NCBI GenBank assembly: GCA_044892505.1 | Contig: CM097882.1 | Coordinates: forward strand, 349,494,001 to 349,558,000 | Source: Schmidtea nova | Lineage: Eukaryota | DNA length: 64,000 nt | Reading direction: 5' to 3' | Shown here: in pieces, positions 1 through 64,000 of the stretch | Numbering within the stretch: position 1 is the stretch's first letter | Layout of the letters: the number at the start of each line of letters is the position of its first letter | Position numbers and translations under genes: made by a program | The notes under the pieces: model-generated | Told to the model about the DNA's origin: nothing | What the model saw: only the letters and a program-made list of their open reading frames with translations | Databases searched by the model: none

Positions 1-1712
1 CCATGTGCACAAGTTTATTAAGACCATTGGCTAGAACATTATTTGTGGAGAAGAATGGAGAGAGACAACTAACCAGTTAAGTTACAAAAATAACACAATC
101 GGATAATATGCTAAGAAAAATAGAAACGAGGAACCAAACAAAGAAAAACAATAATTGAAAGCGAAATAATCGAAAAAAATGAAAATATAACGATAAATCA
201 AATTTTCACGGAAAATAAAGACAGCAAGCAGTCAGTAATAAACGATACAACAAAAGTGGTGGGTTGTTGATCGTCAATATGACCTTGACGTTACTATGGC
301 TCGTATCAACAACTCAACATACAAAACATTGAAATAACCATCTTGTTGCCCGTCACTAAGTAACGTTGGTAATGCAACAAATGGGTGGGTATTCGCAATC
401 AGTGGTCGTCGTTAATTCGAAACTATGATTGTCTAAATATGTCCTGGGTCCAAGGGCTACCGATGCAAGGTTTATTGCCCATTTTGCCCCTTCTTACATG
501 ATTTATCTATAAGTATTCAACAAAATTTTATCGGCAATTCAACATAAGCATTCTACATAACTATAAATTTATTAATGCATCCAAATAAATTATTCCGAGC
601 ATCAAAACACTAACAAAACATTAAATTTGCTAATATTATAATTTATAATTATTAGTAGATAAAATATTTTAAAACCAAAACAAAAAAAAACTTTAGTTTG
701 AATTTTTAATTAAAAAGAATTTTTATTTGACGAATAACCGTGTTATTGATAAATTATAAAATAGTGACCTTATTTGTTTAAGTTTGCTAATATACATAAA
801 AAAAATAACCCGCAGTTCAAATTTCCTATCTAAAGTAAGATTAATATTTTACATTATTTTATTTTATCACAATTTTAAAGACCAGACCCACCAAGAAGGT
901 TGACATTGCCAGCAAAGACAACTCCAACATGCGCAGAACAAAAAGAAATCCCGAAACTCCATCACAGGTCAAGGACGACTATTAATTCGGACGAAAAAGA
1001 AAAAGTTTAAATTATTTAAGGAGAGTTATTTATCTCATCAAATTTTAGAAAAACTCGAAAAAAAAGAATATATTGGAACTCAGCACCACTAGAGCTGTAA
1101 AGAAAATCATTGTTGGAAGTGCCATTCTCCAACTGTGTCAATTTTTATTAATAAATTTTCAAACTCGTTTTTTTCGTATTTTTATGATTACGAATTTTAT
1201 TAATATTTTACTTTGACTATTAATGAATTAGAATTATTTTCCTCTATTGTTATTGTATAACAGTAATCTCTTATTAATTTATAGAATAATTAGAAGATAC
1301 CAGCTACATTTAAGAATATATAATATATATAAACCGTTTTTTCAGTACAGAGGGGGTTATTAATGAATTCAATCGGTTATTGTAAGTATAGGTATATAAA
1401 CTATAGGAGTTTTATGATACTGGACGTTATAGTTTACCAGTAGACAATTTTATGTATTCGTGTATAGGTGTTGTTGTTATTGCAATGGATAGTCTAATGA
1501 TAAAATGCGAATGCCTTTACAAATTCTGGATGTATGATGTTAACTAACATAACTGTAGATTTTCTGTATGAATTGTTAGGGTGTATGTTGCTAATGAATG
1601 TTATTGAATGATACCGTGTGATGTGTGTGTATTGTATTTTAAATAGATGTTGCTTGTGTTATTAGTATGAATGATGTTATTGAATGGTATGGGTGTTATG
1701 ATTTGCAAATAG

Positions 1713-1950
1713 GGTTGTATGTGATTTTAGGGGGTATTTTATAAATAACATAGACATAATATATAAATTAAATTCTAAATTAAAATAATAATATAAATTT
1801 TAATAATTTCTAAATTAAAATAATAATATATGGTTGTATGCATTATTAGGGGGTATTCTATAAGTAATATAGACGTGGTATATAAAATAATTCCTAAATC
1901 AAAATAATAATAATAAAATTTTATAATTCCTAAATTAAAATAATAATAAT
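1713..1950. repeat. Two tandem copies of a ~119-bp unit (ggttgtatg...ttagggggtatt...taaattaaaataataat)
   Basis: Units start at 1713 and 1832 with clearly alignable sequence, at the end of a G/T-skewed tract. Confidence 0.75.
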
Positions 1951-4269
1951 AATTTTGTAATTTAAGGTTTATAATTTTATAACCGTTTAATAAAAAATTT
2001 TATAATAAAATTTTAAATTTTAAGTTTTTACATTATAAGTATCTAAATATGTAGAATTAGAATTTTTTCCCTTAATTTGTATTCTATGGGATTAATATAT
2101 GAAATAATATTTTATATCAAGATTATAATAATAATTTTATGATATTTCATATTTATGATTCTGTCAAAATTATAAAATTTTAATCTTTATAATATTGAAG
2201 TTTTGCATTTTAAATTTTATTAATTATTTTTATAGATCTTTTTCAAAAATTGACTTGATTCTATAATCCCATTTTTTTTACTTTATCGGTTATAAATTTT
2301 ATACAAAATCAAGTAGATAATTTTCATGCTAAGATCAAGTACATAAAACTGATTATGCAAAGTGCAAAAATTAAATTTTTCATAAATTAAATAAAATAAA
2401 AATTCATATAAAAGACTAAAATTTTTTAATACTATTCTTCGTCAAAATTTTCCACGACTTCGAATTCTTTACCTAAAAATTTATAAAAAAATCGTAATCT
2501 TTCAATTAGCCATTCGTCGCTCCTTTACCTAGTTCATTATTTAATAAATGGTTTTCGATTGAGCAATTTTTATTGATTTCTGATTTCACATATAATGAAT
2601 TCTAATAAAATGAAAAAATTTCTGTGAAGGCGAAGGTGAGTGCGAGTCGATTTTATTTAGTAATATAGTGCCTGTTTGAGATCTCAAGACATGAGCTGGA
2701 CGAATTTATGTTATGTTACGAATTGCTTATGTAATGTAGTATAAATACTCTACTATATTATAATAAAAATCATTAATATAAAAAATCCTTGCTCTTGGCC
2801 ATACCACGATTCCCCAGTTGGGATGGATGTATGAGCCTCACCTTAAGGAGGACAAATGGGGTGGCCGATTACCAATCAGACAACGATCTACCCAGGCTAC
2901 TAACAAATCCGCACAACGCAAGGCTGGACGAATCGTCAGATGATATGGGAATAAAAAAAATTATTTTTCATATCTTTATTTAGACAAATGTTCATATGAG
3001 ATTTTAATTAATTTTTGGGAATTTATGATAATAATAACAAGAAAACTTTAAAAAAGAAATTGAATAGAAGATGAATTAAATATTTATATTAATGATATCA
3101 TAATAATATATTAACATCGAATTGAAATAAAAATAACAAATAAAGTATTAATCAATAAAGCGCGAGGAATGGGATGATCTTCAGGCATGATGATCGATGA
3201 TCCCAAACCCCTCAAAACAAATTTAAAAGAAAAATAACTCTTACATCTTCTTCAGCAGGGTTCGCAAATTCTGGAAAATCTTCAAATTCGTACGCAAAAT
3301 TCTTCTACAAAATTCTTGTTTTTATCCTCGTTTTCCGGGATCAGTGCCTTCTTCCTCAATTCTTTTGCAGAAATTCTTTGAAAATTCTACACCAAATTTT
3401 TGGAAATTCAAATTCTGGAAAATTCAAATTCAAATTCTACAAATTCTACAAATTCTGCAATTTCTGAAAATAAGAAAATTTCTACAAAATTCTAATTTTA
3501 AAGAAAAATTTCCACAAATTCTGACCATTGCCATTTTGATGACGGTATATATACCATCGATTTTGCGTTACCTTCACTAGTGTAGTAAAACAAATTGTTC
3601 TAGAATGTTCTTTTTAATTTCTCAAAATTAATTCTAATAATTTTTCGCAAAATTAAATCCATATTTTTATGTAATAATTTTTATAAACTATAAATAATTT
3701 ATTTTTAATCCAAATTTTTTATTTTTGAATCAAAATTTATTCAATTTGATTTAATTTGTTATATTTCGATCAAAATTAGTTCTTTTAATCGTTAATGTGA
3801 AATTCTTTTTGATAAAATCACAATTTTTTTCTAAAATATTGTTAATTTTTTCTGCACTGAAGTTTATAACACAATTCCGTTTCTTATGGGCATTTTCAAT
3901 GGGTTTTCCGCCTATTCTAACTTTCAAACGTTCTTCTTTTGACGACTTTTAATTTTTCTCGAGATTTCAGTGTATGGACTTGCAAATTCACAGCTAGCGC
4001 GTTCTCTACTGGTTAATGTGCTTGAGTCCACTTCATCTTTTTCGGTGTTTTTCACTTAATCACTTCGGTTTTTAATGAATGTTTGGATTAAAATTGAATC
4101 TTGCGCGCTCTCTACTTATGGGGTTATTGCTTCATTAAAGCAATTTGCAGTTTTTGCCCAACAAAAGTCAAGAAGAAAAAAGAACAAACCAGAAACGCAG
4201 AAGAAGTAAACCAAAATGAAAAGACCAAAGAAAGACCAACAAGAAACGAAATAATAATATATATACAAA

Positions 4270-4690
4270 AAAGACGAATGGTGTAAATGTTGCCATTTAG
4301 AAAGTAGTTGTTTCAAGCATAAAAAATGTACTAACAAAAAAGGACATGGAAAGAAAGTTTGTAAAATTCAAGGATGTTACAACTGTGGGAAAAAGGCACA
4401 TGGAAAGAAATTGTAGGAACGTCAAGAAACAACAGGAAGCCGAAATCAGCAAGACAGAATTGCTAACAAAATCAAACCAATCGATACGAAAGACGAACGA
4501 TACGAATATAAAGATGATAATAACCAACGAGCAGAAAGTTATTACGAAAATAAAATTCTTCAAAAAGATTCAGAGAACAAATCAGACAAACTCGTCAGCA
4601 TATACAAGTGTGTTACCAATGCGGAAAAAGGGAACATTTAGCGTTCCAGTGTATCAAAGCAAGAAATTAGGAGACAATAGATCAAAATAA
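4270..4690 (+). pseudogene. Degenerate retroelement Gag remnant with CCHC zinc knuckle(s)
   Basis: 4375-4414 reads CYNCGKK(G)HMERNC across one frameshift (C-x2-C-x4-H-x4-C). Two more H-x4-C half-knuckles lie just upstream (HLESSC, HGKKVC). Stops and frameshifts are present. Confidence 0.6.
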
Positions 4691-6343
4691 CAAAGAATAC
4701 GCAAATCAAGGAAACCAAAACCAGTTGAGGAATGTGAACGAAAGAAAAAATGACATAATTAACCAGATGGAAAATCAATCAAACAATCTCAAGAGAACAC
4801 AGAAAATCTTGAGTGAGAAAAATAAAAGCAGAGCTACAATTAACCTATATGAGGAAGTTAACCATGAGCGATGAACAAGAAATCAATATACAAAGAAAAA
4901 TAATAACAAGATTTCAAATCCAACTAACATCATCAATACAAGAGATAGCTTGATTGGAAGAAAAAAATTCGAAATCATCAAGAGTCGATATCAGAATACC
5001 TCGAGACAACCGGTAAAGCTATCACCCATAACGATGAGGTGGTGGAGAATAAAGTGTAAAAATAAAATAAAAAAAGAAAAAAGTGCAGCAATTGTCAATA
5101 GTGAAACCAATTCAATGTATAGGTAGCAATATAGCATTAATATTCGTAGTAGAAGCCAAAGAAATGTATATGACAGTAATAAAATAAATATATGTAAAAC
5201 CAATGTACACGTAATTTGAAATACAAAAAACAATGAAGCAAAAATCATCAAGCTCGCCTACTGTAAAACCCAGAACACGATAAATAAAACCACGTTACAA
5301 GAGAAGTAAGAACCTGAAAGAGGTAAATCAAGCACGAAGGAAGATCCATAAAGAAGATCCATAAAGAAAAAATTGTAGGATAATCTTTTTTTATTTTCTT
5401 AGGATTTTCTTTAGCTTGTAAAATTGAAAAATCGTAAAATAGTAAAATTCTCTTTTTCTATTTTCTTTTTGATAGTAATTGAAATTTTTAATTTCAGTAT
5501 TAGTGTTTATTCTTCTATCAGGTTTGATTGTAATCATAAATAATTAGTAAAAGCCATTACGAGAAATTAAATAAAATTTATTGATTCTTTTATTTGTAAT
5601 TTGGCTTACTATAGCAATTTGCTATAGCAAGCCAAATCCAAATTTATAATTAAAATTATAATAAAAATAAAAATTACAATTGTAATTAAAATCACAATGC
5701 ACGCAAATAATTAGGGGGGGGGGGTTCTGTGCCCAAAATACCATCAACAATAATAAAAACAACAACAATTGCTAATCATTCCTGTACACTAAAAATATCA
5801 AAGAAACTAATAAAAAAGATGAATCATTGCCATCATCATAATCATCACCCTCCGTATCCTGATAATCGTCACCCTAATCATCTGGACAGCATCCCAAGCA
5901 AGTACATTAAAGAGAAAACAATCAACAAACGAACAACCCGTCCAACCAAAAGAAAGGAAATCCCGAAATCATCGAAGTCAATCCACAATTCGATATACTC
6001 GAGAAATGAGAAACTTGGAATCAATACAACCCGAACTCAATAATCAAATCAAATATGAATTAAAAACGATCAATGAAATCAACCCACCAGACGAAAACAA
6101 ACCAGTAACGAGTCGAAGGATCCTACAAATGAACTAACAGTTACATTCAAACAATAACAATTATTGTAATTATCTGTATAAACCGATCACCTTAAGTGAT
6201 TCTTTCATGTTTATAGTTTTGACATTTATTGATGTAATCTAATTTATTTTGTTTAAATGTAAAGAGGAATGACATAATGATGAAATAGGTTTTATGTTGT
6301 ATAATTATTGACATTGCGGGACGCAATTTAAACGGGCTCGGTG

Positions 6344-7677
6344 TGTTGTTAAGCTGGCATAATCTAAAATAAATTTTGTTTAAATTCATCAAAAATTAAA
6401 TACATACAAAGGAAAACAAATTCAAAACACACGATAAGACGTTAAGCAGTAAAATAACACAAAGGAAAATAAAACAGAAAAATACAATAGTAGTCAAACG
6501 AACCGCGTCTTATTAATCGGTCGAGATAGGGTTGAATCTATAAAAAAGAAGCATTTTAAAAGAAAGCACATGAAAGACAGCACGAGAATTGAATGGGGAA
6601 GATCAGTGATTTTATAGTGAATACGAAAAGCATGATCAAAGAATAAATTGATATCAGAATAACGAAAACAATTTATTAAAAATTATAGAAATAAATCCTT
6701 ATTAAAATATCGTAAAAACAACAGAGATAGAAATGAAAATAGAATTAAAATTAAATTTGATTGTTTTAATCAATCAATTAATGTGCAAAAATCAATGGAT
6801 ACACACATCATTTAAAAGAATTAAAAACAAATATTTTGCAAAGTAAAACTTATAAAAAATAAATAAATACTCACTTATTAAAACTAATAAGCTTAAATCG
6901 TTATATCATTATGTAAACAACAACATATGTGGGCGTCAGTAGAATTAATATAAATATACACTGAAAAATAACAATCTAAACTTTCCTCGGCATTAATTTA
7001 CTTAGAGAAAATTTTTGATTTCGTTAGTTAGTTGTGTGGATCGATTTCAGAAGTAGGTATTGTGTTTATTTTAGCGAATTGTTGCCGGAGTAATTATTAT
7101 GAAATGTTTACAATAAAGTTTTGAGGTAAAACTTTGTTTTTGATTAATGGATTTCCTATTAAACTCTGCCTATAAAATAAATAGGTGCGTCGTCTGCGGT
7201 GAAAGTCACGAGGGTGAAGCCATATGGGTGGGGCTGTTTATAGTTCCATGGTATGGTGAGGATTAACTAAAATTATTGTGAATTAAATTTGGATTTTGGG
7301 TAATAGTAATTAAGGACATAATAATAGAGCAAACCTGAGGAAGTTAAGAGTAGTTATTCAATTATTTTTGAAAATGCATAATCGTAGATCTAAGGGAGAA
7401 TTATGTTATATAAAGTTTAAATAAAAATTATGTGACAGGACCGTAAATTAAATAGATGTGTAAGTCCTTCTATCGGCAGCAGGAACCCAAAAGAGAGAAC
7501 ATAGTGAGTAGTTTTGGTAACAAAGCTCACCTGCTCACTATATTCTCGCCACCTTGTACAGTACCAACATAGTTAGTTAGGGAATAACTATGGGTACACG
7601 AGTGAGGTAGTTCAATATTTATGAAGGGTTATGGGTAGTATTAATCTTTAAAGTCAATAATAATTTTTGTAACAACA
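6344..7677 (+). mobile_element. Long LTR (1334 bp), same family as 30552-32221
   Basis: Termini TGTTGTTA...TAACAACA form an 8-bp perfect inverted repeat. 6380-7140 and 7460-7606 align with the 30.5-32.2 kb copy. No TSD (ggtg vs tcca), so probably not a clean solo LTR. Confidence 0.7.
7501..7606 (+). ncRNA. Conserved structured RNA element in the LTR 3' region (copy 1), family unknown
   Basis: Stems ATAGTGAGTAG/CTGCTCACTAT, TTTG-GTAA-CAAA, CTTGTAC/GTACACG and CATAGTTA/TAACTATG. Compensatory changes relative to 32040-32145. G-U pairs and a GNRA loop indicate the + strand. Confidence 0.6.
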
Positions 7678-7937
7678 TCCATACTTACCAAAAATTAATT
7701 TAAGTTTTATTAACTTAATATAATTATGAATCATTACAGTTATACCAGTAATGTATGTGTATAAAAAACTGCTCAATTATCAATATATCTATTAATTTCG
7801 TCACGTTTGATCTTTTAATTTCATTTTTTAGATAATGAATCATTATTTTTCCTATTATAAATAAAAATTTGAAAATTCAATGCGAAAAGTTGGTGTTGAA
7901 TTCTAGAAATAGATTTTGTCTCCAAATTGTCAAAACC

Positions 7938-7968
<31 letters not shown>

Positions 7969-8144
7969 CGGGTTGCAACTTTCATTGCTGATACCCCTAA
8001 AACAAAGGTTAATAAGAAAAATTCAAAAATAAACATTTATTTAAAAGATATCTTTCGTTGGTTAGAATTCTGCTTGTTGAAATTTTCTGCGTTTTTAAAA
8101 TTAAATTCAAATCAAATCTGGCTTTTTTTCTCTTTCAAACAAAA

Positions 8145-8148
<4 letters not shown>

Positions 8149-8214
<66 letters not shown>
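8149..8214. repeat. (AT)n microsatellite
   Basis: Directly visible. A shorter (AT)n tract is at ~7939-7965. Confidence 0.95.
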
Positions 8215-8218
<4 letters not shown>

Positions 8219-8232
8219 CATAATTATCTTTT

Positions 8233-8318
8233 TTCACCTTTGATCTTTTTTTTTATTATTATCAATAATTCTCATAATGACTATAGATCAAAAAATTTTT
8301 TTTATTAACAATAACACA
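8233..8318 (-). repeat. Truncated PLE terminal-repeat (pLTR) copy
   Basis: ttcacctttgatc...ctcataatgactatagatc...aacaataacacaat matches 10681-10770 but stops before the hammerhead core. Confidence 0.75.
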
Positions 8319-9659
8319 ATGACTGATTTTCAGTTGTTTTAATATATTAACCTATTAAGGCAATTTAATATTGTAACCACCATATAAATTTATTTTAGAC
8401 AAGCATTTTAGCATTATTCTTAATCGTTCTCTAATTCGTCTATTTCTTGTATTTCTGAAGCCGAGCTAGAAAAGTGCTTACGCCATTGCGCTGATCATAT
8501 TCGGATTCAAATTTTAATAATTGCCTCAAAAACTCGATTGAGCACCCTTGTAATTTCTAAAAGCAGTCTTTTAAGTCTTCATTCTTTAAAATATCTATGT
8601 AAAATTAACCGGATACAAATAATTCTATGAAAAATTTTATTTTTAAAATTAGATACTGTTATAAATTTTTTTAAATTGATCAAAATTTGAAGAAAATTTA
8701 CTATGTATTTCATTTTAATTAATTCCAAATTAATTCCAATAGCATAATTATTATATAAGATTTTAACCAATCAAAATTAATTCATTATTCTATTTTCATT
8801 AATGATTTTAGGTCTTTTGATGAAAATATCTTATTTTCAACGGCTTATTCTTTAATGTAAGTTTAAAATCAGTTGAATTTATTTTTAAATANNNNNNNNN
8901 NNNNNNNNNNNNNNNNNNNNNNNNNNNNNNNNNNNNNNNNNNNNNNNNNNNNNNNNNNNNNNNNNNNNNNNNNNNNNNNNNNNNNNNNNNNNNNNNNNNN
9001 NNNNNNNNNNNNNNNNNNNNNNNNNNNNNNNNNNNNNNNNNNNNNNNNNNNNNNNNNNNNNNNNNNNNNNNNNNNNNNNNNNNNNNNNNNNNNNNNNNNN
9101 NNNNNNNNNNNNNNNNNNNNNNNNNNNNNNNNNNNNNNNNNNNNNNNNNNNNNNNNNNNNNNNNNNNNNNNNNNNNNNNNNNNNNNNNNNNNNNNNNNNN
9201 NNNNNNNNNNNNNNNNNNNNNNNNNNNNNNNNNNNNNNNNNNNNNNNNNNNNNNNNNNNNNNNNNNNNNNNNNNNNNNNNNNNNNNNNNNNNNNNNNNNN
9301 NNNNNNNNNNNNNNNNNNNNNNNNNNNNNNNNNNNNNNNNNNNNNNNCTCAAGAGAATCCAATTTAAATTGAAATCTCACATATCTAAATAAATTTTATA
9401 CTTTATTTGTTTTAAGTAAAAAAATTGAAAAAATTGAAAATTCTTGTTTTTTTGAAGTTATTTCCTCATTTATCTAAGGTATTGTTTTGAATAAACTGTT
9501 AAAACATTACAAAAGTTTGAAAATAATATAAGAATGCTCAGTTATTAATAATAAATTTATCATTAGTATCCATTATTCTTTTTAACTTGAATTTTCCACA
9601 CAAACACTTTTAAAGAGGTTTCGAAAAATTGTCTAAATAAATCAAATATTGATCTTTAG

Positions 9660-9730
9660 TAGCGGTTCTTAACATGTGGTCTGCGGACCTTTATGAATCC
9701 TTGTAAACACCATAAAAGTCCGTAAAACAT
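9660..9730 (+). mobile_element. Possible hAT/Charlie-type terminal fragment
   Basis: agcggttcttaacatgtggtctgcggacc resembles Charlie-type TIRs (CAGCGGTTCTCAAC...GGTCCGCGGACC). No partner end found. Confidence 0.35.
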
Positions 9731-10680
9731 ATTCGGCCCTATGAACACCCTTGTCGTACTGTCACAAACTTCATTTCCCAAAGTGCATTTAATGTGTACT
9801 CCAAATTAGTGTATTATCTCTTCACGCGAAAATGTATTTTCGTCATTTTCATTGTTTTTTACAATAATTATATATTTCAATGTATAATGTTAAATATTTT
9901 AGTAAATACTGATATTTTTACTCAAAAGACATGGATTTTTATTAATTGTTTTAAGTAATGATATACCATAACCTCTACCGACGTTCACTGTTTCTTTCAG
10001 GTTAAAATAGGAAATTTATAAAATAAATTCAATTTATTTGATAGTAATTATGTTATTCGAAAATTAAAAACAATTCATATTTTACATATAACCTAACTTA
10101 AAAAATTATCAATTTANNNNNNNNNNNNNNNNNNNNNNNNNNNNNNNNNNNNNNNNNNNNNNNNNNNNNNNNNNNNNNNNNNNNNNNNNNNNNNNNNNNN
10201 NNNNNNNNNNNNNNNNNNNNNNNNNNNNNNNNNNNNNNNNNNNNNNNNNNNNNNNNNNNNNNNNNNNNNNNNNNNNNNNNNNNNNNNNNNNNNNNNNNNN
10301 NNNNNNNNNNNNNNNNNNNNNNNNNNNNNNNNNNNNNNNNNNNNNNNNNNNNNNNNNNNNNNNNNNNNNNNNNNTTGGTAGCAGCATTTAAGTATTAAAT
10401 TAATTAGTAAATAAGTAACAAAATAAGCCTTTGCTGCAAAAATAATTTTAGTAAGTGAGAAAATTTTCGATTNNNNNNNNNNNNNNNNNNNNNNNNNNNN
10501 NNNNNNNNNNNNNNNNNNNNNNNNNNNNNNNNNNNNNNNNNNNNNNNNNNNNNNNNNNNNNNNNNNNNNNNNNNNNNNNNNNNNNNNNNNNNNNNNNNNN
10601 NNNNNNNNNNNNNNNNNNNNNNNNNNNNNNNNNNNNNNNNNNNNNNNNNNNNNNNNNNNNNNNNNNNNNNNNNNNNNNNN

Positions 10681-10790
10681 TTCACCTTTGATCTTTTTTT
10701 ATTATTATTATCAATAATTCTCATAATGACTATAGATCAAAATTTTTTTTTCTAAACAATAACACAATATTTCGGCACAGCCTTTATCAA
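10681..10790 (-). repeat. Inverted PLE pLTR with hammerhead core, cut by the MULE insertion
   Basis: Reverse complement of 13750-13853. Ends in cctttatcaag, which is duplicated at 13739-13749. Confidence 0.85.
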
Positions 10791-11634
10791 GGCTTGTATT
10801 TATTGGGTCAGTATTTTTTTACATTTTTGGTCAGTATTTTAAATAAATGGTTAGTACTTATATTAAAATGTCAGTACGTAATACAAATGGTCAGTATTAC
10901 AGCGATCAGTATAAAAACGATCAGTATTTTAATTAAAATGCAGATAGATATATTAATTGGTCAGTATTATAAATAAATGGTCAGAAATTAAAATTATGTA
11001 TCAGTATCTGCAAATATAAATGTCAGTAACAATAATTTTAAATAAAATTTAAAAAAACCTCATTTGGAATTTTATACTTATGTCTTATTTTTATTATTAT
11101 AATTAATTTTTATAAAAAGCTATATTGTCTCATTGATAGTTTAAATTAAAATATATTTTATAAGAAATTTATTGAAAATTCTAGTAATGTGGTTTAATGT
11201 ATAGGAGTCATTATTTTTCTTGTTGCAAATTTCAGAATTTTGTAAATTTAAATAATTTCTTTTTTATATGCACTAAGAATATTATTTTAATGAAGTAGCC
11301 AGTTTTGATTGCTATATTCTGAAAATAATCGCAGACTTTTGTCAAAATTACGCATTTTATAACAAAATCAGTGAATTGACATTAGTCAATTTGTCCGCTG
11401 TGTTACTCGAATGTGTAATGTTATTTAAATATTAAATCATCTCCGTTTAAGATAAAATTAAAAAAAATAACATAATTAAAATATATATTATAAATTCAAG
11501 TCTCCAACTTATTTTATACTAATATATTTGTTGTTCTTGATTATTAATGATGATTGTTTTATTTGTTTATTTCTGAAAAACCATTTTTGTTTATTATTTG
11601 TTTGTTTGAAATTTAAAATAATTGAAGGTTCAAA

Positions 11635-13440
11635 ATGGCATCAAATATAGACGAATATCTATCATCAGATGATGAAGAAATAAATGAGATTTTAACTATT
11701 AAAACTCGTAGGACAAAAATACAACACAAATGGAATATGGTTTCAACATTTAATAACAAAGAAGATGCTATGATTGTTATAAATTCAGAAGAAATTTGGA
11801 GTTTCCATTATCGGAATAATACGGCTGATGGAGGTAAAGCTTATTATCGATGTAACATGGTAAAAAGACGCGGACAACAATGCGAGGCTGGAATATATTT
11901 GCTGTTTAATAATAACAACGATAGTGTAACAATGTTTAGAGCAGAAAACAAGCATACGCATGGAAACTCACAGCAACAAACTTTAAAGCTTTCAAATCAG
12001 ATGAAAGAAGAAATTAAAAAGCTTTTTAAACTAAAAATAAAACCAAAAAAAATTTTAGAAATATTAAATGATAAAGGTTTAAAGCTTAAAAACAAGACAC
12101 AAGTTTCTAATTACTTAGTGCAATTAAGAAAAGAAGCATATGGGCCAGCCGCAATAAGACTTGGAGAATTTGAGCAGTGGTGTATTGATCATAGCGAAAT
12201 TCCAGATTCTGATGAATTACCTTTTGTGGTGTCACATCAAGTGAAATATTGTGATGAATTAGATGATGCAGAGGATGAATACAATGAGGGTTCGCACTTC
12301 AGAGTTTTAATTTCAACAAAACGTTTGCTTAAAAACTGTAGCATGTCGAACAAAATTCATATTGATGCCACTAATAAACTGGTATGGGAAGGTATGCCAG
12401 TTATAATTGTTGGAACTACAGATCTTGATCGTCATTTTCATCCGATTGGTATTGCTGTATGCACGAATGAAAAAAAAGCAGATTTTCAATTTATTTTTGA
12501 AACAATTAAGAAAATAAATGAAGAAATTGAATATTTAATATCAGATGCATCAAATGCCATTCGTAATGCATTCATCGCAGTATTTGGTGTGAATAAACGT
12601 TTAATTATGTGTTGGGCTCATATGCGACGCAATGTTACGAAAAAAGTTGAGTCTCTTGTTGAAAAAAGCATGAGAAAGGAAATAATAGATGACATCGATA
12701 CATTACAGTTAGCTTCAAGCAAGCAAATATTTGATAAAGCATTACCATTGTTTATCAAGAAATGGCTTCAGAAAAGCCAAACTGAGTTTATTAACTACAT
12801 GAAACTTCAATGGTTTACAACACATCAATATTGGTACGAAGGTGCTGCACAATACACGCCTTCTACGAACAACTCATTGGAATCTTTCAATTTAGTGGTA
12901 AAAAAAGAAGAAACATTTCGTGAACGACTACCACTCTCAAGATTTCTTGAATTAATCAATAAATCTGTAGCAAAGTGGTCAAACGAATATTCATCCAACA
13001 GTCGAATATTCAATACTTCAACTACAATTGAATTGTCCCAATGGAAAAAAGGATATCAATGGGCAAAAACTAATGTAAACGTCTCATCAGCAATTTCTAA
13101 CGATTCAATACAATATTTTTGTCCATCAAATCAGCAATGTAAGGCATCAGAAGAGGAAGCAGCATATGTATTGGAAATGCGTTGGAAAACATTTGATCAA
13201 TTCAAACGTAAAGGTTTCAAAGTTTGGATTATAAATCTGCCAAAAAAAGCAGAAAACTGGATGCATGGTTGCTGTACTTGTCCAGAATTCTTAAAGAAAT
13301 TTATATGTTTTCATATAATAGGTTTAGCTATTCGCTTAAAATATATTAAACCTCCTCCAGCAGCTAAACAAATACCAATAGGGCAAAAACGTTCGAGGGG
13401 AAGGCCAAAATTAGCAACGCGTGCGCTTTTAATTGATTAA
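11635..13440 (+). CDS. MULE transposase, 601 aa
   Basis: N-terminal YYRC...HTH zinc-finger-like motif, MULE DDE core (IHIDATNK, ISDASNAI, MCWAHM, TNNSLESFN), SWIM finger (CCTCPEFLKKFICFHI) and AT-hook-like RSRGRPK. No internal stops. Confidence 0.92.
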   Translation: MASNIDEYLSSDDEEINEILTIKTRRTKIQHKWNMVSTFNNKEDAMIVINSEEIWSFHYRNNTADGGKAYYRCNMVKRRGQQCEAGIYLLFNNNNDSVTMFRAENKHTHGNSQQQTLKLSNQMKEEIKKLFKLKIKPKKILEILNDKGLKLKNKTQVSNYLVQLRKEAYGPAAIRLGEFEQWCIDHSEIPDSDELPFVVSHQVKYCDELDDAEDEYNEGSHFRVLISTKRLLKNCSMSNKIHIDATNKLVWEGMPVIIVGTTDLDRHFHPIGIAVCTNEKKADFQFIFETIKKINEEIEYLISDASNAIRNAFIAVFGVNKRLIMCWAHMRRNVTKKVESLVEKSMRKEIIDDIDTLQLASSKQIFDKALPLFIKKWLQKSQTEFINYMKLQWFTTHQYWYEGAAQYTPSTNNSLESFNLVVKKEETFRERLPLSRFLELINKSVAKWSNEYSSNSRIFNTSTTIELSQWKKGYQWAKTNVNVSSAISNDSIQYFCPSNQQCKASEEEAAYVLEMRWKTFDQFKRKGFKVWIINLPKKAENWMHGCCTCPEFLKKFICFHIIGLAIRLKYIKPPPAAKQIPIGQKRSRGRPKLATRALLID

Positions 13441-13521
13441 AAAAATTTATTTATATTATAAAAATAAATACTATCATATTTTTTTATGTTATATTTTAAG
13501 GTATTAAATTTTTTCTAAAAA

Positions 13522-13662
13522 AAAATTATACTGTCCAATACACAAAAATATACTGACACTTAATTATTTATACCGACCAAAAATTTTAAAATTAATTAAG
13601 AAAATTATACTGTCCAATACACAAAAATATACTGACACTTAATTATTTATACCGACCAAAAT
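13522..13662. repeat. Tandem duplication (~62-bp core, 80-bp period) in the MULE right subterminal region
   Basis: aaaattatactgtccaatacacaaaaatatactgacacttaattatttataccgaccaaaa occurs twice. Confidence 0.85.
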
Positions 13663-13758
13663 ATTATTTTATACTGATATTTTATTTAATAAAATACTGA
13701 CCAATTATTAAAAAAATACTGACCAAATAAATAAACCCCCTTTATCAAGTATGTATAC

Positions 13759-13791
13759 ACACTTGATAAAGGCTGTGCCGAAATATTGTGT
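13759..13791 (+). ncRNA. Minimal type I hammerhead ribozyme motif (U3-A8 variant)
   Basis: ACAC-UUGAUAA-A-GGC(UGU)GCC-GAAA-UAU-U^GUGU: stem I ACAC/GUGU, stem II GGC/GCC, palindromic stem III AUAU. This is the architecture known for PLE hammerheads. Confidence 0.7.
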
Positions 13792-13853
13792 TACTGTTTA
13801 TAAAAAAAAATTTTGATCTATAGTCATTATGAGAATTATTGATAATAATAATA

Positions 13854-13920
<67 letters not shown>

Positions 13921-13923
<3 letters not shown>

Positions 13924-14736
13924 GTAAGTTTCACAAAAGGCCAAGATACACTAAATGCAAACACCGAGCTATATTCTAAAAGTTTACATAGTGGTCATAT
14001 CCTCCCATGGAAAAGCTACGTTCCACTTCAACGCAAAATCGCATTACTAATAGGAGAAAGAAAAAGAGCCATAAGAAACTGTTCAGACGCAAACAAAATA
14101 CAAGAAACATTAGAAAACTTCAAAATACGATTCCTCCAAAATGGATACCCTGAAGACTTTGTAAAGAAACACTTCCTTAACGAACCATACCACAATAAAC
14201 GCAACAATAGGAAACGCCAGAAACACAATAACAATAACAAACACAAAACATATCTAAGATTACCTTTCCTAAATGACACTACAGCCAACAAAATCACCAA
14301 CATTTTTAATCAAACAGATTTGCCTATCCACATCCGTCCAACGTTCATAACCTCCGCACCGTTAAAATCACAACTCCGAAAGCCACCAATTTCCAACATC
14401 TCCAAACATAAATGTCTTTACCGTTCCACAACCCGATGCTTTTGCTTTTCCAAAAATATAGTATATAAACTTTCTTGTCAAAAATGTGACGCTACTTACA
14501 TAGGAGAAACACATAGAACTTTTCGCACCCGACTTAATGAACACACTAAAAACAAAACCAGTAATTATTACGAACACTGGGAGAAAGTACATAAAACAAC
14601 TCCATCTATAGAAGAAACAAAATGCCAGATTCTACAAGAGGGATTCAAAAATTCATTACAAAGATTAGCTTCCGAGACTTTTTACATAAAAAAATACAAA
14701 CCGTCCATCAACATTCAATTCGCACAAAAAAATTAA
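13921..14736 (+). CDS. PLE ORF C-terminal part: RT thumb region + GIY-YIG endonuclease (271 aa, no RT catalytic core)
   Basis: FLQNGYP, YLRLPF, IVYKLSCQKCDATYIGETHRTFRTRLNEH, YEHWEKVH, LASETFYI and PSIN are Penelope GIY-YIG hallmarks, including the CCHH motif. Confidence 0.88.
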
Positions 14737-14830
14737 AATAAATTTTTTCATCCAATAAAATCATTATAAAATATTAAAAAAATAATTAAGGCTACTATTT
14801 AGGATTAAGTAAATATAACGATAGAAATAC

Positions 14831-14863
14831 ACATTTGATAAAGGCTGTGCCGAAATATTGTGT
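14831..14863 (+). ncRNA. Second hammerhead motif, in the downstream pLTR
   Basis: acat-ttgataa-a-ggctgtgcc-gaaa-tatt-gtgt. Identical core; stem I has one G-U pair. Confidence 0.68.
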
Positions 14864-15709
14864 TATTGTTTATAAAAAAAAATTTGATCTATAGTNNNNN
14901 NNNNNNNNNNNNNNNNNNNNNNNNNNNNNNNNNNNNNNNNNNNNNNNNNNNNNNNNNNNNNNNNNNNNNNNNNNNNNNNNNNNNNNNNNNNNNNNNNNNN
15001 NNNNNNNNNNNNNNNNNNNNNNNNNNNNNNNNNNNNNNNNNNNNNNNNNNNNNNNNNNNNNNNNNNNNNNNNNNNNNNNNNNNNNNNNNNNNNNNNNNNN
15101 NNNNNNNNNNNNNNNNNNNNNNNNATAATTTTTTATCTCCAACAAAGAAATATAAATTTTTTGATTTAAAATGTTTTCATTATTTTATTTCTCTTATTGA
15201 ATAAGAAATTATTTATTAAAATAAAGTGAAAATTCAATTGGAGTTCATATAATATTTACAAACATTTGATTTTCTAATTAAATTTTCTTAATTAGCCATA
15301 ACTTTGCCGGATTTCTAATGAAATAAAAACTCTATTTTACCATATTTCTAAAAACTATGATTGATTTTTATAGTTATAGCTAGCCATTTAATAATAGACG
15401 CGGCGTTCTTTAATATAATAGTCAAGAGTCTTGAAATACTTAATTTCATAAAAGTATTTTCCTTTTTTGAGTTAACTTATTAGAGACAAAACTGACACCG
15501 CATACTTTATACGGATTTGTTAAGTAAAAGACACAATATTGTTTATCTCTCAATGTGAATGTTTATAAATTTAGAAAATATATCAACAAAAACATTATAT
15601 GTACATAAAAACCTTAAGTAATATTCAAAAATAGAAGTTACGCATTTCATTATAAAAGTGCTGGTTGCAGTATATAAATACTAGCCCGTCGCTTTATTGC
15701 AGCTATATA

Positions 15710-16830
15710 TTAGGTTGGACCAAAAATAATTGCCGTTTTTATTCGTTTAAACTTTAATGCTTATTTTCTTATTAATGTTAATTTATTAATCTAATTATTA
15801 ATTTATTAATCCTCTTCTTATTTATGTTAATTTCTTTTGTTTTCGTTTTTTGTTAAATCTTCGCTGTTTATATTAAAGATGTAAAAAGTGCGAATTCGAT
15901 CGATTTTATTGTATGAGTTCAAACTAGGCCATAATATACCGCAAGCTGTTCGTAATATCATCCAGGCGTTTGACCAGAAGTCGATCAACAAACGTACAAC
16001 TCGACATTGGTTCCAAAATTTCCGTAGTGGAGATGAAAGCCTTGACAATGCTGAGGGTGACAGACGTCCTTCTGCAATTGTCGACGACCAATTGAGAGCA
16101 ATTTCTAAGCAGACCCACGCAAAAAAACTCGAGAACTAGCAAAAGAACTTAATTTTGGCCATCCAACAGTTGTTCGACATTTGCACTGAATTGAAAAATC
16201 AAAAAACTTGACAAACGGGCGCTATACGAATTTAACGAAAACCAAAAATTTCGACGATATGAAGTCTGCCCTGGTCTTTTTTGGCGCTACAAAAAAGAGC
16301 TATTTCTCGATCGCATTGTAACATGAGACGAAAAATGGATTTTATATAACAACCATCGTTGCTCCACGCAGTGTCTGGACGTAGATGAAGCTCCAAAACA
16401 TTTCCAAAAACCAAATCTCCATCAAAAGAAGGTCATTGTTAGTGTTTAGTGGTCAGCAAGTGAAATCATCCACTACAACTTCTTGAATCCTGGTTAAACT
16501 ATAACAACAAAGAAAATTTGTCAGGAAATCGGCAAAATGCACCAAGAGCTTCAGCATTTACGTCCGTCATTTGTCAGTGAAAAGGACCAATTCTTCTCCA
16601 TGACAACGCTCGTCCGCACGTGGCAAAGGTGACTTTGTAGAAATTGAATGAACTGGGTTACGAAATTTTACTTCACCCAACTTAATCACTAGACTTCTAC
16701 CAAGCGATTACCACTTTTTGAAGCAGCTCGACAACTTCCTGCAAGAGAAAGTTTTAAAAAATTAAACAGAAGCTGAAATAGCCTTCGAAGATTTCAATGA
16801 TTCCAGAACTCAATAATTCTACACTAAAGT
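15710..16830 (+). mobile_element. Degenerate mariner (Mos1-like) element
   Basis: Left TIR TA|ttaggttggaccaaaaataattgccgtttt. Transposase remnants LLYEFKLGH..., DRIVT*DEKWILYNN, LLHDNARPHVA with many stops and frameshifts. Right TIR not found. Confidence 0.88.
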
Positions 16831-17035
16831 ATAGAATTTATAGTATTTTCCTAATTAGACTTTTTTTCCATTCTAATCTGAATTTTGTCCGGCGTATTTC
16901 ATAATTTTCTAGTCTAATTGGAGTTCTTCGGGTTACATTTTCTAAATCAATTTGTTTTACACAAATTTTATTACCTAGAGGCTTCTATACATATAATTAA
17001 TTTGGGTGATTGAATCATGTTGTTGACGAATCGGG

Positions 17036-17260
17036 TTCATGTTTTCCAATCGCTCGGATTTCCAATTAGCTATGGTTTTCTATTAGGTAATTAACTTTTA
17101 AATTAATTTGTTTTTTCTTAATATTTACTTTTGAGGACGCCTCTTTGATTTTATATTACTATATTTGAATTTATCTCAATATTTGGCTTTCATCCATACC
17201 AATTTCCCCGCAAAATATTTATTTTTAATTTTTCAATTCTTTAAATTAATTTTACACGTT
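17036..17260. repeat. Dispersed repeat, similar to 39520-39735
   Basis: Shared blocks tgttttcca..ctcg..tttcc, g.ggac.c.ctttga.tt.ta.attacta, taccaatttcccc and atttttaatttttcaa in the same order. Confidence 0.6.
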
Positions 17261-17458
17261 TATTATTGTATCATTTGGTGCAAAGGTTTAAGTCCTTTAT
17301 GTATCGTAAGGAAAGAAGTTTTATAAAAATATAATTCACTCGGGAAAACGCTATTTTTATTTTTATACTTCCATTTTGTTTTGGAAGTGTTTCCTACAAT
17401 AAATTATAAGTATATTTCTATTTCAATCTTAGAAAATTAAATTATTTAAATGAATTAA

Positions 17459-17913
17459 CCCCTTTCATGTGCGGAACGTAATACTATGTTTCGGCTGGAT
17501 TTTGCAACAACGGACAGAACATAAAATAACTTTTTAGTAGCCTTTTACATCCCCACACTGTCATGTTTATAATATTACGTTTAGTGTTGTTTATTGTATT
17601 GATTCGGCAGATGGCAGAACTGAACCATAAAATTAATAGAAAATTTTATAAAAAAACACTGAATAAGTCAATACTTGGCCCGTTAGTTCTTTGTTTTTCT
17701 ACCCTTTGCGCTTGACCGGGAGACATTTTCCAACCTATGTACCTGTCACAACAAAGAAAGTAAATACACAGAGAATTTGTACAGTTTGTTTCTTCGAAGA
17801 AAGTGAATGGTAGGAAAATTAGTAAAGACTCACGATATGAGTGTGCTGACTGTGATGTTGGTTTGTGTGCAGCACCTTGCTTTCAAATTTATCACACTAT
17901 TCGAAAATTCTAA
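17459..17913 (+). mobile_element. piggyBac internal-deletion remnant (terminus + C-terminal cysteine-rich domain)
   Basis: TTAA|CCCCTTTCATG start. 17709-17913 encodes RLTGRHFP...CTVC/...RYECADCDVGLCAAPCFQIYHT with one frameshift (PGBD4-type CRD). Confidence 0.8.
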
Positions 17914-20146
17914 TGTGAATCTGATGTAAATTTGAATATTGACTAAGTTTTGGTACTTAAAAAACTTATTTCTTGTCTTTTTATGTCACTTACATACTTT
18001 CAAAATTGTGTTTTTGTCAAAAAGGTAACAAAATTAAAAATTTTTGTTTTTTCCAAAAATAACTCATCATTACGCGAAATTTTTGAAAAAAATTCTACAA
18101 TAAAGGAGCTAAAAAGTTCTTAATTGAACTATTTTTTATCCAAGCATGGCAAATGACCATTTTTTAAATGTTATTAATATGAAATGAATGAAAAAAAGAA
18201 TAATTTAATGGAACTCTAAACAAATATTCAGTATAAAATTATAAAATTTTGGAAATATAATAATTGCAACATGAAATTTTAATAATGTAATTTTTTTTAA
18301 TTTTCTAAATATTTCGAACCTATCAAAATTTGGCATAAATCACAGAATATCATCTTTGATGTTTAATATTTGATATTAAATTAATATTTGTATTGTATTT
18401 ATGTGGAATTTCAAATTATATTACCAGAGAATAAAATAAGAAATTTATTCTAAAACATTATGAAAAACTTTCTAAAAAAAAATCAATATTTAATTGTGAT
18501 ATTTTTAAAGTTTTTATCATGAAATTGATACGTCAAATTTTTCTTAATTTGTACTTTTAATTTGCAGTGTAACGCCAATGGCAATTATTTATGGAATTGT
18601 TTTTATCTATCTGTAATGTCTGCGGTTTTTGGTTAAATTACAGATATTCGGTGAAAGAATTTTAAAAATAATTGACAATTTTATTTTGCAATTTTTCGAT
18701 CTCTAGAAGAAACTCTAAAAATATTTAAATTATTTGAATTATTTATATAAAATATTTTATTAATTATAATTTTAAACTAAATTTAAATAATTGGGTTTTT
18801 TTAAAAATAATATTTTATCTTAACAGAAATAGATTTTATTTCTATTCAGAACATAACTAATTGTTGAAAAGAAAGCAAAAATAAATCTATAATAGCGAAA
18901 TCTCGGCATCCGTTGCAATGCCCCTCAAGAAATTTTTATACATGAGATACAGAAGCCTAACACCACCGGCACGGAAACAACAACTTACCAAAGTTTCTTC
19001 ACAATCTGACAAACAGTGAATACTGAAAGAAATTTCAATAAATCAAATTTCTTTAATAACGATTTTATAGAAAAAACATTAACTATATATAAAATTTCAT
19101 CTCTATTTATACTATTTATGATAATCAAAACTATATTGATTTATAAAAATAATTATAATGTACAATTATAATGAAGCCATCTACCGTATAGGAAATTTTC
19201 AGCACAATAGTACGAGAAAAATTGAGTTATGTTAGAAAATGTATAAAAAATTTCTAAAAATGCCGACATTACCTCTCTTCTGCTCACTAAAAGAACTAAA
19301 GCCATCGCCTGAACGACCTCATAAACAATAAGGTTTCTTGTTAAAGATGTATCTACCAAATAACGAAATTTTCAAGACGATAGCTCTAACCGCTCCGGAG
19401 TCTAGAGCGGACATACATACATNNNNNNNNNNNNNNNNNNNNNNNNNNNNNNNNNNNNNNNNNNNNNNNNNNNNNNNNNNNNNNNNNNNNNNNNNNNNNN
19501 NNNNNNNNNNNNNNNNNNNNNNNNNNNNNNNNNNNNNNNNNNNNNNNNNNNNNCTTTTTTTATTGCGATCCAGAATTTCGAAAAATATTTTCTGATAGAC
19601 CAAACACATGGAAAGAAAATGTAAATGAGATTTATTTTTAGTTTTTGGTTTTTTATTTGTTATTAATTTTTTGATAATTTTTCCAACTCATTTGTTCAGT
19701 AACAACAGAGCGTTATAAAAGAATTAAAGTTTTATTTTATAGAATGTAACATTTTTCCGCAAGAAATTTTGCTTTTAATTTTTATTATCAAATAATTATT
19801 CACTTACTATCCAAAGTTAGATACCATTTTAACAGATGATACTTCTTCTATAGGTAAAATAAAACTTTATAGAACAAAGACTATGAATCATACCATAGAC
19901 TATGACTCACCCTCTATCATATGTATGATTCACCCTGATGACTCATCGCTTCACCGATGAGTCATTCAATCTTCAGTCAAAGAGCACCCTTCTCACTAAA
20001 GTAGCAATTCCCTCAACAATTATACTTTGGGTGCAATGTTTTTTATTGCCCCCAGAATTTCATGTTGTTAATTAAAAATAAAGAGAAAACTTTAACCATG
20101 AATAAAATAACACTTCACCCAGCGTATTTTTAATTTCTGAGTGTAA

Positions 20147-20474
20147 ATGACACAATCAAGGCGATTGACGTTTTTAGATGCTTGTGTTACTTTAAATGAA
20201 AAATCATTTATCCTGAAAAATGGTGACCTCAGTAATGAATTTAAAAGTGTCGAGTGCAGTAAGCGACAACAACAAAGTCAAGAAGAGAATACATCATTCG
20301 ATTCGCAATCAGTCACAAAGGATGCTGAAAATGATGGAGGTGATATGGAAGTATTCTCTAGTGGAAGTGAATTTTCGGATAGTGGTGAAAGCACTTTAGA
20401 AAATAATAACGTCGCTAGTGAATTATTTAATGGAGAAAATACTGTTTACAATAAAAATACTTATCAGTCAATAT
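20147..20474 (+). pseudogene. Probable acidic N-terminal remnant of a piggyBac transposase, interrupted by the hAT insertion
   Basis: Acidic Ser-rich ORF that is contiguous with the 23433-23870 piggyBac fragment once the hAT and one TSD copy are removed. Confidence 0.45.
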
Positions 20475-23424
20475 TAGGGCTTGCAATACCGATTAACCGA
20501 TTTACCGGTAAACCGGTAAATTGCTAAAAAATTCATTACCGAAAAACCGGTAAATTCATTATTTTTTACTGGTTTTTTCGGTAAAAATTTAAACTTTATA
20601 TTATACAATATTTATCGTTTTGTTCCGTTCCGTGCATACTATTTTATAAGTAAATAGTTGAATTAAATATTTAAAATTAATAATTATACTATAATAAAGA
20701 AATTCGACTTTATTTATAAAGTAGTATGTACGGAACAAAACGAAAAATATTGTAAAATATAAAAAGTTTCACACTTCTGTTCAGTGGTCACAAGTCACAC
20801 TCGCACCTACGGAAATATAAAACAAATTTTTGTTTCTTGTTGTGTATGCAAATGCGTGAAATATTCATGCTTAATATTCTATTATTCTATACATATATAT
20901 GTTAAGTGCTCGCTCAAACCGTGTTAAGTGCTCGCTCAAACCGAAGTAGAAATTTTTTATTTGGTTGTAATATTCAAGTTATATACTGACAGAAACGAAT
21001 GTTTTTCGTGGAATTTCGAAATATTGAACAATTTTAACTGTTAAAATTGAAATACATAAATTGTTGCAGTATATAATTTATAATAAATATATCAAATTTT
21101 TTTTTAATATAATAGAACGTCTCATAAAATTTAATAAAGGTAAGGTAATACAAAAAATACTAATTTAATCGTTATTTAAAACCAATAAATATTTTAGCCA
21201 TCATGCGTACAAATTTAATATGGACCTATTTCAAAGAAACAAATAAGAATGAAGCCGTCTGCAATAGTTGTGCGAAACCGATAAAATGTGTTGGTGGTAG
21301 CACTAGCGGTTTGCATGCCCATCTTAAATCTCAGCATAAAATTAATCTATTGAAGAGAAAAGATGACGAGAGTGATATGGCATCATCTAGTCAAATTACA
21401 AACAAAGTCATCGCTAGCACTACAAACAATAATATATCAAATTTCTTTATAAAAAAGGTTGATGATTCACTTCCAGCTGTTCTCGCGCGTTTGACAGCAA
21501 AAGATAATATACCGTTTTATAGAGTTGCCACATCCTACGATATCCGAGTACTAATTAAAGCTAAATATAATAAAGAAGTACCAAGATCTTCCCATACGAT
21601 CAAAAAAATTGTAATGGACTATGGGGATAAAATTCGCAAACAAGTGGTTGAAGATTTATCCAACCGAAAAGCTAATAATAGTGTATTCAGTTTGACGTTT
21701 GACGAGTGGACGTCTGTTAAGAATCGACGATATATGAACATAAACGTTCATGGAAATGACCGCTTTTGGAACTTGGGTCTTGTGAGAGTACATGGTTCGA
21801 TGCCAGCTGATAAATGTATAACGCTGTTGCAAAATAAGTTGAATGAGTTCAAACTAACTTTAGACAACATTTTTTCAATAACAACTGATGGTGCTTCGGT
21901 GATGAAGAAAGTAGGTTCGTTGATTAATGCTAATCATCAATTGTGTTTAGCACACGGCATTCAGCTAGCCGTCATTAATGTTTTATATCGTAAAAAAGAC
22001 ATGAGCAATATTCATATAGAGGAAGTAAGTATTGTGGATGAAACAGAAACCGATTTAGAAAGTGAAGAAGGCATTTCCGAAGAAGATGAAGTGGGCTTTG
22101 AAGTAATTAATACGGTACCCACTTGTATTGATGTTCAACATGAAGAAATAAGTCCTCTAATAACAAAAATTAGAAAAGTTGTTGTATTGTTTCGCAGATC
22201 CCCTACAATGAACGACAATTTACAGAAGCATATTAAGGAAGAATTTAACAAAGAGCTATCCTTGATCATAGACTCAAAAACCAGATGGAATAGTCTTTGT
22301 GCAATGCTAGAGAGATTCTGCGAAGTTGAAAGTGCAATAAGAAAAAGTTTAATCGACATTAAATCTGAGTTAAGTTTCAGCGAAAATGAAGTTGTTTTAC
22401 TTAAAAATATAATTGCATCATTGCAACCAGTAAAACTTGCTGTGGAAGCACTATGTCGAGAAGACGTTAATTTATATGTTTCAGATATAACAATGAAATT
22501 TATGTTAGATGAGCTTAGTGTGCAAAACACACTTCTAAGTAAAGAACTTAAAGAATCTCTAATTATACGTATTAAAGAAAGGAGAAACATTTGTGCAGAT
22601 ATTTTGCACTATCTCCATGATCCAAATGTAATTAATGTAAGAATAAGAAATGACGATGATAATTATGAAATATTCAATAAAACAACAAAACCATTGATAA
22701 TAAAAAAAATCGTTGAATTAATTGAACGGTTTACGTTAAATGAAGAGTCTGAAACTGAAATTTCAGATTCAGAAACATGTACTTCAGATGAGCGTGCAAC
22801 TCCGTCAACATCAGCATCGCCAGCGTTGACAATGAAAGAAAAGCTGCAACTTACAATTCAGCAGAAGATGAATAAATCGAATTTGGAAAGTACTCGCCCA
22901 AAATCACCTAAAGGTAAAGGATTAGCAAACATTATTAAAAAGGAAATGGACTTTTTCCAAGAACAGAACATCCGAGGTAAATATTTAGAGAAAGCATTTC
23001 AAATGTTGTTGACTGTTCGACCGACAAGTGTCGAATCGGAGCGCGCGTTTTCAGCAGCCGGTCTGATCTGCACCAAGTTGAGGTCGAGCTTAAATGATAA
23101 CACGTTAAACACAATGTGTTTTTTAAGGCAGTATTTTAATCAAAAACAAGAGTTGAAATGAAGTTTTAATTTTTTTCTAATTTGTGTTTATACTTTTTTT
23201 ATATATTATAATGTTATGATTATGAATTAATAAAATAAAAGAATGAATTAATAAAATAACTGACTTGAATTTTATAAAACATATTATAAGTAATTAGTTT
23301 GAATAAAATATCAACTAACTAAAATACTCTCAAAATTACCGGTAAATTACCGGTTTACCGGTTTTTTCCACATAAATTACCGAATTACCGGTAATTGAAA
23401 AAGTCGATAAATTTGCAAGCCCTA
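20475..23424 (+). mobile_element. Complete hAT DNA transposon (2950 bp)
   Basis: Perfect 12-bp TIR TAGGGCTTGCAA/TTGCAAGCCCTA, perfect 8-bp TSD gtcaatat (20467-20474, 23425-23432), and subterminal ACCGG/CCGGT repeats at both ends. Confidence 0.95.
21203..23161 (+). CDS. hAT transposase with BED finger, 652 aa
   Basis: BED finger IWTYF...CNSC...STSGLHAHLKSQH; TFDEWTS; TTDGASVM; CLAHGIQL (CxxH); TRWNS; dimerisation motif PTSVESERAFSAAG. Uninterrupted. Confidence 0.95.
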   Translation: MRTNLIWTYFKETNKNEAVCNSCAKPIKCVGGSTSGLHAHLKSQHKINLLKRKDDESDMASSSQITNKVIASTTNNNISNFFIKKVDDSLPAVLARLTAKDNIPFYRVATSYDIRVLIKAKYNKEVPRSSHTIKKIVMDYGDKIRKQVVEDLSNRKANNSVFSLTFDEWTSVKNRRYMNINVHGNDRFWNLGLVRVHGSMPADKCITLLQNKLNEFKLTLDNIFSITTDGASVMKKVGSLINANHQLCLAHGIQLAVINVLYRKKDMSNIHIEEVSIVDETETDLESEEGISEEDEVGFEVINTVPTCIDVQHEEISPLITKIRKVVVLFRRSPTMNDNLQKHIKEEFNKELSLIIDSKTRWNSLCAMLERFCEVESAIRKSLIDIKSELSFSENEVVLLKNIIASLQPVKLAVEALCREDVNLYVSDITMKFMLDELSVQNTLLSKELKESLIIRIKERRNICADILHYLHDPNVINVRIRNDDDNYEIFNKTTKPLIIKKIVELIERFTLNEESETEISDSETCTSDERATPSTSASPALTMKEKLQLTIQQKMNKSNLESTRPKSPKGKGLANIIKKEMDFFQEQNIRGKYLEKAFQMLLTVRPTSVESERAFSAAGLICTKLRSSLNDNTLNTMCFLRQYFNQKQELK

Positions 23425-23432
23425 GTCAATAT

Positions 23433-23870
23433 GCTAAGGCGTAATATTCTCACTCCAAGATCTCATTTTTTAATAAACTCTAAATTGACCAAATAAGCTA
23501 TTTCATTTTTCATTGAAAAATTGCTGTATCATATTCCACGATGCACCAATATTAAAGTGAAGTCTCTTGACAGTCAACCTTATTCCAGAAATCTTAAACA
23601 AATGGCTTCATATACACTGGAGAAAACAGAAATTTTATTCTGCTTTCATCGTGGAACCATATAAATGACATCGATAATTCCCAAAAGAACTAAGAAACTC
23701 ATTCTGTTTTTTAACTACAATAAGAGAAAGGGAAGTATGGATCGTTTGGATGAATGCATTGAGATGTTTTCTATGCGAAGAAAGACAATAAGATGGACAG
23801 AGTTGTTATTCTTTAGTCTGTTAGACGTCGCCTGTTACAATTCATTTGTAATTATGAACAAGTCGTAACC
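23433..23870 (+). pseudogene. piggyBac transposase remnant (late DDD region)
   Basis: YNKRKGSMDRLD...FSMRRKTIRWTELLFFSLLDVACYNSFVI matches the piggyBac YNxxKGGVD...RKTxRW...NAF motif. Confidence 0.75.
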
Positions 23871-24076
23871 ATCAACTACAGAGGAATTCGTATTTAAAAT
23901 AATCTTCATTCGAATTGGGACAAATGTAAGATAATTCAGCGCGTTTAAAATGGAAAACACTGCACACTCAAATAAACTCTCAGCTTAATTAGTTGGTTAA
24001 GAAGTGACTTTGCATACAGATCCTCAAGCCACGAATCCCATGTGATATCATCTGGAAGATGATATATATATATATA

Positions 24077-24672
24077 CAGGAATACCTCGCATAGTACGGT
24101 TTCGATCAGTACGGTTTCTCTATAGTACGGTTTTGAAATTTTCAAAATATGATTGTTTTTAAAATGATTAAATAAAATTTAAAAAGTTTTTAAAAAAGTT
24201 TTTAAAAAGTTTTAAAAAGTTTTAATAAAAGTTTTAATTTTAATAATTTAAAAAAGTTTTTTTTAATTAATTTTTTAGAATTTATTCGTTATTATAAAAT
24301 CAATAGATCAATAATAGATCAAAGTTGTTGGTTTTATATTTTTAATCGTAGAGTATGTTGACTTTTATATATTTAGATTTTAATTTAAAAAATAAAATGA
24401 GTGACAGAACAAAGTGTAAAAGTGACTCCACAAACAAAAAACGCAAATGGCTCACTTTAGAACAGAAGCTTAGCGTTATTAAACTTCATGAGGAACGGGC
24501 TTCGTTTGCTAAAGTAGGAAAAGAAAAGGGAATGAACGAGGCGAGGCGCCAGTTCGGAAAATTGGGAAAAATAAATTTCTTAATAGGGGTACTAAGACGT
24601 AAATTTATTAGTGCCAGAATGCCTCGAATAGTCCGGTTTCAAATAGTACGGCTAAATTCCAGAACCGATTAA
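24077..24672 (+). mobile_element. Tigger/pogo-like fragment(s) inserted in (TA)n
   Basis: TA|caggaatacctcgcatagtacgg TIR-like start with three agtacggttt repeats. ORF KRKWLTLEQKLSVIKLHE is a CENP-B/psq-type HTH. A second same-orientation TIR-like copy is at ~24615. Confidence 0.7.
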
Positions 24673-24831
24673 NNNNNNNNNNNNNNNNNNNNNNNNNNNN
24701 NNNNNNNNNNNNNNNNNNNNNNNNNNNNNNNNNNNNNNNNNNNNNNNNNNNNNNNNNNNNNNNNNNNNNNNNNNNNNNNNNNNNNNNNNNNNNNNNNNNN
24801 NNNNNNNNNNNNNNNNNNNNNNNNNNNNNNN

Positions 24832-25091
24832 GACGGGACATAGACTCCTACTGTGTCAATGAATACTTCCAATAAGTACTCTATGACAAGTTCACACGTT
24901 CACATGACATGCTTGACAAAATGACCTTGATTATTGGTGACAATACACATATATATATATATATATATATATATGTGTATTGTCACCAATAATCAAGGTC
25001 ATTTTGTCAAGCATGTCATGTGAACGTGTGAACTTGTCATAGAGTACTTATCGGAAGTATTCATTGACACAGTAGGAGGCTATGTCCCGTC
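24832..25091. repeat. 260-bp near-perfect palindrome centred on (AT)n
   Basis: Left arm gacgggacatag...gtgacaatacaca is the reverse complement of the right arm, with 2 mismatches. Confidence 0.95.
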
Positions 25092-26659
25092 TGAACAACT
25101 ACGAGCATTTGTGTATATTACGTACACACTAAAATGTTACATGGTACATATAACTACGTAATCATTACATAGTAAAATTATAATTTGTTATCTAAAATTA
25201 TTACTTAAATTATTATATTAAATTTAAACGATTAAACTAATTATTAATAAGTTTACTAATTAAATTTCTTTAAATTATTAAATATTAAGTAAGATTTTTT
25301 AATAATTGAATTACGATAAATTTCATTTTTAAATAGAAATTCACAAGTTAGAAAAATATAATTTAACTCTGAGGCATGGAATTTTGACAAATAAAAAAGC
25401 CCGTGTTGCACAAAAAAAATTTTGTTAAAATTTTAACAATTTTGGTTAATTATTATTAATAAAGAAATAAAACTACAAAAAAAATATAAAAAAACTAAAA
25501 ATACATTTAGGTTTTTAATTATAGGGTGGGACTTAATTAATCCCACTATGCAGATTTAAGTAACAAAAATTTGGGACACTTTTAATCCCGCCATGCCCCA
25601 AATTACACGACTTAGGATTTGAAGTTTTATCGCATCTACCTTACTCACCCGATTTATCACTAACTGATTTAGATTTATTTAAACATTTAAGTCTTTATAT
25701 CAAGGGCAGGAAGTTCAAAGATTTGTAGGAGATAAAATCGACAGTTATCAATTTCCTGGACTTCAGATATGAGACTTCTTTTAAAGAAGGTACAGAAATG
25801 CTCCCGCAACGACAGTAAGAGTATATTAATGTTGATGGATCCTATGTTGATTAAATAATAAATGTTTAAATATATTTGTCCATCTTTTGAATTATAATCC
25901 ATCTAGCAGACATATTTCATTCCGGACAACCGAATAGTTATAATTTATTTTATTAAATAATTGTGTTAACTCTATATGATACTGATTATTTATATAACAT
26001 TAATTGACAATTATTTTCTGAAAGATTAAAAATTTTTATAAAATCTTATTTAATTAATTATCACTAATGAAATATTGTTAATTTAAAAGTTTTCCTTGAT
26101 TTGTAATTAGACGAAGTAATTTATAAAATTAATCAACAATTCTTAAGATTAGAAAAAAAATAATTACTTCGTGATTAATAAAAAATTATGAACAATAGTA
26201 TAAAATTATCTTTTAAGATTTTCTGATTTTGCTTGATCAGAAAACATACAAGTTAAAATACAAGTTAACCAAAAATTATAAATTAAAAGTAAACTCACAT
26301 AAGAATATTTCAAAAATAATTATAAATTTTCAAATTTGTAGAGTAATCCTAAAATTATTAATTTGAAATATTAAAATAAAGACTTATTTGACCTAAAATT
26401 AATTTAAATTTGATATTCATTTTATAGAAATATTTGCATAATTTTTGAATAAAATAAAATTAAACTTATAAAGATTTTATCATGGAATTTTTAATTAATT
26501 TTGCGTTATAAGTTTGAAAATTAAGATCTAATCAATTTGACTAGATAAAAGAATTTAAATTCGATTCCATTCTATAAAAAACATTTGAAGTTCTTGATAC
26601 ATTTAAACTGGCTTGACATTTTTCTTCTGTCTAATTTCTTTGATTTTTCGGTAGTGCCT

Positions 26660-26800
26660 TTAAATATTTTCTTGATTGGACTAGATTTGTGGAATCTAAA
26701 AACCGCTTACATTTTTAGAGTTATTTTTGTCCTTTTACTTATACTCCTAAATATTTGTGTGCAACTAATCAGATTTGTGCACGTGTGAATGAAAGTTCAT
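26660..26800. repeat. Dispersed repeat, similar to 46142-46302
   Basis: Shared aaatattttcttgattggactagattt, ttgtgtgcaac and tgaatgaaagttca. Confidence 0.7.
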
Positions 26801-27509
26801 GACGTTTTGCGTTTGTATGATACATACTTTGAATATACACCTAATTCTGTTTTTACACGATAGATACGTTTCTAAAAAATCGTGTAAAAAACATATATTA
26901 TGTTTTTTCGGGGAATCCCACCCAAAGAGAAAACATACACATATAATCGACATAATCTAACTGAATTCTGAAGAATATAATACGAAGTTAAAATGTATGT
27001 AAACATAATTTGTGAAAAATAAAAATAAAAAAAATTAATAGAACATCAAAAAAAAATTCATAGAATATTGAAAATCGTGTTAAAACAAAAGAATTCGTGT
27101 AAAAAGAGAAAAAAAATCTTTTTAATTCATGTAAAAACAATTCATGTAAAAACAGAATTAGGTGTAAATTGAATCTGTATTGCAGCTGATTATAAATTAC
27201 GTAAAATAAATACTGGTTAATAAAAACACTAGTAATACTAAAATTACTTTTCATTTCTTTTAAAAAACGAATTTTGTTACTTTATAATAATAGAAATGAT
27301 AAGTTTGCGGTTGTTAAGGATATAATTAAAATAAAATAATTTGAAATGTATTTTGATTCTCTTTTACAAGAATAATTGGGATTTTTGTAAGTTTTTAAAT
27401 TTTAAATTTAGTTTAATTTAGGCGGCACTATTTATAATTTATTTATATATTATCAAGCCATACGACATGTTTGTGTGAACGTTATGTAAATTCTTGCTTT
27501 AGATGATTC

Positions 27510-27830
27510 CTTTAATCACCAAGGGTAAGACAATTGATACAGTTCTTCATAAAATCTTAAACCGAACCCCTTCCATCTGATTCAATTTAATATTGTAACG
27601 TGATGCTAACGTGTTGGTTTAAAATGTTATTGCCTTGTCACAAATGTAAATCTTTGACCAACATTCTTCAATAACCAACGATTGATTGTTGCATATGGAG
27701 AAGTTTTTTTGATAAAATAAGTAAATCTTCCTTCGTATATAATTCTTTGGAAGATATAATTTTCAGTCTACTCTTATAAATGTAAAATTATCATCAGCAA
27801 ATATCCCAGAATGAGATTTAAAATAATTTA
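27510..27830 (-). pseudogene. Possible highly decayed non-LTR (CR1/L2-like) RT fragment
   Basis: Minus strand reads ...HSGIFADD... followed by KEDLLILSKNFS...; very degenerate. Confidence 0.3.
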
Positions 27831-27962
27831 AATGCTTGGAAAATTTTGAACCAAAATCAAAAGTTTTTTTTGAAATATGATAATTTATTCGATAGTTAAA
27901 ATCATTTTTTTGGTATTCCAATTATATTTAAGTTTGATAAAACACTTCAAAAACGATGTATT

Positions 27963-27966
<4 letters not shown>

Positions 27967-28052
<86 letters not shown>
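27967..28052. repeat. (CT)n + (AT)n compound microsatellite
   Basis: Directly visible. Confidence 0.95.
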
Positions 28053-28053
<1 letters not shown>

Positions 28054-28215
28054 AACTTCGCGTTTCCTTGATTGATTGATTGTGCCACACAAAATTTGCG
28101 ACGGCAAATTAACCAACTTTATATGATAGGATCGAGCTGAAATTTGCCAAGTATATTCGATGTCGAGAACACTGCATGCTATCAAAATTTCAGATTGATC
28201 CGATCATGAAAATAT
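28053..28215 (-). mobile_element. Short microsatellite-associated element resembling DINE-1/Helentron-associated types; related to 41255-41402
   Basis: Reverse complement has caaatttcagctcgatc...aattttgtgtggcaca(atca)n...; the 41 kb copy has caaaatttgaagtgaatc...aattttgtggcacacac. Family assignment is inference. Confidence 0.4.
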
Positions 28216-29587
28216 TTCCTTATTTCAATATAAATTCTTATCTATTCATTAACTTTGGATTAAAGAGATAACATAATTATATCTAGAATATGTGATATAA
28301 GTTTGAATAAATATTTCATAGGATTGAGAACACATATTGAAATTTCAGTTTTGACAAAAGTTAAGAGTGAAATATAGAGAGTTTTAAAAACTATGTTTTT
28401 ACGGTTAAATTATAGATATCTTGAAAGAATGAAAATAAACCAAATATTAAATAAATGATCAAATTTCAAGACAATAAAAGGCATTAATGATAAATTAAAA
28501 CTGATTTCTCAAAGTATTATGAATGAATTTGTAGCAACAATCAACTTTATGCGCAACGTTTATGCAAATTTTGTTGAATTAAATATAATAAAATTTTTAC
28601 TGCATTATGAATTTATTGGTCTTTTTAACTATAATAAACAATAAAGATAAAACGGTCAATTATGAAAAAGAACATTTCAAATTTGCATTTATAAATTTAA
28701 CATTGAAGAAACAAATTGTTAAAGTATTTTGAACATTAATTGTATCATTTCACGCCTGCAAAAATAGGAAATGACATAAATTACATAAAACAAAATTAGT
28801 TTTATCATGAAATATTTTAAATATTGTTCGCTCAGTACAAAAAGGACAAATAGCAAAATAATAAAAGTACAAAAATTAATTAAAATTTATCAAAAATCAA
28901 AAATTTATGGGTATGGTTAAACGCTAAATAAAAGGCGAATTCAATAATAATAATATTTGATTGAGGGGTCTCCGGAGAAAGTTATAATGAAAAAAAACAA
29001 TTATTTAAAATTAGAGATACACATTAGAGATACCTAGAGATCAAAGGCGGGTAATTGTGCAAATAATTATTGATAAACTCACCCGGGCGTTAGGAAGAAT
29101 GAGACAGTTGAATTGTTGTCCCAATTAATACCCATAAATATTTACATAATTATCTCAGTTATTCTCACAAGGAACTATAAAAAGAGAGAGAAAGAGACGA
29201 GCAGCAAGTGGGTCAAAAAGAGTCAAGTCAAAACATTGCATTTAAAGCGAGGTAAGAAGCGATTTTTATAAACCTTGTTTAAATAAAATGTACCAGAAAA
29301 GGCGATTACCCCTTGAGTTGCCTGCTTTAACGTTGGTCAATTTAATAAACGAAAAAAGTCAAATTATTGGAAAATTTTAAATTGTATCGATTGGAATTAA
29401 AGAAATTGTATTTGTTTTGACAATCAAATAAAAATATTCTGTGTTAGGTTTTATTGATTTTTGATAAATAAAAGGACACGAGGAGTCAGAGTATGAACCA
29501 ATCTAGTGTTTAAATAAAATAACCCAACAATATTATATTATTTTATTTAAAAACATCGAAGAATTTATTATCATTTTTATCTTTTGC

Positions 29588-29810
29588 TTACACTTTTGAT
29601 CTTCTTTTTAATTCAATAATTTTCATATTAATTTTTCCAAGACTAAATCAAAACATTTTTTAATATGTACATGATATTTCTGCACAGCTTTTATCACGTG
29701 TGTATTTACTTGATAAAATCTGTGCCGAAATATCGTGCATTATTTAAAAAAATTATTTTGACCTAAAGTCTTAGAAAAATTAATATGCAATTTATTGAAA
29801 TATAAAATGG
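29588..29810. repeat. Older stand-alone head-to-head pLTR palindrome with two degenerate hammerhead motifs
   Basis: gatatttctgcacagcttttatca...ttgataaaatctgtgccgaaatatcgtg, with outer arms matching the pLTR family. Confidence 0.7.
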
Positions 29811-30551
29811 AAAAAAAATAAATTAAAAAGTATATAATCATAATCAAAGAATGATTTCGGTAAATCGTTTAAAATAAATTAACTTTACTGCTTTTGATAA
29901 AGAAAAAAAATTACAGTAATAATTAATTTTATATTTTATCCGAATAAAAAAGAAATCCACCAATCTCATTAAATAATTGCAAAAATAACGAAAAGCTTTT
30001 AAAAATGGAAAACCTAGCAATAACAATACGTTGCAGATATTTATATTATTTCTGTAATTGATAAAATGCTACAGGAGTCTGCAATATTTCCATGAATATA
30101 CGGCAGTTCTCTCAATTTATCAATAACAGAAACAATTGGAAATTAAATTTCTTATTTAGTTTTTATCAAAAATAATTTTTCCTTTTATTGATTTTTCTTT
30201 GAAATAAAAACGAATTTTATATGATATCTTTTTTTCTAATTCAATGTATTGAATACAAAAATTCAGTTTATAATTTTTGAAAATATTTACTCATATTTGC
30301 TATAAAATATTTTAAAAATGAACAATTAATCAATTAACTTGTTAAATGATTAGATTCTTTTTAAGCTTCTTTTTGCATGTTTAAATAATTCCATGCAACA
30401 GCGCGTATTTGAATATTTAGTTTTTAATTTTATTTGTTACCTGAATGTGAATTTCATAGCAAATGCAAATTTCCTTACAGCACGATATTAAACAAAAGAT
30501 TATCTCCTATAAATGAATCATATAAATGGATCATATAAATGGATCATAAAT

Positions 30552-32221
30552 TGTTGGGCTGGTGAAATCGAAAATAAGATTTAATTAAAAATTATTAAAA
30601 ATTAAATACATACAAAGAAAAACGCACGACAAGACGTTAAGCTGTAAAATAACGCAAGGGAAAATAAAAACAGTTAAGTACAATAGTAGTCATACGAACC
30701 GCATCTTATAAGTCGGTCGAGATAGGGTTGAAGCGATAAAAAGAGGCATCTCAAAAGAGAGCACACAATTTGAGTGCAGGTCGGATTTACACACGAAGGA
30801 CCGCACAAGAATTGAATGAGGAAGATCAGTGCTTGTAAAGTAATTATGAAACGCATGAGCAAAGAATAAAATCAGTATCAGAATAAAGAAAATAATTTAT
30901 TAAAAATTATAGAATAAATTCCGATTGAAATATCGCAAAATTAACAGAGATATGAAAGAAAATAGATTTAAAATTAAATTGTTTTAATCAATAAATGCAC
31001 AATAAAACAATAGATACACACCTAATTTAACAGAATTAAAATCAAATATTTTCGAAAATAAATAAATCAAATTATAAAGTTAAATTTATAAAAGATAAAT
31101 AAATGTTCACTTATTAAAAGTAATAAGTAAGTTTAAATCGTTAATAAATTATGTAAATAACAAAATATATAAGCGACAGAAAAATTAGTATAAATAGATG
31201 CTGAAAATTCACAATCTAAACTTACTTGGCATTAATTTACTGAGAGAAAAAAAATTGGTTTTGATTTCGCCAGTCGTGTGGATCGATTCTGAACGGGTAT
31301 TTTGTGTTATCTTAGTGAGATTTCTTGGGTAAATTGTAATTCACTGGTCATAGTAAAGTTTTGAGGCTAATTTTTCCGAAAATAAATATTCGATGATGCG
31401 TATTATTGTGGTCATTATAAAAAATTGTTATATAGATATGCTTCCTATGCTGCTAACGCGGCGAGGGAGCCATAGTCGACGTCGTGGAGCCTCGTAGCTT
31501 CCACGGCGGTTATAATTTTTATAATTTATGTATCTGGGATTTTTCGGATATTTTTGAGGTTGCACATAATGAATCGTTACACATAGAGAATAGTTTTTGG
31601 TAATTGCGATAGTTTTTGAGAGTTTCATATAGTGATAGGATTTTTGAGTGTTGAACGATAGGTTTTGAGGTTTGCGCATTTTTCAGCGATAATTTTGGAG
31701 TTTTATAGGAATTTAACATCTCATGTAGCGATTTAATTTCAGAATTAAAATGTTAGCAAGACGAACTTGATCAATAGATTTTTTACGCATAGCGATGCAA
31801 CGACATAAAGGTGATTTTGAGTTTTGAACAGTTATACTTAGTAAAGGAGATTTTTGAGAGTTTTATAAATAAATATAATTTTAAGGTGCAGCTCATTATT
31901 TTGAGTTTTATATAGCGAAGGAGTTTGTAGTTAAATCAAATCTCCATTTAAAAGACGTTTTTATTTTTTTGGAAGTGGAGTATAAACATTGAGAGAATAA
32001 CGCGTAAGACCTAGCGGCAGCGAGAACGAGTGGAAATAAATGGGGAGTAGTTCCAGCGATAGAGCTTACCTGCCCATCATTTTTCAGCCCCCGCGCGCAG
32101 TTCCAACCTAACTAGATCGGGAATAGTTAGGGGCGCGCGAGTGAGACGATTTGCTTTTATGTATTTATTTATTTTTATTTATTTATTATTAATTATTTAA
32201 AACCCACCCATAAACCCAGCA
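30552..32221 (+). mobile_element. Solo LTR (1670 bp) inserted in a 13-bp minisatellite
   Basis: TGTTGGG...CCCAGCA termini, 4-bp TSD-like aaat/aact, satellite units on both sides, and homology to 6344-7677. Confidence 0.8.
32040..32145 (+). ncRNA. Conserved structured RNA element in the LTR 3' region (copy 2), family unknown
   Basis: CGCGCGC/GCGCGCG and CCTAACTA/TAGTTAGG stems, AGTTCCAA bulge, GATCGGGAA loop and GCGA tetraloop, all at the same spacing as copy 1. Confidence 0.6.
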
Positions 32222-33187
32222 AACTGAATCATATAAATGGATCATATAAATTAATCATATAAATGAATCATATAAATGAATCATATAAATGGATCATATA
32301 AATTAATCATATAAATTAATCATTTAAATGAATCATAAATGAATCATATAAGTGAATCATATAAATGAATCATATAAATGAATCATATAAATGGATCATA
32401 TAAATGGATCATATGAATCATATAAATGAATTATATAAATGAATCATATAAATGGATCATATAAATGAATCATATAAATGAATCATATAAATGAATCATA
32501 TAAATGGACCATATAAATGGATCATATAAATGAATCATATAAATGAATCATATAAATGAATCATATAAATGAATCATATAAATGGATCATATAAATGGAT
32601 CATATAAATGAATCATATAAATGAATCATATAAATGAATCATATAAATGAATCATATAAATGAATCATATAAATGGATCATATAAATGAATCATATAAAT
32701 GGATCATATGAATGAATCATATAAATGGATCATATAAATGAATCATATAAATGTATCATATGAATGAATCATATAAATGCATCATATAAATGGATCATAT
32801 AAATGAATCATATAAATGGATCATATAAATGAATCATATAAATGAATCATATAAATGAATCATATAAATGAATCATATAAATGAATCATATAAATGAATC
32901 ATATAAATGGATCATATAAATGAATCATATAAATGGATCATATAAATGAATCATATAAATGGATCATATAAATGAATCATATAAATGGATCATATAAATG
33001 GATCATATAAATGGATCATATAAATGAATCATATAAATGGATCATATAAATGAATCATATAAATGGATCATATAAATGAATCATATAAATGGATCATATA
33101 AATGAATCATATAAATGGATCATATAAATGAATCATATAAATGAATCATATAAATGAATCATATAAATGAATCATATAAATGAATCA
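32222..33187. repeat. 13-bp minisatellite (AAATG[A/G]ATCATAT), ~74 units; ~3 more units at 30510-30551
   Basis: Directly visible tandem array. Confidence 0.97.
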
Positions 33188-33439
33188 TGTATGCGACAAA
33201 CAGTTAACATGTTAATAACAATTTTAAAAGTAAATTTATTTTAATAAGTTTACGTTTTTTAATACTTTATCCAACAATAAAAATAAATAATCAATAAATT
33301 ATATTATTAAAAGCATTAAAAATAAACTTAAATGTGTTTTTAAAAATTCATTACCAATTTCATCATGTGATTATTTATAGATTTCAAAAGTAAATAGGAA
33401 AAATCATTGAAACATAAGAACACTACTGAGAATTCCTAT

Positions 33440-33700
33440 AACAATCATATGAAAGAATGTGAAAAGAATTCTCGGACTTTGCATCAGAGAATTAAAAAAT
33501 ATCTTGATCCTGATGGAAAGTCATCGGTATATAAACATCTTCATAAATATCGTACAGATAATAAAGAAAATTTAATATCAGTGAGAATATAACAAGTGAA
33601 AACGAGGAAAAAAGATTCAGACTTAAAAAGCTATTCTCATTAGAGACAAATACATAAAATTAACGCTAAAGAGAAAGTTAGCGAAATCGTTCACTTACTA
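33440..33700 (+). pseudogene. Decayed GIY-YIG (PLE-type) endonuclease fragment
   Basis: SRTLHQRIKKYL...KSSVYKHL resembles the PLE T.RTL..R..EH...S.VY.H segment. Confidence 0.45.
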
Positions 33701-36700
33701 CCTTGTTGAGAAATAACATTTTTGTTCTTCAAAGGAAAAAGAGAAAAACAAAATGTAAAGAAAATATTTGGGCATTTCATAGAGATAAATATTTTATATA
33801 TAATTAAATTAATTTAAAAAATTAAGATTTAAAATAAAAACTTAACTAAAAAATTTTAAATTTTAGAAATAATAAATAATTTTTTGCTTTTAAATTGAGC
33901 AGAATTTTTAAAAAAGTAGAAAATTTAAATTTATTCTAAAATTTTAAAGTTCTCATTTTTATTTTAAATTTTCAAAGAAAAAATTTTAAAATTTATATTA
34001 AAGAAATTTACATCCAATATTAAAAAGTGAAAAAGAATAGAAAGAAAGAATAAATTGACGATGAAGATTCAAGTTATATTTTGAAATAGGGATTGATAAG
34101 GATATTTTATAATAGAAAATTTTCACTTAATAAAAAATTTGATACAATTGGTTATTTTATTATTTATTAATTGTCTAATTAATACTTCTACCAAGAAATC
34201 ACCATTTTATATCCAAGTATATCAAGAACTAATGCGAAAAATCATATATAATTTAATAGGGAATATAATCTTTTAACACATTGTACTTTTAGATTCTCCA
34301 TCATGAAGATCATTTTTTGAAATAATTTTTAGTCAAAATAAAATTTTTGATCTCATGAAGATCTTGACTAACCATAAAACCTTCGTAAATATCTCCATCA
34401 AACATTTTACATGATTCTTTATCAACTTCCACCAAAACTCTTTTTGATTTTTTCGACCCTTTGAAGGTTTTTGACGCATCATGATTCTAACTTTGAAGGC
34501 TTGACTAAAATCATTGTATTCAGTTCATTATTTTCTATTGATTGATATCAATACTTAAAACATTTGAAAATTTGAACATATTTTTATCTACCTTTAAAAG
34601 TATTTCCATTGTTTAATTTAAAACAATATCAAACGAAATAGCACATGAGTCATTGAAAACTAAAACATTTCACTGCTGTGCTGTGCTACTCTTAATATTA
34701 GCTTATTCATACACTATAAAAAAGCATGTTAATTAAAATAAAATATTAATTAAAATAGCACAAGCCTAATTAAAATAGTACAGATTAATTAAATAATAGC
34801 ACAGCAAAATTAAAGTTTTGAAAATAGCAGAAGTCCATAGCATTGTTCTTGTTAAGTTTTTAAAAATTTAAAAATTTAAAAATATTAACAAAATTATTCT
34901 GCTTTGAATGTATAATTTTTTCTCTAAAAAATTTTGAAAGTTTAAAATCGAAAAATATTGAAAAAAATGAAGAAAATTGTTTAATAACAAATATTAATTT
35001 ATACACTTAGATAATTAATTTCAATTAAAAAAAAAGATATTTAAAGTTTAAATTTATTTTAAAATAGAGGAAAAATTTTTAAAATTAAAACAAAATTAAT
35101 CTGTTGAAAAAAAATTATTTTTTGCACCTAAGAAAAATGCTTCAATAGAAAAAATATTTTACCTGGAAAATTTAAATTATTTTTAAAATGACTAAAAAAT
35201 ATTTTAAAATTAAAAAATTTGATTATTGACTAAAACTATTTTGCAAATACAAAAAATTATTTTCAAGTATAAAATTCATAATATTTTAATGAAACATACC
35301 ATTTTTAAGAAAAAATGTCCAAAAAATTCAGTGCCTAAAAATTTTATGGAAGCATTTGGTGCCAAAATAAATATATACGTTCTATGTAAACCAAAAATTG
35401 AGTAGCTCAGAATTCCTACGCATAAATTTGGATAAGGCCAATAGATACAAAAAAGGAAAACAGTATAGGGTCTACTCAAAAAATTTCTCTGCAAAGATTT
35501 ACACACACGGTGTCAGAAAGAATTTTGGAATAATTTTACACACTAAAATGGCAAAAAATCATACAAGCACATAAAGGATGACTCATACTGTATGCACACA
35601 TACACGAAAAATTTATTCGTACATACGATGTGCGTCAAAATCATAGAAAGCCAATTTTTTATCTTTGTTCTTATGCTTGTGGGCTCACATTCCTCTACTG
35701 ATACCGACTTAAAAAATATAACCCAGCACGTTTTAAAAATGCAACATCACCCACATCTTTTGATGATCAACTACTTTATTTTGATTATATTTGTCCATTC
35801 TCTACATAACAAATAAGGCAAGGCACTTAAAACATACAGAATCTCATCAAATACATTATTGATTGTTAATAATTATAACGTTATTTTTGCAATATTGATA
35901 TAAATAAGGGGGTATTCCTAAAATAAACTTTGATTTATAATAATATTTTGTGAAAAAAAACGGTTATCATCGTATAATTAGTGGTTTTTTAAAAGTACTA
36001 CGTGCATCAATAACAGAGACAATATTGATATGAAAAAATTAGCAAATTCACAATTTAAAAATAAAATTTATATTTATTTTGTTAGAATTTAATTAAGAAT
36101 TTTTTATTAAAATTAAACTCTCCAGTCATTAATGTGAAATCTACCTAATCTATCTTTCTTGAAATATCTTTAGAATTTGATTCTTATTTATTTAAAGTTA
36201 TTTTTTTAAATATTTTGACGGCATAATTCTTTGAAATATTTTAGAATTATAATGTATTTCAAGTTTACACTGATATTTTTATCTTTGAACATTAATCTAA
36301 AAATTTAAATAACGCCAAAAATATAATTAATAATATTATTATTATTGTTATTATTATTATCATTATTAGTATAATTATTNNNNNNNNNNNNNNNNNNNNN
36401 NNNNNNNNNNNNNNNNNNNNNNNNNNNNNNNNNNNNNNNNNNNNNNNNNNNNNNNNNNNNNNNNNNNNNNNNNNNNNNNNNNNNNNNNNNNNNNNNNNNN
36501 NNNNNNNNNNNNNNNNNNNNNNNNNNNNNNNNNNNNNNNNNNNNNNNNNNNNNNNNNNNNNNNNNNNNNNNNNNNNNNNNNNNNNNNNNNNNNNNNNNNN
36601 NNNNNNNNNNNNNNNNNNNNNNNNNNNNNNNNNNNNNNNNNNNNNNNNNNNNNNNNNNNNNNNNNNNNNNNNNNNNNNNNNNNNNNNNNNNNNNNNNNNN

Positions 36701-37214
36701 NNNNNNNNNNNNNNNNNNNNNNNNNNNNNNNNNNNNNNNNNNNNNNNNNNNNNNNNNNNNNNNNNNNNNNNNNNNNNNNNNNNNNNNNNNNNNNNNNNNN
36801 NNNNNNNNNNNNNNNNNNNNNNNNNNNNNNNNNNNNNNNNNNNNNNNNNNNNNNNNNNNNNNNNNNNNNNNNNNNNNNNNNNNNNNNNNNNNNNNNNNNN
36901 NNNNNNNNNNNNNNNNNNNNNNNNNNNNNNNNNNNNNNNNNNACTCATGGTAATTTCGACGACTTACTCGCATCCTATTAAAAAGTTTCCAATACACAAA
37001 ATGTGCAGCACATTTTGCTCGACCAATCAAAGTTGTGAAAAATTTAAAATCTTTATTTGCACAGTGCAAAAATGGGGAAAATCAAAACTTCAATAAACAA
37101 AAAATTAAACAAAAATTATTTTTAGGGTGGAGGGGAGAGGGGAGCTCATGTGCGCGATAACTCATGGTGAAACAGGGTCTCACATCTCCCTACGTATAGG
37201 CACTAATAGCCAGC

Positions 37215-37790
37215 TCAGGGCAGCTTCTTCTACGGCTTTTGATAAAACTACTACAAACTCTTGAATAAGTCTCTACGGTAAAACTGTAGAGAATCTTAAA
37301 AAGCGCCTTAATTTAATGTTATGTAATTCAGAGTCAAACCTAATTACATACACGTCTAAACCAAATTTTAGGAATAATTATGATTGACGATGACTTTTTC
37401 TCCGTGTTGCTTAAACTTAAAACTCCAATCATCCCTTGTATTCTAGATACCTAGATTCCTTTATTACTAAATTCTAAGACGAGAATAGAGAACTTTAATA
37501 CAAGGAGTGAGTGTTTATAAGACCAAAGTGCTATAGTCTCTTAGGGGATAAAGAGAGTATTAAAGCTAAGTGTATAACATTAAAAGATGCTGTCCTCAAA
37601 CATCAGTCGTACATGAATTGTTATCATAATAATTCAATAATTTTAGTAGATACGTAAATATAGAATAATCCGTAAGAACCACTAACATTTACACACAAAA
37701 ATTCTACAATAGCCTTGACTAACTTGAACAACAAAAGGGTTGGATAAGTTAAAATGAGACCCTAGCTTATGGCCATTGTAGAGTGTTAAA
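37215..37790 (+). pseudogene. Polinton/Maverick-type PolB remnant, copy 1 (internally deleted)
   Basis: YYKLLN...LYGKTVENLKKRLNL, SNHPLYS, FIRPKCY, HQSYMNCY, ALTNLNNKR. Homologous to 58187-59560 but lacks the DTDS region. Confidence 0.8.
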
Positions 37791-39519
37791 ATTTTATTTA
37801 CATTAATAGAGTTCAGATAACGCCAAGGTTTGAAACATCACCACATGTGNNNNNNNNNNNNNNNNNNNNNNNNNNNNNNNNNNNNNNNNNNNNNNNNNNN
37901 NNNNNNNNNNNNNNNNNNNNNNNNNNNNNNNNNNNNNNNNNNNNNNNNNNNNNNNNNNNNNNNNNNNNNNNNNNNNNNNNNNNNNNNNNNNATATATTTG
38001 TATGTCAAAGAAGGATGCGAAATGATAATAATTAAATAATTATAAAAATTCAAATTAAAAGAAAATGACAGTAATTGCCATAAAGAAAATTTTGGAATAT
38101 TAAAAACAAGTTTTAAAGAAATTGATTGGAAAAATACAAGTTAGAAAATAAACAAAATTTTTACATACAAGAGAAATTACAAGAATAAGAAAAATCAGAA
38201 GAAACACTTTTATTATTTCATTGTGAGTAGCCTTTTAATTTTAGTTACTTTGGATAAATAAAATTGTTATTAAAGTTATTATTTGTTTATCATTTGTTGC
38301 TGCAGAAACATATATCAGCACACACCATGTAATCACATGCTATTACATAATATAAGACAGATTATGTTTTTATAAATTATTATGTAATTTTATACCTTTT
38401 GAGGTAATTTATACAGTTTAAGGATAAATAGCTTGTGTCAGAGCGTTCACTTCTCCCTATAAATGTCTGCCATTTTTGATGGTTTATATAAACTACTACT
38501 AATACTACTAATAACTTTTTCTAAACATTTAGATTTTTTAATCCGTTAATTATTTTCATTTACTATATATTTTAATCTGTTAAAGTAATTTATCTTTTAT
38601 ATGTTAAATAAACATGATTTAATGGTTATTACTTGTATTCACTTTCTGATTTTCTGTTTATAACCCTGTGAAATTTGAGAGATTTAATCAATTTTTTAAT
38701 ATATAAATGCTCATAATAATTTTGAAATATTTTTCACTTCAATATGACAAAAATCAATTATTTTAATAAATGTCCAAAAATCAATAGATAATTTCTACAT
38801 AAATTCGTTTTATGAAACTTTCAAGTGGTTTGGTGGTGTTTAAATATTTTTTTTAATTTTCATAGCTGATCAATTATATTCTGATTTAACTAAATATTCA
38901 NNNNNNNNNNNNNNNNNNNNNNNNNNNNNNNNNNNNNNNNNNNNNNNNNNNNNNNNNNNNNNNNNNNNNNNNNNNNNNNNNNNNNNNNNNNNNNNNNNNN
39001 NNNNNNNNNNNNNNNNNNNNNNNNNNNNNNNNNNNNNNNNNNNNNNNNNNNNNNNNNNNNNTTTAATAATATTAAAATAATTTTTCAATAATAGTGTTTG
39101 GTTATATGTTTTGAGTTGGTTTATTATCTGACTTCTATTGCTCCTATAATTGAGAAATTACCAAAGCAATTACAATAAATTTGAATATTTATTTCTACCA
39201 ATTTACAAAGGATAAACAAATCAATATAATTTTTATTTTCTGCAAAAACACTCAGCACTCTTTTCTGTTCCCGTTAAATATTTTACTTAGACCAAAAATG
39301 ACTATTTACTGTTGTTTGTTGTTTCTTTTATAGTAGTTACGTTGCGACAACAATACAATTAAATTTCCTGAAATGGAAAAATAGTATGATGATTTTCCCT
39401 TTTATGGTTTCTAATTTGCTGATCCGAAATGATTATTTCTCCTTCTAATTTAATTTACCTCGGTCTCCGATTCTAGTAATCCAATTTTATATCTGTTTTT
39501 TTACTCTGAATCGAGTTTC

Positions 39520-39735
39520 ATATTAGTTCGTGTTTTCCATTGACTCGTGTTTCCTACATAACTAATAAATTATTCATTAATTTTTAATTAATTTTTATTT
39601 ACTGAATATCTTTTTTCTGGGGACCCCCTTTGACATTTTATTACTAAATTTGTACTCATCCGTAGGTACCAATTTCCCCAGCACGATGTCAATTTTTAAT
39701 TTTTCAAAATTTTATTTTAATTTTTGTACTTATTT
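39520..39735. repeat. Dispersed repeat, similar to 17036-17260
   Basis: See the 17036 entry. Confidence 0.6.
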
Positions 39736-40299
39736 ATCAATTGTAATTTTTCAGTCTTTTTATTGATTTGCCCCAAATTCCCCACGCACTCTCGTCTTAT
39801 CTTGCGCTACTTTAGACAAACCTCAACAATAGTTATGCAATAAATAAATTTTTATATAATTAATTTTGTAAAAACTAATTTAAAATATATTTGCAGATTG
39901 TTTCGATCTAAATTATGAATTTTCCTTTAATTATAACTAATTATAGAAAGTAAAAAATAATAAAATTTGTACCTTGTTCTTGTAGCATTCTTTGCATCAT
40001 TCTTAAAGAGAAATCTAAATTTTAAAACATACAAACTTTGAAAAAGCTGTTCCGAAAATGTGTGTACTTTAAAATAATTTATCAGTAGTTATTATAAAAA
40101 TATACGATATTTCAGAAATAGAATAGAAAAGAAATAATGTGATAATTAAAAATGTTGATGATTTGTCTTATTATAAACCTTTGTCTGGTCTTTTTCCAAA
40201 TTATTTGAAAAACTTATTTTTAATTCAATGATTTTCCACTTAATTAAATTTGTCATTAAAAATTGAATAAAACGTTTCTTATAATCATAATATTATTTT

Positions 40300-40515
40300 A
40301 ATTTAATAATTTTCATATTATTTTTTGAAGACTAAATTAAAATTTTTTTTTGTTGTTAGGTGCATGATATTTCAGCACAGTATTTGTCAATTGTGTATAG
40401 GAAATACACACTCGATAAAGGCTATACCGAAATATCGTGTACCTAACTACCAAAAATAATCTATCTAGTCTTACAAAAATTAATATGAAAATCATTGAAT
40501 TAAAGAGATCAAAGA
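40300..40515. repeat. Older stand-alone head-to-head pLTR palindrome with degenerate hammerhead motifs
   Basis: gatatttcagcacagtatttgtcaa...acacactcgataaaggctataccgaaatatcgtgt, with the right arm ending gagatcaaag. Confidence 0.7.
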
Positions 40516-41254
40516 AACCATAAAGATAATTATAAAAATTATTATTTATTCTTGTTGAAAAAAAGTTTTAACAATAAAATCCTTTTGAATTTTTTTTATT
40601 TGTTTATTAATGATAAATTATTTTGACAAAGACGGCGAAGCATAAAAATAAATTCAACTTAATATTAACTTATAATTTGTCAGTAAATTATATAGTATTC
40701 AATATCTCTAATTTTTATTCTGAGAACAAAAGTTAAATAAAAAATATCATAAATTATTAATGTACATGAAAAAAAATTTTTCTTCAATTAAATTATAAAT
40801 TTCAAATTGTTAAATATATAGTAAAAAATATATTTCAAAATAATTTTGAATTTATATAAAATACAAAAGTTTTTTATAATGTTGCTATTGTTTTTACATA
40901 TAGAAGTTTAGAAAAATTTATTTAAAAAACAATTTCGACATTAAAGATTAATCATTTTTTTTGAAAGAAAATGGCACAATGTCAGCATGCCAAGTTACGG
41001 TAGATGAATAAAATTATTATTGTGATATCAACAATAGTGAAACTAGTAAATCAAAAAAAAATTCTTTTTTCAAATCCGTGCTTTATGCGAGCAGAACTCC
41101 ACTTGGCTGAGAAATTTTTTTTTGCAATTTATATTACATTTACACGCAAAATTTCTCTGAAGGCACCAACACATTTACCTCTCGTCCATTGTTAAATGTA
41201 TGGGGAAATTCAAATTGTTATTTAGTTAACTTAATTAACTTTTTTTGGTCAAAT

Positions 41255-41402
41255 TTATCAATTTCCATGTATTGTCACCGGAAGTGAGCAAGTGTGCAAA
41301 ATTTGAAGTGAATCGGTTGAGAGAAAAGCAATAAAAAATTGATTTGTAATTTTGTGGCACACACATATATATAGAAAGCAACCTTATATAAAGCATGGAA
41401 AA
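41255..41402 (+). mobile_element. Short DINE-1/Helentron-associated-like element
   Basis: caaaatttgaagtgaatcgg...tgtggcacacacatatatat...ttatataaagcatggaaaaa; similar to the reverse complement of 28053-28215. Confidence 0.4.
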
Positions 41403-43232
41403 AGAATGTTGATTTATCTTGTAGAAATAAAATGATTAGCCACCCATAAAAACAGTTGTAGTGTATCTAAAGGACCATTTACCAAGAAAAGTAATTGATA
41501 ATTTATTCTTTGTAGACTTTTGTAAAAGTGCGAATATATTTGATTAAAGTTCTTAAAAAATAAGGTTTGTTCAACCTTTGTTTAGAGAATTTAAAATTTT
41601 TCATTTGTTGAGTACTGTTATTTATTAAAAAATGTGCTGAACCAGATTAGAGTTTGTCTTACCAAAACTTTAAAAGTCCAACAATATTAAATTTGTTTTT
41701 GTATGAGTTGTTTTCTCTATTATAGCTATTAGATCTAATAATAACTTTATAAAAAGCTTGTCAAATAACAGTCGATTTTTTTGAATTTAAGTAAAATTAG
41801 ATATCAGTGCTGACGAATTAGCAAACAGAAGCAGTTTAGCTATATGATAATAATATAATCCTTTTAATTAAGATTATTATATTTTTACTACTTATTTCTA
41901 ATAGTAGTATAATAATAATTAAATTTACTTAAATTTAGATATGAATAAGACGGACGGCAAAACTGGTATTTTATAAATATGTTGACACAAAATTCCTCTT
42001 CAACATGGAATATATTATTAGAATTATTAATAAAGATGCAGTGGTATCTATTTACTTTAATAAAATATTCAATGTAGGAATTCAAAATGACTATTTTATT
42101 TCATATACATTTACAAATTTATTTACTGTTTTCTATAAAAAAGCGTTATCAAAAAATATATTATTTTAATTTCTCATTATAATATATGCCATAATTTATT
42201 GGAAACTTTCATTAAACCTTATCTGAAATTGTTTTATCACCCTCCCCATTCTGTTGATTTTTCTATATTGTTTTCAATGTGCACTAATGATTCCAAATGA
42301 AATTCATTTATTTTTGATCAAGATATATAATTAATTTTTAATCGAAAATCCTTTCTTCAGTTACAATAAAATCATTTCAACGTGAATTGTCCAAAAAATT
42401 CAAGAGATCTTTGCAACTTTCATTTTTGAGCGGAAAAACTGTCAAATAACAAAATTTGCGTTTAAAATCTTACAACTATTATTTCACATATTTTTATAAT
42501 TTACTTATCTAATTATTGCACACAAGTTTTCGGGGGGGGGGCGTTTTCTCCAACTGCCATATCAATAAACTATTTTGCGGAATATCAAAGCAACTGATTG
42601 TACTTTTGTGATGGACATTAAGAGAAATGATTCAATGTAAAACCAAATGAAAATAAATTAGTTTTTGCATGGATGTTTTCCAATAAATTAAACTGACATT
42701 CATCCCCAAGTACTCACTTAAGGGCGACCCATATATAATGAGCTAGTTATGCATAAATTATTAATGACAGACTGGAAATTTAAATTCGATAAAATGTTTT
42801 GCAAAAAAGCAAATTACTTTCTTTATTGTATGAAATGTTAAATTTTTTGACAGACCCAGGATATTTGATTTTCTGAATCCGGATTACGATATGAGTGTTG
42901 GGAAAATTTGAATAATTTAGTTGATTATTTCATTATGGAAATATTTATTATTATTTTGACAATATTTTAATTAATTATTTTAGCTCATTATATCCTTTCG
43001 ATAAATAATTTAAAATTTTTTTCACATTAATCTTTAAATTATACTTAATATCTAATAAAAACATGTAAAAACAAATTAATATTAAAAAAAATAACCGAAT
43101 AATAAAAGATTTTAAAGACCTATTTCTTTGAGTTTCATTTTATTAATTGTAAAATATTTATTCTATTTCATATTTCGGTTTCCTTTTTTTTAAAGTCAAA
43201 ATAGGGATTTTTTTTGAAAATTGAATTGACTA

Positions 43233-45753
43233 CCGTCTTCCCTCGAATAAAGGGACCGGTCCTTCTATTCGATTTCTTTTTTTATATTGATATTTTAAAA
43301 ATTGGTAAAAAAATTGAATATAAGGACTTTTGAATATAAGGACTAGTCCTTATATTCTAATAATGGGACTGAAATTTAAAATTAATGGTAAATTGAATAT
43401 AAATATAAAGTTTATTCACTCGTTTTTCAATATATTAATTCATTTCAAGATACAAACTATGTAACATATTAATTTTTAAAAAAATTTTAAAGCTGTATTC
43501 GCTAAAAACAATAAAATAATAATATTATATAACAAAATAAAGAAGAATAACATAACCATTTTATAAAATAGAACTTTAAATTTAAAGTTTATACCCATAG
43601 TATTCTTGGCAACTTACAAAAGTTAATTTTTTCAAACTATTTTCCGCTTCATAAAGAACTTCATTTATTTTGGCATATTCTTCATTTAGTTCTATTAAGT
43701 TTATTTCTCATTTTTCATGTATTGAAACAGCTTTTAATTCCAAACGTGTACTCGTGCACTTACCTCTTAATATAGCATTGATATCCGTTTCATCATATAC
43801 ACCACCAAAAATCGTGTCTGTTTTTATTATATTAACTATTTTTGGTCCATAGATCTTTATCCATTCTACAAAATCCATTGCTTCATCATTTGGTATCAAA
43901 TTCATAATACATATAAAGAAACTGGTTTTTGGTATACTATTTACTGGCCAAAACCAATCTGAAGGATCCTCATCAAAATAACAATTTTGTTTCAAAACAG
44001 CTCCATACAGTTCTAACCACTCGTATGTATCCATTAATGGTGATAGCAACATTTTTAATGGGGTATGTAATTTTTCTACATTAAAGCTTTCCCTTGGGCC
44101 TATTCCACACACTGAAAAAGAATTTTGGACTTTTTGTTCTGTTTGTGCCTTGATCCAATTTAGAGTCCAATCTGAAACTTTAAGATACGATGGGATTTTT
44201 GGATTAGCTGATTTGGTTTGCAATTCATCATTTAACAGTGCACTTGCTATATAAGTGTCATATTGAGTACTATAAAACTCCTGAAAACTACGATTTTGCA
44301 CCACATCTAACGGCTGTAAAATTCCCGTTAAATTCGGTGGAATCAGTACTATAAATATATTCATTTTTTCCCACTTTTTGCTTTTATATAGTTTAACGTG
44401 AGGACCATAACTATCGATTAAAAGTAAAATTGGTTGTCGATAAAACGAAGTTTCTATTCTTTTTACGATGTTATTTTTAATGTAATTGTCCAAAATGTCG
44501 TCGTTCCACATCCCGGTTTTGTTGACGTCAACAAGACAACCCTCACTCACAGTCGGTTTATTTTTTAAATTCGAAAAAAGTATATGAGGTGGTAAAATTT
44601 TGCCTGCCATTGTTATACTAAATGTCACAGTACATCGCTTGTGAGCTGATGATGCCTTTCGAAGTAAGACATTATGAGAACCTTTTCGTGTTATAGTTGA
44701 TTTTTGTTCACTTTCAAAATAACGAGGTACTTGGTCCATATTGATAACATTATTTGGAGTAATATTTTTTTCCTCTAATATTTGAAAAATATTTTCGTGG
44801 AAGCTGGTAATGATGTTAAACACATTCTTAGGTAGCTAACGCGATGACGTCTGACGTCTGGAAACTAAATTAAACCTTTTTTAAATTTTCTAGCCAACCT
44901 TTAGTGATTTTAAAATCAACGTAGTCCTGCCTTTTATCTTTATCATATAAAATTGCAGATAAATCTTTAGCTTTAATTTGTATTTAACTATCTTTCACCT
45001 GTAGTTCATTTTTATTCCTTTCCGTCAGCCATTCAACTAATAACTGCTCCAGTTCTGCAAATTTCTCTTTTCGTCCACCACCTTCTAACCGCCTTAAGTT
45101 TTTTATTGAGACATCATGTTTGTTAAGCAGTATTTTAAAATCAGCTCTCTGACTATACCACCTTTTCTAATTTGTAACAGGAACTCCGGTTTCATTTGAA
45201 AGTTTTTGAAATCCATAGATGTCTTTTTTATATTTGCTTATAATATTTAGCTTTTGCTGAACTGTATATGATTTTCTTCCATTACTTTTATTTATTGACA
45301 TTCTAAAATAGGTTTAAAATAATAAATAATAGTAGCATAACTACTTATAATGTAAATGTTCAAATTTATGATATTTTACTTACATTGAAGCTTCTGCAGC
45401 TCAGGAACGCACAAGATTTTTGTTATTATATTTTATTAAAACTTGGATATTTCTTAATTCGATTTTTTAATATTAATACTTTAAAAATACCAGTCACATA
45501 TAATTTTGTTAAATATAAACAAAATCAAAAAGCATTTTGTTTGTTGGTTACGATTAAAATGTGAATTTGAATAAACGTTTTTTTTAATTTTAATTACAGT
45601 TTCAATTTGACAGATTGATATATCCGACAGGAAAAGATTTAAAGTTGTTGGACTTCCCTTGAATAAAAGGACAGGTCCTTCTTTTAAAATAAACGGTCCA
45701 GTGGTCCTATTATTTGAAAGGAAGGACCAGTCCTTTTATTCGAGGGAAGACGG
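43233..45753 (-). mobile_element. Full-length pogo-superfamily DD35D element (POGK/Passer-like), coding-disrupted
   Basis: ~33-bp TIRs ccgtcttccctcgaataaa[g/a]ggac[c/t]ggtccttc with TA TSDs at 43231-43232 and 45754-45755. Confidence 0.92.
43708..45301 (-). pseudogene. pogo transposase: Brinker/psq HTH + CENP-B HTH + DDE_1 + long C-terminal extension
   Basis: RKSYTVQQKLNII, GGGRK...LEQLLVEW, KGWL, NMDQVP, LLIDSYGPH, QPLDV with 35 residues between the 2nd and 3rd Asp. Three stops and one frameshift 5' of the 371-aa ORF. Confidence 0.9.
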
Positions 45754-46141
45754 TAATTTGAATTTAATAAAATTCTTTATTTTCTCAAAAAATGTTTTAA
45801 AAACTTTCTTTTTTTATAATAAAGATATGAGAAAAAGTAGTAATATTATAATCTGTAATTTTCACAAGCAAATTAAAACTGACTAATGAGTAGGAAGAAG
45901 TGTGGACTTCTGAACAAAATAAATTACGTAATCGATAAATCACAGTCAATCAAAATCGAGTAAGTCTGTCATTTTTTGGAGACCCAACATAAATTATTTT
46001 TACGTAATTGATGATTCATTTTATTTTTAGTATATAATTTTTATTTTAAATCAAAGGTCATGGTCAAATCTTTTTAAAAATTCAAATATTTCAAAGGCTA
46101 ACAGACAAAAGACAAATATTAACAATTAATTACAATTCATC

Positions 46142-46302
46142 AAATATTTTCTTGATTGGACTAGATTTCTGAAAACTGAAAACAGATTGCATTTTATAAT
46201 AATAATTAATTTTGGTTTTTTTATTTAGACGCGTCATCTTTTGTGTGCAACAAATATGATTAGAGCATTTGTATTGTACATGACATGCATGAATGAAAGT
46301 TC
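46142..46302. repeat. Dispersed repeat, similar to 26660-26800
   Basis: See the 26660 entry. Confidence 0.7.
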
Positions 46303-46909
46303 AAAAAAGTTACAATAGATTTAATAAAAAATAATTATTAAACAATTATAAATACTTCTTACTAAAAATTAATAGTCGTTACTTTACCATCAAAAACATT
46401 ACTTTTCTTTCAATAAATAATACTTATAAAACTTTTTTAATCAATAAAATAAAGACTTAAAATGAAGATCTTAAACAAATAAAAAATAGCCAAATATACA
46501 AAAATGATTTAGTGAAAAGTTTATTCTTTTTTTTTGCAATTGCAGAAAAATACATTTTCGTAATTCTTTTCTCTGCATCCATTTATGGTATTTCTGTGTT
46601 CTATGTTGACAGCTCTCGTATCGATAGACACAGACGAAGTGATTGCTGCAGCCTAGTAGATCTTCATCCAAAACTTTATTTAAATTAATTCCTCTTTAGG
46701 CCAGGATTTAAAAAAGGAGTAACTCCGGAGCCCAGTATATCAGCTTGTTCATCAGTCTTAGGTAGAGATCCTTTTTTTGTTATTAGTACAAAAATTATTT
46801 TATCTAAAACGAATGTACATATCAAAAACATATCATTTAAATAATCTAATTTTACCAATAGTTATTTAGAGACATCTTTTAGATATAAATATATTAAAAA
46901 AGCTATTGA

Positions 46910-46924
46910 TACACACACACTCAA

Positions 46925-46996
<72 letters not shown>
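46910..46996. repeat. (AC)n/(AT)n compound microsatellite
   Basis: Directly visible. Confidence 0.9.
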
Positions 46997-46999
<3 letters not shown>

Positions 47000-47088
47000 T
47001 GAATACACCATAATACAATGAAAATCAAGAATTTTTATTTCATTTTTTGGCGATGATTAATAAAAATTATAATTATAATACTTATTAC

Positions 47089-48540
47089 TAGAGCAACCGA
47101 AAATATGCATTTGCATATTTTGCATTTTTTTGTCATATTTTATGCATAACTGCATAATTTTGCATATTTTGCTTTATAAAAAAAAACAACAAAATATACA
47201 CCGCTTATGGTACAATATTCATTCCAGATCGTTTTACTCCTTAAAAACTGTATTTTGATAACATTGAAATAAAGCAATTCTATTTAAAAAGTACGATAAA
47301 GATGATTGCAATGTCATAACTAATTAATTTTTAATCATTTTTAAATTACCATCGCGAAACGTTATTTATCAATTTATCACATAATTAAATTTGGCATTAT
47401 TCAATAAACAAATAAATATTACCTTACAGTTGTGATTTTTAGGAATAACTAAAAATAAATTGTCTTTGTAGGCAAAAATTAATCGAGTTTTAATTAAATC
47501 ATTTACGATATGATTATTGAATTCTTGTTGTGGCAATAAAGAAAGTGCGTTAAATATCCCTTTAAAATAGTATGTATAAAAAGTATATAATAATTAACAT
47601 GGGTTTATTCTGTCGCACCTATTTCTAGAAAAGTTGTTAACTCTTTATTCGCATCCAGCAAAGATTTAGAAATTATGCCGAAAGAAAAGCAATCAATTTC
47701 GAACAGATTAAATCATTATGTAAGTCAATATCCAGACTTTAAAACCGATGGAAAAATACTGTACTATAAGGTGTGCAATAAGTCAGTGTCTGCAGAGAAA
47801 ATATTTACCCTAAAACAGCATCTAGAAAGTGCAAAACACATTAAAATCAACGAATGAGATATTGCGAACAAGGTAACACAGCAGTTGATTGGAGAACTTT
47901 CCATATCTTTACTTGATACCCAATTCGGAGAAGATTTGTGCAGTGCATTTATTGCTGCAGATATACCGTTTTACAAAATGCACCACGAAAAAAATTCGTT
48001 CTTGAAAAATACACGAATCACAGAGTTCCATCGGAAACTACTCTTCGTTCAAATCACATCAAAAATCTTTATAACGTAGCTATGGATAACATAAAAAGTT
48101 GCATTGAAAACCGTTTTTTTGTGGTTCTCGATTGATGAAACTACAGATGTTGCTGGTAGATCGTGTCAAATGTTATCATTGGAATTTTGGATAATGATGA
48201 GCTGATTTCAAACAAAAAGTTTTTATTGAATATTGCACTTCTTGATTCGGCTAACCAAACAACAATTGCTAGACTATTTGATGATTTGGTTAGAAGTTTG
48301 GATGAAAACTTTGACAAAGATTTCATCTTGCTATTTATATCAGATGCTGCACCGTATATCGTAGAGGCTGCAAAAGCTAATCAAACATTTTACCAAAAAA
48401 AACTTATTTGACATGTCTTGCCCATAGTCTCCATCGAGTATGTGAGCAAATTCGAGAATTATATCTGAATGTTTATCGTTTGATTTCAAGTGTAAAAAAA
48501 GTATTCCTGAAGGCACCTTCCAGAGTCAAGAGTTTTAAAC
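47089..48540 (+). mobile_element. 5' part of a degenerate hAT with CGGBP1/DUF659-like transposase
   Basis: TIR-like tagagcaaccgaaaatatgc with GCATA repeats. Fragments FKTDGKILY.KVCNK...QHLESAKH, DLCSAFIAADIP, IDETTD, FISDAAPY, TCLAHSLHRVCEQIR, VKKVFLKAPSR. Confidence 0.85.
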
Positions 48541-49418
48541 ATCTTTTACAACATCTTCAACAGTGTATTCTTGTTGACACAGTGTAATGATTTCATCATC
48601 ATGAATGACTTCTTCTGTTTAAATCATATCCTCTTCAACCATTATTTGGCCAAGCTCATTCTTGGGTGTCTCAAAAACGGGATCTGATGACAAGTTTTCT
48701 TCAGCATAAGATCCGTGAAGACACTTTTCCTATGGCCTGAAACATCAACATCATTCATTGAATTTGCTTCTCCATGGAGAACTTTCAATTTCAGATTAAA
48801 TCGATTTTTGAATCTATAGAGCCATCCGTTGCTGAATTGCAGGTCATCAACATTTAGTTTTTGTCCAAATTCCTTTGATTTTGTAATGATAATTTCATCA
48901 GTCACGTAACCATTTATCGCATCCATTCGATCAATGAATTCTCAAGAAGAGAATGAATTTTCAAAGATTGTCTGGAGCAAGTGTTTGAGCTTTCACAATT
49001 TTTCCATTTCTCTTTATTTTTCAAAATATTTGATAACGTAGAAATTCCTAGGTCCAGATTTAATTCTCTTCTGATAATTTGAGACAATTCAATCAGCGAC
49101 ATTTTCTTCGACTCCTTTATTGCACAAATTTTTGCGTTTTGATGAATTGTAATTTCTGTTCTTTTTCTTGCCACATGGATATTTAATTTAAGAAAATTAA
49201 AATTGTAAACAAGCTTTATATTATACAACATTAATCCGAAACTTAAAAAAATTATTAGAAATTCTATTCAAAAAAGAGCTTTGTGATTGCGGATCATGAA
49301 GTTTCGGATTAATGAATCAAATTTGTCTGGAAACGTTTGAAAATTGACGAAAGACATAAGTCGTTTTTGGACTATGAAGTTTTCGAACTATTGAAGTTCG
49401 GATTAATGAGGGTTGACT
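48541..49418 (-). mobile_element. Tigger-type pogo remnant with internal deletion
   Basis: TIR-like (t)agtcaaccctcattaatccgaac next to (TA)n. ORFs RKRTEITIHQ...STLSNILKNKEKW and FSNGWLYRFKNRFNLKLKVLHGEA (CENP-B HTH domains). DDE core missing. Confidence 0.85.
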
Positions 49419-49434
49419 ATATATATATATATAT

Positions 49435-49635
49435 TATCAATAATTCTCATAATGACTTTAGATCAAAAAAAAAATTTTTTTTAACAATAACACAATATTT
49501 CGGCACAGCCTTTATCAAGATACACACTTGATAAAGGTTGTGCCGAAATATTGTGTTATTGTTTATAAAAAAAAAATTTTTGATCTATAGTCATTATGAG
49601 AATTATTGATAATAATAATAAAAAAAGATCAAAGG
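49435..49635. repeat. Young stand-alone head-to-head pLTR palindrome; + strand hammerhead at 49524-49556
   Basis: Arms 49435-49519 and 49527-49612 are near-perfect inverted copies with a 7-bp spacer (atacaca). Confidence 0.9.
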
Positions 49636-50977
49636 NNNNNNNNNNNNNNNNNNNNNNNNNNNNNNNNNNNNNNNNNNNNNNNNNNNNNNNNNNNNNNNNN
49701 NNNNNNNNNNNNNNNNNNNNNNNNNNNNNNNNNNNNNNNNNNNNNNNNNNNNNNNNNNNNNNNNNNNNNNNNNGTGGAATGACTTTAATTGTAATAATTT
49801 AGTAACTGTCATTCAGAATTGTAATGGTCTATTGTAATTTAACAAAAAAGTGGACATAAACACCATGACGATAATACACTGTCAATAAATAGTCACGTAT
49901 TAAAGTCCACTTGAAAACAACCACAGTGAAAAGAAATTTCCATCTATAAAAGATCCCACGGACATGGTTAAATAGTGCAAGTCAATTATAGTAGGTAAAA
50001 CAATGGTAAAACCCCGCAAATTCAAATCATAGAACCTCAAAAAAAGCTGTTTGTTGAGGAAAAAAACCGATGAACGTTAATGACAGAATAATAAATGTCT
50101 GACGTTCCACGAAATTGTTTGTTTTTGGTAGCTGGTTTACCGAAATTTTACGTATAAATCGGCAGCCAGCATCCATGAAGTGGTGGTATCTCAATATCTC
50201 AATATTTAATTCTCTCAAATAATATTATTTATACAGAGCTTTAATTTTAATTGTCTGTAAATAATATTCACAGGGACTTTTTTGGGATTTCCTGGGTTAT
50301 TGTCTTAAGTCTCTTCATAATTACATGGAAATTTTCTTTTTAATTTAAGTTAAAGACATTTTGCAAATATTGTATTTTTTATTATATATTAATTGAATAA
50401 ATGTAAATGAGCATAACAAACGGTGCAGTGTATGATATTGATGCATTAAATATTATATTTATTTGTTAATTGAAAATATATCTTTATATTCTTCTATTCC
50501 CCCAGGAAACATATTCCATCTGTCTAACAAATTATTTTGTATTAATCTTTCTAGATGCAAGTAGTAAATGACGTGATACTGATGTCATCACTAATAAGGT
50601 TTTAATATTTCTTTACTTCTATTGAGATATACGTCTGCTGAATAAAGTATAATAGAATAAATATTTAATCTTTCAATAATTCTCCTTCTTTTAAATATTT
50701 TTAAATAGGTATTTTTAGTTTTTGATTAATATTAAATTCAATTAAAAAAAATAATTTCAAAGGTGCATTTATTCCAAAAATCCGGAAAAAAAATTAATTT
50801 CCTAAACGGTTGATTTTCAGAATTTTCAAAAAACAAGGAGATAAAAGATAAATACAGAGTTTAGATTATGTAATTAAATTGAAAAATAATTTAAATAGTG
50901 TTAAATTCTACTAAACAACATAACGATATTTAAAGAACTTCTAAATAATTAAATAAATATCATAATTATCTTTATGT

Positions 50978-51095
50978 TTCACCTTTGATCTTTTTTTATT
51001 ATTAATATCAATAATTCCCATAATGTGTGTATACACACTTGATAAAGGCTGTGCCGAAATATTGTATACTTATTTAAAGAAATTTTGATCTTTAG
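50978..51095. repeat. Deleted pLTR palindrome with hammerhead core at 51035-51067 (+)
   Basis: ttcacctttgatc...cataat fused to gtgtgtatacacacttgataaaggctgtgccgaaatattgt. Confidence 0.8.
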
Positions 51096-52099
51096 ATGCT
51101 ATGCGGTGGCACGCGTTCTTGCTTACGCACACGTGTACTCATTTAGCGGGGGAAATCGGTATGCCTGTATGTCGAATTGTGAATCTAAAAATGGTAAGAT
51201 AAAATCAATGGGTGTCCCTAAAAGAAATGAATTAAAAATGAATAAATTAATTAATTAACAGGCTAATGGAAAATGTGAGCTAATGGGAAACCCAAGCTAA
51301 TGGAGAACCCGAGTAGTGTGGGATATCCGGGCGAGATAATTAACCCTGAGAAAATTGATGTCAAAAGAAATCCGGGGAGCATAATTAACTAAGAGATAAT
51401 TGATGCCTTGCTTTTAATTGAAGTAATTAGGAAATGACAATTGGGAGTAACTAACAGACAGATTGGTAAGAAAAACTCATTAAAATGAGCAATATATCAA
51501 GGAAATGATATATCAAGGAAATGAGCAATATATTAAGTGGTCGAATACAAAAGGTCAGTCAACAATTATCAAACGAGAATACAAAGTTAGACGAGTTAAA
51601 GGTTAAATTAATTATTCACAGGCTAAACGAAAAGGAGATCTTCCTTTGGAATATGTATACATGCGCTAAATTGGAAAAAGCAGTTCACAAAGTTATTGTG
51701 AATTTTTATTACAGAGACTTGTGTTGTCAGAAATTGTATCAAAGATTTGTGTTAATTCTCATTGCGAATAAAATTATTCTGTTTTGGTTATTTTCTTGAA
51801 TCAATTTTAATAACACCATGAAATCAGACAGACAGTACCGACTAATTAATAAATACCCAACATTTATTAAGTCAACCTTTACATCGGATAACGTATGAAA
51901 TAAACCAAAATTAATTTTTAAAATAAATTTAAGTTAACATGTTCAAATAACCCAAAAAATCTACTTAGGGTTAGTTTTCAGTAAACGCGCACAGCAGTTA
52001 TGTAGTGACATGGTGAGTAGAACATGAAAATAAAATAATTCGGGACATGTGTGAACAAAATAAATAATAGATTGATTATTACAATTAAAATATATATAA

Positions 52100-52395
52100 T
52101 ATATTCTGTCGAATGCGAATTTGAAAACAATAAGGTCGACATCAGAAATCTAAAAGAGAGTGAGGAAGACAAACTTTTGGCTCGCAATCGAAGGAAGCCT
52201 TCCTATCCTGATCAATACGAGTTAGATTCGTCTTACTGATCACGGGGGAATGTGATAATTAAATTAATTCAGATATTAAATTTAACTAAAGAAAAAAGAT
52301 TTGTTAATATCGAATGATTATCAAAGAAAAGCAGAATTTTAAAAAGAATCGTGTAATAGAAATAAATATTAAATAGCGAGTTTTATTTCATCACA
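52100..52395 (+). mobile_element. 3' end of a short-LTR Gypsy element: pol tail, PPT and 145-bp LTR (52251-52395)
   Basis: ARNRRKPSYPDQY resembles QRNRYVPVYLQDY of the 63-kb element. Identical atcacgggggaa|tgtgataattaa junction; the LTR ends in atcaca. Confidence 0.75.
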
Positions 52396-54426
52396 TATTC
52401 TTGTAAATTATTAATGAGAAAGTATAATTAAAGGTATTTATTAAATGAAATTTTTTGTTTCAACAATATAAAAATCACCGAAAAATCAAGTTTGAATTTA
52501 AGAAACCAAAAACATAAAAAAGAATGTGGAAATTTAAATAAGAAATATTGACTTAAAAATTAATTGTAATAAATTAATAATTTAATTTTATCAAAAATTA
52601 AAATGTATTTATAATACAGTTTTTATTAATTTTTTTAAAAATTATTATATTATATTATAAAGTTTTATATTTTTATCAAAAATATTTCTAATTTTGATGT
52701 TTTAATATATTTTTTTATATTTTGAAATTAAATATAAAAATAAAAATAGAATTAATATAAAATTGTAGATATATAAAAATAGACAACGTATTTGTTAGAA
52801 TTGAAAATATTATATTTTTATAAAGATGTGAGCCTTTATTTTGTTTTTCTATTTCTATATTTTAATTAAATTTTAAAGAAACAAATACAATGTACCAACT
52901 AATAACAAAAACAATATAAAATCAAATTTGAATAACTATTGTTATCTTTCATTTTGTTTGGGGAATTTAAACACAATAGGTAATATTTGTAAAATTATTA
53001 TTATGATATAAATATTATGATAATAATATCCGACAAATAACTATAAGTGGGAATTTAAATAATGATTTAGTAAAACAATTTCAATAATTTTGTTAGCCAT
53101 TATATTTTAGGGAAGTTTCCTCACACAAATAATATTAAATTTATTAAAATAAAATAAAATGTTCCTTTTTTATTTAAATTTTTAAATAGAAATTGAAATT
53201 AGTGTTTCAATGAAAATTTAAGAAAGATTTAACCTCTCCAATTCGTAAATATTTTTGAATTTCTTCTACCTGAATTAATATGTAAATTTATACCTGAAAT
53301 CTTTTATGAAAAATATTTTACTTCCGCAGATTTATATCTGATTTGGATGTTTTGCGGCATATTACAGAAGGTTTTTCGATTGATTTGTTGAAGATATTTT
53401 AACGAATTTTTTATGTAAAACTCCAGTGAAGCATGACATTATTTATTTTTCTTATGTCTTTTCTAAAAGTAATTTTTAGATATGTTCTCGACACATACTT
53501 AAATGAAATTCGTTTTTAATATTATCACAATATAAAGAAATAAATTAAATAAAAATAAAAATTTTATTTTACAAAGTGGTTTATATTTAATGGCCGAATT
53601 TTAAAAATAAATAAAATTTGCAATTTTTTTTAAAAATAAATTTCACATGTAATTTTACATAAAATTTCAAAACAGAAATAACACTATACTTTACATTAAA
53701 ACAAAATGTTTTAATAATTAAAATTAAAATTTTCTTTACTTTTAAATAAAATAGTATAAAATAGTATAAATAAAATAGTATAATAAAATAGTAAACGAAA
53801 GCCATTTTGAACAATGAAAGATTTTTTGGAAAAGACTTACTGCTTCATTAATTAAAAAATTATTATTTTCATTTAAAATTGGAGAAAATCTCGTCACTGC
53901 TAGAAAATATAATCGCATCACTGCAATTAAATAAAATCATAATCTATCATTAAAATCTTTCATTTTCTTCATCTTTTATTTTCGTTTTGTTTATTTTCAT
54001 ATTTGCTGAATTAATGAGTTTTATTTCACCGTGTCAATTTTTTGAAAATTATTTCCAAAAATTATTTTAATTGTATTTTAGTTGAAATAAAAATTTTATT
54101 TGGCTAGTTTGTAATTTTTGAATTCACGTTTCATTCTTATTTTAAATTATTGATAATTTCAAGGAATAATATATTCTAACTAAGTATAATTAAATTAAAT
54201 TGTAATTTTTGAAGAATTTAATGTATGTTATCTTTATATGTACACATATTTAAAGGTATTAATATCAAATATGGATTATGATTAAATTAAGGTTATTTAA
54301 ATATGACTTATAATAAATAATCAATATAGAAATTCTAAAATCCAGCCTCAAATTATTTGTTTGAATGTTACAATTTAGCAGTTTTTTTTATTAATAAAGT
54401 TTATTAAATTGAATCGTTATTTTTAA

Positions 54427-55735
54427 CAACGCGGCTTAGGAGCGATGCAGATATGGTAAATGCATAGGGCGGCATGAGTAATGGGCAGCAAATTGACCAA
54501 CACTTGTGTTACGTTTTTTAAAATTTTATTTAAATAATTAAAAAAAATATTAAATATTAAAAAATGTTGTAATTTATATTAATGATTTGACTGATTTTAA
54601 CATGAATTTGTATACAAAATATACATAAGGCTAGATATCTGTAATATTTTGCATATCTTTAGCTGTTTCCAAGTTTTTCCTTCGATATGGTTTGAGTTTG
54701 AGCTAAAATTTTAGGCATTCAAATAGTTTTTTGAAACTTGATTTATTTCAAATCAAAAAGAAAATTAATATTGACTATTTAAAAAAGTACAGAACAGATT
54801 ATAAATTTAATAAAGTTATTGAAGAAGCCAAAAAAATTTCACTAGAATTAGAAATTGAGCCAGAGCTTGAACAAATAAGAAATCGTCGCAGGAGAAGGCA
54901 ATTTAATTATGAGCATCCAGAAGAAGTAATAAATGATGAAGCACAAAATTTTAAGAATATTTTTTTTAATAACATCCTTGATCAAGCAATTGTGTCATCA
55001 AATGATGGGCTTACGTTAATTCAGGAGCACAATAAAAATTTTAACTTCATTTAAAATTTAAATGCAGAAATGAGTGATGAAGAGCTTCGAAAAAAGTGTA
55101 TGGATTTCGAAATTTTGCTCGCAGATGGTGATCAAAAAGATATATCCGGTTCCAATTTATACGATGAATTAAGGTTTTTAAGAAATAATATCAAAGAATC
55201 CTGCTACACTTCTTCAAAGATATTGGAATATTTATACTCAAATAATTTAGCATCATCTTTGGCCAATGTTTTTATAGCCCTAAGAATTTTTTTAACTTTG
55301 CCGACATCAGTAGCTAGCGCTGAAAGGAGCTTTTCAAAATTAAAACTAATTAAAACCTATATACGTTCTACGATGAGACAAAACCGGTTAGATGCACTGG
55401 CCACTTTATCAATTGAACACGAAATTGACAAAAATTTAGATGAAGAGGAATTAATTGACAGGTTTGCAACTATAAAAGCTCGAAAGATTAGTTTTTAACT
55501 CAACATACTAACAGCAGTGAGTATATCTTATGATTTGGAAATTTCTAGAAGATTAGATTGCTAAATTATGATTTTCTTTTTTATAGGTTTTATTGTTAAT
55601 GGATTAAATGAATTCTTAAATAATAAATAAAAGTAATGCACTCTTAAATATTAAATAAATATATTTTTTCATACATTTTTCTCAGTATTTTTATTATTAA
55701 AAAGTTTAAGAAATAATATTGGGGCGGGAAAATTT
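54427..55735 (+). mobile_element. Internally deleted hAT (Tip100/ZMYM1-like) with C-terminal dimerisation domain
   Basis: ORFs 54731-55054 and 55070-55498: LRIFLTLPTSVASAERSFSKLKLIKTYIRSTMRQNRL...FATIKARK. GC-rich gcggcttagg...agggcggca terminal motif. Confidence 0.85.
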
Positions 55736-55740
55736 GTGAA

Positions 55741-55935
55741 CACACACATACATCAAAATATAATCCTTAGGAGCTTGTTGCTAAGGTTAAAACGCGCGTT
55801 AGCATGGAGTCCATTGAAACCTGTAGTTAACGTAAACACACACATTAATATATAATAACCAACGATAAATGTTGTTAAGGTTAACACACACATCAATATA
55901 TAATCCCCGATGCTAATGTTGCTAAGATAAAACAC
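55741..55935. repeat. Three degenerate ~49-bp repeats (acacacatcaatatataat...tgttgctaaggttaa)
   Basis: Directly visible. One unit carries a GC-richer insert. Confidence 0.7.
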
Positions 55936-56539
55936 ACTCCCCATTAATTATTACCCGTACCAAGTAACACACGATAATATGTTTTTTATTTAATTGAATG
56001 ACCCCTTTCTTGTTTTAATTAAGTAACTAACATTTCAAATAGCTGCTTCGCATATTTTTAACCGATAACTTTCGATAAATAATTTAATTTTAGTTAAATG
56101 AACTTTATAAAAGTGAGTGTGTGAACTATGAAAACGAATGAAATGAATGTGAGAATAATGAGAGTATTCTAAAAATATAAATATGATTCAACAGAGGGGA
56201 ACTACATGAGCTGATGAAATTAATTTTTTTATTTGTAAACAAAAATAACTATTTTTATATTAAATAAAAACGACTGAAATAAATCATAAAAATTTTTATA
56301 CTATTCAGGATCAAAAATCCAAACCATAAAATCAGATCGAGTCCAATCTTAATAACACATCAAATTTTTGAAAATAATTAAACATAATAGTCTAAAGAAA
56401 TATAAAACTAAATACAATGAAACCAATTATTTTTAACAAAGTTTTATGCATTAAAAATCTAAATTTGAAAAATAATTTGAATTGAGAACTGGATCTGAAA
56501 CTGAAACACAAATCTGATCTTTTGATTGGTAACGACTTA

Positions 56540-57915
56540 GGTCTCATTATAATGTAAGACTTTCATTTCCCCCCACCCAAAGCCTTTTATTATCCAAGTT
56601 CGTTAAGGTTACTTTATGGTTCTTTTTAGTAAATAATTGATGACTGTTGCTAACTCTTCGTGACTGAGCAACAGAAACCGTTGAATTATTATAATAACAA
56701 TCCAGGTACGACTGATGTTTCAAGTAAGTACTCTTCAATGTTATACAGATAGTCTTAATGCTCTCTTTTCACCTAAAAGATTACAACACTTGGGCCTAAG
56801 AAAAGCCCACTCCTTGTGCTCAAGTTCTTTATTATCCTCTTTGAATTTTTCATTGACAGAATCAAGGTTTTTCGAGTACAAGGGATGATTTGAATTATAA
56901 TTCGATGAATCTAATAACCGAACAAAAGAGCCGAACAAAGAGTTTCCAACTTACAATTCTTAACCTCCATGAAGAAAGAGTCAGTATCACCAGAAACTCT
57001 ATTAATCTCGCAGTTGTATTCATTACAATATTGTTGTGATTCTTCATACTGGAGTTGATACATTTTAAGTTTAGATAGATCTAGTACAGTTTGATCAATG
57101 TAGCTGGGTCTATCTAAACACAAATAATCATTATTAAGAAGCACAGAGATAAGATCGTCGTCAATTTGTTAAGTTTTACAAAAAGGTTTTACAACGGTTT
57201 TCCCATAAAGACTATTATTTAAAAGTTTGTAATAGTTCTTATCTAAGCTGTAGAAGAAGCTGTCCAAAATTGAATGTTTGTGTCAATGATTTTCTTTAAA
57301 AATGGGTTTTTGATTGTACTAAACAGCCCAATGAACTCGTGTTATTTTAACACCCAAAGAAAGAAAATGCTTGAGAAGTCTCCAATGAACAACATAGTTG
57401 AACTTGAGATAATGCGTAAGCATCAGCTTCTCAACTTTTGAACCCGGAGCACACATTCTCTCTGCTGCAATCGGGAAATCATTTAATTTAACTTGAATTT
57501 CTGAAGGGATTTTAAGATCCACTTTAAAAGTCACACTTTATGTTAAAATAGCCAAATCGACATCCATTGATTTGTTTAATTAATTTAATTCATCTTTATT
57601 GATAATCCAAGAAAACTCACTATAAGGTAATTTTTGGCCAAAAGCCCACCCGTACAAATTAATAATATCTATATACAAAAGTTCAGTTATTCTGGAGGAT
57701 ACTACATGATGCTTGACAAATGTAAAACCACCACGGATCTCCGCTTCGAAAACATTATAAATCTCCATATCCTGGAGCAACTCAAGGCAATGAACGCAGA
57801 AGCCCACGACATACCTGGTTATCAAAAAATATTCAAAGGCTCAAGTCTATTTCCCTAAACTGATGAAAGAAATTGGCAAGAAGAAACACGCCAAGTTTAA
57901 GATAAACCTCTGCCA
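56540..57915 (-). pseudogene. Polinton/Maverick-type protein-primed PolB remnant, copy 2
   Basis: YLKLGVFLLANFF, PGMSW, EAEIRGG, DIINLYG, LDRPSYI...LDLSKLKMY, GDTDSF, KFKED, FLRPKC, LTNLDNKR; many frameshifts. Confidence 0.88.
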
Positions 57916-58186
57916 CTTAATCGATTAATTTGGGCAGATTTAGTTAAAACAAAATGGATTTCATTAACTTTGTTAATAACTCAATTACTTTCCTTTTCAT
58001 TAATTAAAGATATTTTTTCATTTAAAAGAATAATACCCTCATCTTAAAAGATATTACCCATTGGTCTTGTAGAGTTTGAAATGATGAATGATTGAAATTC
58101 ACGATCTTTTTCAAACTGTGCGTCAATACATAATTGTATTTTGATAGATTCATCTCTTTAATAACAGTATTTAATTTATTAATTAA

Positions 58187-59560
58187 ATAATGTTATCTAT
58201 GTCGTGGGCTACTGCGCTTATTACCTTGGATGAACCTATTGAGTTGCTCCAGGATATGGAAATTTATAATGTTTTAGAAGCGGACATCCGTGGTGGTTTG
58301 ACATTTGTCAACAAGCATCATGTAGTATCCTCCGGAATAACTGAATTTTTGTATATAGATATCCTTAATCTTTACGGATGGGCTTAATTTAAAAATTACC
58401 ATATAGTAATTTTAATTGGATCGCTGACCAAAATAAATTAAAATTAATTTATTAAATTAATGGATGGCGATTTGGCTATTTTAACCTATGACGTGACTTT
58501 TGAAGTGGATCTTGAAATCCCTTCAGAAATTCACGATACATTAAATAATTTACTCGTGGCAGCAGACAAAATCTGTGCTCTGGGTTCAAACGTTGAGAAG
58601 CGGATGCTTACGTATTATCACAAAATTGAACAATGTTGTTCATTGGAGGCTTCCCAAGCTTTTTTTCTTTCGTTAGGTGTTAAAATAACTCGAATTCATT
58701 GGGCTGACAGTAATAGCAGAAACCCATTTTTAAAAATTATATTGACGCAAATACTCAACTTAGGGAAGCTTCTTCTACGGCTTTAAATAAAAATTATTAT
58801 AAACTTTTAAATAATAGTCTCTGTGGAAAGACTAGAGAATCAAAAGAAACGACTCAATTTACTACTATGTAATTCAGTGTCAAAACTGATTGCATATACT
58901 TCCAAACCTACCTTTAGAAAATTTTATAAGATTTATGTTGACTTAAATTCTGTAATGCTTGATAAGGGCTCTGTATGTTTAGATAGACCTAGCTACATTG
59001 GTCAAACTGTACTGGATCGTTCTAAACTTAGAATGTATCAACTCTAGTATGAAGAATTACAACAATATCGTAATGAATTCAACTTCCAGATTAATATAGT
59101 ATCTGGTGATTTAGACTCTTTCTACTTGGAGGTTAGAAATTGTAAATTAGGTCTTTTTTCTCTGCTACGGTTAGAGATATGTTATTCGACACTTCCAATT
59201 ATGACCCAAATCATCCCTTGTACTCGAAAAACCTTGATTCTGTCATGAGAAAATTCAAATACGAGAAAAATGGACTCAAGTAAAAGGAGTGGGTGTTTCT
59301 AGACCTAAATGTTATTTAGTCTTTTCGGTGAAATGAGAGCATTAAGGCTAAGGGTATAACATTGAAGGATACTAAACTGAATCATCAGTCGTATCTGGAT
59401 TGTTATAATAATAATTCAATAGTTTCTGTTGCTCAGTCAAGAATAGTTAGTAAGAATCATCAACTATTTACTAATAAATATTCTAAGATTGCCTTGACTA
59501 ATCTTGATGACAAAAGACTTTGGGTGGGAAAAATAAAAGTCTTATGGACATTATAGGGGA
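58187..59560 (+). pseudogene. Polinton/Maverick-type PolB remnant, copy 3 (inverted relative to copy 2)
   Basis: MSWATAL, EADIRGG, DILNLYG, YYKLLNNSLCGKT, LDRPSYIG, GDLDSF, FLRPKCY, KAKG, ALTNLDDKR. Confidence 0.88.
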
Positions 59561-60093
59561 ATTTGTGTAGTTATGAAGATGCGTGAAGAAGAGGTTTTTA
59601 ATACTAAAACAATAAATTTATTTTATTAAACATTTGCCTCCCCACGCCATGGTGCAATTATTTTCAATTTACATTTGTGAAAGGAAAGATTTTTTCTAGT
59701 CTTCATTTATCGTGTTTATTCTTTTTAAATGTAATTAATATTTTTAAACGCGCTTATTATAAAATGTACATATAATGATCTTTTTAGGGTTTTCCTTTGG
59801 TGTTCATTAATAAAGGTTTATAGGTCTATGTTAATATGAATTTATTTAGCGAATACCGAAGTACGTCTAAGGAGTCATTTGGTCATTTGAATAAAAACGA
59901 AGGACTAATACTATCCTTTAAACGCCAAAGTCACAATTCTACTTACATCACTGCAAGACAGCCCCTTTGAGTTTTAATTGACTTTGTTAATAAACTCTTT
60001 TTTTATTTTATTTTTCCTGCTACACGACTGTTCTTTGAAATGTTTTAATTGTTATTGAAAATTATCAAAATTTTATTTATTTAGATCTCAGAA

Positions 60094-61191
60094 ATGACAT
60101 TAATGACACAAGATGGCAGTCAAGTGGCTGCAACTTTAATTATGCTCTCTGTGATTTGTGTGATCGGCGGTCTTGGGAACGGCTTGGTAATTATTGTTTA
60201 TACAAGGAAGCACGACCATTTGACAACGACTCTATTCATTAATATTCTCGCCATTACAGATTGTTTTACTTGTATAACTATTATCCCGATGACTATATAC
60301 ATTGAGTACTGGGAATGGGGAATTTCTAGTGATGTCCTCTGTAAATTATATTATTTTTTCAATAATTGTACGATTCCATTCAGTGCCTTTCTTATAAGTC
60401 TAATTGCCATTGACAGATACATTTGCATTTGCCATCCGTTTAATAAATTTATGACTCTTTTCAAGTCAAAGGTTTCAGTGGGTTTAGTATTAGCTGTTTC
60501 TGTTTTGTTGGGTATATCATCAATTTTTCAAGTGAAAATAATCCAAGGAAACCATTCAAATGATTTGACCAATTCCTACGAGTGTGCAGATGTTTCAAAA
60601 ATAATGAATGCCACAACGCCAGAAAAATTCTTTTTTAATATTGTCCAAAAAAGTCAACTAATTAGCTACACGATTTGCATAGTGTTGGTGATATGTCTCT
60701 ATGTGGCGATCTATTGTAAAGTTCTCCAGACAAGAAGAAAGAAGTTTATACTCAAAGGCCACAAAAATGCAAAAAAACCGTCGTATTTATGGGAAAGTAA
60801 ATCAAATTTGACAAATGTTCCAGATTTGGAGGAAAATCCTATCAAGTTACCGGATTGTGATATAATGTTGTCATCTTCAAAGTCAACACCAAATTCCAAA
60901 AGTTTCCTCACCGTACCGAAACCTGAACATCGCCGGATGTCCCTGAGAAGCATCTGTGACACACAAATATTTCAAAACTTTCGCACTGCGGCAATGCTAT
61001 CTGTCGTAGCGCTAATGTATATAATATCCTTTTTACCTGCGTTTGTCATGTTAAACGAACTTACCAAATTTTATATTCCGCTATTCTATATGTATTACTT
61101 GAACAATGCTGCTAATCCAATCATATATTGTTTTATGAATGTCCGCTTTCGGGAGGATATTAAAGCGATTGTAGAAGCTTTTAAAAAATAA
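60094..61191 (+). CDS. Class A (rhodopsin-like) GPCR, neuropeptide-receptor type, single coding exon, 365 aa
   Basis: Seven hydrophobic segments; TM1 GN, TM2 LAITD, TM3 C...DRY, ECL2 Cys (YECAD), TM6 SFLP, TM7 NPIIY + helix 8 (NVRFR). A tttttag acceptor lies 9 nt upstream of the ATG. Confidence 0.93.
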   Translation: MTLMTQDGSQVAATLIMLSVICVIGGLGNGLVIIVYTRKHDHLTTTLFINILAITDCFTCITIIPMTIYIEYWEWGISSDVLCKLYYFFNNCTIPFSAFLISLIAIDRYICICHPFNKFMTLFKSKVSVGLVLAVSVLLGISSIFQVKIIQGNHSNDLTNSYECADVSKIMNATTPEKFFFNIVQKSQLISYTICIVLVICLYVAIYCKVLQTRRKKFILKGHKNAKKPSYLWESKSNLTNVPDLEENPIKLPDCDIMLSSSKSTPNSKSFLTVPKPEHRRMSLRSICDTQIFQNFRTAAMLSVVALMYIISFLPAFVMLNELTKFYIPLFYMYYLNNAANPIIYCFMNVRFREDIKAIVEAFKK

Positions 61192-63039
61192 AATAATTTA
61201 ATTTTTGTGATAAAAAATATTTCCGTAATAGAATAATTATTATTTTCAAGTATTCATTTAAGAAAATTTAAATTTGTAATTAGCATTTGTAATTAATTAT
61301 TTTTTTTTAAATTGAAAAAAAAATGAAAAAGATGAAAAATGCATGAGCAAAGATGAATCCTATAATTTTAAAGAGATGATGGAGATAGAAGATTTAATGG
61401 GAAAAATATAAATAAATTAAATAATAAATTGGAATTTCTTAGATGTTAATATTTTTTTCTTTATGGAAAATGAAATCAGAGTTTGACAAAAATAATAAAT
61501 ATATTTATATTTGCTTATTGAGTGATATCACTGAAAGCGGGTAAGATTGTTGGTCTAGCTCACAGAACCAAAATTATTAATAATACACATGATAATAAAA
61601 GCTAAGTTTAACGTAGTTAAAATTGCCAGTTATTTTCAACAAAAAAGTACAAGATAATAAAGCTAAAAATGGTAAGCCTTCTCCGTAGTTTTTATTTCAA
61701 TGAAACATTTCAATCGAATAAAGATCATAATCACTAGAATACGAAATTTTTTTCAATTGACTTTCACTTCTTCCTGCTTTTATTCCTTTTACTTTCAAAA
61801 AATACCTAAGTATGGAGATATATTTATATAAAAAAAATTGAAGATGTTTGATTAATTGATCAAAGAATTTGGAATAGTATTCTAGAATTGAAGATTCAAA
61901 GGTATACCATCTGGTCTATGTATTATCTATGATTGGATTGCTTGTGTGTAGAGTAATAAGTAATAAGTATAAAGTTTAATATTGTTAAATCAATATTTCG
62001 ATTTAATGACGAGATTGACATTTTTCTGATTTTTCTTCTTATTCTATTGTATATAAATTAATTAGTGTTGTTGTTATAATTTCAAAATTTTTTTATTGCT
62101 TTTTGCGTTGTTCTTGTTTATTTTTCAAACGTCATGGGCGAAATGCCACATACCTTGGAAAGACTTGCATGTACTCGAGTTTCAGAGCATAGTAAATTAA
62201 TGGAAATGAGCGTTGTTCTCAATCATATTGATGTTTATGAATATGAGAAGATCAGAATGTTTAGTGCCTGTGCTTATCTATATTTTGAGATTTAATTAAA
62301 TTAACTGATGTGATTGTTAGAGATTTTTATATTATTCTTTTGATCTTTTTTCTATACTCGTTTAATTTTCAAATGTCATGGGAGAAATTCTGCATACTTT
62401 TCAGAATATTGGCCGTTTGATGGGTTTGTTCTTCAATTATACTGTTGTTTATAAATATAAAAATATTTATAAAATATTCTTAGGGATAATATGTTTTTAA
62501 ACATATGGCTTTTAAAGATTAATTTATTTAATTTGTGAAAGAATATTTGTCGTTTTAAAAGTTTTGATTATTTTATAAAATTTTATATTACATTTTTTAA
62601 AAAGTTATGATTATTTCTTTTAAAATCTATATATTTATTTGATTTATATTGAAATGTTTGACTGAAAACCATCTGATGATGAGAAGGAGTTTCTCAAAAT
62701 ATATTGTGTGGAATATAATTTTGGATTGTCTTTTATTATTTCAGTGCCTTGTTTTTTGTGTTATCTATTGAAGATAAATAATTAAGATTTGTTTACATTT
62801 TAAGATTAAAGTCAGTATTAAGTTAAATGATGAAGTGAAAAGTTACTTGGCAAGAATTTCGTTGTAGACTGATCAAGATCAATTACAAATTGAAAATTTG
62901 CATTTAAATAAACATTACAGAGAAGGCTGACCCTTTCTTACTTCATTATTATAATTTAATAATATTCCGCAATTGCCAAACAATAAAAGTTTTATATTTT
63001 TATTTTTAATATCAGTTTTATTTATCGAAACAGAAAGTT

Positions 63040-64000
63040 TGTGAAATATATGTCAATAGCATTTTTGGGCATGCCTGAATTCGAACGCACAAGAATGACT
63101 TTATTATGAATTCATAAAATTAACAATAACATTTTTTACATTATTCAAACAAACATAATAATTAATTATCACATTCCCCCGTGATGTCAACATCATCGTC
63201 AAGCGCGTCGTCGCCGAGAATATAATCTTGTAGGTATACTGGTACGTATCGGTTTCTTTGTTGCCTATCGGTTGACATTTCAGTCTTAGGTTGACCATTA
63301 TTTTCAAAAGTTTGCTCTTCTCCCGTCGTGTCAGTCGGCTCAACCTGTCTGATGTCAGCTATGTGCCTGGGGACACAATCCACCTCGATATTCGTGGTTG
63401 AGTGAACGTTTGTTACGGTACCCTCCGTCCAAACACTTGTACATCTTGCATTCGACGGCTTACAGAATACCTTGTCTCCTCTAGCACGACTCAGAATTTC
63501 GTCATTCCCGATTTCCACTTCTTGCATATCTTTCCAGTAGTATGTAAATAGTTGTCGCGAAGGCGCTTCAAAGTCGCCATTGGAGCTCAAGTTGAACCAG
63601 TAAACCATGTCAAGTGGGTCCCCTTCCGTCCGGGCCGCCATTCTCTTCACGGTTCTGTGGTTCCTCTCAACAATTCCGTTTCCCGATATTCGGTAAGCGC
63701 ATCGAAAAATACTACCAACACCCCACTTTGCACATAATTCCTCTAATTGACGAGACCTAAATGAACTGCCATTATCCATGAGCAGCTGGCACGGAGGTCC
63801 GCGTTCTCTGAATATTTGTTCACAGATTCTAGTAATGGTCACAGCATCCTCGTTTCAAATCTCTCTCCATATTGCGAATCTACTCGGTCCGCAGTCGATA
63901 CACATCAAATAACGCTTATTCCGGTAGAGTGTCACGTCTAAAGCTAATTTGGTCCAATTACACTTCACCGCCAAATTTCCATGTTTCCATCTTACAGGTG
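63040..64000 (-). mobile_element. 3' end of a Gypsy/Ty3 LTR retrotransposon: integrase, PPT and 134-bp 3' LTR (63040-63173)
   Basis: Integrase LALDV...LLMDNGSSF...SGNGIVERNHRTVK (DD35E). PPT gggggaa at 63174-63180. LTR TGTGA...TCACA with internal AATAAA. Confidence 0.92.

Follow-up and report, generated by a model that had tools for sequence, protein, structure and literature searches.

The long terminal repeats (LTRs) of Burro-like retrotransposons carry a motif that, to judge from the paired substitutions in its stems, is almost certainly a real and strongly covarying RNA structure. Five helices covary across 26 family representatives, which bears out the proposal of a functional covarying RNA in these LTRs, originally made from two copies. 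With regard to its role, we lean towards a retrovirus-style U5 leader domain, which would help primer activation and serve as a licence for packaging or reverse transcription; among the functions named in the sequence-only reading, the broad guess of a priming or packaging signal fits best, with the fold probably in U5 upstream of a tRNA-Pro primer binding site (PBS).

The window is the whole stretch of 64,000 nucleotides analysed here, from a 1.25-Gb AT-rich genome; judging by the type of element, the host is probably a planarian flatworm. Two homologous segments (7501-7606 and 32040-32145) had been noticed in it, and were recovered at these coordinates with identical spacing. Each lies, as had been supposed, within an LTR:

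30552..32221, plus strand: solo LTR, TG...CA, 1670 bp, of a gag-only Burro-like family
6344..7690 (end approximate), plus strand: 3' LTR of a decayed gag-bearing element of a sister family, terminal CA eroded

The solo LTR is surrounded by a 13-bp minisatellite, its 4-bp flanks (AAAT/AACT) form an imperfect target-site duplication (TSD). Its closest counterparts here are four full elements that have a PBS and 4-bp TSDs, and it shows 89-91% identity to their paired LTRs; these elements measure 13.6-15.7 kb, have LTRs 99.8-100% identical and code only for a Gag ORF. The second LTR shares 74% identity with the first over 6346-7126; its decayed element has left gag remnants at 142-258 and 4273-4838, and a conserved pre-LTR box stands ahead of the LTR at 6316-6329. 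No purine-only polypurine tract was seen before the 3' LTR, where the conserved GCGGGACGCAATTT box is followed by a mixed G/C tract (window 6316-6343; E1-E4, B1-B3). Elsewhere, the window holds transposase ORFs of the MULE, hAT and DDE_1 types, a GIY-YIG and an integrase fragment, and a rhodopsin-type GPCR ORF without introns (jointly at 11626-13437, 21164-23158, 43711-44835, 13921-14733, 63165-63854 and 60085-61188), and a 3-kb imperfect inverted repeat of about 80% at 56548-59555, with a related direct copy at 37205-37737.

The stems in which base pairing was compared between the two copies are the following:

7553-7559/7594-7600 and 32092-32098/32133-32139, plus strand: outer stems
7568-7575/7585-7592 and 32107-32114/32124-32131, plus strand: inner stems

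The three double changes proposed for the outer stem and the three for the inner stem were all found, while the outer stem is not fully paired throughout, as the 7.5-kb copy has one T-C mismatch. Folded alone, the 7.5-kb copy reached a z of -3.42, matched by none of 200 shuffles, and the 32-kb copy did no better than its shuffles (z -1.57, 12 of 200 as good). Nor does the motif exceed the 5' part of the LTRs in identity between the two window LTRs (64 of 100 aligned bases versus 82-86 of about 99). Two sequences being insufficient to prove covariation, further copies were collected, and once other families are added the signal exceeds chance.

Searching the genome with patterns taken from the conserved loops returned 5608, 2041 and 433 sites (56, 5 and 0 in the control), and further patterns of this kind 281, 146, 80 and 58 (0, 0, 4 and 0 in the control); this one animal genome holds about 7,900 exact-pattern sites. 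Out of 280 centred loci, 171 were parsed by nine sequence anchors, the other 109 (decayed, truncated, chance, or members of the distant clade B described below) being left out. The parsed loci were reduced to 26 family medoids with a mean identity of 58%, aligned by the anchors and blind to pairing. A third family can be aligned with the window LTRs over the motif only, save for two loci with a neighbouring insertion.

The whole fold takes up about 200 nt at the 3' end of the LTRs, and the two stems reported earlier are one part of it; these stand as described, but the boundaries given for the motif do not, as it starts about 35 nt further upstream and reaches the LTR end. From 5' to 3' it comprises the P1 hairpin, an unpaired GAACCCG, the P2 hairpin, the P3-bulge-P4 unit, a UUUAUG box and a terminal hairpin with CCCUA. 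In the 32-kb copy the parts are:

32008..32018, plus strand: P1 hairpin remnant, 3 nt missing (other copies have a 7-nt UUCUANC loop)
32024..32030, plus strand: decayed site resembling a primer activation signal (PAS); in young copies GAACCCG, complementary to the tRNA-Pro T-arm
32032..32085, plus strand: P2 hairpin, the 5' domain of the sequence-only reading, its conserved internal loop GARU / CACCUG flanked by helices P2b and P2c
32092..32139, plus strand: the stem-bulge-stem-loop reported earlier, with P3 outer stem, 8-nt AGUWCCAA bulge opposite one G, P4 inner stem and apical AGGG loop
32155..32221, plus strand: UUUAUG box and terminal U5 hairpin (U5 by likely position), with about 50 nt, including the CCCUA likely to be the partner of the apical loop, lost here

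The second copy, and a third that had been overlooked, are laid out as follows:

7462..7660, plus strand: second fold copy, CCCUA eroded
7468-7474, plus strand: its P1 loop
7483-7489, plus strand: its PAS-like site, a 6/7 match
7494-7547, plus strand: its P2
7553-7600, plus strand: its P3/P4
7618-7623, plus strand: its UUUAUG
257..470, minus strand: third decayed copy, of clade-B type, LTR end near 257
446-451, minus strand: PAS-like GGACCC of the third copy
365-374, minus strand: bulge of the third copy, which has a short apical loop

Both copies first noticed in the window are decayed, and the one at 32 kb no longer has CCCUA, a matching GAACCCG or a complete P1 loop. Upstream of P1, many medoids show a short GACC word 25-35 nt before the hairpin, and some families a GTAAG donor-like word directly before it.

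In the alignment of the 26 medoids, the best five of 14,514 column pairs by MI-APC are all helix pairs. Paired cells and double changes amount to 80/102 and 18 in P1, 104/129 and 35 in P2b, 161/182 and 41 in P2c, 140/156 and 46 in the P3 outer stem, and 117/130 and 23 in the P4 inner stem, i.e. 78-90% of cells paired per helix versus 12-61% in slid registers. A MAFFT alignment of 21 rows, made up of the two window copies and 19 of 20 medoids from a separate medoid set, led RNAalifold to the same fold, with double changes in 18 of 23 pairs. After manual inclusion of P1, double changes are found in 20 of 26 pairs and 88.8% of 545 cells are paired, compared to 69.2% in shuffled and 31-42% in slid controls, which keep the relatedness of the rows, the structure itself having been derived from this alignment. 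When the tested columns were withheld from tree building, tree-independent pairs pooled as means over 18 column pairs gave 35.2 compensatory cases versus 1.8 against, 21.9 being without change; for the outer stem the values were 13.5 versus 0.2. No single column pair was significant in this test, there being too few independent pairs for each. The sense strand is favoured because G-U cells outnumber A-C cells (79 versus 41).

These results weigh on the possibility that the conserved words are DNA or antisense signals, such as promoter elements, an E-box or an antisense splice donor, to which the stems would be secondary. By consensus, CACCTG qualifies as an E-box, and read in reverse complement it gives the donor CAG/GTGAG. 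However, five helices covary, a U-G pair is kept in 23 of the 26 medoids, B1-B3 contain no long antisense ORF, and the DNA-level reading of CACCTG fails because clade B replaces it with CACNTTT, so that we consider this explanation very unlikely.

An AATAAA is present 70-190 nt upstream of P1 in 15 of the 26 medoids (shuffled mean 3.8, maximum 10, 1000 shuffles; 5-7 in neighbouring windows); in one of the 26 it lies after the stem but before the LTR end. U/GU-rich sequence follows immediately behind the poly(A) signal. By the LTR convention used to place U5, as given in the available part of PMC3601003, the fold is downstream of the poly(A) signal and therefore likely part of U5; it would then occur once, in the 5' leader, with the transcript ends presumably set by AATAAA. 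A TATA-like word in the 450 nt upstream is not conserved (3/26), and contigs from four sequencing runs yielded neither transcript ends nor splice joints that could be used.

The region around the poly(A) signal also bears on a Rev/Rex-type response element, in which an LTR-encoded Arg-rich protein would bind the internal loops and drive the nuclear export or 3'-end processing of unspliced RNA. LTRs of the autonomous type have an ORF that ends Arg-rich and then Leu-rich right at AATAAA, with remnants in 15 of 26 medoids. One case seen in the LTR of B3 (L241:3728-4336, plus strand) is a 203-aa ORF with an Arg-rich, then Leu-rich end at the poly(A) signal, a layout that by eye is Rev/Rex-like. 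Large purine-rich internal loops suit Arg-rich peptides. The RexRE of HTLV-1 sits in the 3' LTR (PMC12789967, in the portion available). On the other hand, a fold placed after the poly(A) signal, with U/GU-rich sequence behind that signal, is probably not at the transcript 3' end, and the LTR ORF has neither a Pfam match above cut-off nor an Atlas match. As an explanation in its own right we hold such an element to be unlikely, although it would be compatible with a U5 leader, the two not being exclusive.

The LTR location brings to mind self-cleaving RNAs as well, since ribozymes are known in the LTRs of retrozymes (PMC4918200, accessible part), which resemble the carriers studied here in having a conserved RNA motif in the LTRs of non-autonomous elements. 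A new ribozyme class, cutting once per LTR and giving unit-length or circular RNA as plant retrozymes do, would agree with about 50 near-invariant positions, many of them unpaired and spread over several loops, and with a possible pseudoknot. We nevertheless regard it as highly improbable, because a cut in U5 would, by the established course of LTR replication, leave R and the PBS on separate pieces of RNA and so prevent the first strand transfer, and because Rfam 15 contains no match: the window has 0 matches at gathering score, in agreement with the earlier description of an unassigned RNA, and a search of three loci at E<=10 gave eight weak matches (best E 0.39), none of them a ribozyme or a priming signal, in keeping with the remark that by eye the motif does not fit hammerhead, HDV, twister or pistol. 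The position after the poly(A) signal also speaks against cleavage, as does the variable base after the bulge A (G, U, A or C), unlike the G+1 of the hairpin ribozyme. Unlike in retrozymes, moreover, there is no hammerhead match, a Gag ORF is present and autonomous elements share the fold.

It had been suggested that full elements be checked for a tRNA-type PBS, and one was found: beyond the 5' LTRs come 18 nt complementary to the 3' end of the host's tRNA-Pro(UGG). It is present after 20 of the 171 parsed loci, 12 of them with 0 mismatches, and all 20 correspond to tRNA-Pro; the loci without it are presumably solo or 3' LTRs. The PBS begins 5-6 nt past the LTR end after a TAAATT spacer (L010, L013, L138, L223 and others), while the usual LTR-PBS spacer, of 1-3 nt, is shorter. 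The tRNA-Pro(UGG) genes form a 308-bp tandem array (L200, G000:C1:459.6 Mb), with 1106 pattern matches genome-wide, and one unit of the array has a changed anticodon and is called tRNA-Ile.

The analogy with hepadnaviral epsilon that had been drawn does not hold up, since elements with a full tRNA PBS have no need of protein priming of the epsilon type. Epsilon consists of a lower stem, a one-sided bulge, an upper stem and an apical loop, and is similar to P3-bulge-P4 in shape alone; unlike epsilon, the bulge here has 8 nt opposite a G, and Rfam, as far as it includes epsilon, gives no match.

Both the fold and its PAS-like site are located 210-260 nt from the PBS. In HIV-1 a PAS in U5 pairs with nucleotides 48-55 of the tRNA (PMC3675109, PMC1865047 and PMC11181671, each in its available part), and a PAS has been predicted for HTLV-1, which is likewise primed by tRNA-Pro (PMC11251516, available part). 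Here, GAACCCG pairs with the tRNA-Pro T-arm at 7 of 7 positions in 20 of the 26 medoids and at >=6/7 in 23, an A-to-G variant being tolerated as G-U. Among the 6-mers of the tRNA outside its PBS-paired end, those most widely complemented in the motif belong to the 5' T-arm (19/26) and the D-loop (15/26); shuffled tRNAs had an equally shared 6-mer (19/26) in 450 of 3000 cases and attained the T-arm and the D-loop level together in 76 of 3000. T-loops commonly contain GGUUC. The case for a PAS depends on the match sitting at the expected place and surviving in clade B, where a GAACCC-like word is kept in 24 of 28 loci. As a short word complementary to the 5' T-arm of the primer GAACCCG is like a PAS, although the match may be due to chance. 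This complementarity is left unexplained by a Rev/Rex-type element. In the predicted folds of young copies, the 5' stretch on the GAACCCG side can pair with the PBS in three of four, a pairing that would mask the PAS-like stretch before arrival of the tRNA.

The resemblance to HIV-1, one of predicted layout, consists of a structured U5 upstream of an 18-nt tRNA PBS and a short U5 word complementary to the 5' T-arm of the primer. Unlike in HIV-1, the element is of Gypsy type, its primer is tRNA-Pro, four hairpins take the place of one three-way junction, and the PAS-like word is predicted to be unpaired between hairpins; there is no sequence likeness, and the distance of the PAS-like word from the PBS is larger than the PAS-PBS distances in the U5 of HIV-1.

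Within the fold, a pseudoknot between CC of the bulge and GG of the loop had been envisaged. It shows no covariation, the only variable position pairing in 8 of 26 medoids; the CC and GG columns themselves are uninformative because they are near-invariant. That the GGGAA loop is a universal core is not supported, as it is missing in all 28 clade-B loci. The apical loop is more likely to pair with the downstream CCCUA than with the bulge: 172 of 208 cells are complementary, with changes at the two flanking positions, whose values were reached by 11 and 63 of 2000 shuffles and involve few independent events (2.8 versus 0). The UAGGG/CCCUA core is paired by selection of the loci, as it served as a parsing anchor. 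Among 51 loci found via other anchors, both halves are present in 24, with the first flank paired in 22 (13 of the same U-G type) and the second in 8; in clade B the halves occur in 0 and 1 of 28 loci. A contact of CUA in the P1 loop with UAG of P2 was unsupported (one double change in 130 cells). The bulge CCAA could also pair with UUGG at the PBS start, both being invariant.

The complementarity between the apical loop and CCCUA would allow the fold to act mainly in packaging and dimerisation, with UAGGG of one genome pairing with CCCUA of another, the loops binding Gag and the tRNA match being incidental. Gag-only and RT-less elements retain the fold, the complementarity shows some covariation in its flanks, and both halves are missing together in clade B. 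Retroviral psi lies mostly downstream of the PBS, which weighs against this role, and the contact is missing in clade B, yet GAACCC and the bulge are kept there. Whereas retroviral dimer initiation has a self-complementary loop with a GC dyad, the apical loop is not self-complementary: (N)UAGGGA is not palindromic and its complement is a separate CCCUA. In favour of the role, retroviral dimerisation starts by kissing loops (PMC12789967, in the text available). On balance we think a mainly packaging or dimerisation function quite unlikely. A related comparison is offered by Ty1 and Ty3, LTR retrotransposons whose cis signals serve priming, dimerisation and packaging with proteins in trans (PMC11381356, in its available part), and whose 5' cis RNA features a pseudoknot, a bipartite PBS and kissing loops. 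These signals involve tRNAi-Met and are mostly found in R-U5-gag or at the two ends of the RNA, unlike the fold described here, which lies entirely within the LTR and shows covariation in many families.

The carriers are giant, Burro-like elements of the Gypsy group, together with derivatives that lack RT or have only gag; all of them keep the fold. Apart from the four full relatives of the solo LTR they measure about 26-30 kb, and LTR pairs of carriers overall are 98.7-100% identical. In B1 (about 26 kb), Gag has CCHC knuckles, and a mononegavirus-like fusion protein is encoded between gag and protease; PR, RT, RNase H and integrase are present too, along with ankyrin repeats and a MATH/TRAF ORF. 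The Burro-like assignment follows from a length of >20 kb, the order gag-env-PR-RT-RH-IN, and ankyrin and MATH domains; both layout and domain content of B1 are as described for planarian Burro/GYPSM1 in the available part of PMC6431247, which is silent on LTR RNA structure, primer and non-autonomous derivatives. BIR, Bcl-2-like and dUTPase domains had no Pfam match in B1, B5 or the first ORF of B3, some of these having been identified by HHpred in the same source, as far as its available text goes. B5 has the order gag-env-PR-ankyrin and no RT. An element at L247-L249 (G000:C1:4620001-4645000), with LTRs identical over the compared stretch and an open 4113-aa gag-env-protease-ankyrin frame, has no match to RT, RNase H or integrase and is an RT-less, env-bearing non-autonomous form. 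In the gag-only elements (L031-L038), a leader of 5-7 kb that includes a 56-bp tandem array precedes a Gag of about 1000 aa, the frame of which is open in many copies; matches of the gag search are close copies only. The B4 region proved to be a segmental duplication and was left out.

Clade B is a distant LTR clade (the 281 pattern sites, with 0 in the control; L359-L388; window 257-470, minus strand) that retains the P1 loop, GAACCC and the bulge, has an apical loop of about 3 nt and CACNTTT in place of CACCTG, and is without CCCUA. No PBS-bearing copy was seen among its 30 search loci. Beyond this genome, 46 metagenome and three viral-contig pattern matches were obtained, none with >=2 of five further anchors, and they are read as chance.

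The motif family is apparently undescribed. Its structure was found neither in the literature searched nor in Rfam 15, the available parts of PMC8532177, PMC11410931, PMC13524379, PMC3185550 and PMC11381356 giving no account of it; the original Burro paper and its supplements may bear on this. In the usual description, conservation in LTRs is confined to the ends, the TATA box and the poly(A) signal (PMC3601003, available part), and very few LTR retrotransposons have had the RNA structure of their genomes mapped (PMC11381356, in the portion accessible).

For the U5 leader domain that we favour, the following course may be proposed. Transcripts would end about 20-30 nt past AATAAA, so that the fold would belong to U5 and occur a single time, in the 5' leader. 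Annealing of tRNA-Pro to the PBS would free the 5' strand of the T-arm, and the unpaired GAACCCG between P1 and P2 would pair with the freed CGGGUUC, as the PAS of HIV-1 does. Gag/NC or RT, supplied in cis or in trans, would have their binding sites in two near-invariant loops, GARU/CACCUG and the bulge AGUWCCAA, a role suggested by the retention of these loops in elements that need RT or Gag in trans. In clade A, apical UAGGG and CCCUA of the terminal hairpin would pair and compact the domain beside the PBS, a contact that the tRNA D-loop, which has the same CUAGGG, could displace. With little confidence, we also entertain the idea that Burro elements are invertebrate "complex retroviruses", in which one U5 domain would serve as PAS and also as the response element of a Rev/Rex-like, Arg-rich protein encoded in the LTR, while parasites that are gag-only or lack RT would spread by keeping the RNA licence.

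Dozens of families at 58% identity provide a covariation-backed model of a cis signal of about 200 nt, and the motif is a sensitive marker for annotating Burro-like repeats. If the PAS reading is true, a retroviral regulatory step would also operate in an env-bearing Gypsy lineage, and the motif would explain the mobilisation of its large non-autonomous derivatives.
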